A stretch of 64,000 bases of DNA. Origin: Bispira polyomma (lineage: Eukaryota). The position numbers and the translations under genes were made by a program. The notes beneath the pieces are model-generated. The model did no database searches. It saw only the letters and a list, made by a program, of their open reading frames with translations, and was not told where the DNA came from. Position 1 is the first letter of the stretch; every line of letters begins with the position of its first letter. The stretch spans positions 69,812,001-69,876,000 of the forward strand of contig OZ287753.1 of the NCBI GenBank assembly GCA_965649765.1. Direction: 5' to 3'. Below are positions 1-64,000 of this stretch, piece after piece.

Positions 1-59
1 ATGCCACTGCCAAATAACACCTGGCTTTCTGTAGATCTACTGACAGGTCCTACAACTCA

Positions 60-959
60 ATGTATAGGGTATACCATGCCTATGCTACCTTCATAGATCT
101 TCCAGTGGATCAGGTGACTGTGTTCGACCTCCTTGCTTTCTTAGAATTGTTAAACTTTAACTCTTTAAAACCTGCTTTGATGGCCAATTATCTTTCTGCT
201 ATCAAGGCTAAGTCTATTGTCAATAATGTCCCCATTCTGGCCTTCAGTGACCCACGGATTACTTACTATCAAAAGGCTGTCCAGATGTCGGCCCCTCTCC
301 AGGTTAAGCTGAGAAAAATTATAGATATTCCTACCTTGGAAAAGATTGTAACACTTTCACTCACCACTTACATGGGATTGGTGTTTCGAGCTGTATACCT
401 AGTTAGCTTCTTTTCCTTCTTACACCTTTCCAACCTTGTTCCCCATGCTGTCCACCTTTTTTCTTCTTTAAAACATCTAGCACGTGGGGACGTTATGTTT
501 CATCCTGATAAGGCTGTACTATTCATCAAATGGTCAAAAACCATGCAGAATAATAAACAAATCAAATTAATCACCATCCCCCGTCTCATGGGCTCCCCCC
601 TTTGCCCTGTGAAGTCACTTGAGGACATTATGGCTATTTCACCTGCTGGTGTTGACCTTCCCTTATTCCAAGTAAAAGTCAACCACAAGTGGGTACCTCT
701 AACCGACACTAAGGTACGTTGTCATTTCACAGGTATTCTTGTCAGACTGAATGTTAAAGAGTCTGGACTTACCCTGCACACTTTTCGTCGTTCAGGTGCC
801 ACTTTTGCCTTCAATAATACCGTCAGCATACAAAACATACAAAACCATGGCACTTGGACCTCAGATTGCGTGTGGCGGTATGTCACCGACACTGTTGATG
901 CCGGTAACCAAGTAGCTGACACTTTCAAGCGTCAACTTACAGTCTCCCCCCTTCCCTAA
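60..959 (+). mobile_element. Tyrosine recombinase ORF of a DIRS/Ngaro-type YR retrotransposon (3' part, probably inactive)
   Basis: The protein has LHTFRRSGAT (HxxR), IQNHGTWTSDCVWRY (H/W...Y), WSKTMQ and LCPV motifs typical of animal DIRS/Ngaro recombinases. Box I reads FLHLSN instead of FLRxSN, and there is an in-frame TAA at 15-17 upstream. Confidence 0.85.
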
Positions 960-1093
960 GCTTTCTTGCTCCTACCCCTACCTTTTGGGGCTTGGCTGAT
1001 TGTCATATGTAAATGTTTTTACAGTTGTAACTTACTCAGCTAATTCACTTATTACTTAAAGTATATGTAAATACTTCTAAAGCTCACTTTAAT

Positions 1094-1266
1094 GAATTAC
1101 GTAACTTGCTAGTCGTAAACTCAGTAACTTAACTGTAATTACGTAATTTCTTAGCAAACTCAGTAATTTAACTGTAATTACGTAACTTGTTAGTATTTAA
1201 TAAAATCAGTAACTGAACTGTAATTACGTAACTTGATAGTCATAAACTCAGTAATTTAACTGTAAA
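1094..1266. repeat. Short tandem array (~40 bp unit, ACTCAGTAA(C/T)TTAACTGTAATTACGTAAC) downstream of the YR ORF
   Basis: About four imperfect direct copies are visible. Confidence 0.75.
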
Positions 1267-2390
1267 TGTCGCACTTTAAGGCTATGCTTACAGTGCTGTT
1301 ATTAACACCGCTAAATATATATCTGCCTATAATGCAGTTCTACTTAAACTTTATCATAAATTGACAGGTTATCGTAACTTCATTTGGACTCTAAGGTCAC
1401 CTTTGCTTAACTGCCCACAGGGCTGTATAAATGTAATATGGACAATGACTTTTTCTAAAGGTAAGGTGACCTTACTAAAATTATCAAAATTAGTAAACTA
1501 AATAAAATATTTATTGTAGGTGGCCTTAAGTCACTTACTTCTGTAATATTGAAACTAGTTATGGTGACCTTAAGTTGCCTTGTACATAGTAGTCTAACAT
1601 CTTAGTCTAACAATAAATATTTTACCGCATCCTATGTTACATACCTGTGTTCCTGACCTTTGACCTTGACCTGTTACTTGGGGAAATGTGATTGATAGCA
1701 TCAAAAGCTGCTGAGAGATCTAAATAGGTGAAGGCGACAGTTTGATCACAACCCAAGGCAAGGTTAATGTCATTACTGATGGAGAGGAGGATGAGAATAT
1801 CCAGGCATTCAGTAGGAGGGATAAAATCCAGTTCACATCATTTGAAACATTTAAAACATTTTTCTTGTAGCATGAGTCCTACCTTAACACACAGGTATAA
1901 TCTCTCGATGGGAATGTTTTCTTCTAATATTCGGTGTTTGGTGTATTCACTAATCAGATAGCCATGGTAAGATATACAGGATTGCCCACTGTGAAACAAG
2001 CAAGAATGTGAGTGTCAGAAGCCATATACGTAAATATTTTTTTGAAACAAGAATTGAAAAGTACAGGATTGTAGACTGTAAATATTAAGTTTTTAGCATC
2101 TAAAATAAATGTAAACATACACACTCAAATAAATACCAAACTCTACATTACCAAATACCAATACAAACCACTAAAATATATATGGTTTGCTTGGCCACCA
2201 CAATTATAACTGGAACTTCACCATAAACAATTAAAGAAATGACTACTATAACTTCTATAAGATCTGTAGGCTTGAGTGGTGTAAGCTTTAGTCTTGTTAC
2301 TTCATTGGCCATATGTGCTGGGGTGGTTGTGTTTGCTCATTATGCACACCTCAGGTGTGGACCTCTGGAAACGGGTGTGATTTCTACACC

Positions 2391-3960
2391 AATTGTAATT
2401 GTAATTAGACTTTTATTGCGCTTAATCTCCCCTTAACAAAGGGGACTCTAAGGCGCACCAGCACAAAAGACAGTTATCCAATTTCCAAAATCAAGGGACA
2501 GAAAAGGGTCAGCACCATAGAGCATGCCGGGGGATGATTGAGATTAAGGTGGATATGCTTTAGTGTTCAAGTGGGTTTTAAGCTGCTTTCTAAAACAGGC
2601 TAGTGAGTGGGAAGCACGAATCACATCAGGAGGAGCATTCCAAACAATGGGAGCATCAAAAGCAAAGCTGTGACCAAACTGTTTAACTGACTTTTGAGTA
2701 GATGGGTGGAACTTCGGAACAACAAGGAAATTACTACCACTCTGACTACGTCTGGTATTGTAGGAACTACTGTAAGAGGAAAGATATGGGGCAGAATACT
2801 TTGGAAACCAAGTGTGGAGAAACTTATAAACAAGTGTAGCTGTTTTAAACACTGAACGCTGTTCAACAGGGAGCCAATGCAATTTCTTAAGAACAGGAGT
2901 TATACTGGTGTATCGACTGGTGTTTGACACAATTCTAGCTGCACTATTTTAAATGCATTGTAATTTACGTAAATTAAACTTTGAGAGACTCCTGGAAAGC
3001 AAATTGAAGTAATCCAGTCCACTACTGACAAAAGCATTGACCACAAGTATAGAAGCATCATAAGTGAGAAACCGTCTGACACATCTAAAATCCCGGAGCT
3101 GCACAAAACAGCTTTTGCAGACACTCTGAACGTGTTCAGAGAAAGAAAAGTCAGAGTCAAACCATACACCCAGGTTCTTGACAGAATCAGCTGGACTGAA
3201 ATGGCTACCCAGGATGTCAACTGGAAACATGCTTTCAACTTAACCCTCTGTTGTTTTGAGCCAAAGATTATGAACTCAGTCTTGTCGGGATTAAGTTTGA
3301 GTTTACCAGTTGACATCCACTCTTTCACATCATCAAGGCACCTGTTCAACTGTTCAAAGGCAGATGTGTTCTTATGGGATAGGTACACATAAATTTGGGT
3401 ATCATCTGCATAAAAATGAAACTTAATTCCTGTGTATTTGCCAATGACCAATCTGAGAGGGGCAGTGTATAATGAGAACAACTTAGGGCCCAAAACAGAA
3501 CCTAGAGGAACACCAAACAATAGTTTACAAAGATCGGACAAAGTAGAGCCAATTTTTATCCACTGATAACTATCAGTTAAGTAGGAAGTGAACCATTTAA
3601 GAACAGAGCCCCAAACCAAGTCTGAAGACAACTGAGAAGTGTGGAATGATCAATGGTGTCAAAGGCAGCAGAGAGGTCGATCAATACCAGGGCAATACCT
3701 GGGCAGTAGGTTCCCCTCAGTAAGTGAGCAGTTTACATGCTTTGTAATGGATGGTAGTAATATATCACTACATTCTTTAATAAGAGATGTTGGCCATGGA
3801 TCCAACATGCAGGATTTTGTAGGCGAGTTACTCATTATTTTACTAACATCGTCTTCAGAGACTCTGGTAAAGGCAGTAATTTCTGAGGTATCAGAAAGAG
3901 GACGAACATCAATTTTAGTTCCAGAAACAACAAAAGTATCTCTAATTTCTCTTAAACCAT
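2391..3960 (-). mobile_element. L2-clade LINE, 5'-truncated and degenerate (RT C-terminal part, 3' UTR, ATTACA tail)
   Basis: Frameshifted ORF fragments carry GVPLGSVLGP, FYADD, LKLNPDKTE, SITPVLKKLHWLPV and FRKQLKTHL; DLSAAFDTIDH is readable near 3645-3680. The (ATTACA)n tail is at 2391-2406. Confidence 0.9.
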
Positions 3961-4194
3961 GTAGGTTTTATTCTTCTGCTCTCTTCCTGGTCCTGGTCTC
4001 TTTTTTACTTGGTGTTTTATTTTTCTTTGTCTTTATTTATTTCAATTCATTTCATATGTAGAATAGTATATAATTAGTATATAATTAAAGAACAAACGGA
4101 ACAGAATGATCTCTCTCTCTCTCTCCCACTTTGGTGAAAGTGAAAGGCCAATGATTTTGAAGCAAGCGGTTCTAACCACTAGCCCATATGATGT

Positions 4195-4348
4195 NNNNNN
4201 NNNNNNNNNNNNNNNNNNNNNNNNNNNNNNNNNNNNNNNNNNNNNNNNNNNNNNNNNNNNNNNNNNNNNNNNNNNNNNNNNNNNNNNNNNNNNNNNNNNN
4301 NNNNNNNNNNNNNNNNNNNNNNNNNNNNNNNNNNNNNNNNNNNNNNNN
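4195..4348. other. Assembly gap (154 N) flanked by an inverted copy of a SINE head
   Basis: N run; 4127-4194 is almost the reverse complement of 4350-4412. Confidence 0.95.
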
Positions 4349-4356
4349 AACATCAT

Positions 4357-4548
4357 ATGGGCTAGTGGTTAGAACCGCTTGCTTCAAAATCATTGGCCTT
4401 TCACCAAAGTGGGTTTGAATCCTGTTTGTTCCTTCATATGCAAAAGTTTTACAGATATTTGCCGTAGGCCGGTATGTTTTTTCCACCATTAAATTTGGCT
4501 GCCGTTATATGGCCTAAGCTGTTAAAAGCGACGTAAAACCAAACTTAA
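4357..4548 (+). mobile_element. tRNA-derived SINE, older group
   Basis: A box-like GGGCTAGTGGTTAGA, B box-like GGTTTGAATCC, and a 3' end GCTGTTAAAAGCGACGTAAAACC shared with other copies. Confidence 0.7.
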
Positions 4549-4662
4549 TTTTAAAAATAATTTTAGATCATTCCATACTATGTGATGACAGAACTGAACC
4601 ATCCTGGATTACCTGGCCTCTTTACTGCATTTCTGCTAGCGAGTTCTCTCAGGTAGGATCCA

Positions 4663-4815
4663 CAGTCAAACCTACCAGAGAGACCACCTCTATAGAGAGG
4701 CCACCTCTGTATAGAGACCACCTCTGTATAAAGACCACCCTTTCACTTTCGAAGACTAATCTTTATTAATAATATTTAACCTCTATATAAAGACCACCTG
4801 TCAATAAAGACCAAT
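4663..4815. mobile_element. End of a CAGT-terminus (Tc1/pogo-like) non-autonomous element with GAGACCACCT subrepeats
   Basis: CAGTCAAACCT followed by repeated AGAGACCACCTCT units. Confidence 0.55.
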
Positions 4816-5194
4816 TTAGTATCTGATGGGTAAAATTTACAAATGAAAAATACAAGGCTTATTACTCATATATTTTATTGACAGTATATTGAAAACCTGC
4901 AATGAGAAAGAAGTTATAAAAATGTGTTTTCGTGTTTTAGCACTCTTTCCTCAGTTCAAAACGGGTTATCAGCGATAGCGTGGAAGCATTTAATTGCACC
5001 ATGTATGCCAGAGATATCAGAGTTCAGAAAAACGACACTTTTAAAGCTTATAGGTAATCACTAAAGTGATATCACATGAAAACAGAAGAAATTTCGTCTT
5101 TTTCCCAAAAGAAGGCTGAATATTTACACATTCATACAAGTGTACATTTGTAATTAAGGACTTATGCTGTAGTTGTATAACAGGTCCTAATTAT

Positions 5195-5530
5195 GCGAGG
5201 CATCTTCTAAAGCGCAACAACATAATCAATTAACTTATCGAGAAGTCCATAAGACATAGCCAAGGTCATAACGAAGGTGTTGGGGGGTGTACATCGAGGG
5301 AACTAAGCGAGATTAAGAGATAGGCTTTAAGTTTTTTCCTAAACCCAGAAAGTGCTTCAAGTGATTTAAGCTCATATGGGAAACTATTCCATACAATGGC
5401 GCCAGCAACAGAGAAAGCTCTAGATTCAGCACTCTTGATGTTTTGCAACGTGGAATCAGAAAGTTGCCAAAGGAAAGACCATCAGCAAGGTAGGAGGGCT
5501 GCTGAAAAACAACAGCTTTTAGAGTGACTT
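5195..5530 (-). mobile_element. L2 LINE 3' fragment
   Basis: RAFSVAGAIVWNSFP...FRKKLKAYL and QQPSYL, the canonical L2 ORF2 C-terminus. Confidence 0.8.
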
Positions 5531-5838
5531 TTTCACAAAAAGACAAATGAGACATAACTATAATCATTTCTCCTGTGCTGTTTTACAGTTACTGTCGTTG
5601 GAGCTACCATCACTGTCATAGCTTTAGGCTTTACGATGATGAGTGGCACTTTAATAGAGAAGATTAGATCTACAGTCAGCACAATCTCTGGTCCAATGAC
5701 TGGCATCTTTGTATTGGCTGCATTCTGTCCATGGGTTGGAATATATGTATGCATTGAAAGATGCATAGATTGATGTGTAACTCTTATTTTATTACACAAA
5801 CAAAATCATGTGTAAATGGTCTCTTCTAAACATAATGA

Positions 5839-6047
5839 CTGGTCTCCCACCTCTGGGATCGGCTGGCTTGGGTTCAACTCCCGTCGATGCCTATGTGGGA
5901 AAGGTGGTAGTTCCTTACTGTGGGCCACTGGTTTCAGTGTAGAACCTTGACCAACTGTATACAGTGTTTCCTCCAGCGTTTCAACTACCAGTCCCAATAT
6001 AACCTACTAAAAGGTGCTAGAGTGGACGTTAAATATCCAAATTCAAA
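5839..6047 (+). mobile_element. 5'-truncated young tRNA-derived SINE with 15-bp TSD
   Basis: Matches the copies at 49561 and 63808. TTCTAAACATAATGA flanks it at 5824-5838 and 6048-6062. Confidence 0.85.
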
Positions 6048-7913
6048 TTCTAAACATAATGATACGTCTTGAAATAAATGGCTGCAATAGCTTTATTAGT
6101 TATATATAAAGTTAGTTAGAATATCCATTTATTACCAAAACACTAGGTCAGGGGAATTATTTTGATAAATCTTAAATTATCAAACATTTATGTTTAAAAC
6201 ATACATAATTAGATACAATAAATCTGTGGTTATTTTTATTTAGGCTGTGTTGATTAGTTGGGCATGCAGCACTAATTCTGTATCTGGATAGCACTGGGAA
6301 AAATTGTGTTTGGCCCAGACTGGGAAAGGCCAAATTTGGTAACAGAAAATTGTCCAAATGGTCTACATACCATTAACATAAGTGAAATTTTAACAACAAG
6401 TTCATATGAGTTGATATCTACTGATATATCTCCTGGAGGGAAAAGGTAAGTTTGTTATATATATTGGCAAGCCAGGTATATTGAACTCTGGGTTTCTAGC
6501 TTGATCATTCCAGCTGCTCATGAGTACATCTTACAGTTGCACACATAATAATTAAAAAAACACAATTTTGGCAATTAACAAGAACCCTAAAAGGGCACAG
6601 CTCATTTTACGGTTCCAAATTGATAACAGCACTGCATATGTCGGCTATGAAGTCACTCCCCTAGTCGCTTCAGTAAATACAACATATATATTACTGGGCA
6701 TTTTCTATATATTTTTTTATTTTACAACATTCAGATGTCAAATTTTTGAAGACATATCTTAACTGTTCTTATCATATTTATCTAGTAACTATTTAAGCAC
6801 TGTATGTTGAAAATACATACATTTGGATTAATTCCAAAAGAAATTGACAATTCCATGCAACATAAGGGAGTGGCATTTACCCATAATGCATGGCACGCTA
6901 CCACTTAACTGTAACAAGGTCTATTGTAACCATTTACAATATATATATATATCCACAACTTTCAGCGATTCTACCTTCCTGCTCTACTCAATTTCTCATT
7001 ACTGCATTATTGCAGTTTAGGAGTAGGTATTACAGTGATTGTTGGATTTATCCTTAGCTTCTTTCCACATAAGTGTGTGCTTTTAGGTTAAGACAACATA
7101 AACAACCCGCAATTTAGAATGCTATAGGTTTGAGGAACTTGATGTAGTCCTTTTAACCATCATTTACTTTTTTCATAATTTTGATCTTCTTTGATATTTC
7201 CTTTGAATTTCTATTTTTATGACTCAATACAATATATTTATCTTGAATGTTTTGATTGGACCAAGGTGAATAACCTACTTATATATAAATTTGCTGATTT
7301 TTGAAAGGTAGATGTATCAATGACACATATTTCTTCCAAAAATATAGTATATCCTTGACATGTTTGCTAAATTATTGCAATTTGCATCAATAAAATTACA
7401 TTTGCTTCTTTCAACTTTTCTAGCAGAAAAAGCCATTTGATTCTGCCCTTGTTGTGCCTTTTAGGAGATGTTTCGTGAAGATGTCCAATTGGAAATGCCC
7501 CAGCAATTATATAGAACAGGACAATAAAAGTGAACTCGCACCTGAATGCAAGAGTGGGGCAAAATATTCTAATACTACATAGTATTATTGAAATAGTCCC
7601 CGCAATGGTTACTTTTAACAAGCATAAACGCAAATTGCAAATAAAAAACATGATGGATGATTAGTAGTATGTTTTGATGTCTATTTTAATATTCTACATA
7701 TTTTAACATTCATAAGTTGAATAAAAACTTCCAACAGTCTTTCTTGTTATTGAACAGATTCATGGTAAGATTTTAATATTAATTGAACACATAGTTTATG
7801 AAACAATATTGTGCGAGATTTGTGTAAGACATGGCTAGGATACTGACTTTTAAAAAAAATCTAATTATGGTACCTGACTGCGGATTTTATTTTATTTAAA
7901 TTGTTTAGTCAAC

Positions 7914-8162
7914 CAGGTGCCATATTCTTGAAAGATTTTAAGCTCACCTAAGATTCGAGCTTAACTCTCAATCCATATATCTCTGGCTAGAGTGAAGTTA
8001 AGTCAAATCTGAGTGTATATTTGAATTCAGCACTGAAAGCTTCATTACAATGAATGGTCATAAGTACAAGTTATCTTGACATACAAGGACTTCAACGTAT
8101 AGCTTTCGTTTCAGTAGACTCCAAATTTAAGCTCGAGTTTCTTTCGAAGAATAAGGGCCCTG
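7914..8162. mobile_element. ~250-bp MITE with GGGCC(G/A)TATTC terminal inverted repeats
   Basis: Ends GGTGCCATATTCTTGAAAGA ... TCTTTCGAAGAATAAGGGCCC. Related copies at about 13375-13511, 14582-14828, 27466-27714 and 31720-31942. Confidence 0.65.
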
Positions 8163-9485
8163 AACTCTGTAGTGTAATTCCTTAACCCAAAGACGGAGAT
8201 TTCAGTTTCTAAATTCAGGACGATCACTGTGCACAGATTAGACAAAGGACAAAGGTCAGCCACTTTAAGTGATGCATTTCTATTGACCAGGATTTTGAAA
8301 GATTAGTGTGTGTAAAATTACCTTTGAGGAAGTTTGTAGTTACCCACTCCTCACTTTTCCACCAATTCAAATCTTAATTGCAGAAATTACATTTGAGAAC
8401 CTTTCAGTTAAATTAAGAAAGTCCATTCAAACCTGTCCTGGTTACATATACAAAGTTCTTACATATTACTAAACCAGGAGACAAATTGCCAGGAACAGTT
8501 TTTCAGGTTTGCTAGCAGGATGCACAAGTTTCAGAGGTACTTAAAGTCTTTCAGCTAAAGTACTTGCTGATTTTGGATTTCTATACCTATATTAGAAACC
8601 CAGTTCCATGGTAACCTTCGTCAGAAATTTCATAAAACTAACCTATTTTGTATCAGCCCAAGTTGTTGAAAGCAATGTGAAACTCAACTTGATTGAATTA
8701 AAGCCAACTTATAGAGAATAGTAACTTACAAGGTCATTCTTTCTTTCTTTTTGGTAAACTAATTAAGATTGTTCTGGGCAATCAAATATATACAAGACTT
8801 TCTTGTATCAGTGGGACTTTTAACTAGAAGAAATAATTTTCACTAATTTACAATTTTGGAGACATTTACTGGAATTAATTTCACTATTGGCTACTTTTAT
8901 ATCAGCTAAAATAATTTAAATTTTCATTGTGAATTATTTTTCCTTATCCTAATTCATTCACTAAAATTGCTAAAATAATTCCTTTTGAAAATGTCCATTG
9001 CTACAATTTCCCATGGTACCTGTGAATTACAACGGCTAAGAATTGCATCTTGTTAATAAAAACAATGAATAATAACACATTACAGTATTTTATTTGTTAA
9101 GAAAAGTAAAGGATATTATCATTTTCATAAAAACTAGCTAACATCTTCAGAGATATACATATATATAGCATAAAAAGAAACAACAATGCAACAAAGGCAA
9201 ACAATGCCATTGTGTTTAATCAAGTACACAATATTTCACGCCAATAAACCTACTCAGAAAGCATAAAATATTAAAATGTTACCGACTGACAACAAGATAC
9301 AAAGATATTAATACTGCTTGACAAGCACTTATGGGCAATGTACGAATTATGATCGCCCTGAATATTAATGCCAATTCTTTGAGTAAGTACAGTTGACTCT
9401 CTGTAACTAGAACCAGTACAAACCAAATTTATGTAGAACAAGAACCCATTTATTGGTTCCAATAATAAATAAATACTGGTTTTAA

Positions 9486-9778
9486 CCCTTTCAACCCCAA
9501 GAAAAGACTATCGCCGACAACTGAATGAAATGTTTAAGTAATAGGCTACAGTTAGCTGGCGTCACTAAAACACAGACTACGTCTGGCATTCAATAACAAG
9601 TCTCACGTATAATTTTATAAATGGTAAAGTCTTTCGTACTAACAATTTCCTATTGTGAGGAACTGAAGCACAATAAAATAATATTTTGGGGGTGGTGTCG
9701 ACTGCTTAACGACAAACATAGGTTCTGGCAGTAACAAATGCCATCGGCTGCTAGTCGACAATTTAGGGGTTGAAATGG
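9486..9778. mobile_element. piggyBac-like MITE
   Basis: TTAA at 9482-9485 and 9779-9782 flanking TIRs CCCTTTCAACCCC / GGGGTTGAAATGG. Confidence 0.7.
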
Positions 9779-10427
9779 TTAAATTAGATAAAAGTAGAGG
9801 TGAGCCATAAGTCAAAGCAAATACTGTGGATAATGGGCATTCAACGTATAGTCTACTGTACTGTTCCAAAGGCTACGATTAGTTGATTAGTGATCTAAGT
9901 CGATTTAACATTTGTTTTTATAAATAACTACTATCTTCATAAATTTAAGAAATTTTGTGTTTAAAAAAATTAGAGGTGAATTGTAATTTTTCCAATGACT
10001 AATGGCCAGACAAGCAGTAGAGCATAGTTTGACAGCCTCAGGCTTTAGATATATAGAAATAACACAAGCTTATGTCATGTATCACATTAGCCAACAACCC
10101 TCTAAACCTGGGGACAACATAAATTGCTTTTCTGTTAGAGTCAATACGAAGAGATTTCTCAGCTCTGAGCATAGATCTTGGTTATGACACTTCCCTTCTA
10201 GAGCAGAACAGTGTTTATATATAACACACCTATATCACAGTTATCCGTAAAGTTAGCACAAATCATTTTGTATGATAAAACGAAAGAGCCAGTCTGGTGA
10301 CAAACTCTTAATCTGTCATTTTATGAGAACGTGAATCTCACCCTCTATGGCTGAAAAAACACAATCCCATCAACTTTTTCTAACCATGAAAAGAAGATTA
10401 CACTATTCTCTCTGTGGGCTAAAAATA

Positions 10428-10660
10428 GGGCCGTGGTGGCCTAGTAGTTAAAGGCTTTAGCCACTTAATCACTGGCCTCTCATCCATGTGAGTGAGAATC
10501 CTGTTCATTCCTTCAGGTGGGATAGTTGGTCAGGTACTTTTTGTACATCAGTGGTTTACACAGTGCTTCAGCACAGGATTCTTCTACCATTAAATCTTGC
10601 CGTTGCTAAATTACCTAAAAGCCGATGAAAGCGATGTAAAAAACCCAACTAAATGCAAAT
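10428..10660 (+). mobile_element. tRNA-derived SINE, older group (representative copy)
   Basis: GGGCCGTGGTGGCCTAGTAGTTAAAG head. Further copies on the minus strand at about 13101-13321, 14013-14237, 16185-16400, 18192-18421, 22355-22583, 27005-27237 and 48790-48988. Confidence 0.75.
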
Positions 10661-11375
10661 AAAAACAAACTCAATCCACATCTCTCCAACCTTGCACACA
10701 TTATATAGCATTCTTTGGTGTACACTAACCTCCTTGATAGCGACCTGGGGCCATAGTCACAATCATTCTTAGCATTCTTAATCAAATCAGCCAATCAAAT
10801 TCTTTAAAACTAATATTTTTAGCCGATCAAATCAGACAAAAATATTTAAGACTGAGAATCTTCGTGAATACCATCCCTGGCTATTAATTAAGACCATACA
10901 CTTTAGTCTTACTGGTAACGATGTTCAAAACTTTTCCACATTAGGTTTTTTTTTCCTTTTTTTTTGAAAAATCCTGTTGCCTAGTACCTTAAATTTCACT
11001 TGGGAAAGAAACATTGTCAGATAATGTCTGATAATGTTCCCTAGACATAGTTTGTTAGTTTGCACAACATTAAAGACAAAACAAAAAGAAGGGTACAGTT
11101 TACACAAATACCAATATGACCTCACAATTCTGCACTTACAAAATTGTTTTACAGACGGTTATCATAAACGCATGAATCAATAAAGATACAAGGTACAAAA
11201 AGCAATGTAATTCTGGGTCTGACATTGTACCCTTAATTTCTTACTCTAACAGATACTTGCAAGTTGCAATATCTACATGTATAAAAATCATACAGGTTCT
11301 CTGAACTTGTATTAACACCCATACAAACACAAAATGGTTTGTAAATTCTTCTAAAAGTGCTAAAAAAATAAAAAT

Positions 11376-11567
11376 ACAGTAAAACCTCTATTTACTGAAC
11401 TTCTATTATCTGAATAGTCCAATTTTATGAACTAAATTTCATTCTCCTAAAGTTTTCATTTTTTTCTATTATTTTATTATTAAAGTACTCTTCTGTTTTT
11501 TGAAATTCTCATATCCTAATAGATTATCCTTCCCACAAGGTGTTCATATATCAGAGGTTCTATCGTA
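11376..11567. mobile_element. TA-flanked CAGT...ACTG MITE family (Tc1/mariner/pogo-like), representative copy
   Basis: TACAGTAAAACCTCTATT ... AGAGGTTCTATCGTA. Similar elements at about 12406-12573, 16948-17103, 26262-26441, 27765-27937, 28014-28193 and 31025-31215. Confidence 0.6.
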
Positions 11568-11628
11568 TATGTAGGATCAAAGTAACCAACTAAAAGTCAC
11601 AAAGCTTGAAACACAAAATGCAGTAGAA

Positions 11629-12176
11629 CTAGAATTGTGCCAATTTGACACACATATATTTATATACCCAGACGAGACATTCGTACATGCCACACAAATC
11701 AAGAACTGAGCAAAGTAAAGTTTGACTATGAGGTTACCCTAAACTAAAGATAGTCTCCTCACTGCAGGTCATCTGTTCCACAATTATAAGCATCAGAACA
11801 ATAACAGTTTTTCGGATATCAGCTTGAAGATTTTGCTTCGGTAGGTACTTTTAAGGACCTTAAACTGGCAGTTATGAGGCTGATTTCTGGCATATACATG
11901 TATTATCTAAATAAAATATAGGCACATCTGCCCTACTGTTTAAGTGCCAAAATGACACATTTGTGACCTCAAACTGGTCCAAGTTTGCTTAAAAGTGGGA
12001 GCTAAAGGTCACCTTAAAGTAGGGATCTGGTTTAGGCCCCAATATATACAAATGCCAAATTTGTATTAAATCCCTAAAATGCTTTTTAAGATATTGCGAC
12101 AATGTCACAGTGTCTACGGTGGCGGCGCGACTGGACTGAATCCAGTGTATGTCCGTTTTTCGGCTGGCCATATAAT
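11629..12176 (+). mobile_element. Helentron/HINE-like interspersed repeat
   Basis: ACTAGAATT start, GTGACC-rich body and short GC palindrome CGGCTGGCCATATAA at the end. Similar degenerate copies at about 19724-19990, 23300-23810 and 28245-28575. Confidence 0.4.
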
Positions 12177-13572
12177 TATCAGAAGTAGTATTTCACACAA
12201 CCAGAATACAACCCTATCAGACAATCAGCAACACTTACATGTAACGACACAACTCCTTAGACTATACACACATCCCTATATCACATACTTACTAAACTGC
12301 CACTAATTGCAGATATATATATAAATATATATATACCCTTCATAGTTGTTCTTACATTGCATCCCTCTCTTGGCCATTCCAAAAATTAAATACCCTGAAG
12401 ACTCAACAGTAGAATTTCTATTATTCAAACTTATATTAACCAAATACTTGATCTTATAATCACACATTATCCTACTACTCTATACAAATATACCGCATTT
12501 ATTTCATGAACCTTCGATAATGCAAACAAATTCTTGTTTTCCCAACATGTAGAGACAATAGAGGTTCAAATGTATTAGCTATGATTTCTTTAACATTAAC
12601 CTAGAAAGTACGGACAGTGCTAAGTACATAGCCTTGTAAATGTACATATCCAACCCAGCAGTATACCCATACAAGCAACCACTCAACTAACCATTCAGGT
12701 TCATATCTACAAACAGACTCACCCAGTTACAAACCCAGACATAAAATCTTTTTACCCCTTACAAGGCTTAAATTCAGCCATTTTATACACAAGTAACACA
12801 ACCTCCATGTACAACAGTGCTGTGGCTTATATTTGTAAATGACATCAGATTAATCTTTTTTTTAAGGCCAAACTTTCAATTAACACCAGAACTAGTTGCC
12901 TATGGCATTCACAACCCCTTAAACACACTTGCGTATTCACATTATTGATGGACAGTCGAGTGATTCGGTTATGCCTAAAACAAGCGAACCCAAGTGTATG
13001 TGGTATTCGAGTTTAATTGATCAAAACATGCTTAAAACCCTTTTATCATAAAATAACAGGGCCTGGATTATCCAGAGATACTCAAACTCAACCAAGACTC
13101 ATTTGAATTTAGTTAAAGTTTCATGCCGCTTTCAACAGCTTAGATCTTATCACGATGACCAGATTCAATGGTGGAAGAAAGCAGTGCTGAAGTCACTGCC
13201 ACCGACAAGTACCTGACAAAATTTCCCACATGAAGGAACTAATGGGATTCAACCCAAAATGGGTGAGAGACCAGTGATTTTTAAAGCAAGCCATTTTTAA
13301 CCATTAGGCCACCGTGGCCCCCAAACTCAACTTATATGAAGACAAACTATTATTACTGTACATGGAAATAATCTTTACTTGTGACCATTCATTTTGATAG
13401 AGCTTTCAGCACTGATTTCAAATATGAAGTCAGATTTTAGGAATGTTTACTTTAGCCAGAGATACATGTACTTTAGATTCGAGTCCTTGATGTTCAGAGA
13501 ATACGGACCCCCACCTTGCCTGAACACTAATATATATCAACAGATCTTCCTGTGTACACTGATCTGTTCGTG

Positions 13573-13708
13573 TTATTTTTTGCCCAGCAGTTGCTTCCTC
13601 TGTTGTTCTAACAAGCCCTCCAGATGGTCAGCCCGTTTGACCGCTGCTTGGTGTTGTTGTCTCAGCTGTGTCACCACTTCCTCTTTCTTCGCTATGGCCT
13701 GCTTTACT
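13573..13708 (-). CDS. CEP131: CEP131 coding exon 23 (last)
   Basis: VKQAIAKKEEVVTQLRQQHQAAVKRADHLEGLLEQQRKQLLGKK*; AG acceptor at 13709-13710. Confidence 0.92.
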
Positions 13709-16700
13709 CTGAAAACAATCAAACACACAGTGTCAAAGAAACACATAAACATCACCTTTGTACTTGTTCTGATTATGGTTCTTCAACATAAATACACCAC
13801 CCAATCACCGGTTGTACTAAGGTAGGGTGATAGCCTTTTGATCTATATGACCGTAGTTTAGTTAGTGGTCACAAACAAAAGCATATGAAACGACTGGGTA
13901 AGTCCATATTTATGCAATCAATCATGTCAATCTCAATATGCAGTTGAAATCCCTTTAAATTAAAACTCAAGAGACCAGGAGATATTACTTCTACTTAAGC
14001 AAAGAATATAACATTTGAATTCAGTTGGGTCTACGTCACTTTCAACAGCTTAGGTCATATCAGATTGACAGCCACATTAAATGGAAGAAACCAGTGCTGA
14101 AATACTGTAAACCACCAATCTATGGTAAGTTCCTGACAAACTTTCCCATAGAAATAAATAAATGGGATTCGAACCTACATTGGGGATAGACCAGCAATTA
14201 TTAGCAAGCGCTTCTAACCACTAGGTCACTATGGCACTGACCACTGATAACACACTGTTTTTGACATATTCACCTTTTATGAACTTCCTCCATTTCCTCG
14301 TCTTTAGCTTTGTGAACTAGCTCGATCTCTGCTTTACCCCGCTCCAACTCAATCTTGTGACGTGCCTGAGAAAAGTGTAGACAAGAGGGCTTGTACATTA
14401 ATGGGTCAGATTTATCAAATGTTAGTTCTCCACATCCCTGTAATATACACTTCCGAGAGATTTTTTTATTACTGAAAATAACATAGACATGGTCACCATA
14501 CAGTTTAAGTGAGCTTTCAGGAAGTAATTCACATATGTAGCCAGATTTTAGAGATATTTCTTATACACAAACTACACAGCAAGGGCCATATTCTCAAAAG
14601 ATCTCAAGCTCAACTTAGACTCAAGCTAAATTCTAAAGACACATATTTCTGACGTTAAGTGATGTAAGGTAAACTCTTACTGAATATTTCAATTTAGCAC
14701 TGAAAGCTCTTTTATAATGAATTGTCCCAAGTCTATATTAATACTTAATGTACAAGGCCTTCCACACAGCCTTTCATTTAAATTGAGTCCGAGTTTGAGC
14801 TAGAGTTTCTTCGAGTAATACGGCCACAGAAAATGTGACCATGTGACTTTTCACAAAGGTTACTTTCATGTACAAGGACTTCCACATAGGCTTTCTATAA
14901 GTCAATTCTGAGTTTGAGTTTCTTAGGAGAATACAGGCCCAGGACATGTGACCATATTGACCCTAGTTGTATTCATGTGAACTTTGTCAGTTGCACACCA
15001 TATTTGTGCTGTGTAAACAGGGCTTTAAAATGGTTACCATATCCCTTACCTTTAGCTCGGACATCTGGTTTTTGATGCGTTTGTTTTCTTCCTCTGTTGC
15101 CACGAGTTTGTCAGCAAACTCCTGTCTGATCACATCAGAGACATGGCTACGTTCCTCGTTCAGTTTGTCAAGTAGCTAGACGTGTGGAAACAAAGCACCT
15201 TTTGTTATTTCATTATAGAAATCACTTATGGACATGGCTTTTAACAGCTCTCCTTTGAACAAGTAGCATGTACAGTACAGGGAATATGTGTACATTGTAG
15301 ATGTGAATAGAATACTCTACAAGTGTGCCTCATAAGAGATCAGTGACAAAAATCCATAATTCTAGGTTTCTAGTTTGCTGTGTTTCTCTGGGCTATGAGG
15401 CCTTGGCCTTTTAGCCCATACATAACGTGGAGAACTTTTATGAGAATAAAGTGCGGTGGATTACAATTTGCTTATTTATGGAAATGACCAAGACATGTTA
15501 TTATTTACTTTATTAGAACATTCGGAGAGGAAAATATGATGGCAGCTTTGTTATACAGGAGGAGAGATGTTGAGAAAATTGTGAGTTTAAGACCATTGAT
15601 AAGTTGGTACAGGGACCGTATTCACAAAAGGTCTTAGTCTAAACTTAGTCTGCTCTTATGTCTAAAACATTTAAGACTGCCTACTGTTAGTTTTAGTGTT
15701 AAAGTGTAAAGCTAACAGTAAGCAAAGTCCTTTTCTTATAGTTACTGTGACTATAAGACCAAAATCTTAACCTTTTCGGCCAAAATAAAAGACCTTTTGT
15801 GAATACGGCCCCACAATAATACAGGTAATATTGTACACATAAATAGTGCACCTTTTTCAACTCGACAATCTCCTTGTCTTTCTGCCGTAGGGTGACCTTC
15901 TTCCGTTCATTCTCTCCTTCAAACTCTGCCAACTGTGCCTGAAATATGTTAACATAACAACTAAAATATCAATTAGGTTTTTGTAAAAATTTTCTTATGT
16001 TCAGATATGTTGATCAATATTTAGTTCTATATTCGTACATATCATACTACCTATACTGTTGGCAATTTTTTTGTGCGTTACAAAGCACATTAAAGAGAGC
16101 CATGGTGTTACTGAAAGCAACTGCCAGCGAACAGATATTGTAATTCATGCAATGACAGAGTAATTTTCTGTGTATAGTGAGGGATTTGAATTTGAATTTA
16201 GTTGGGTTTTATGTCGCTCTCAACAACTTGGTATTATCACGTCGGCCAAATTTAACGGTGAAGGAAAACATTATTGAAGATTTTAAAACCACCAGCCACC
16301 AGCAAGTACCTGACCAACTTTCCCATATGAAGGAATGGATGGGATTCGAAGCTACATTGATGAGAGACCAGTGATTATGAAACACTTTTAACTACTTTTA
16401 ACTACTCTTAAAAGAAAATTCACATCCTTGAATATGCTTGTATTTTGTGTCACTTTTAACGGCTCTTTTCATATCATGACGGCCAAATTCAATGGTAGGA
16501 GAAACCTGTGCTAAAGCCACTGTAAACCACCCACTGTAAACTTTCTCACATGAAGGAATGGACAGGATTCAAACAGGCATTTCAAACAACTAGTACACCA
16601 TGATCCCGATTACAATTATGCTTTTTAATGAAAGATAAATGTTTCCAAGTGCTGTGACATAAACAATGGAGTGGTTTTTTAATAGATCGAAAAGTGATGC

Positions 16701-19700
16701 AACCTTTATAAAGCTAAGTTTACCTCATATAACCCCCTCCCCTTACCTTGGTATGGTTGTACTTCTCCATGGTCTGTCTCTCAGATCGCTCTAGTTCTGA
16801 CATCTCAGCTTCATACTTGTCACGGATACGTCTAGAGAAGTCAAAAACAACACAGTCAAAACCTTTCTAGTCACAAAAGACCAACAGAAGCATTAACACA
16901 AGATTTACCACCAAACTGATGAATGCATGTAATATTGAATAAAAATATAGAACCTTGATTATCTGAACTTCTATTATCCAAATATACGCTACACTACATA
17001 TTTCCACTCTTCCTAACGTTTTATCTTTTCTCATTCCTTTAATTTCTTTGTACAGCAAAATGCCTTGTTTATTTCATGATCTTATAATGGAGGTTCTACT
17101 GTACCTAAAGTAAATATTTAGTGCCAACTACAACAAAAACACAAGAATTTTATAAGCTGGCAGGTGATTTTTTCAACAAAATTGACACCTTAGATACAGA
17201 GAGACCAAATTCTAGACTTTTCGAGAGTGAAAATATGTTAAATATTCAAAAACAAAAGTTCAAATACTGTCTTAACAAACTCTTACTTGATGCGGTTGTC
17301 AGCAACCCGCTCACACTCATCTCGTGCATTCTGGTTGTCGGCTTCCAAGCGGTTTATCACTAACTCTATCTCTTTGTCTCGCTCTTTTCTCACTGAATCT
17401 TTTAGTTCACGTTCCTGAGGAATTGTAATTGTAATTAGACTTTTATATACTCCAAGGCGCAACAGCACAAAAGGAAAAAAAGTTCCTAAGGAATTGTAAT
17501 TGTAATTAAGACTTTTATAGACTCTAAGGCGCAACAGCATAAAAGAAAGTAACCCAATTTGCAATATCAAGGGAAAGAAAAGGGTCGAGCACCACAGAGC
17601 GCGCCGGCGGATGATTGAGACTAAGGTGGGTATGCCTTCGTGTACAAGTGGGTTTTAAGCTGCTTTCTAAAAAAGGCTAGTGAAGGGGAAGCACGAATCA
17701 CATCAGGAAGAGCATTCCAAACAACGGGAGCATCAAAAGCAAAGCTGTAACCAAATTGTTTAACTGACTTTTGAGTAGAAGGAACATATGAACATAAATG
17801 CTGTAATTAGAAAAACTCAACACCAGCAATTAATTTTAGCTAATTTTATTAGATAAGTTTTGATAGTAAAGATACATTTTTGGTGAAATATATATTTCTA
17901 TAACTTACCTAAATGACAAAATAGCAATTAGCAAAAATTAATTCCAGTGACTTCGATTAAGTTTTCATGTTTTTTTATTTTCCACTTATACTATCTCAAT
18001 ATTTACTACATTTTAAGTTTTATCTCATGAAGGTGTCTACTACATGTTTTTTCCAAAACTGTTCAAGATTATTTTTTTTAGCCAGACACTGATGAAAAAA
18101 CTGATGATACTGATGATACAGATGAAATTTTGCTTACCTTTGGTATGGGCCAGTGTGTGTGTAATTGACAAGATTAGCGGTGGAATAACTGTATTTGAAT
18201 TAAGGTGGGTTCAAATCACTTTTAATAGCTCACCATATCATATCACAACAGCCAAATTTAAAAGTGGAAGAAACCAGTGCTGAAGCACTATAAATCAGCC
18301 TCCTACGGCAAGTACCCAAAAAACTTTCAACACATAAATGAACAAATGGGATTTCAACCCACATTGAAAAGAGACGAGTGATTATTAGCACAAGCTTTTA
18401 ACAACTAGGCTACTACAGCCTCTGGCAGATAAGTGTGAAATCAGCCTACCTCCTGTATAGACCGGTGTGTTTAATGACTGTAATCCAGAGATAAGCGTAA
18501 GATCAGCCTAATTTCTGAACTGACCGGTGTTTAATGACTGTAATCCACAGATAAGCGTAAGATCAGCCTACCTTCTGAATGATCCGATGTTTAATGACTG
18601 TAATCCACAGATAAGCGTAAGATCACCCTACCTTCTGTATGGACCGGTGTTTAATGACTGTAATCCAGAGATAAGCGTAAGATCAGCCTACCTTCTGTAT
18701 GGACCAGGGTTTAATGACTGTAATCCACAGATAAGCATAAGCCTACCTTTTGTATTGACCAGGTGTCCTGTTTCTTCATGTAGTTCTCCTCCCAAGATGT
18801 CTTTTCCAGGGCAAGCTGCTCTTTTAACTGCTTGGTCTCAGCCTGTATACAACACACAAATAAGCTTTAACATACCCATAGCATCTCACATCCAAATACC
18901 AGAGACCTAAAATATAGTTTGAACATGCTGTCTTCCAAGTCACCAGATACACAAAACTATTAATTATCCAAATTACGGATTATCGAAATGTTTGATTTTA
19001 ATGAATACACTTTTGCTCTCTCAAATTTATATTTTCCTACTGATTTGCAATAAAATGCCTTAAAGGTTTTTTTTAACATTGTAAACCACTGGCCTTCAGC
19101 AAGTCTACTGCTGACTTTTCCAACATGCCACAGATGAGATAGGTGTGGAAAACTGCAGAGGTAGGAGGCGACTGATTTGCCCATCAACCTTCATCTTATC
19201 CTCTCTAAAACACCCTCTCACGTCGTGCTTTTTATCATCCCGGGCCTTTCGTATTCTCATCGCATGGCCCCCACGGAAATTTTTTTGGCTTTTTCTCCTG
19301 TTCTTCCCAGAGCCTTCTCATATTCCCTTCTCATGGCTTCTACCTTACTTCTAATCCTACCTTACTTCTCTTTCCTAATTCCCATCGCATGGCCTTCACT
19401 GAGTTTTGACCTTAACCCTAATTCCCGTCCTCTCTTCTCACCTCATGCCTTTTCTCCTGCTCTTCCCGAGCCTTCTCGTATTCCCTTCTCATGGCTTCCA
19501 CTGAGTTTCCGTGCTGGTCCTCTAGTTGGCGCTGTAGTCTGTCAAGCTCTGCTCTCTGCCGCGAGGCCGACGAGGCGATCCTGTCTTTCTCTTCCTGTAC
19601 CTCAGAGTACAGTCGCCGCCGCTGCTGTTGGTATGCTTCCTCTTCCTGCTGCACCTGCTTCTCATACCTGTAATGGCAAATAGAACCTCGAACTCTTCGA

Positions 19701-22700
19701 AAATCTTAGACGATGCGAAGCAATAACTGATTGACAGAAACAAATATAAACAAGTAGAGACACATGACTCCCGACGGCGGCCATATTGGAATATGCATTT
19801 TTGTTACCCAACTATGGGATACACTCACAACAAAAAATAAATAAATCCACCCAATACGTTCCAAGCTGTGCATGCCTAGGGACGGATGCAGGTATCTTAT
19901 AACCCCAGGATTTCTTTCGAAATCGTCCGGGGAGACAATAATAAACAAAAGACTTGTGCACACTTCCACGTGAACATTCAAAATCTGATAGTTTTACCGT
20001 ATCCACAGCATCACAATATTTTGTGGGCTAACATAACACAAAACATTTCATTAAAACTCCCTCAAAAGGTTATATCCTCTTTTCATGTACTCTTCTGCTA
20101 TTGTTGTATGCATCAGCATTTAGGCTAGTAACCAGATATTTTTTTCGGCGACTGTGTACAAAAGTACTGCTAACCTCCTGCAAAAACATTATCAGTAATT
20201 TTTGATGGCTGGCTTTTATTTGTATTATTAAATAGACTAATACAACACCTGGTTACCAGTGGCCAAAAGGTAATGTTTAAAAAGTGTTATTTCATTTTAA
20301 TAAATTCAGATACCTCCAAAATACAGCTTTCTATTTGTGTACCATATCTTATCAGTTTAGATAGCAGTTTCTTTTTTTCTGTAGATTGGTGGTTTACAGT
20401 GGCTTCAACACTAGTTACTCCCACGAATAAACCTGGCTGTCACGATATGACCAAAGCTGTTGAAAATGACGTAAAACCACAAAATTTGTCACTTTCAAAA
20501 GTATATTTTCAAAGGCCAGATACAGTGGTTGAAGAAACCAGTGCTATAGCACTGTAATCCACTCCGGCAAGTACTGGACAAGTTTCAGCACATAAAGTAA
20601 CAAACAGGATTCGAACCCACATTGGAGAGGGGCAGCGATTGTGAATACTTTTCTTTTGGAATCAAGGGTTTAAAAATGATGGTGGTCCCTTTCCAGTATA
20701 TTACAAAATACTGTTTACACCTTTTATATCATAACATGACACATTTGACACCATTTATCTCTCACCAAAATGTGTATTTATATTAACTGAGATTTCTATT
20801 TCAAAGATTATATTGGCATATCCATATGTAAAGCATCTTAACTGTAATGTTAAAAATATTTAGACCGGAAAGTGAAATTGACCGGAAACTGGTGTGTCAG
20901 TATTACAAAATTCGAAGACATCACTGGACCTAGGATGGTAACGTTCTAGTGGAAGAATGCAGTGCTGAAGCACTGTAAACCACTAACCTACGGTAAGTAC
21001 CTGACAAACTTTCCCCACACAAATCCAACCCACATCAGTGAGAGATCTGTGCCATTGTGCTTCTAATCACTAGAATTATAGTTGCCCTAATGACTTCAAC
21101 ATATGGACTTTTTTTTCGCAATTCAGGGTTTTACATACACAAAGTTTGATGACATCATTAGACCTACGTTTGTCTGGCGAGCTCCCTCTCTCTGACACAT
21201 GCCATCTCTTTCTCCTGAGCCAGCTGGTCTCTCAGCTCCTCTGTCATCTGGATGTACTTCTGGCCGGCCCTCTCATCAGACGCCAACAGCTCAGCCTCCT
21301 GGATGGACTTAAGCTTCTTCACCTCAGACTTGTGCTTGGCTATAAGTCTCTGGATCTCAGGCTCCAGACCTTTGACTGTGGTCTCCTGGGGAAATAGATA
21401 CCATGGAAACCCATCTTAAACAATTTGTACAGGATTTGACAGCTTAACTGTCACTCTGTCCTAAATTTATATTGTTTTTATTGTGCTACACTAAAATGCC
21501 ACTATTTGATGTTTGATGAACCTTCTATTATCCCAAAACAAAATCATGCTCTCCTTGCATGTTTGGATAACAGAGTCTATTGTACACGTTTGGATAATAG
21601 AGGGTCAACTGTACTTTTCTAGAATTTAAATTTAAACTTAGTTGGGTCTTGTATTGCTTGTAATAGTCTGTCAAATATCACACTACCCAATTAGTGAGTT
21701 AGACCCTGTAACTTGTACATTAACTCATCAGCTATCACACTTGTCAGATATCACACTACTCAATTAGCAAGTTAGACCCTGTAACTTTTACATTAACTCA
21801 TCAGCTATCACACTTGTCAGATATCACACTACTCAATTAGTCAGTTAAACCCTGTAACTTGTACATTAACTCATCAGCTATCACACTATCACACTATATT
21901 CAGTAAGACCCTATAACTTGTACATTTACTCCATCAGATATCAAATACCTTGATTTTTTTGGTTTTCTCCTCAATCCAACGCTCTCGCCGTAGTTTTTCT
22001 GCTGCTGCCTGCACTTCCTTAAGTTTGCGTAGTTCTATCTCATGGCTGAAGTGGTAAAAACAAATATTTAAACTGAGCAAATTAGATTATTATACTGCTG
22101 GCTAGGTGCACTGAAATGGTCTCACCTCATAAAGGAGAAAAATCAAAGACACTAGTCATGTACAAATTGGTTATTGTTCAGTCTGGGCCAATTGTACATT
22201 TAGAATGTTGAATGCCTCCCTAAGCTTTGCTGCAATAATAGTATAGATTTTATCACAGGAAATGAGTCAAAAGTATTTCTGTTTGTACACAGTGTTATAC
22301 ATATTTAATAAGTCTGGATTTTACAATCCATGTAAATAGAGTCAGTACATAGTATTTAAATTCAGTTGGCTTTTATGTCACATTTAACAGTTTAGGTCAT
22401 ATCACGATGGCCAGATTCAACAGTCGAAGAAACTAATGCTGAAGCCACAGCGTAAACCACCAATCTACAGCATGTACCTGACAAACTTTCCCTCATGAAG
22501 AAAATAGTGGAATTCAAACCATCATTAGTAAGAGGCCAGTGATGGTGAAGCTAACACGTCTGACCACTAGGCCAACACGGCCACTATCATCAGGGTGTAC
22601 CAGTGGGGACAGGACCCAAAAACAGAAAACTGTGATCTGAAATGGTCATCCAAGCCATTATGTATCTGTTTCCATCTAGGAGCCCGAGTCTAGGATTGAA

Positions 22701-25700
22701 GCGAGATTCCCTCTTGTTCCTAAGCAAGTACATTACCCCCACTGGACCATAGATGGCAGATACTGTCGTATTTCTAGCTATAATAAAGCCACACCACAGT
22801 AGTTTATTAACCTTTTCCTGTACTCACTTTTCCTGCATGGTTCTGATCTTGTCTGCGTATTTTCTGTCCACTTGCTTCAGCTCCTTCACAACGACCTCAC
22901 ATTTCTCACCAAGACTCTTTTTGTCATCGATTAGCTGTGAATGTACACAGATACAGAATACCTCACATAACACAGAACAAGAGAGAGTTGTACAAACTAC
23001 ACATGTACCAAAAATAATATTGATAGCATAATTTACAGACGACCGACATCATGAAATTACATCACATGAACTAAAAATAGGCCATAGTAATATCGCAGCC
23101 GCTGAATCCAAGTTTGTCAAAAGATACAACAAAACTAAAATATCTCTGTAACTCTCTTGGATGTGATAACCTCAAAGGCACATTTAGTTTTTGATTTGTA
23201 CAGGAACCACTTTTTTCTTTGCAAATATTTGAAAGGGAACTTTAAATTGTAGATCCCACTTCATTCAAAATACTAAAGTTGTGTCAATTCGATACAAGTG
23301 TGTATATCCCGGACATGTTATCAGTGACTACAAATATCCAATGAATGGTTAGCAGTACTTAGTTAGTGGGAGAACACGTCTCATAACTGAGTGCAGAGTG
23401 GTGTCACCCACAGTTAAAATCAAAATATTAATGGGCTAATTATTTGCTTGCATACATATACTTGAATCAATAATCACTTAGCTATTGATCTATTTCCATG
23501 TTGCAGCAAACCAAAAAAGTAGTTGATACTATGTGAAATGACCTCTGACGAACGACTCAAGGTCAAGGCACAAGGTCAATAATAGTGATATCAGTAATTT
23601 AGAGTTTTTAGGCTCCAAGTGACCTTGAAATCGAGCCACATCATCAAAAGTATATGACAATAAACTTAATCCCCAAATACATTTACAAGAAGTAGGCATA
23701 AATTGCATCAAATACTTTTTTTGAGTTAGACCTTGGGACATTGTAATTGTGCGGTGGCAGTGGTAGCACCACAATCCTGTCACACAAGTATCTCCCTGAC
23801 ACAATTGACGCATTGATACATATATTTTGTGTCATAAAAAACCTATTAAGATGCCATTCGAAATGTATTAAATCGGCACACCATTAAAATATATGTATTT
23901 TTTTTTACTCATGAAAATGTAAATATGTTATCCATAAATTGAGTTTAAGGTCACAAACGTGCAGTAGTACAAGTCCAAAGAAGCTCTTCCAATGCAATAG
24001 TATTTATTGCCGATTCATTTGTGTATTCACATTACTAGATCCGTAATAAAATGGATAACAATGTCCAACTAAACATGGCCATTGTTTGTATACAATACCT
24101 GATCTATAAAGGATAGGTGACGCTTTATTGTTTCCTCATATTCGTCTTTCTGAATATCCAGCCGCCGTTTCATTTCCTTCTCAGTCTCACGGGCATGTCT
24201 GACTGTCAGTTCTCTTTGTTGGTTCTGCATCAATTAAACAATAAAGTATATATATAATACCCCTGTAATTTTTTGTGAAACATATCAAAAGGAGAAATTT
24301 AGTGCAAACTCATCATTACAGCAATACATTGAATGCATTGGTTAAAACAAATCCACCTGCGACACTTGATGCTTTTCTCTCAACTGTGCAAGTACAGCTA
24401 ACCAGCACGAGTAATTCCCGTAACTGAAGATAGAGGCTTTAGAATGACCATTTATCAATATCTCAAATGTTCTTTCGACTGCCACTGGGGATAGGACCCA
24501 AATGACTGCAAGTACAGCCAACTGGCACCAGTACCTGTCACTCTCCTAACTAAAGAGAGGCTTGGTGATGACCATTTATCAACACACTAAGGTTCCCACT
24601 GGGGATAGGACCCAAATCACTGCAAGTACAGCCAACTAGCACCAGTACCTGTCACTCTCCTAACTAAAGAAAGGCTTGGTGATGACCATTTATCAACACC
24701 CTAAGGTTCCTACTGGGGATAGCTCCCAATGACAAGAGGACTGCCAGTTTAAGTGCCACGCCACTATGTTGCCACGCCATTATGTATCTGTCTGTACCTA
24801 GTTGCCCCCATGCTAGGATCAAACACAGGTCCTCTACATTCCTAAACAAATGTGTTACCCACTTGACCAGGGTGGCAGATAATATTCAGTCAGATTTGAC
24901 TGAACTACTCTTTAGACAGAGATGTGGATGCCACAGATTTAAGCTAAAGATTATCCCACAAAATAGCCATAGGAGTTGAAAACACAAAAGTATTGATGCT
25001 TTAACCAACTCTTGACAGCTTTTATATTTTGATGCTAATGTTAAGTCATGTTAATAATGTTTTATTTCTTTAAGACCACAATCCATGACCAGACATCCTC
25101 TATGGTGCCCAACTCCGTCAATATGCAAAAAAAAAGTCTGATAGGTGGAAAGGTTCATGATCAGAATTCAGTCGTAAGGGAGACTATTCTAGTCAGCAAG
25201 TGATGTAGCTTTAAATGATTTTGAACCTGCTAGTTCTTTTAGGTAAGGCGGCAGTGGTGGAGAAACAATTTCCTTTGGTGAGATCGCTGAGCGATAACAT
25301 AGGTGACAAGTAGGCTGGCTGCTGCACATGAACAGTCTTAAAAATAATAACATTAATTTGGAAATTTTTTACAAAACTATACTTGATATCAAACCGTAAC
25401 ATTTTATCAGATTTGCGCAGTTTTGCAAATCGTACCCACTCTGTCATCGGTGGCTACCAAAAGCCACAAAACGACGACAGTACACTTGGTTTAAAGACGT
25501 ACCAATGCCTTCTGCAGAATGCCCACTGTCCTCTTCTTCTCCTCAAGCTGCATCTTCTGGGTGAGAACCGTACTAGTCACCTGTGGATAAAATTGTAAAC
25601 CAGTTCTTGGTTTGTTTATTAACAGAAACCAACAATTGGTTAGATATCTTTTAACGTGAGTTTTTAGTTTGGAAATTAATTTATCTAGAATTTTACCTGC

Positions 25701-28700
25701 CATAAACTTAACATGTTCAACAATCTGTGAACTTGGGTTTTAATTTTTTCCAAACATTGCTCTAATTTTTTTAAACTTGTTAATAACCGTTTGTCGGCTG
25801 GTTTTATAAATTTACACGTTACGGAAAATCTCAACCAACTGCAGCCCTAGGATAAATCATATACAGACACAGCTTGTATATAAAAACATAGGCAATATTT
25901 GATGATTTGCGATACTTAATTTATCATTGAAACATGTCTTTTTGTGTATAAGAATCTAAAATTTGCTACTGCTTTAAGGTATAGTATAATTATATCTGTA
26001 TTTATTATGGAAGTGAAATTTACAAAGTTTTTCCTTTCTGTTTCTTCACTGACATTTAAAAAATATTTGTTATGCATATTTTCTTCTCTACATAATACAC
26101 ATGATGTGGGTGAAATTCGGGTAAATCAATACAAAGATAAACTAGAAATATGTCTCACGACAAAATATGCCCTCATCAGTTTATATATAGGGCACTAGTG
26201 TTAACTCTTAGACAAATGAGGGTTAATAAGGATGTGAAATATGGAAACAAATATATGATGATACAGTCAAACCCCTTTAAGTACAACTCTGTTAACTCAA
26301 TTTCCCTTTTAATGCAAACAAATTTTATAGTCCCAAAAATGCCGTTTTTATTAAAATCTACCCTGTTAAGTGGAAATCCTGCTGAAGTAGAAGTATTTTA
26401 CAGGTCCCTTAAGGTTCGACTTAAAGGGGTTCAATTGTATTACACAAAAGGTTATACTATTACTATTAGTATGGATATGAGAATAAAAAGGTATAATAAA
26501 CCGATAATAAACAAAGCATTGCCACATTCCTCTATCCCATGTCCATTTCGAGACTAAGTTCAAAGTCACAGCAAATTTTCAAAATGTTTTCTCGATGTTC
26601 AAACATTGCCTAGTCTATGGTGTGTTTGAATGCTTGGTGAAGTTTCAGAACCTAGCGTATTCCTAAATTGGACAAAATAGGTGAGTGTTAGCCACATTTC
26701 CCTATTCTGTGTCTATCCACACATTAATGTCAAAGTAACTAGTTAGAATACTTGGTAAAAAGTACCAAAACTGTGCGAGTACTTAAAGTCAGGATGAGTA
26801 TTCTGAATATATTCAGTGTGTGTGTGCAAGTGCTCGAGCGCATACTTTTGCACCCTTTCAACCCTACTTTTTTAATAATGGTATATTATGTTAATGATGT
26901 TTTAACATGCAAATATTTGCTTACCTCTTATTTTTAAATGAATATTTGAACTCGTTAATGCAGAATACAAAGGATTTTGGTTCCAAGATACCCTTTAAGT
27001 TATGAATTTGAAGTTTGTTGGGGTTTTACATCACTTTAAACAACTTAGGTCATATCGCAATGGCCAGAAAGATTCAATGGTGGAAGAAACTGATGCTGAA
27101 GTACTATACACCACTAACCTACAGCAAGTACCTCATAAATTTTCCACATGAAGGAATGAATAAGATTCGAACCCACAGTAGCAGGAAACCAGTGATTGTC
27201 AAAGCAGGCGCTTCTAGCCACTAGGCAACCACAGCCACCAATACACATTTAGATTAAATTACTCTTACTTTAACACCTAGATTAATACCCCTACACCCAC
27301 TTTGTTACCTCTGCGGCATATGCCGATGCCTGTTCTAGTTCTGCCAGTTCCTCACCAGATGGCAGTAGCAGGGCAGGTTTGTCTAAAGCATCGTTAGCGT
27401 GAGTTAGTTCCTGCACCACACACACATTACACAAGAAAGTGACGATTGTCAGGTTAGAATAAAATCAGGGCTGGTATTCCCAAAATAAACTTGTGCTTAA
27501 ACTCATACTCAACTCAAATATAGGCAATAATGTGTTGATTCTTGTACATGAAAATAAGCCATACTTGTGACCATTCATTTAATAGAGATTTCAACACTGA
27601 ATTAAAATATGAAGTCAGATTTTAAATATGTTTACCATATCCAGAGTAATACAGAATCCAAATTTGAGTTAAGTAGGAGTTTAAGCTGAGTATACATTCA
27701 AGAATACAGTTCCAGGTTCACAAAATTAAACAATATGTACAGAAATATAGAAACAAATTCATGTGCAGTGGAACCTCTATTATCCAAACATCTACAATCT
27801 AAATATTCACTCTCCCAAATTTACATTTTTCCTATGGTTTAAAAATACTAAAATGCCTCTTCTGTTTATAAATCTTTAATTATCTGAAAGAAATCATGGT
27901 CGCCCCAGCCTGTTTGGAAAACAGATGTTTCACTGTAAATGTATAAACAATTGCAAACTTGACAAGCAGAGGGCTCAAATTAGAATGCACTAACAAAGAT
28001 AAACATGTTAAGTGTACAATTGAAGCTCTATTATTCAAATTTCTATCAACCGAACATTCGATTTTATCAACTTATTCTACTCTCCTAAGATTATGTTATT
28101 TCACTGTTTTATGCACAAATGCAACTTCTAGTTCTATTGAGTAAAAAAATCATGTTTCTACCAACATGTTCGGATAATAAAGGGTCTACTGTATTTAAAG
28201 CAGCCAATCAAGGCAGCAAGAACTGTGAAATAAAGTGTTGATAGAAGAACAAGATGGCCAAGAAATAACACAGATCCCCTTGATTACTACTTGTTTCTGA
28301 AGGGTTCAAATGGTTATGCATGGTCTTATCGTTTCGACAGTATCTGAGAATCAGGAACAGTTTTTGAAACTAAGATATCACAAGTTCAAATTTTCGGTAA
28401 AAAACAAATTTCAACATAATAAAGTGCTGATATATACCTAAATTTAACTATTTTTTATGATTTCGACAGTATAACTTCATATCTAAGTGTAAGATGAGGA
28501 AAAAGTTACAATTATAATCTATGTAATTATTTATATTTTTCCTAGGTGACAATGTGTTTGCGGGCACATACTAAAATTCAGCCAATAGGATGTAAAATAA
28601 ATATGATCCTGTCACAAAGCACAGACTCGATGATTGCAAAATTTGTCACAGTCGACTGATGCATCAATCTCTCAATTAATCATCGCAGCTTTAATTATTA

Positions 28701-31700
28701 TCATATGTTACACGTGTTAAATCACAAACAAAACAGGTCAAATACTATTACCACTGTACATCAATACTGCAACAAAAACATGTAGAAACAATGGCATATT
28801 ACTTAGTGTTGGTTGAACAGGATTAAAAGGTTTATGTGCAGGTTAATATCACAGATGTTAGTCTGCATCTATGTACAAAAGCCAAGTTCTGGGTTTGTGT
28901 AAACAGAAAGCCTATCCACATCACAAAGGGAGCGGTTAGTGCTCCCTTAGTCGAAACAATTCTACCTCCGCAGCATTTGCTGATGCTTGTTCAAGGTGTG
29001 CTAGTTCCTCCCCAGATGGCAGCAATAGTGCAGGATTGGTCAATGCGTCATTGGCCTCGCTCAGCTATATATATACATAGGGAGATTTTACAGATTACTC
29101 AAGGTGAGTAGACAAGCTACATCAACATACATATACAATTGTATGAACTATCTATAAGCAGAGTAGAGCAGAATAACATTCCAATGAGAATTTGTTCCTG
29201 AGATATAATCGAGATAAGTTAAGGAATGGATCATAACGTCTAGGTAAAGCCTCATTGTTGAGTCAATGTATCCTTCCTCAAAGTCAAACCATCTTGAACC
29301 AATAGCATCAGGTATGCCGAAATCCAATAGCATTTGGGGCGAAATAGTCCAACAATGAATAATTGAACGGGTAATCATCTGAATTTCCTACTGTATTTCT
29401 GTTAAAAAATCTAGGTAGGTGCATAAACATATAAACTGGAAATATATATGCTCAGGATGCCGTGGATCTACAGCCTCTAACAATATGGTGACATAATTTG
29501 AATTTCCTGTGGGAAGTAATTACTGAGATATAGTCCTTGAAGGATTCTTAGCGTCAACCACATTACTCCAAGGTCAAAAGAAGGTCAGACCATGATTTGG
29601 CATATGTACATGCCCTAACAAATATTTTAACCCCCAAAAGTGACGATCCAGAATAAGAATTAGTTTCTAAGATAATAATTCAGACAAGATTTTAAAGGAA
29701 TGGGTCATAACTTCAAAGTCAAAAGTCAAATTAAGGTCAAAACAACCTATCACACGTCTCTCACCAGCACACTCACCCGGTCACTCGACCGACATAGTCA
29801 CTCACCTGGTCAATATGACCGAATCTCACACGGTTACTCACCTGGTCAATCTGACTGAGTCACTTACCTGGTTACTCAATCAATCACTTTAGTTCTCACT
29901 TAGACTCTAGTGCGCACTCAATACTTTACTCACTCACTCACACCTGGTCACTGACCTGGTCAATTATACTGAATCTCTCATTCGGTCAGAGACCTGGTCA
30001 ACCTGACTGAGTCTCTCATTCAGTCACTCACCTGGTCAATCTGACTGAGGCTCTCATTCGGTCAATCACCTGGTCAATCTGACTGAGTCTCACATTAGGT
30101 CACTCACCTGGTCAATCTGAATGACTCTCATTCGGTCACTCACCTGGTCAATCTGACTGAGTCTCTCTGCAGTCTCCACCTCGTCCAGGTAAGTGATGAT
30201 GTTCTTCATCTTCTCATCAATCAGGACTCCACTCCTGGCCAGGTTGTCCTTGTCTAACCTCTCCAGCTTTTCAGACGTCAGGTAGGCGTCCTTGTCCTCT
30301 GACTCGGTCTTCTCAAGATCATCCACTGACATATATAAAACAATGACATAGACACATACACACAATATTACATCACAGTTCATATTATCCAAGACTTATA
30401 ACTTCAGAATGTACGTTCATGTAATCTTGAATTATTCAGTTTAGGTTTCAACAGCTTAGGTCAAATCGTCAGATTTAATGGTGGGAGAAATCAGTGCTGT
30501 AAACCACTGATATGTAGCAAGTAGACACACTCCAGATATTTCAGTTGAGAAAAGTTGAAAAACATTGCTTTGGAAATCACTACAGTAAAATTGCAGGTGT
30601 GACCTCTTATTATGCGAACATGTTGGTAGAACAAGATTATATTCAGATAGAAGAATTTGAATTTTGAATTTGGATATTTAACGTCCATTCTAGTACCTAC
30701 TCTAGTAGGTTATATTGGGACGGGTAGTTGCAAACGCTGGAGGAAACACTGCATACAGTCGGTCAAGGTTCTGCAGAGAAACCAGCGGCCCACAGTAAGG
30801 ACCTACCACCTTTCCCACATAGGCATCGAGGGGATTCGAACTCACGCCACCCAGAGGTGAGAGACCAGTGATTGTGAAGAGCAATGCTTGCTAACCACTA
30901 GGCCACCGCGGCCTCATGCAGATAGAAGAGGGTTCATAAAATAGATGAGGCATTTTGGTATAAACCCACAGGAAAATATTATTACTGGAATTAAATTCAA
31001 CTATTTGGATAATAGATGGTATACTGCAATACTGTAAAACCTCTGTTATCCAAATATGCTGAGATGAGAGAGATTTTGTTCGGATGATAAAAGGTTCATG
31101 AAACATAAAATGTTATTTTAGTATAAAACAATAAGAAAAGAATAATTTTTATAAAATAATTCATAAAATTTAATATTTGGATAATAATAATAATTTGGAT
31201 AACAGAGGTTCTAATGCAAAAATGTGTCTGGACGCCAGATTTCTGTCTCCATTTACTCACACCATGCCAGTGGTTTCTGGTTCCTGTTTGCGGCTTCCCG
31301 TGCTGAGAACTTCACCAAGGTGTCTTCCTCCTCTAGTTTCTTTAGTGTGGCCATCAGGTCGTCTATAGTGGTCTTTGTGCCCGTCTGACTGGACGCTGCA
31401 GGCGACCCCAGCTGAGGACGGCCAGACTCTACTACATCTCGGCTAGATGAAGGGGGCTGCTGCTGTTCTTCTGTCGGACTATCGCTATGGTAACCGTTGA
31501 CTTTGGGCTGTGATTCCTGTATGAATAGATTACGGTCAGCATTTGAGTTTACTAGAATAGCAACAGTAGAACCTCATTTATCCAAACTTAAAAATTAATT
31601 TTTCTGGAACAATCAATCTCTCATCTTTATATTTTCCTATAGTTTTACATCAAAATTCCTTTTTTATTTGATGAACATTCTATAACCCTACTTACCCACC

Positions 31701-34700
31701 AATTTCAGATACCAGATGTTCTGTGGCCGAAAAATCTGACTCAAGGTAAATTTATAAAGTCCAAATGTCTATTGCTAGGTTTAAAATAAGTGAAATCTGA
31801 CTGTAGATTTGATTTCAGTGCTGAAAGCTCTATTAAAATGAATGGTCACAAGTGTAGGTTATCTCAATATACAAGGACTTACCACATAGCATTCATTTGA
31901 ATTGAGACTGAGCTGGAGTTTCTTTAGCGAATATGGGCTCTGGTATACTTGGAATGTACAAGAGAACATTTACTTATTTTGCATTTTAATTTTTTTTCTC
32001 TTTCTTTAGTTAGGGGAATGAAAGTCACTGGTTAGGCGTACCAGAAAGGAAAGGATTAATTTGAACTTTGAATACCAGATAAAGGTATTTTAAATTTGAA
32101 TACAATATAGTCACCATTTTTACTATTTTTACAGTACAGTGTCCACTCACCAAGAGTTGTCCCCCTTTATTCCTTGGAGTATGTCTACTACTAGTGGCAG
32201 GACTTGGTCTCTGTGGAGACTCGTCACTGTCTGTGTCCCGCCGACAAGGCTTCTTGGCGTTACCTAAAATCATTGCTCGCTATTAGCATGGTTTTTCTCA
32301 CTGTAAACAACAGAAACTAGAGTACTGCTTTGCAAATGAAAGGAAATTGTTTTTGCAGAGCAAAAACAAAGCGTCCCAATAAGACATTGAGCAATTTTCT
32401 GCATATACCCTCCGAGCCCAAAATTCTGCCGAAATTGCTCTATCTGGCACCGTTTCCGAGATAAACGCAGAAATTCAAGTTGGCGGCCAAAAATGGGGAG
32501 AGAGCGATTTTTTTTATAAAAAAAAAAAAAAAAAATTCCAAAAAAAAAAAATTGACTTTTTTGAAAATTTCAAGTTTTTAAAAAAACATTTTGAAAATGT
32601 CAAAATTTGTCACCGTTTCTGAGATATTAAGGATTTTTTATTTCCTTTGTTGAGATTGAGGACTTTTTCAAAATTATAACTTTTTCAAAATTTTTATACC
32701 CTGTGGGCCCAAAATTCAGCCGAAATCACTCTATCTCTCACCGTTTCCGAGATATTAAGGATTTTTCGTTTTCTTTGTTAAGATGGAGGACTTCTTGCAA
32801 AAAAAAAAAATTTTAACATTTTTAAAAAAATTTTATACCCTGTGGGCCCAAAATTCAGCCGAAATCACTCTATCTCTCACCGTTTCTGAGATATTAAGGA
32901 TTTTTCATTTCCTTTGTTGAGTTTGAGGACTTTTGCAAAAATTTGAAAATTTTAACATTTTTAAAAAATTTTTATACCCTGTGGGCCCAAAATCCAGCCG
33001 AAATCACTCTACCTCGCACCGTTTCCGAGATATTAAGGAATTTTCGTTTTCTTTGTTAAGATGGAGGACTTTTGCAAAAAAAAAATTTTTAACATTTTTA
33101 AAAATTTTTTATACCCTTTGGGCCCAAAATTCAGCCCAAATCACTCTATCTCTCACCGTTTCTGAGATATTAAGGATTTTTCATTGCCTTTGTTAAGATT
33201 GAGGACTTTTGCAAAATTTTAACATTTTTAAAAAAATTTTATACCCTGTGGGCCCAAAATTCAGCCTAAATTACTCTGTCTCGCACCGTTTCTGAGATAT
33301 TAAAGATTTTTCATTTCTTTGTTGAGATTGAGGACTTTTGCAAAATTTTGAAAATTTTAACATTTTTAAAAAATATTATACCCTGTGGGCCCAAAATTCA
33401 GCCGAAATCACTCTATCTCGCACCGTTTCCGAGATATTAAGGATTTTTCATTTCCTTTGTTGAGATTGAGGACTTTTGCAAAAATTTGAAAAATTTTTTT
33501 TAAAAATATTTTATACCCTTTGGGCCCAAAATTCAGCCGAAATCACTCTATCTCGCACCGTTTCCGAGATATTAAGGATTTTTCATTTCCTTTGTTGAGA
33601 TTGAGGACTTTTGCAAAAATTTGAAAAATTTTTTTTAAAAATATTTTATACCCTTTGGGCCCAAAATTCAGCCGAAATCACTCTATCTCTCACTGTTTCG
33701 GAGATATTAAGGATTTTTCATTTCCTTTGTTGAGATTGAGGACTTTTGCAAAAATTTGAAAATTTTAACATTTTAAAAAAATTTTGGATACCCTGTGGGC
33801 CCAAAATTTTTGACATTTTTTTAATTTTTGGGCAAGCTGCTGAGTTTTAAATACACTGAGTATGCCCTCTGGGTCCAAAATTCAGCCGATATTAAGGATT
33901 TTCTTTGTTCTTTGTATTTTATTTTTAAAATTTAAAATTTTTAAAAATTTTTTACATTTTTAGACAAGTTGCTGAGTTTTCAGTATACTGAGTATACCCT
34001 TCAGGCCCAAAATTCAGCCGAAATCGCTCTATCTCGCACCGTTTCCGAGATATTAAGGATTTTTCATTTTCTTTGTTTCGAAAAATCGTAATGTTTAATT
34101 AATCGTTAATAAGTCGGCTATTTTGTATCGGATCACTTATCAAAGTTATCTAGTTCCGGACATCTATATAAGAAACCTACTTGTCAAATTTCGTGAGAAT
34201 AGGTACGGCGCTTTTTAAGTTATCATCCGGACAAGCACACCCTTTAAAAAACGTGTTTTGGGTCATGTGACTTCTCTGATTGGTCGAAATGTATTGACAC
34301 TATATTCAAAATTTTTTCCCAGGGCTACTGCATACATGTGCCAAATCTGAAGAGAATCCGCCCAGTGGTTGCTGAGCTATAGTCAATAGAAAAGGCGGCC
34401 CCTTCCGCGTGAATTGTCTCCTGTATACAAAACAAGGAAAATTTTTTTAGTCACGCATTTTCAATTGGCTGTAACTCAGCAACCACTGGATGGATTCTCT
34501 TCCAATTTGGCACATGTATCCAGTAGACCTTGGGCAAATTTTCAATACAGTGTCATTACATTTCGACCAATCAAATAAGTCTTATGACCAAAAATGCGTA
34601 AATTTACCTCCTATATACAAACAAGCGCCCTTATGGGATGCTTAATAACTAATTAATTCTACTGCTAGAATTCGATCCTGGGTTGTCATGGATCTTGAGA

Positions 34701-37700
34701 TTAATAGTCCAGTACACTAACAGTTGAGCTATAGGGCAAACCCCTGAAACCGAGTGTTAAATGTGTTGATCTACATTGATATTATATCACGAAAAATCTA
34801 GAATACAGCAAAACCTCCATATGGTGAACACTTAGCAGATGAAGCTAAAGTGTTACACATGTGCCATACAGGACCAGGAAAACGTGCTTGTTATGGAGAG
34901 GTATTTACTATTTATAAGTGATCACTATATCAGAGGATTTATTATACATTTGAACCCATTTAAGTCAAACCTCTTGCAATCAGGGGAAATATCTCTACTT
35001 AAACAGGATTTCCACTAAACAGGAAAGAATGTTTTTACAGGAAAAGGCGTTCATGGAACTACATTATTTCCTTTACACAAGAGGAAAATTGACTTAACAG
35101 AGTTCTACTTACAGGGTTTTCACTGTATGTTTGACAGGTTATATTTCAGCTATTTTCCGGGCATCACAACTTTGTTCAGATAACAAGAGGAGAATGGCCT
35201 GGCGGCCATATCATGATAATGCCACAACAAAGCAAGTAGTCTGAAAATAGTGACCCAGTCACTAGTTAGCAGTCGAAATTGACAAGGACAGTCGCTACAG
35301 GGTCGGTCTTCAGTGGGCTATAATACAAATTTAAAGATCAGAGAATGCTGTTTACGTTTTCGTCCTCATTTTATTTTTTCTAAATCCCCTAGCTAGGTTT
35401 GCTAGCAGCACTAGTGTCTATTAACAGGAAGCGTACGATAACAGGACGTTTGACGATAACAAATTCTATTGACCAACTTTCATGACCAAATCCGACTACG
35501 TGTTAATAGTCTTGTAGATGCGTGAGTTTTAACCATTTCTTTATGGGCTTATTTGACATTGAAAAGGATCGTTCTTGACAAAAATTGGAGCTGTATTTTA
35601 ATCTAGAGTTGTTAAATTATTATATCGAATATTATTTTGTAATGTAAGATATATAAATCACATGTAGTTATTGAAGAAAACAGCAAATATTGAATTTACA
35701 AGACCCTCGAATCAACAATACCGAATAAATATTAGAAAGATCAGAGAATTTTGCTTACGTTTTTGTCCTCATTTAATTTTTTTTTTCTAAATCCCAAAAT
35801 AAGAGAGCTGGTGTCCGTTAACAGGAAGCGTCTGCTAACTGGATTGTTTGAAGTTCATTTTAAAATCTTGCTTTTGAAAGTCATCTCGAGAGGAAATCCC
35901 CACTTTTTATATCATATATGTGTGCGTTATAGCAGTTAGAATGAAGTAGATAATATATATACTTCAAAATCAGTAAATAAGAAGCTTAAAACAAACAAAA
36001 CCATTTGTGATTATTGAAGTAATATATTATTAAATTTTTAGGATCCAACTGTCAATGTTTTAGTTTGAATCTTCTATTTTCAAAGACGGACATCTTTTGT
36101 AGCTGTTTCCGGAAATGATCAAAGAAAATGTCTCGATCGTTAGAAGGTTCCAGCAACTTTTTTGGGAGTATAAATTAAGAAAATGTATTGATCACATCAC
36201 TGCGCATGCGCAGAAGTTCACGTGACCTTACTACGTTTTTTCTACTCCCATTCACAAAAACTATCCATGAATGAACCAGCTGATGAGATCGTTCTAGAAA
36301 CCGAGAAACCGGAAATAGGCGGTGATAAACCCTCCAATCAAAGCTCACAATCCCTAAACAGAAAATGGATATTTCTGACTTATTTCTAGCTATATTAACA
36401 TCAAATTAAGAATGGACCGTCACTGAAACAGATTTCATATGTATGCCAAATATGAAAGCTGTAATCCTTGTGAGTTCTGAGATTACCCTGTCGACATAAA
36501 ATAACCATGGTTACCTTCTTTTTTTTCCACTATACCCCCCCCCCCCCCCCCACACCACTTCCCCCTCTTTCCATAGGAAAGCACGATTATGCCAATAAGC
36601 ATTGGCATAATCATGCAATAAAAGGATAATAAAAGGTTCATAGTATAGTAGAACCATTTTGGTATGAAATAATAGGAAAATGTAAATGGGGTAGAGTGTC
36701 TTCGTAAGATTGATTAATAGAAGTTTGGTCAAATAAGGTTCTAATGTACTTTTAAAAGTCTCTAATGGATACCTTTTTTGTCATTGCAAGTAAAATAAGA
36801 AGAAGATCTTTTGAGTTTGACTACACTTATGTAAATGCATTTTAATACATTTGCATATCTATTTGACAATACGACAGTAAAAATGTAAAATCAGTAAAAA
36901 CGGGTGTGCTATAGATTTTGGTATAAACAAATTTTAGTGCTCTCAGCACCTGATTAAAACCAACTTCTTATAAAATCTTCTTGCAAAATCTTATAACCTG
37001 TGTCAACATTGTCATGCTATACCTTTCTTCTTGCTAGCTCCACCACTGGACTTGTAAGAGGGCTGCTTCCCAACCTTGCCCGTTGCTTGCAAGAATTTAA
37101 TCTCCTCTTCTGCAAGACGTTTGTTTTCTAGGCGTTTCTCTTCTCGTTTCCGTTGGAGCTCCTGAATTCAACCAATAACAAACATCCATCAATGTTGATT
37201 TGCATAAACACAAGAGCTATCAATAACTAAGCACTTTTGATTTAAATTGGTCCTGGATTAGTGTGAAAACATTAAAACTTATTTTACATTGGTTTTATCA
37301 GTAAAAATACAACTACTTTCTATTAAATATACCTTATTTTTAAAAAACACATTATAATTCACGATTTCTTTGCTTATCAGTAAGGCTATTCATCTGTGCA
37401 TATCTGTATGACTTCCTGTCTGGCTCCCTCTACTCACCTGTATGACTCCCTTTACTCACCTGTATGACTCCCTCTACTTACTAGCATGGCTCCCTCTACT
37501 TACTAGTATGGCTCCCTCTACTCACTAGTATGGCTCCCTCTACTCACTAGTATGGCTCCCTCTACTTATGGCTCCCTCTACTTACTAGTATGGCTCCCTC
37601 TACTTACCAGAATGGCTCCCTCTACTCACCAGTATGGCTACCTCTACTAACCTGTATGGCTCCCTCTACTTACTAGTATGGCTCCATCTACTCACTAGTC

Positions 37701-40700
37701 TGGCTCCCTGTACTAACCTGTATGGCTCCCTCTACTAACCTGTATGGCTCCCCCTACTAACCTATATGGCTCCGCTTATTTACTAGTATTGCTCCCTCTA
37801 CTTACTAGTATGGCTCCGTCCACCAACCTGTATGGCTCCCTCTACTGACCTGTTTGGCTCCCTCTACTTGCCAGTATGGATCCCTCTACTTACTAGTATG
37901 GCTCCCTCTACTAACCTGTATGGCTCCCTCTAGTCACCTGTTTGGCTTCCTCTACTCACCTGTTTGGCTCCCTATACTCACCAGTATGGCTCTCTCTACT
38001 CACTAGTATGGCTCCCTCTATTTACTAGTATGGCTCCCTCTATTTACTAGTATGGCTCCCTCTACTCACCAGTATGGCCCCCTGTATTTACCAGTATGGC
38101 TCCCTCTACTAACCTGTATAGCATCCTGTCTGGCTGCCCGTGCTCTATCTTCCCTCACTCTTCGTCTCTGTTCCTCTACATCTATACTTTCTGCCACTTG
38201 CCGTTGTCTCCCCTCTTCAAACTCTTGCTTCTTATTCCCTAACATACGCTTCAAGGCGGCTTCCCCAGCCTTAGATCGACAGCAGTGTCTTCTAAATAGC
38301 ATACAACTAGTATTTAAGTATCTTTCTGTGTATGATTTGTATCTGTGATAGACAAGTCTCTATAAATATGATTTAAAACTTGTAATTGACTTTATTTTCT
38401 GTATATGGTTTATGGCAACTATTTAATATAGCTATTTTTGTAACCTACTGCTTTATTTTAAGATGTCTGAATCGGGTACTCAAGACACCAACCTAAGCAA
38501 AAATGCTTAACAAATATACAGTGTTATCCCCTCAAAAAATTTCCAAATGTTGCAATATTTTGATTCACATCCTCTTAAAGTTTACAACAAACCTGTTAAC
38601 ACATTAGCAAACAATATTTTTGTGTGTGCTATAAGTTTGTCTTTATTCATTCGTTGAGTTCCACTTAACCACAACAAATTAGCCCATATGAGAAATAGCC
38701 CATGTATGTTTCAAATGCTGACAGTAAAACTAGTGTATTATTATTTTTACCATGGTATTTTTAAAACTGTGTGGATAAACCCTTTGTTTTATAGTAAATG
38801 GAACATTGGTGAAACTTATAGTTAAATAAGTGTAAGACTAGTTGTGTGTGGGACTATAGGAACGATTTATGGTAGGCAGGAGATAGGTAAAAACCTTTAT
38901 CAGCCATACACTGTACTGTGCACAAGTGTAAACAAACATGTCAACCCCAGTAACAAGTAAAGTGAGGAAATTCGAGGAAGTAGACAAAAGCCCAGTGGCC
39001 AATTACATCTCCAGTGAAATGTTGTCCTTAATCAATACTTCCATAAAGAAAGCAGTTGACACTCTTAAAGAGGAAATTAAGGAATCAAATCATGACATTA
39101 TAGAGCCCCTCAGTAAACGGTTTGATAAACTAGAACAGGGTGTTTTCATTCAGTCCGTGAAGACCTTATCTAAACAGGTAGAATCCTTACAAAAAGAAAA
39201 TACTGACTTACGAAGAAGACTTCTCAAAAACGAAACCCACCAAAGAAAAAATAACCTCCATTTCTTTGGCATCCAAGAAAGTGCGCAAGAATATTGTGAA
39301 GGCATTCTCGTTAACTTGCTGAAACCCTTGATAAATTGTGTAAATGACAGAACATTCGAAAGGGTTCACAGAGTAGGACCGAAAATTCCAGGAAAAACAA
39401 GACCCATTCTAGCAAAAGTGCACCATTTTAAAGATAAGATAAAAATCACAAGCCTGCGCAACTTACAGTACAATGGAAGTAGGGTAACCACAGCAGATGA
39501 CTTTCCACTAGAACCAGATCAGAATAGAAGGCGTCTGTATCCCATATACAGAGCTGCACTGAAGCACCTACAGAACCCCTCAAACCCCAGACATAGACCT
39601 AACGTTAAATTAGTCGGGGATCTCCTGATACTTAATAGAGAAAAATTCACAGTTGAGGACATTGGGAAACTCCCATCTGTTCTTCAACCCGCTTCAATCT
39701 GCACGCCGTCTCAAAATCAAATCACAGCTTTCTTTGGTCGTGATAGCCCACTTTCAAACCACCACCCATGTAAGTTTAAAGTGAACGGCGAATTATTTAA
39801 CTGTATTGAACAATATCTGATGATAGAAAAGGCCAGAGTATTTGACGACCAAGAATCAGTGACCTTATTAGTACAGGAGCAAGACCCAGTTAAGCAGAAA
39901 AGACTAGGAAAACAGATACATGGATATAATGAGGGAGTGTGGTTGGAAAGGTCTGAAGAAATAGCATATAAAGGTTTGAAATCCAAATTCACCCAAAACG
40001 ATGCACTAGCAAAAGCACTTTTAAAACAGGAAGCACTGTTATCGCAGAGGCTAGCCCAACCGATAACTTTTGGGGATGTGGGTTCTCACTTCGAGACTCT
40101 GAACTGTGGGACCAGGCTAAATGGAAAGGCAAAAACATTATGAGGAAATTACTTATGAGAATTAGGGAGGAAATTAAAACCAACTAGACCTTTTACACTC
40201 ACAGAAAAAACTCTTTGAATAACTGATATGACAATAATGGTATTTATATATGTATAATGTATTTATGATAAACTAAAATTTATTATTTAAAAGTCTCCTT
40301 TTAATGTTAGATTATATATAATCCCAAAGGTGTGTATCACAAATGTAGACTCAATACAAATTATATAATGTATCTTTAAATGTGTAGATTTAATTAGACT
40401 AAAGCCTCTGTCCATTCTCCCACCTTGCAGACCTTTACTATCAACCCTAAAAGGGGTCAAATACACAGACTCCCTATGGTTATATATTTTTTATACAAAT
40501 CCCCAAGAACAAATCTCAATGGAAAGTGGGTTGCAAATACCAATAGGTTTTCTTTGTGTCACCCAATACACAAACAAGTACACATTTAATGATATTAAAA
40601 GTCACAGTGTGACTTTTTTGCACTTTTGGCAGTGTGTTTTGTGTGTTTTTAGTCTAGTTTGTAGGATATGCTGATGCATGTTTTATTCTTTCAAAAAGTA

Positions 40701-43700
40701 ATAATCACAAATATTTTTGAAACCACTATTTTTTATATTATTTTCAAGATTTGGAGTTTCATCAGATAAACATGTACTTACTTGTATGATGATAAATGCA
40801 TGGATAGTGTTAAGCCAAGTGACATAGTTATGTATTTTGATATGGAGTATTTCTATTGGATTAATACAGTAAAAGAGAATTTATTACAGAATACACTAAT
40901 AGGCAAGTAAATCATAAGTCCACTAAAAAGTATGTGTAGGTATATATATGTATATGTGTATTATTGTTCCAAAAATATATACATGTAGATATATCAGATA
41001 TAACATAATGATGCCACAATGGTTTATACAAAAAACATTTAACAAGGTGCTTATCCACATCAAAAATTGTAGATACTGCCAGCTATCGCAGTCATGTATA
41101 CATTTTTTGTATTTACTTTTTTTTTCTTGTTTCATTTTTCTTCTGTACATTGTTGTGTGTACCAAACGGTTCCCATTTTTGTACTTCACTGTTACATACT
41201 CCTAAGATATCATTATTTGCCGACTATAAAATATGCATGTACTTTTACTTCTAACATCTTAAACAGGACTCTGTACTGTGGTATTGTTCTAAAATGTGTC
41301 AAATTGAGAAACATGTCAAATGGCTTCTTCTAGTGATAATCTAAATGTGTCATCAGCAAATGTTCAAGGGATACAGGATAAAAAGAAAAGATATGATGTT
41401 GTTCAGTATTTGATCAAATCCAATTGTAACAATTTGTTTACAGGATACACACCTTACTTCAAAAGATGAAAATATTTTGCGTAATTATTCAAAATGTGAG
41501 ACTATTGTACATGGTATTAAGACAAATTCTCGCGGTGTAGCAATATTGCTTAAAAATAACTTTGAATACAAAATTAAAAATGTACAAAAAGATTTATCAG
41601 GGAACCTAATTGTGTTAGATTTAGATCTAAATGATATATCAATGCGCCTCATCAATCTATATGCTCCAAATTCAGACAATCCATCATTTTTTCGCAAGGT
41701 AAGGGAATTTATACAAGATAATACTGAAACACTTAGTAGTATGTGGAGATTTTAATCTAGTTTTGAATCCCAATTTGGACTCCTGCAATTATGTCAGCAT
41801 TCATAACCCAAAGACAAGAGAGGTGTTGAAGGAAACTATGAGTATGTACAACTTAATAGATGTCTTTAGACATCTTCATCCAGAAAGTAAAACGTATACA
41901 TGGAGAAGAAAAACCCCTTTAAGCAAGCCCGTTTAGATTATTTTATCTTGTCAAACCCACTAATAGACCTTGTTGATACTTGTAAAATAAAGCCAGGATA
42001 CCGAAGTGACCACTCGATCCTAGAACTTAGTATTGTAATTAATAGATTTACAAGAGGTAAAGGAATATGGTCTCTAAACTGCAGTCTCTTACAAAACCAT
42101 GATTATATCAAAACAATAAACAAGGTCATAGAAAACATAAGATTACAGTATATGATACCCGTATATAGTCCTGAATATGTTGATAACCCTGAGAATGAGA
42201 ATGTTCAGTTTACTATATCAAATAGAACCTTCTTGGAAGTTATGTTGTTGGGAATTAGAGGAGCCACTGTAAAATTTGCTTCAAATCTAAAAAGAAAAGA
42301 CTGCATAAAAGAAAAATTATTAGTTGAAGATATACAGCAGCTGGAAAACAGCAATGATGCAAATAATTTTTCTATTTTAGACCAAAAAAGACTTAAATTG
42401 AATATAATACGAGATCAAAAAATGTCAGGCCAAAAGGTTAGAGCCAGAGTGCAAGATCTATCAGAAGGTGAAAAACCAACGAAATATTCTCTAGGCCTAG
42501 AACAACGTAACTATGTTAACAAAACAATAAAAAGAATACATTTGGATAATGGTAGTTATATAACAGATCAAAAGAAATACTGTCTTATGTTAAGGAGTTT
42601 TATGCTACCCTTTTTACAAGCCGTGATGATAGTCTTGAAAATGTGAATTTATATGAAATGTTCAATTCCACTGAGATTACGAAACTAGATATTTCAGACC
42701 GCAGAATTTTAGGTGATCCAATCAAAATCACTGAAATAGAAACTGCCATAAAAACCATGAATAATAACAAAACCCCTGGTATTGATGGTCTTCCAGTAGA
42801 ATTTTATCAAGTTTTTTTGGGTGAAGATAAAATTTTTTGTACTGAGAGCATTACATGAAAGTTATGAAACTGGTAAATTACCTTATAGTATGAGACAATG
42901 TATAATAAACTGTATACCAAAAGGAAACAAACCTAGGGATCAATTAAAAAATTGGCGACCGATATCTCTATTGAGTGTCATATATAAATTAGCATCTAAG
43001 GTATTAGCCACCAGAATAAAATCGATACTCACTAAAATTATACCTCCTTCCCAAACAGGTTTCATACAAGGGCGCTTCATAGGAGAAAGTACACGTTTAA
43101 TTTATGATATAATGGAGTGTACAGATATAAAGCAGTTAGATGGTTTATTAATGATGATAGATTTTGAAAAAGCATTTGACTCTGTGTCTTGGAAATTTAT
43201 GTATAATGTACTTAACTACTTAGGCTTTGGTGATAATTTTATAAAGTGGATAAAATTGTTTAATGCTGACATTTATGCAACTGTTTTACAATCTGGACTT
43301 ACTTCTGAATTTATAAAAATAAAAAGAGACTGTAAGCAAGGAGATCCTGTATCACCTTATCTATTTATAATATGTGCATATATACTATACCTATTAATCA
43401 AATATAACATAAACATTAAAGGGGTCACTATTGAAGGTAAAGAATTCAAAATTACTCAATATGCTGATGACACAACCCTAATTCTTGATGGTTCTGAAAA
43501 ATCTCTGCAGGCATCATTAAATGTTTTAGAAATTTTTGGTAATATATCCGGCTTAAAAATTAATACATCTAAAACTAAAGTTGTATGGATTGGTCGGAAA
43601 AAATATTCTAAGGATAAACTATGTCAACAGTATAATTTAGAATGGAATATATTAGAATTCTCTCTGTTGGGTATCTTGTTTCATGTTGATATCGAGAAAA

Positions 43701-46700
43701 TTCCCTCTAAAAACTATGAAAAAGCTGTTTTAAAAATAAAGGAAACTATTAAACAGTGGCAAAAAAGGCACCTAACACCACTTGGCAAAGTAACAATCAT
43801 GAAAACTCTTTTGTTATCTAAGTTTACCCATTTATTTTTATCAATACCCTCACCTGATATCAAGATTTTACAGGAAATCAATACAATGTTATTTAAATTT
43901 CTGTGGAATGGAAAACCTGATAAAATTAAAAGAGATTTAGTATGTAAAGACTATCTGGAGGGAGGTCTACAAATGAATAATGTTGAATATTTTATAAAAT
44001 CTCTAAAATGTACTTGGATCAGAAGACTATTACTATCTAATTCCCCAGACTGGGCAGTACTGTTTGAAAAACTCGTTTCACCAGTAAGAAAGCTAATGGA
44101 TTTTGGTCGTGGCTGGTTGAAATTATTATGTGGCAGAATAAAGAACCAATTTTGGAAGGATGTCATATTGGCCTGGTGTGATTTAGTTAATAAAGATGAA
44201 AAGATTAGGAATGATCATATTATCTCCATGCCACTTTGGTATAATGTGAAACTTGGTAATATTCCACCTATTGCAAATTGGTACAAAAATGGAATTTGTG
44301 TTATTGGTGACATGTTTGATAGAAATGGTAGTTTTTTGTCACAGAACGATTGGAAGCAAAAATACAATCTTGTTTCGATAAACTTTTTAGAATACTATAA
44401 AATTAAAAAAAAAGAGTTTCTTTATTAATAGAAAGATTTGGCAATAATAATCAAAACCTAATTATGGAAAGACCAATATACCCTTATCAGTTTTCAATTC
44501 TGCTGCAAAGTCAAAGAGGAACGAAGCGTATATACAGCCAATTCAATAATGTTATGATCAAATCTACTTTTAAAGATAAATGGGCCCATGACCTTGGTCA
44601 AACTCTTAATGACAAACTTTGGTGTTCAATATTCAAGGCATGCTTTAAAACCTTAAAGGATAACTTTGTAATATGGCTTCAATATAGAATAATTCACAGA
44701 ATACTAGGCACCAATAAATTACTGTATGATATGTCTATCAAAAGATCTCCTATTTGTTCTTTCTGTAAAACTTTGCCTGAAACAATAATTCACCTATTTG
44801 CTGAATGTCCTGTTGTAATAGACCTTTGGAATTCTTTACAACATTGGATTTATGAGTCAATACATGTTACTTTGGACATAAACTCATACAACATTATTTT
44901 GAGATATTTAGATTATGATGAAACTTTCCTGCCCAGAAACACCATTTGTACAGTTACTAAGGCCTTCATTTTCCAATGCTCCCGTGTTAATAGAAATCCA
45001 CAATTACACTTGTTAAAACAAAAACTAAGAAAGACGTACACTGAACAACTTCTGTTAGCACAATTAAACTGCAAAGATGAAATGTTTACTAAACAATGGT
45101 CCAAATTCAGTAGCCTGATGAATAAGGATTAAATATATGCATGATTGTAACTATTAGATAAACATGTGATATATAATATTGTAGAAACATGTTGTCTCTG
45201 AATGTTTTCATTTGGCCTGAATGATCCAAGCTATGATAATGTGCTCTTGCAATACACATTAATCTGTGTTGTTTCCTTAACCAGTTATATGATAATGTAT
45301 TCTTTTTTACATATTAATCCAAGCTATGTGGCTAGCTTGTAATCCGATAATCTGTGCTGGTATGATTTGAGTTATGGAGTTGGGTTTATTAACCTAATGT
45401 GTGAATTGATGTACTGAAGTAATTTAATAATGTGCTCTGATACTATGTATTAATCTATGTAATATACATGGCCTGTTAATTATGTGGTTCGTGCATTTCA
45501 TAAAGTTCTATGTCAGTTTTGTTGATGTTACCCAGTACTGTAGCCCTAAACTATTTTGGGAATCTTTTGTACATACATTTTGTATAACTCTTATATAATA
45601 AATGTTTATTTATTTAAAAAAAAAAAAAATTATTTTTACCATTATTCCACTTTAAAATATACATGTAAAGAACTAAATACAAAATGTAACAATGTAAAAA
45701 ATCAAGGGTTATATACTGAAACTTAATCTATTTCATTTAACAATTCAACAAAGTAGAAAACATACTCGACATTGTGGGCGAGTTAAATGTAACTTTACTG
45801 ATCCATACTCTTTTCTACTAGCCATCGATAGTGGCCCCATTGCCTGTTTGACACACTGTTATTTAGGACTGCCGCAAGTCGCAACAAGTGAACTAGATTA
45901 CACGTCTCCCAGTCCTCTACTCGCTACTTAGTTCTACTAAGTACTGCGCCTATACACATAATAAGCCATGTGTATATGGGAGATTAACGTAAACAAAACT
46001 CAATTAATAAAGTATGTCATCTATATTGGTTTACAACTTTCGACACCATTTACTTCCCATTATAACAGTCCGCCTTTATCAGAATTTTGTAAATTTGCAC
46101 TCGAGTATGAGTACTACTGTCATCGCCGATTATTACTCGCTTACTCACGGCCAGCCCTACCGTTATTTGTGTCTAAGAAGTGCTTCCTTGAGTTTGTCAT
46201 ACCTGAACCATCTCTGTATAATAGTGGCCGCCATGTCTTTCCTCTTGGCCAAGTCTTCAGCCACGGCTTTGTTAGAGCGCGAGTCTTGCCTCTTTACTAG
46301 CCCTCTACTCCCACCACCGCCACCACAACCACCCACATGGTTCACATTATTTGGGCCACTGCCGCGGACAGAATCATTCACTTGATTGACTGGGGTTTTG
46401 TGTTTGATATTCTGCACGGAATTCTCTAATGGAGTCTTTGTCTTAGCACCGGACATCCCTTGTGATGTCATATTGTTCGCTATGCTGTTCAACTTTGTCG
46501 CTTTCTCTGCTGAAATATCGTTTGGCGAGTTCAGACTAAGGTCGTTCTCGCCGTGCGACAAATTACGAGTTTTGAGGCTCCGATCGGAAGAAGGTCTATT
46601 TTGGTTAGCTTTCACCCCCGTCACCTCAAACCCACCGCCACCACTGCCCTGCCGCTGTGACCTTGGTAGCGGTGACGACAACTGAGCCACCTGGTCGGTA

Positions 46701-49700
46701 TGGTGGTGATTTTGATTGGAAGTAGCTGCTGCTTCACTGTTTGTGTACCTATGTGTAGAGAGACCCGCGACGGACTCAATCTCCAGGTCTTGGTTTGTTT
46801 GACTGATTCTCATCATGAGTGCATTAAACTCGTCCTCGTCCCCTGTACTACTATTGGAGCGTGCGCTCGCGGGCGTAAATACACTGTGAGACAGTTTGCC
46901 AGGCTTACTGGGACCCTGTGAAGGGCGCTCAGGACGCGCAGAATCTACTGTGGATGTACTCCGGGCACTGCTGGTAGATGCCTGAAAATACAGCCGATAT
47001 GTAGTTTTATTACATACCAGTTGTCCAAAATACAGTAGGACCAATGGACTATTACGCAAACTTACATTAACCGAATATATCAATTTTATGAACTTACTGC
47101 ATTAATTTCTAAAATTTACATTTTCTTATACTTTTATACTTGAATGCCTCTTCTATTAACCGAACAAAATATTGGCCGAACTATATATTGCCCGAAGTAA
47201 ATATTGCTTTCCCCAACATATAGAGGTTTTGCCATATAAATATTAATCCAGTTTCTTCCTTCATGTGGGAATGTTTGTCATGTAAATCGGTGGTTTAGAG
47301 TTGTCGTTTTTTTTTTGTTTTGTTTTTAATTTGGATATTTAACGTCCACTCTAGTACCTGTTTAGGTTATATTGGGACGGGTAGTTGGAAACGCTGGAGG
47401 AAACACTGCATACAGTTGATCATAGTTCTGCACTGAAACCAGCGACCCACAGTAAGGAACTACCACCTTTCCCACATAGGCATCGACGGGATTCGAACTC
47501 ACGCTGCCCAGAGGTGAGAAACTAGTGATTGTAAAGCACAATGCTTGCTAACCACTGGTCCAACGCGACCTCCGGTGGTTTAGAGTGTTTCAGCACTGCT
47601 TTCTTCGACCAATATACTGGCCTTCTTGATATGACCTTAGCTGTTAAGAGCATCGTCAAACCTAATTACATTCAAATAAATTAAATATGAGCATCATTTG
47701 CTCGTTCACAGTGCTAGTATTATCACCACTCACCCAGGCTGGCTTGTGTGCTTTGTTCTTTTGTTGTGGCTTCTTGATCTTTGGCTGTACTGGATTACTC
47801 TCAAAGAATGCCATCAAATCATCTCTACAAAATAACACAGTAATGGTGTCAATGTTTACGGAGAGAAGCCTACGGTCAGGAACTAGATGGAGTACTTCTG
47901 TCTACAATTATTCTACGCCAATCGTCAAGCTGAGATTGTTATGGTGAAAATCAGAACTCCAAAGTATTAGACTAAAGTTAGTCTAAACATAATGCAAAGC
48001 TGCAATCCTATTGTTGGTTATCTTAAGTAAATAGTATCGGGTCAAACTCAGTTATGACGCAATAACTACAATCTATTGTTGTTATTTATAGTAATTTTCC
48101 AAACTCAGAAAATCTGAAAAGTGACACAAACTTGAAATTTCCTCAGATACAGCCAAGATTAATAAGGTCAAGATTATAAACTTTGAGGTCAAAGGTTAAA
48201 TGAAAGTCAGGCAAGAATAAATAAAGGACATTTTGGCAAATATAAATTGCTCTCTGACAGCTGGTCCATTAAGCTATTGTCTGGATATGTCAGACTGTAT
48301 GATATTACTGGCTGTTGAATAAACACTACAGTTTATACTCAAGTTTTCAAAACTTGTCTAACAAAAAAAACACTACAGTTTACAATGATTTTGGTTTTGT
48401 ATATGTACAATGGAACCTCCATTATCTGAATATTAAAATACTAATCATCTTGTGTCATTTTTCCCATGCAATGTATTATAATATATTTTCTCATTGGTTT
48501 AAACTTACAAAAAAACCTGTTTTCAGTTGAACAAAAATCTTGCTCTCCCAAGGCCTTCGGATAACCGACGTTATTATTGTATTGACAAACCTTGCAGAAA
48601 CCTTTTTGCCTACATCTCCTGCTGTACTGACATCACTCCGCTGACTCAGCTGTCCACTACTCCCACTGCGCCTTATTTTACCCTTAGGAGTACTAGGGGT
48701 CTGCCAAAGTACATCAAAACATTTAGATGCAGCCACATCATGCATTACCTAGATACCTTAGTGATAACAAAGTTTTTTTAAACTTATTTTATTTGGGTTT
48801 TACATCAATTTGAACAGCTTTGGTCATATTGCAACAGCTAGGTTTAGTGGTGGGTGAAACCACAGCTACGGCAAGTACCTTACAAAACTTTCTCACATGA
48901 AGAAGGAATCTGTGAGATTCGATCCCCACAGGTGTGACTAGTGATCTTTTAAAACAGACGCTTATAACCACTAGGCCACTGTGGCCCATCTTAGGAACAG
49001 AGGGGATCTCGGTTCAATATAAAAGTAATGTTAAATATTGTAACTAAAAAGTATAATAATATTAGTTTTATTCAGTAATATGTCCTAAATAAAAGTGAAA
49101 GGCAAAGTTAAGTGTTTAGAAAAAATGCCTCTGAGTCTGCTGCATATATGTGCATCAACAAGATGTATATACGTGAAATTTTATTTCTTAACTCTCAACA
49201 GTCTCGGATATTTGCTTGTCCTGAGCTAGTTGCCAGACAAGATCATCGCTATATGATAAGTAGATTGGCAGATGCCAGTCTACTAAAAATGCAGGCCTCA
49301 CAAGAACTTGAGCTGTAAGCACTACTTGTAAGTATTACAGAAGTATCTTAACAACATTACTAAAACTTACATATGTATAGAGAGGCTGTTATCACTGGTG
49401 TGATTGCTTGCAAAAATTAAATTGCTTTTCAGGAGGTTAAAAACAAATGAAATCTGGTATATTTCGTTGGTATCCTAGTCTTCTATTAAAACGTATAACA
49501 GATGTACATGAGCTATAACCTTCAACAGGAAATGCGATCTCGGAACGTTTTTAAAGTCATGGGGCCGCGGTGGTCTAGTGGTTAGCAAGCATTGCGCTTC
49601 ACAATCACTGGTCTCTCACTTCTGGGCGGCGTTAGTTCGAATCCCGTCGATGCCTATGTGGGAAAGGTGGCAGTTCCTTACTGTGGGCCGCTGGTTTCAG

Positions 49701-50400
49701 TGCAGAACCTTGATCAACTGTATGCAGCGTTTCCTCCAGCGTTTCCAACTAACCGTCCCAATATAACCTAAACAGGTCCTAGAGTGGATGTTAAATATTT
49801 AAATTCAAATCTAAATTCAAATTAAAAGTCATACACACGAAATCTGGGCATATAATAGGAGTGCCATTTTATATCATGTATTGCGAAAATTACATATATT
49901 TCAGAATTTTATAGAATTTTTGTAAAACGGTCTTAAACACTTCATAGCGGTAATTGCCATAATTGTTCATAATGAAGTGAAATGCGGCATACAAGTACAA
50001 CACTAATGCTCACCGAGTCTAGCGATACCTCCCTTTTAATTAGTAGATGGGTTTATCACACAAGATTCACCAAGTAAAATCTTAGTAATATCCGGATCCG
50101 TATGATATGAACAATTATTGGCATCATGACCCCTAAGGTACCTGTAAAAAATCAGGTAGTAGGCAACACCTGTAGTTTAAAGAAGACAATGTTTTTTGCC
50201 TAATTATTATGTGTACATAGAGCCATGACGACATGTTGTCTGATATAACAATGACCTACCACAAGAGGTTGAGTCTTTTGTCGTGCACCAGAGCCAGTTG
50301 CTGGGTGCTTGGCTGAACCAGGTCTACGGGCACTGGACACAGGTGTACTGATCTGAGAGCCTGTCAGGCTTAGGCCAAGATCACCTGCACCCAAAGACAT
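13573..50400 (-). CDS. CEP131: Centrosomal protein of 131 kDa (AZI1), 23 coding exons, about 1230 aa
   Basis: Exons joined with GT-AG and matching phase give 3693 nt including the stop. The translation contains CEP131 hallmarks: IIQRWFRRH (IQ-like), TIDDLMATLKKLEEE, NQQRELTVRHARETEKEM, IKRHLSFIDQLIDDKK, AAEKLRRERWIEEKTKKIKETTVKGLEPEIQRLIAKHK and AAVKRADHLEGLLEQQ. Additional symmetric exons could have been missed. Confidence 0.93.
14274..14365 (-). CDS. CEP131: CEP131 coding exon 22
   Basis: ARHKIELERGKAEIELVHKAKDEEMEEVHKR; GT-AG. Confidence 0.9.
15050..15175 (-). CDS. CEP131: CEP131 coding exon 21
   Basis: LLDKLNEERSHVSDVIRQEFADKLVATEEENKRIKNQMSELK. Confidence 0.9.
15612..15812. mobile_element. 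MITE with long near-perfect TIRs
   Basis: GGGACCGTATTCACAAAAGGTCTT / AAGACCTTTTGTGAATACGGCCCC. Confidence 0.75.
15852..15938 (-). CDS. CEP131: CEP131 coding exon 20
   Basis: AQLAEFEGENERKKVTLRQKDKEIVELKK. Confidence 0.88.
16747..16831 (-). CDS. CEP131: CEP131 coding exon 19
   Basis: RIRDKYEAEMSELERSERQTMEKYNHTK. Confidence 0.9.
17287..17414 (-). CDS. CEP131: CEP131 coding exon 18
   Basis: ERELKDSVRKERDKEIELVINRLEADNQNARDECERVADNRIK. Confidence 0.9.
17420..17783 (-). mobile_element. L2 LINE 3' end abutting the exon 18 acceptor
   Basis: Highly similar to 2391-2705, including the ATTACA tail. Confidence 0.85.
18427..18763. repeat. 60-bp tandem repeat (~5 copies) overlapping the exon 17 donor
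   Basis: Unit GCCTACCTTCTGTATGGACCGGTGTTTAATGACTGTAATCCAGAGATAAGCGTAAGATCA. Confidence 0.95.
18747..18842 (-). CDS. CEP131: CEP131 coding exon 17
   Basis: AETKQLKEQLALEKTSWEENYMKKQDTWSIQK. Confidence 0.9.
19442..19667 (-). CDS. CEP131: CEP131 coding exon 16
   Basis: YEKQVQQEEEAYQQQRRRLYSEVQEEK...EEQEKRHE. Confidence 0.92.
21168..21385 (-). CDS. CEP131: CEP131 coding exon 15
   Basis: ETTVKGLEPEIQRLIAKHKSEVKKLKSIQEAELLASDERAGQ... Confidence 0.93.
21669..21946. repeat. 73-bp tandem repeat (~3.7 copies) abutting the exon 14 donor
   Basis: Units start at 21669, 21742 and 21815. Confidence 0.9.
21949..22045 (-). CDS. CEP131: CEP131 coding exon 14
   Basis: HEIELRKLKEVQAAAEKLRRERWIEEKTKKIK. Confidence 0.93.
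22828..22934 (-). CDS. CEP131: CEP131 coding exon 13
   Basis: LIDDKKSLGEKCEVVVKELKQVDRKYADKIRTMQE. Confidence 0.92.
24099..24224 (-). CDS. CEP131: CEP131 coding exon 12
   Basis: NQQRELTVRHARETEKEMKRRLDIQKDEYEETIKRHLSFIDQ. Confidence 0.93.
24385..24730. repeat. ~113-bp tandem repeat (about 3 copies)
   Basis: CCACTGGGGATAGGACCCAAAT at 24483 and 24596, a partial copy at 24710 and a degenerate copy at 24385. Confidence 0.85.
25503..25580 (-). CDS. CEP131: CEP131 coding exon 11
   Basis: VTSTVLTQKMQLEEKKRTVGILQKAL. Confidence 0.9.
27309..27410 (-). CDS. CEP131: CEP131 coding exon 10 (10b)
   Basis: ELTHANDALDKPALLLPSGEELAELEQASAYAAE; phase 0/0, CAG acceptor and GTAAC donor. Confidence 0.82.
28966..29064 (-). 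CDS. CEP131: Paralogous duplicate of CEP131 exon 10 (10a), candidate mutually exclusive exon
   Basis: LSEANDALTNPALLLPSGEELAHLEQASANAAE; 99 nt, phase 0/0, TAG acceptor and GTAGA donor; 27/33 aa identical to exon 10. Confidence 0.7.
29768..30167. repeat. ~38-bp tandem repeat copying the exon 9 end and its donor
   Basis: Unit CACTCACCTGGTCAATCTGACTGAGTCTCTCATTCGGT, decaying with distance from the exon. Confidence 0.92.
30144..30325 (-). CDS. CEP131: CEP131 coding exon 9
   Basis: DDLEKTESEDKDAYLTSEKLERLDK...DEKMKNIITYLDEVETAERLSQIDQ. Confidence 0.88.
30655..30918 (-). mobile_element. Young tRNA-derived SINE with 11-bp TSD
   Basis: Full head and (AAATTC)n tail; CAGATAGAAGA at 30644-30654 and 30919-30929. 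Confidence 0.88.
31261..31516 (-). CDS. CEP131: CEP131 coding exon 8
   Basis: ESQPKVNGYHSDSP...KTTIDDLMATLKKLEEEDT...KPLAW. Confidence 0.88.
32151..32263 (-). CDS. CEP131: CEP131 coding exon 7
   Basis: NAKKPCRRDTDSDESPQRPSPATSSRHTPRNKGGQLL; phases 1/0 fit the neighbouring exons. Confidence 0.78.
32317..34630 (+). mobile_element. Helentron/HINE-like non-autonomous element with an internal ~135-bp satellite and a subterminal palindrome
   Basis: ACTAGAGT start, tandem array at 32400-34080 and inverted repeat 34261-34397 / 34454-34589. The family assignment is inferred from architecture only. Confidence 0.5.
32400..34080. repeat. ~135-bp tandem satellite array (about 11 units)
   Basis: ATACCCT(G/T)TGGGCCCAAAATTCAGCCGAAATCACTCTATCTC recurs at about 32696, 32835, 32974, 33111, 33241, 33378, 33513, 33648 and 33788. 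Confidence 0.95.
37023..37161 (-). CDS. CEP131: CEP131 coding exon 6
   Basis: ELQRKREEKRLENKRLAEEEIKFLQATGKVGK... Confidence 0.88.
37420..38119. repeat. 22-bp minisatellite (~31 copies) overlapping the exon 5 donor
   Basis: Unit TATGGCTCCCTCTACT(C/T/A)AC(CTG/TAG/CAG). Confidence 0.95.
38114..38291 (-). CDS. CEP131: CEP131 coding exon 5
   Basis: RHCCRSKAGEAALKRMLGNKKQ...REDRARAARQDAIQ. Confidence 0.9.
38938..40187 (+). CDS. LINE ORF1: coiled coil + L1-type RRM/CTD fused to a C-terminal NADAR (YbiA/DUF1768) domain; one frameshift near 40025
   Basis: RKNNLHFFGIQE, FERVHRVG...RPILAK and DDFP match L1 ORF1p. FFGRDSPLSNHHPCKF...IEQYLMIEKARVFDD...KRLGKQI...KFTQN and, in the -1 frame, LKTGSTVIAEASPTDNFWGCG...WKGKNIMRKLLMRIREE* match NADAR. 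Confidence 0.85.
41320..45132 (+). pseudogene. LINE ORF2: APE endonuclease + reverse transcriptase + C-terminal cysteine-rich (zf-RVT) region, broken by about six frameshifts
   Basis: SANVQG, CLQDTH, NLYAPN, GDFN, RLDYF, SDH (APE); KTPGIDG, NWRPISLL, DFEKAFD, KQGDPVSP, QYADD (RT); CSFCKTLPETIIHLFAECP. Confidence 0.92.
46203..46981 (-). CDS. CEP131: CEP131 coding exon 4 (large low-complexity exon)
   Basis: Open 779-nt exon ending DMAATIIQRWFR; the phase matches exon 5. Confidence 0.88.
47302..47572 (-). mobile_element. Young SINE nested inside an older SINE (47245-47677), 14-bp TSD
   Basis: CGGTGGTTTAGAGT at 47288-47301 and 47573-47586; older-SINE sequence continues on both sides. Confidence 0.85.
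47734..47824 (-). CDS. CEP131: CEP131 coding exon 3
   Basis: DDLMAFFESNPVQPKIKKPQQKNKAHKPAW; phases 2/0. Confidence 0.78.
48591..48700 (-). CDS. CEP131: CEP131 coding exon 2
   Basis: TPSTPKGKIRRSGSSGQLSQRSDVSTAGDVGKKVSAR; the donor was chosen to match the phase of exon 3. Confidence 0.75.
49561..49822 (+). mobile_element. Young full-length tRNA-derived SINE
   Basis: GGGGCCGCGGTGGTCTAGTGGTTAG (A box), GTTCGAATCC (B box), AAATTC tail; AAAGTCAT on both flanks. Confidence 0.9.
50260..50400 (-). CDS. CEP131: CEP131 first coding exon
   Basis: MSLGAGDLGLSLTGSQISTPVSSARRPGSAK resembles the CEP131 N-terminal DLSLTG...RRPGSA motif. An acceptor at 50421-50422 implies an upstream non-coding exon. Confidence 0.8.
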
Positions 50401-51520
50401 GTTCAGGGCAAGTCAGGAAGCTACAAAAGTGAAAAAGAGTTCATAAAATTGAATATTCTAAAAGAGATTTATATTGTTGGAAACAATATTATTGTAGTTG
50501 TCGACCATGATGAAATAATGAAAAACCATAATTTTTATTAAAATAAATCATGTGAAATGTATCCATTCATCAATTTAAATAGTTTCTACAGGTACAATCG
50601 GACAATGTTTCGGGGCTTTTTGACTACTTACTTCGATTCCACTACACACTGGGGCAGTTAAAGAAAATTTGTGTACTTGTTAAAGAATAGGTTATTAACA
50701 GTAAACAAAATGTCTCCCTGTCCCTGAATTTAAAAAATTCTAGGTAAATATGTTAAATCATCAGATAAAATTAAAAGACATGGTGAGTATTATATTAATA
50801 AGAAGGTTATTTTGAGATCTCCAACATCTGCCTTGTTTTATGGAAAACATTACGGTGTTACCCCCTTCCACTCTTAGAAGAAGGAACCCAATCTTCCTAT
50901 GCAATTTGCTATAAGAAACCCAGCCGTTGATTGGTTGTCACGGGACAACTTCACGATTTTAAACCAAATGAAAATATAGAAGACAAACAGTGAGTGTAGT
51001 TTATTGTTTTAAAGATGCTCAGATTGAGATATATTTTCTAAAGAAACACCTGTTTTTCTGTAAAACGGAAGTTCTTTTTTTTTTTAAATGTACTTTGTCA
51101 ATCATGGTAACAAACTGATATCAAAAATATTGGATTTTCACTCCCCTTCAATTGAAGATGTTATATTATCCAAATATTTGTGATGTTTTTAAATTACTGT
51201 GCCTTAATCTTCACAGCTATCAACTAATTCATGATCTTATATTATCCAAATACTGATGGTTATGGTCTGCTTTATTTTCAAATCACTGGTCATATTTCAT
51301 CAAAAACATAAAGTAAAAAAATTTCTACAACTTTAGCCCTATCACTCTCCAAGTTCTTATTAAACACATTTTGGATTATAAAAATCTCAATGACAGGTTT
51401 GCTATTTGTAATACTTTAATATTGAACATGTTTTACAGGTAAGAGGGTCCACTAAAACCACTTCTATTGTTTCATTTTCTACACCAAGCTCAGACATCAC
51501 TTTTAATCACTCAGGCTAAA

Positions 51521-51860
51521 GTGGCAAATATACCTGTCCCATTTTGCTTCCGAATCCATCATCCAACGACCGTTTCCGTTATCCGAATTTGCAGATACAC
51601 AACATCCGAAAAACTGGCCGATTTTTGTAGTATTCTAGTTTTGAAAAGATTTTTTTAAAAATCAATAAAATTACTTTACCCTTCCGCCCGTCATCTAAAA
51701 AAATTCTTGGACCGATTTTAAACATTCGGCTGCCGATTCGAAGGTGATGTGGGCTAGGTGTGTCACACTTCTGTTTCCTTTGATTTTAATTTTTTCGGAT
51801 GGTGGAAACGCGCGTCATATGGCGGATTCAGAAGCAAAATTGGACAGGTATATTCGTCCC
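51521..51860. mobile_element. MITE with ~40-bp TIRs and a TTAA-like target (Kolobok-like)
   Basis: AATATACCTGTCCCATTTTGCTTCCGAATCC / GGATTCAGAAGCAAAATTGGACAGGTATATT, followed by CCCTTAA. Confidence 0.7.
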
Positions 51861-52026
51861 TTAAGATCACCATTTACACATTCCTTCAATAGTGTTGTAA
51901 TCAATCTTTACTCTTGAAATTACACACAAGGTTACCTTAAATAAATATGTGTAGTTTGCACACGCAATTCATCACAACCTGTTTATTTTTTTTTTTACTG
52001 AATATTTCTTGTTACTGGTAAATAAG

Positions 52027-52231
52027 TAAGGAATCTAAAATTTTTCACTTTATCAGAAATTCACCACCCCTGAAATTTAAGCCAAAAAACAAAAACTGGC
52101 CAAAAATAACTGGTAAGAAAGGCAAACTAGTCATACGAATCTGAATTTAAACAAATATTAACCACAACACAAAACACAACATTTTCCAGGTGGCGAAATT
52201 TTTAAGACAGTGGCAAATTTTAGATTCCTTA
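52027..52231. mobile_element. Small MITE with TAAGGAATCTAAAATTT TIRs
   Basis: Perfect 17-bp inverted termini. Confidence 0.65.
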
Positions 52232-52257
52232 CAAAAAAAAGTAAAAAGGGTATATAT

Positions 52258-52632
52258 TAGTGGGTAAATTGTTTACCGATATCGACAATATTTATTGTTT
52301 AGGCTTTTGCGTGCCGATATCGATGTATAATAACAATACATCGATATCATAAATTACGCTTACTACACCTTGGGACAATGTTTATTCAACCATTTTAATA
52401 ATATTTTATGGTTATTACCGTTTAAACAATGAATTATAAGCATTTTATATAAATTTTTACTTGTAAACTTATTTAGCGGTTCTCACTTCCGGTTTTATTC
52501 AGGCAGGTTTTTATTTTTTCGAGATACGTTCCAGTTGGTTCTCATACTTTTTGCTACCTCCCGATATCGGCCGATATTGAAGCTATTTTACGTTTGATAT
52601 CATCTCCACCAACCCAAACGATTTACCCACTA
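52258..52632. mobile_element. hAT-like MITE
   Basis: TIRs TAGTGGGTAAAT / ATTTACCCACTA; 8-bp flanks GTATATAT / GTATATTT; repeated CGATATC subterminal motifs. Confidence 0.65.
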
Positions 52633-55600
52633 GTATATTTATATGTTAAAAAAATCCACAAACCTAGTGTTTGTCATATATATAAATTGATTTATAACCA
52701 GGCCTTCTATATAAGGAAACCATCACTAGTTTGAGTACTACATCATGTTTTAATTATAAACAAAATAAGATAATAATTAGAAATATAAGACTGGCTGCCT
52801 CGTGCTCAACAGCAGACAATCCTAACTCCTGGATTGAATAATCCGTCTCTATTTAGCGAGATTCCTTGCTGTTATTTTGACGACGGACTTATGAAAAGGG
52901 ACAGAACGGCTACCATATGCAAAACATTGCATATTTAGCCTGACGTAACATGGCCGACAGAGGTATGGCAATGATTGTAGTTTAGTTTTTATTTTATATG
53001 AATTGATATGTATCACGTTGGCATGAAATAACAGAAAATCGGCTACTTTATCATAAATGAGAAAAGAGGGGATGTACTTATTTTTATAAGATTCTATAAG
53101 CCAGTTCGTAGATCTGATTGCGCAGCCGTAGTTACAATCTTCTGGTTTTATACCCGGCACATAAACAAGAAGCACCTGCATACGGTAAATGTGCATCCAA
53201 CAGCCAATTTAACATGGGTACCTGTATTTAAAATTTAATGTCTAAATCATTTCGCAAGGGATTTTGATGCAAAAAATGGCATAGTAATCGTAATATAATA
53301 AACTTTCTTATAATATTTTTGTGAAATTTTTACCTACTACATTTTTGAGTAATTAATTATTAATCGGCATTTTTATTTTGAAAAATATCGTGCTTGTATA
53401 AAAGTTCAATAGGAATGTTTTCCTTTAATGATAAAGTAAATATATTTACAAAGAACCAAGACTTATGCATCATATATCAAATTTCTGAGGCTATTATTTG
53501 GAATAATAACTGAGAATTAACATTTTAATGAATTTTGCAAAGTCATGTAAGTTCATTTGTTTATGTGCAGATTTATCGTTGAACTACACATGCGCACTCG
53601 GAACTACGAATTGGCTTATTTATATATATGCTAGTTTTGATTTACAACGTTGTGCATATGAAGGCCACTCTGTCCCTCAACATGACACCTTCAGTAAATC
53701 AAATCATCAACGAGGACAGAATACTCAGTCTACTAAGTCCCTAAAAATAAGTTTGAATTTGAGAACGAAAATGATAAAAAGTGATGTATACAAAAATGGC
53801 CCCGGGTGTTTTAATTTAATAGGAATATCTGTCAAGATCTCATCTGGCCAGATATAAAAATTTCACTTGTTCTTGAATACGGCCACATGTGACACCACTG
53901 TGTGGATGTGGACAAGTGACAAACTGGGCCAAGGAATATTGGAATAACAAATGAGAATTACAATTTTAATATATTTTGAGAATTACAATTTTAATATATT
54001 TTGACAGCTCATATAAGTTCATTTGTTAATGTGCGCTAAAATTTTAACTTCCGCTATCCACATATGGGCAGTCGAAACTATATGATGGTCAACAGAGTTT
54101 CCGTCGTACTTAAAAAAATTACGCTTATCGTAAAATACGTACAAAGTAAATACAGTCTGCGAAAACCCCATTGTGTCGAAAACATCGATTTACGTGTGAC
54201 TCGCGACCACGGTAACTCGCAACTATCATCTCGCACCCAAAACTTGCAACCACTTATCATTTTTAATATATAACTTAATATTTCAATAATTTTCATCACT
54301 TTTGAAGGAAGTTTCATCACATAATTTAACTGTTATATCTGCGGACCTTGTTTTTTATTAACTCCATGGCTGATGTATACCTCGGAAGTGAAGCACATGA
54401 AGTTATTGATCTTTGACCCTTGACACGGCAAGAACCGCCAACATATATTACCTCATATCCAGCCCCCTAATAATATATTCAAACGAGCATTTCACGGAAA
54501 ATGCCGAAGATGTCTTTTTTAATCAATAGCTTTTAGTACTGGCTGTCATATACTACATTTTATTTGCTAGGTTTTATTTTTAATATTTACACAGGTACCC
54601 TATTCAAACTTACATATTTTAGCCATTTCTGAACCGATTTTAATGCAACAAAGAGTACAATAATGGCAATAAAACAGACTTTCTATTTTAATTAGTGTAC
54701 TATAACGTATTTACTTGTATATATTTATGGTAATAATAATAAATCACAATAAATAGGAGATGTTAACAATTTTATTTGGGTGCGAGTTGTTGGTAGCGAG
54801 TTGCTGTGGTCGCGAGTTCTATGTATACCGAAAATATGATGCATGACTACAGTATACATATTGGATTATGTAGTGGGAGTTCAAAAAATTTTGAAATCGG
54901 ACTGGACCCCCAGTTACTTTTGAATTTCAGGGCTAGAAATGGACAGAGAAATGGAACTGCATACTACCACAAAATCAAAACGGGCGTGGGGAGACCGTTC
55001 AGGAGGACAGATTTGGTCGGCTTCAACAGTATTACACAGGCAGCACATAAACATAACTTCTGTGACACTATTTATATTTTAAATCAAAGTATTAATTTTA
55101 ACTTTTTAGGCAATACACCTTACTGTATATGTCGTATCAATAAAATACATTTGGTAGCCTACAACTTTTGTTTGTTTTTCAGCTTGTCAAAAATGTTTGG
55201 AAGGAAGTAAAACACGCGCATGCGTGTTACAATGTTTAGCCTTCCGACAATATGTTCATGAAATAAATTATATCCGTATAAGTTAAAGCGTGGTACATTT
55301 ACAGTTTCAACACCATCGTCGTTGCGAATTGGCTAGGGGCCGTTGTGACACCCTCACATATTCTAATCTAATATAAATTGCGCTTATAGAATTCTGTTAG
55401 TGCCTAGTTAGCGTGGTCATTTTGACGCCAACAAGAATACATGTCTAAAATTTATATCATCTAATAAAATTATTCTTTTTTGCTTCATTTTAACAAATAA
55501 GATATCATTTTAAAGCTTACAACACAGAGATATCAATACTACAGCTGTTTGATTGAATAATTCGCTGCTAAACTTATGTCAATGCCCAGCTAGAACATTA

Positions 55601-57259
55601 AATTTATTTTAATTGCAATTTACTGTGTATTTATCAATAAATCAACTGTAATTATGCAATATTTAAATCTGTGTTTTACACTTTAAAATGGTACCTTATT
55701 GTTTAAAATCAAGCAAGAAATAATAATTTTATCAGGACAAATCTTAACATTTATTTTTGTTGTTGACAAAATGGCTACGCCAAGTGATTACTGGGGTAGT
55801 GTGTCTAATTAACCAGCACCTCATTAGGGGGCGCCGATTGACGATTTGTATTATTGACCTTGTGATAGGTTTCACTAATTGTAATTAAAAAAAAATGCTG
55901 ATACAGACATTGTTAGTTAAATTTGAACTGTATATTTAAAATTGTTCAAAATATCAGTTTTTAGAGTTTATTTTATTGACACATTTTCAGATTACATGTA
56001 CCTTCATCACGCCAGATGAATAGGCTTGCTGGTAATCCGCATAGAAGCCAACCTTTATTACAGCAGGTCAGCCTCCAGTTAATCTTACCGCCCTGTACAA
56101 AAGCATAGCTCTATTCCAGATTCCAGTACCCATTCCAATCTTTGTATGAACCAGATTATTTATATATCAAATATGTATTCTCCCCTAACTGACAATGAAA
56201 TAATAACTTTACAGATTGTATATAGAAAATTTCAATTATGGCTACATTTACAAAACATTTATTTTTGAAGAAGTTTTTTTTTTTTTTTTGCTGGGTTTTG
56301 CACTGAACAAAAAAATGGTGATTATTTATTAATAACTCACAAATTACTGAAAATAAAATTTAACTAAAATAGCGTACGAAAGGCTTATTTTATTACCACG
56401 CCTGTACTTTTTGTGGCATCAAAATCCGTTAAGAAATGGCTGACATATTCAAGCTTAAATACACCTACACTGCTTTCAAAACCAGGGCAGCAGTATGTGG
56501 CGGTAGTATATACGACGGCACACTGGGTCCATTCCGGTTCTTGTTATATTCCGAGATATAGTTATACTTGGGTGAAAAATTTATAGATAAAATTATAGTT
56601 AGAATGTTAATCTTCAAGCCCTTGTGAAGGCAGTCATACAAGAAAAACAATGATTAATTTTGCAGATTTATTAAAATACACTTTCTTTTTCAATATTTGT
56701 TTTAAAAAATACTTTCTTATGTTTTGTGGTTATATATTAAGTCACGTTACAGTGAATTTATGCAATTTGACAAATTTCATGATATCTCTGATTTACTTCG
56801 AAATTACACCAAATCACTACAATTGAAAAGGAATTTAAATACTTATTATTTATAGGCAAGATCAAAGGTTTCTTTTACAGCATTTTATAATATTTTAGGT
56901 ATTATTGTATTATTAAACAAAAGTTGGGGGTGTTATGTGTATGGGTTTAGTGGAATCGTGCCTCTATAGACAGTAATAATGTCCTCTAACTCCAAAGGTA
57001 ATAGATAAAATTGATTGACATTGAAACTTAACTGCAAGATCATGTGATATTCCTAAACAAGACAAAATTCATGATGTTTAAACTTTTTGCAGATAATGAA
57101 CACAGTATATGATCTGCTTGAAATTGTTTACAATGATGGAAATTTAATGTCTGTATTTAATCTTGAGGCTCTTTAAGGTTATATTCGCCCCCACCAATAT
57201 GCCGAATTTTTTATTTTTGACTTATAGTTAAAGCATTGAGAAAGTACCAAATTTATGAG

Positions 57260-58700
57260 AACATCACCTGAGGCTCTGATATCCAAAAAGAGAAGTTCCA
57301 TGGGCAAGCAAAAGGTTGTTACCAAAAATCATCCGCCAGGGAAGAGATAAGTAGGGAGCAGGCCAGTCTAAAAAGATATAGGTTTTGAGATGGCTTCTCA
57401 AACCCATGATTGTATCCTTTGATCTGACAGACTTACAGAGCTTGTTTAATTCAACAGGAACCACGACAACAAAACAACCCCTGCCGATTTTTCTATTTGG
57501 TCAGGTAAAGCTACTAGTCTTGATGAGTGAGAATAAATAAAGAAGTTGATTGAGTTTGATAGCCTTGAACACAAGAGGACATTCTAGGTTTTTCAGTGAT
57601 CATTCTGTGTTTCTTGTGGTCTAGATCTTTCACCTTCTTCGTGTTTTTCAAGAAGTACAATTATCTTTAGGCAGTTATACTCAATTGACATGGATATTTT
57701 AAAAAGTCATCCACAAAATTAATTCTTTATTCTTGCACCTTCCAAAAATATCAATCAACCATACAACCAATATTTTTCAGACCTTAGCCATATTATGGAC
57801 AAGCATGCACCCAAACAAAAACTCCAAAGAAACTTACTCCTGAACGGATTACTAATGAATATTCGACTGCTAAGTGCATGCATACATAAGCAATTTAAGC
57901 ATCAATAGTGCAGAGATAAATCAATGCTTAGCTGATTCCGGTTGAGCAAGCAACTTTCTCTCTCAAGCCTACTTCTATGTTTTCTGCTTTCTGTCCTGAC
58001 AATAGAGATGACATAGTAAAATTTATTAAAGATTCTTTTGATTCTTCATCGCTGACCAACATCATTAGTTAAGAATTGTCTAGACATTCTAGCACCCTCT
58101 ATCACAAACCTAGTTAATATTTCTCTACTTACCTCACCTCTGACCATTAAACGCTGCTACATACTCTCAAAGCTTGCTTAAAAGAGGTGCATGAATGAGT
58201 GCTATCTAATAAGCTCAAGCTAAATCCTGATAAATCAGAATTTATTGTGGGCTCTTTTGTATCTTCTAAAGCGCAACAACAGAATCAGTTAACCAATAGA
58301 GAAGTCCAAAAAAGATAGTTTAGTAAACAACATACTCAATTATCAAGTCTCTTTCTAATAAATATCCTGTTGAATATGATATTACCCTCGGATGTTGTAT
58401 GTAAGCTTTGAGTAATATTTGACAATGATTTTCTTTCAGCAAACATGTCACTTCTATCTTTAAATCCTGTTTTGTCAGTCTAAGAGATCTAAGACAAATG
58501 AGATGCTATTTGTCACAAGATACAGCTGTATTGTCGACAAATGTACTTGACAACTCATTATGTGGTGTATAGTTTGTCTGCCAAGGACATGATTTGCCTT
58601 CTAGCCATGCCAAAAACTCGTATCAAGACTTATACATGTACCTCAAAGTATTACTACATTCCTCCTGTTCTCAAAGATTGACACTGGTTTGCCTAAGGAT
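57260..58700. mobile_element. Highly decayed L2 LINE fragments in both orientations
   Basis: NKLKLNPDKSEFI at about 58208 and SCFVSLRDLRQMR at about 58464 (+); LRSHLKTYIF at about 57370-57400 (-). Confidence 0.6.
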
Positions 58701-61084
58701 GTCATCCTACCAAATGAAACTAGCAGCCAGTATCAGGAACAGAACCGGGGACCTTCTAATCATCAAACCAGCACCTTAACCACTAGACCATGGGGGCCAC
58801 ATTAATATCTTGTTCACTATAACTAATATGCTTGTACAGTTTGTACATTCACACTGATTGGTTGTAAATTTACACTTTTTTGGGTAACTTAGTATGAGAC
58901 AGTAATATATTATTTAACATTTCTGCATGATAATTTTCTTGCCATTCTTTAGCGTTCTGTTTGAAGCCATGGTGAGGACTATGTTTCAGCCTTCCTAGAT
59001 GAAGTTTACCAATAATGTGTGTTTGGTGACATTGGGGAAAACGTTTTAATAGTCACCACAAAACCATGTAGTAGTAGTAGAGTCATAAAAGAGCCTTAAT
59101 TCATTTGTGATAATGGAAAAAAACCCTGTCAACTGGGTAGACTAGCATTGTTCTCTACGGTGTAGTAGAAAGCATTGTTAATAATGGTTATGTGAATAAG
59201 AGTCACAAATTTTTAGGGTACGTTACTTTGGGTTTAACATTACTTTCAACATGTTGGTATCATATCATGGCGAGCAGTTAACTAGGGGATGAAATCAGAA
59301 TAGGATAATTAGTCGAACCCCCACTATTACAGTGTAATAGATCGTAAAAACATCAAATATTTAAAAAAGATTTGATTATATTGGTACATGGTATCAATTT
59401 GTTACACAATGTACTGACCAAATCTATACTAATGTGCAAATTGGACATTTTTATGGTTTAACATGGATTTAAATGCTTTAGATGTTAAAATATTAGAAAT
59501 TATTTGTACACAAAAAAATGGAAGTGGTATTTTAATTAGAAACTTCTCCAAGCCTAGAAGTTTAAATGATCCCCATGTGTTAAGAAGCTACATGTTGTCT
59601 TGGATGCCGTACATCCATGGGATTCTGTTAATTATTTACAGATTTATAACATTAAGACATTATTTTACAGAAACAAACTAGATACTATATACTATATCGA
59701 GAGTAATGCAGGTTATTAAATGACCTATGACACATCCTCGGCTGGCTTTTTTATTTAAATTTTAAGGTACATAAGTTTAGTATATAAACTATTTAATTAT
59801 ATAATATTTGATTCTCTATCAATTGCATAGTTACTGGGAGGTTCGAATAATATCCTCGAATCCACAGTCCAACTTCAATGGACCAAATTTCCATCAATGT
59901 TGAATGTTATTAAAATTGAAATTGATAAAACTATTGTTAGTACATAAGAAGAGCTTTTCAGCGGACAATTTAAGTTTAGTAATCATATAAACATAATATT
60001 TGAGTAATTAAAATAACTGTTTTATGCATTTGTTGAAAGCCTAGTCATGTAATTTCAGAAGCACGACGTTGTACCATTGCATTAGCTATATTTGTTTATT
60101 TCATTTGTATTGACTTTCATTGGTTCAAAGTCATGTTGAAATAAAAAACCACCATCACTGAGCATGTTTTTTTGTCACATCAGTAGTTCACTGGTTTAGA
60201 AAATCAAAGCAGGGTACTTGGTCATGGTTATCTGTTCTGCCAACTTTCCAACATATGTAGACACCAGGGCCGAGATTCAACACCACTGAAACTCAAAAAG
60301 ACAAGATGAACTACATTTTAAACTCAGTTGTTTAGATCTAGTGGTAGATTTTATAAGTTCAGGTTTGTTTTTTGAAAACATATCAACACTTTTTTATGTA
60401 ATGTATTATTTACAGAGTATGTAGCAGTCATTTTGTCTTAAAAATTACTGAAGCAAAATTTCTATTCTCATTTACGTCAATGTATAGTTTACCTAACAAT
60501 TTACAGTTATATGTTACATTGTTGCAAACTGTGGTCAATAAAAATATATATATTTATCACTGTTTAAATGATGGATAATTTTATCTTAAATGAGGTATAT
60601 TTTTGCAACCAACTTACTTTGTATTATTTTGTATTAATTTTAAGCAGCTCTTTCATGAATGGGCATTAATATATTAATTTTCGATCAAGCTAAGTAAATG
60701 TCAAAACTGTGAAATAATAGTGCAACCGTTGAACTTTATGCAAGTTTTCGTAAATTCATCTCACACAAAATTTGAAACACTTCTAATTTGTAATTAACGT
60801 CCATAGCATTTTCTTATATTTGCGGAGATTATACATTACAATAAAACTATACAGCACGAGTTTACTACAACATCCATCCCATAATTTGGCACTATTTTTC
60901 AGTTTACATATTATTCCACTCAATATTGTACACCTTAAAATAATTTATCTGAAATTTTTAAAACCAAAAAAATTTGAGTGTGTGACTTTAAGTAAAGCTT
61001 AGATATCATAAACGTAGCAGTTTAAAAGATATTTCTAAGATATGATTGCTCTATATTTTTAGTCCATTGATTTATTTTAAAACG

Positions 61085-61125
61085 TAATGTGCGGCAAAAC
61101 TGGTAGCCATTTTGTAGTGAACAAA
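61085..61125 (+). promoter_or_regulatory. Candidate CNOT3 promoter/5' UTR region with a YY1-like motif
   Basis: GCCATTTT at 61106-61113, about 130 bp upstream of the ATG; motif evidence only. Confidence 0.3.
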
Positions 61126-61237
61126 GATTGAAAAATTGGGAAAATTTAAAGTGGTGTATTCCACTTTTTGGACATTTTTCGTCAAGTATTATCTTTCGTA
61201 GGATGATCCATACTACTTATGTTCGAAAGAGATAGTT

Positions 61238-63735
<2,498 letters not shown>

Positions 63736-63807
63736 TGACAATTATTTTTAAACTAAAACAACCAAAAAAAATCACATTAATTAATAAATAAAACATGTAT
63801 GTATTAT

Positions 63808-63993
63808 GGGGCCGCGGTGGCCTAGTGGTTAGCAAGCATTGCGCTTCACAATCACTGGTCTCTCACCTCTGGGCGGGGCGAGTTCGAATCCCGTCGATGC
63901 CTATGTGGGAAAGGTGGTAGTTCCTTACTGTGGGCCGCTGGTTTCTCTGCAGAACCTTGATCGACTGTATGCAGTGTTTCCTCCAGCGTTTCA
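63808..63993 (+). mobile_element. Young tRNA-derived SINE in a CNOT3 intron
   Basis: Near-identical to 49561-49745. Confidence 0.9.
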
Positions 63994-64000
63994 TGAGACC

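Follow-up and report, generated by a model that had tools for sequence, protein, structure and literature searches.

Tandem arrays at the splice junctions of CEP131

Why do tandem repeats of unrelated sequence lie again and again at the splice junctions of one gene, CEP131? A sequence-only reading of the window, i.e. the whole stretch of 64,000 nucleotides analysed here, had listed seven such duplications in this gene and had proposed either a junction-focused mutational process or a selective filter as their cause. Splice-aware alignment to homologs yielded a model of 23 exons, which with exon 10a gives a 1229-aa open frame. The exon numbering of that reading is the same as that of the model, and its estimate of about 33 kb of intron agrees with the computed sum of 33,036 bp. 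The joins of exons 12 and 13 and of exons 15 and 16 are present in spliced contigs of a related organism. A candidate donor of exon 4 at 46161 was dropped owing to an internal stop, and 46203 was taken instead. In a run of the related organism, exon 10a has depth and exon 10b has none, missing coverage being uninformative. Intron 6 contains an unrelated 135-bp array that is repeated at many loci, as is typical of a dispersed satellite. The features of the locus are:

13573..50400, minus strand: coding span of the host gene CEP131, 23 exons plus a duplicated exon 10 (homologs, splice-aware alignment)
37415..38129, minus strand: exon 5 donor mirage, 22-bp unit in about 32 copies; real donor after 38114
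29946..30167, minus strand: exon 9 donor mirage, 38-bp unit in about 6 copies; real donor after 30144
29800..29868, minus strand: decayed, detached extra copies of the exon 9 donor unit
22811..22836, minus strand: 'tiny' repeat at the exon 13 donor, at chance level and left out of the counts
21669..21942, minus strand: 73-bp array adjoining the exon 14 donor, with no splice-site copy inside
19216..19406, minus strand: three decayed copies of the exon 16 3' end (19406-19348, 19343-19288 and 19277-19216); real donor after 19442
18426..18763, minus strand: exon 17 donor mirage, 60-bp unit in 5 copies (55-60 bp, the first 55); real donor after 18747
17411..17545, minus strand: exon 18 acceptor mirage, 71-72-bp unit in 1.9 copies; real acceptor before 17414

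Five of the seven duplications, with units of 22-72 bp, do span their junctions, namely those at the donors of exons 5, 9, 16 and 17 and at the acceptor of exon 18. The exon 14 array merely abuts its donor, from which it is separated by 6 nt (by motif) or 17 nt (by detector). The exon 13 repeat consists of one 8-9-mer at 14-nt spacing and missed the p<0.06 cutoff of the shuffle test; a contig of the related organism leaves this exon at 22828. Each exon 5 unit comprises 6 exonic and 16 intronic nt, and within the array 26 decoy donors score over 5 bits, 8 of them higher than the real one. The first unit at exon 9 is 36 bp long, in frame and free of stops. The exon 16 copies, although decayed, score 89, 61 and 46 in local alignments, compared with a maximum of 40 in 500 shuffles. 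At exon 18 the unit carries only about 4-6 exonic nt, and its decoy AG lies 71 nt upstream of the real acceptor.

These arrays are 'mirage' minisatellites, a known type of repeat; Canestro et al. 2002 are reportedly the source for the mirage minisatellites of amphioxus. When the arrays of exons 9, 14 and 17 were searched against the genome, only self-matches were found by a search that passes over very common words, so that they do not behave as dispersed mobile satellites. The real splice sites of exons 9, 13 and 18 fit spliced contigs of the related organism, which may itself lack the arrays. By an ungapped detector, 5 of the 46 CEP131 junctions are spanned or abutted. As had been claimed, chance would rarely bring this about (interior expectation 2.8%, p=0.009, for a window chosen post hoc). 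The framing as a peculiarity of one gene was wrong, because CEP131 sits at the sample average: 128 of 1130 junctions in other genes (11.3%) are likewise spanned or abutted (p=0.61, no difference). The locus is thus an ordinary example.

Excess of junction arrays in other genes

Our sample comprised 565 homology-defined introns from 66 genes besides CEP131, belonging to four gene families and 70% dynein, and it covers the junctions that are conserved enough to align. Intron-interior pseudo-junctions served as the control. Arrays span 57 of the 565 donors (10.1%) and 50 of the 565 acceptors (8.8%), versus 2.0% and 2.2% of the respective pseudo-junctions. The enrichment that the sequence-only reading had predicted outside CEP131 is therefore real, and amounts to 4.6-fold over the interior (3.4-6.0, gene bootstrap); of all arrays in these introns, roughly 40% are of the junction type. 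By class, arrays span 5/94 junctions in ligand-gated channels, 80/794 in dyneins, 18/210 in myosins and 4/32 in CCT, which contributes 16 introns only; this breakdown is underpowered for a dependence on expression. The rate varies between genes from 0 to 25% of junctions (p=5e-4). We found no reason for this spread, and no link to interior array density.

The enrichment holds under detector, motif, GC and transposon controls. It is 5.3-fold at donors and 3.6-fold at acceptors with TRF alone, and 5.2- and 4.0-fold at high-margin junctions. Pseudo-sites placed at strong intronic GT or AG motifs are spanned in 1.9% and 0.8% of cases, respectively. For 537 introns, the GC-matched expectation is 12.7 donors and 13.7 acceptors (observed, 54 and 48), and the non-transposon background is 2.2-2.4%. 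In the same 537 introns, the ends of arrays are most enriched 15-30 nt into the exon (10-fold at donors, 7-fold at acceptors), and the excess drops to 0.7-1.4-fold at 30-100 nt into the intron.

Template, decay and decoy sites

Of 95 arrays, 93 are matched better by a probe of genomic exon plus intron and two by a spliced probe, the latter by a margin of 1-2 points. Since the copies follow the genomic junction, spliced cDNA was not the template. This disposes of RNA-templated repair at exon ends from a spliced template, one of the mechanisms suggested earlier; moreover, the unit ends do not coincide with the splice sites. Nor is the unit a spliced exon-exon junction, as would be required for intron gain by tandem exonic duplication. 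It is thus extremely unlikely that spliced mRNA or a lariat served as the source of the arrays, or that they are relics of such intron gain, with only the two marginal arrays in favour; an unspliced pre-mRNA template remains compatible with the data.

At codon positions 1-2 the copies show a mismatch of 0.07-0.08 to the real exon, and at position 3 one of 0.15-0.17, a pattern that a conserved exon with drifting copies should produce. That the arrays are artefacts of assembly, the proposed refutation, is next to inconceivable in view of this codon-position pattern and of the roughly 10% difference between copies. Furthermore, each of three runs, from two samples, yields one 2025-nt contig that crosses the exon 9 array, the one tested, with 0 differences and flat depth, although these runs are possibly the source of the assembly itself.

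The copies mostly decay like neutral DNA. Polarity of decay is weak (31 negative and 19 positive of 51, p=0.12), and the distal copy alone is clearly more decayed. In 106 arrays, CEP131 included, GT is kept in 315 of 348 donor copies and AG in 124 of 130 acceptor copies. Mismatch at the decoy GT and AG (0.047 and 0.027) is below that at codon positions 1-2, which strict neutrality would not predict. Copy number changes readily: in three myosin paralogs (about 95-99% identical) a 53-bp donor array has approximately 12, 24 and 17 copies. Three pairwise paralog comparisons revealed 40 length differences, with copy-number changes but no clear birth of a new array.

Origin of the excess

Mirages are best explained, and we lean somewhat towards this view, as local genomic duplications across splice sites that likely arise, and above all are re-amplified, more readily near the exon edge and are then filtered. 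DNA within about 30 nt of the edge would be copied by slippage or template switching, and selection would subsequently retain only expansions on the intron side that do not disable the real site. Splicing would use the first donor and the last acceptor, the decoys would decay neutrally, and mis-spliced RNA, if any, would be removed by nonsense-mediated decay. As to the trigger, one may guess at stalling of replication or repair at exon edges due to co-transcriptional splicing or nucleosome boundaries. The spread between genes counts against this explanation.

The data show signs of a selective filter. Wholly exonic arrays number 0 in 414 exons (73 kb). Mirage donors are stronger (10.0 versus 8.8 bits, p=0.003), and acceptor units are longer than donor units (median 71 versus 52 nt) and present in fewer copies (3 versus 5). 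The filter proposed earlier thus accounts for the direction of growth and the intact frames. However, it is insufficient for the excess, because filtering removes arrays and can only bring counts under the level of the intron background. A bias in births is not established, since young two-copy tandems, the cleanest proxy for birth, are enriched only 2.0-fold at donors (3 versus 1.5, p=0.19) and 3.0-fold at acceptors (4 versus 1.3, p=0.045). Compared with these values, the 10.6-fold enrichment of donor arrays with at least four copies suggests that arrays at exon edges are amplified preferentially or persist longer. Judging from the excess, repeats are likely to form or expand preferentially at exon edges. 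It is possible, if doubtful, that splice junctions in animal genomes of this type are the target of an undescribed mutational process, with a probable link to co-transcriptional splicing, by which about one in ten exon edges has been duplicated and amplified.

Other explanations have to be weighed against this re-amplification near the exon edge. Duplications might begin anywhere in exonic DNA, with only the junction-crossing ones surviving and the splice site as a bystander. The near-equal rates at donors and acceptors, the exonic breakpoints, which range over 1-60 nt with no fixed point, and the lack of an excess at strong splice-like motifs within introns (85 interior arrays showed none either) would fit such an exon-wide hot zone. 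Yet wholly intronic arrays that begin 5-30 nt from the junction are enriched 2.3-2.4-fold as well, and most of the excess persists after GC matching, so that we regard this scenario as unlikely. Its candidate causes would be repair nicks at methylated CpG, recombination from conserved homology, and exon nucleosomes; the mirage rate is unrelated to exon CpG o/e over 25 genes (rho 0.24, p=0.25). Retention alone, in which births are uniform and junction arrays outlast the others because no deletion may remove the exon and selection opposes collapse onto a mutated copy, would be consistent with the weak enrichment of two-copy tandems. When collapse protection is built into a toy random walk, enrichment reaches 1.3-, 2- and 3.8-fold at exonic fractions of 0.25, 0.5 and 0.75, and donor enrichment indeed climbs with exonic fraction up to 0.75. 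Mostly intronic units, however, exceed the ceilings of 1.1 and 1.6 (acceptors 4.6- and 8.6-fold, donors 2.7- and 5.3-fold), and the loss of the excess past 30 nt is more abrupt than protection from large deletions would allow. Intron-only identity of multi-copy arrays is equal at junctions (0.908, n=72) and in the interior (0.893, n=36; p=0.69), i.e. interior arrays are not younger. We therefore consider retention alone quite improbable.

Functional decoys, maintained because they serve as reserve or alternative splice sites or soak up spliceosomes, would be in line with the retained GT and AG and their low mismatch, and the first decoy of exon 9 would add 12 in-frame residues. Against this stands that 85 of 88 first decoys would cause a frameshift or add a stop, and only three an open in-frame product. 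Unit lengths are not enriched in multiples of three (21/86), and among these in-frame units 17 of 21 contain a stop (13.5 expected), the depletion of stop-free units being not significant. Copy number is free to vary among paralogs, and the contigs of the related organism mentioned above use the first exon 9 donor and the real exon 18 acceptor. Such a function is accordingly very unlikely.

Relation to known repeats and implications

Repeats of this type have been described before in lancelets and a few human genes; added here is the measured excess at about one in ten exon edges, 4-5 times chance, of which no published quantification was found in the literature searched. In the excerpts of the reports covered here, amphioxus mirages occur in Adh3, the globins BflGb6 and BflGb9, troponin C and PGBD5 (PMC3087553, PMC3902484). 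As in our sample, the exon-intron boundary lies inside the tandem copies at donors and acceptors, units measure about 10-160 bp, many GT/AG are kept and several arrays occur per gene (PMC3087553, PMC3902484). They are also length-unstable with more diverged edge units (PMC3087553, PMC3902484), the length change being seen here in the myosin paralogs. According to these excerpts, the amphioxus reports are at gene level and call the mechanism unclear, whereas here about 10% of junctions in an animal that is lophotrochozoan-like, judging by its best homologs, are affected, at 4.6-fold enrichment; normal splicing was demonstrated there by RT-PCR, while here the real sites fit contigs of a related organism only.

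The accessible part of PMC1557585 lists human VNTRs that span exon and intron, i.e. F7 IVS7 (37 bp), CBS IVS13, 6-16, lamin B2 and PDGF. In these, too, the first monomer lies across the donor and is repeated into the intron, and the most upstream donor is dominant, but they are single loci at donors rather than at donors and acceptors of many genes (PMC1557585). Silent decoys thus have precedent in the parts available (PMC1557585, PMC3087553, PMC3902484). In the 6-16 and CBS arrays, however, neighbouring pseudo-sites are partly used (PMC1557585), which counts against the silent-decoy part of our preferred explanation. Internal tandem repeats at exon-intron boundaries of primate segmental duplications (PMC2812944) and intron creation by duplication (PMC3265369) are, in the passages available, similar in their position at exon-intron borders and their variability between recent paralogs. 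Those repeats build new introns from exonic repeats, whereas the units described here hold intron sequence beside existing introns.

A repeat type known from anecdote and unexplained in origin thereby becomes a measurable mutational or retention bias. For studying how the spliceosome disregards identical or stronger sites nearby, the arrays offer hundreds of natural test cases, and gene prediction in such genomes is liable to false exons. If a junction-targeted process is indeed at work, it would rank among the main sources of intronic minisatellites and continually furnish decoy splice sites, duplicated exons and new introns.

CEP131 gene model and setting

The 1.035-Gb genome is assembled in 75 contigs, and the window lies on contig C6. 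Its host gene CEP131, on the minus strand, was resolved by tblastn, a listing of splice sites and a splice-aware aligner into 23 exons (e1, e2 and so on) plus a duplicated exon 10. The open frame has 1229 amino acids. A translated exon matches CEP131 proteins, the named top matches being nemertean, annelid, bryozoan and mollusc, which makes the animal probably a lophotrochozoan. Introns total 33,036 bp. Contigs of a related organism join e12-e13 and e15-e16; they also start precisely at the e9 donor, and their coverage of e18 comes within one base of the acceptor. These contigs are spliced, though the run label reads 'DNA?'. Other features of the gene are:

28966-29064 and 27309-27410, minus strand: tandem duplicate of exon 10 (99 and 102 nt)
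about 38930-45600, plus strand: broken LINE-like retrotransposon in intron 4, opposite to the gene
32610-34021: 135-bp array in intron 6, part of a dispersed element built around a tandem core
24482-24729: tandem of two 114-bp units within intron 11, not linked to a junction (257 nt to the e12 acceptor)

Both exon 10 copies are open, of phase 0-0 and about three-quarters identical in DNA. Homologs align to one or both; transcripts may use the two as mutually exclusive exons or include them together. A NADAR domain (E=1.7e-20) closes the first frame of the LINE-like element; the reverse transcriptase and zf-RVT frames that come after it are fragmented. The dispersed element recurs, 90-94% identical, at dozens of loci and bears no relation to splice sites.

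Junction arrays in CEP131

Arrays detected by TRF and an ungapped repeat detector span three donors (e5, e9 and e17) and the e18 acceptor, and gapped alignment revealed three decayed copies of the e16 end (scores 89, 61 and 46 against a shuffle maximum of 40). When all 46 junctions were compared with shuffled sequence, each of these five gave p=0.005; the signals at the e5 acceptor (p=0.015) and at the e19 donor (p=0.05) were weak and stay outside the tally. The sequence-only reading had counted at least six or seven such junctions. Five of these stand, whereas the e14 array starts 6 nt inside the intron without a donor copy and the e13 repeat was absent among the shuffle-test positives. The e9 array is bridged with 0 differences by one contig per run in three runs from two samples, which may be the assembly's own source.

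The CEP131 arrays are real repeats of a known kind. The amphioxus 'mirage' minisatellites (PMC3087553, PMC3902484), whose unit spans an exon-intron boundary with extra copies in the intron, have the same structure, and the VNTRs of human F7, CBS, 6-16, lamin B2 and PDGF (PMC1557585) are of the same structural type. PMC2812944 describes the creation of introns by boundary repeats. Splicing-associated repeats are catalogued in PMC10078293, with no test of junction-spanning enrichment in the passages covered. Our literature search, beyond whose reach most subscription papers lay, found neither a genome-scale measure of junction excess nor a lophotrochozoan report.

Junction enrichment beyond the window

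Dynein heavy chain, myosin, CCT and ligand-gated channel loci were found by Pfam search, and about 2 Mb of sequence was taken. Introns were set by alignment to homologous proteins, independently of repeats, using generic splice-site frequencies as aligner weights; from e5 onward, those CEP131 junctions that the aligner called agree with the ones set by hand. At least one intron was accepted in 66 of 79 gene regions, for a total of 639 kb in 565 introns. The tally omits the intronless reference loci, one CCT paralog and two near-identical myosin paralogs. A cluster of intronless nicotinic-receptor-like genes lies on contig C3 of this genome (G000; about 80.8-81.0 Mb, L143 and L144); other family members mostly contain introns.

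A junction was scored as spanned when an array began within the last 60 exonic nt and extended into the intron, and control pseudo-junctions were spaced every 10 nt across intron interiors. Arrays span 57/565 donors and 50/565 acceptors; for the corresponding pseudo-junctions the shares are 2.0% and 2.2%. The junction enrichment is thus borne out outside CEP131, with a 4.6-fold excess (3.4-6.0, gene-level bootstrap) in 565 introns of 66 gene regions. With TRF alone it is 5.3-fold at donors (46/565) and 3.6-fold at acceptors (34/565). The excess persists under three other score thresholds, in 414 high-margin introns and when the control positions are strong GT or AG sites inside introns. In the first 537 introns it also persists when the background is matched for GC, excludes transposons or is taken near junctions. 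The interior control is conservative, as 17 of 146 interior arrays look like a flanking exon edge.

The notion that the phenomenon is peculiar to one gene does not hold: 5/46 CEP131 junctions are spanned or abutted versus 128/1130 in the sample (p=0.61), so the locus is ordinary. Among paralogous dynein genes, the share of mirage junctions runs from 0-2% (D8, D14, D3) to 17-20% (D7, D13, D4, D6); neither CpG o/e nor the density of interior arrays tracks this share.

Anatomy of junction arrays

Array ends peak 15-30 nt within the exon and fall to background more than 30 nt into the intron; arrays beginning 5-30 nt into the intron are enriched 2.3-2.4-fold. For 93 of 95 arrays the unit matches the genomic junction. 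The median donor array holds 5 copies of a 52-nt unit and the median acceptor array 3 copies of a 71-nt unit, whose roughly 50 intronic nt would suffice for a pyrimidine tract and branch point of its own. None of 414 internal exons holds a wholly exonic array, and unit lengths show no bias toward multiples of three. Mismatch between copies and exon is 7-8% at codon positions 1-2 and 15-17% at position 3, which indicates that changes in the conserved exon account for about half of the divergence and that the arrays are not very young. The first decoy splice site would give a frameshift or stop in 85/88 cases.

Many two-copy junction duplications among 107 arrays (L001-L202) are X-spacer-X rather than perfect tandems (17 at acceptors versus 3.0 expected), a form that could stem either from decay where the unit is unconstrained or from templated insertion.

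Origin of the junction excess

The sequence-only reading had offered a selective filter as one source of the arrays. Selection may shape survivors, but uniform birth followed by a filter can yield at most the interior rate and, on this reasoning, cannot by itself produce a 4.6-fold excess. If interior arrays were lost by deletion while junction arrays were retained, interior arrays should be younger and the gradient gradual; neither was found. Protection of junction arrays against collapse may contribute, yet in a toy model its ceiling is about 1/(1-f), f being the exonic fraction of the unit, far under the observed folds at low f. Young two-copy tandems are enriched just 2-3-fold, on very small counts, whereas donor arrays with at least four copies are enriched 10.6-fold. 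Given this pattern and the shortfalls of the rivals, we favour, at slightly better than even confidence, a DNA-level duplication, and above all a re-amplification, that would act preferentially at exon edges, while selection shapes which arrays survive. The trigger may be the splice site or the whole exon. Decoy GT and AG mismatch at raw rates of 0.047 and 0.027, versus 0.068 and 0.081 at codon positions 1-2; this retention speaks against strict neutrality.

Recent segmental duplicates comprise regions L090-L092 and L183-L188 (C11, C8, C13) and L140/L192 versus L189/L193 (C1); the three myosin copies are about 95-99% identical and the two CCT copies about 97%. The commonest length difference among the three myosin paralogs is a copy-number change in existing arrays, junctional as well as interior. 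The recent myosin and CCT duplicates are a useful internal clock for repeat turnover. The junction excess, measured here and set against controls, is useful in its own right, and with it the question of origin becomes testable.
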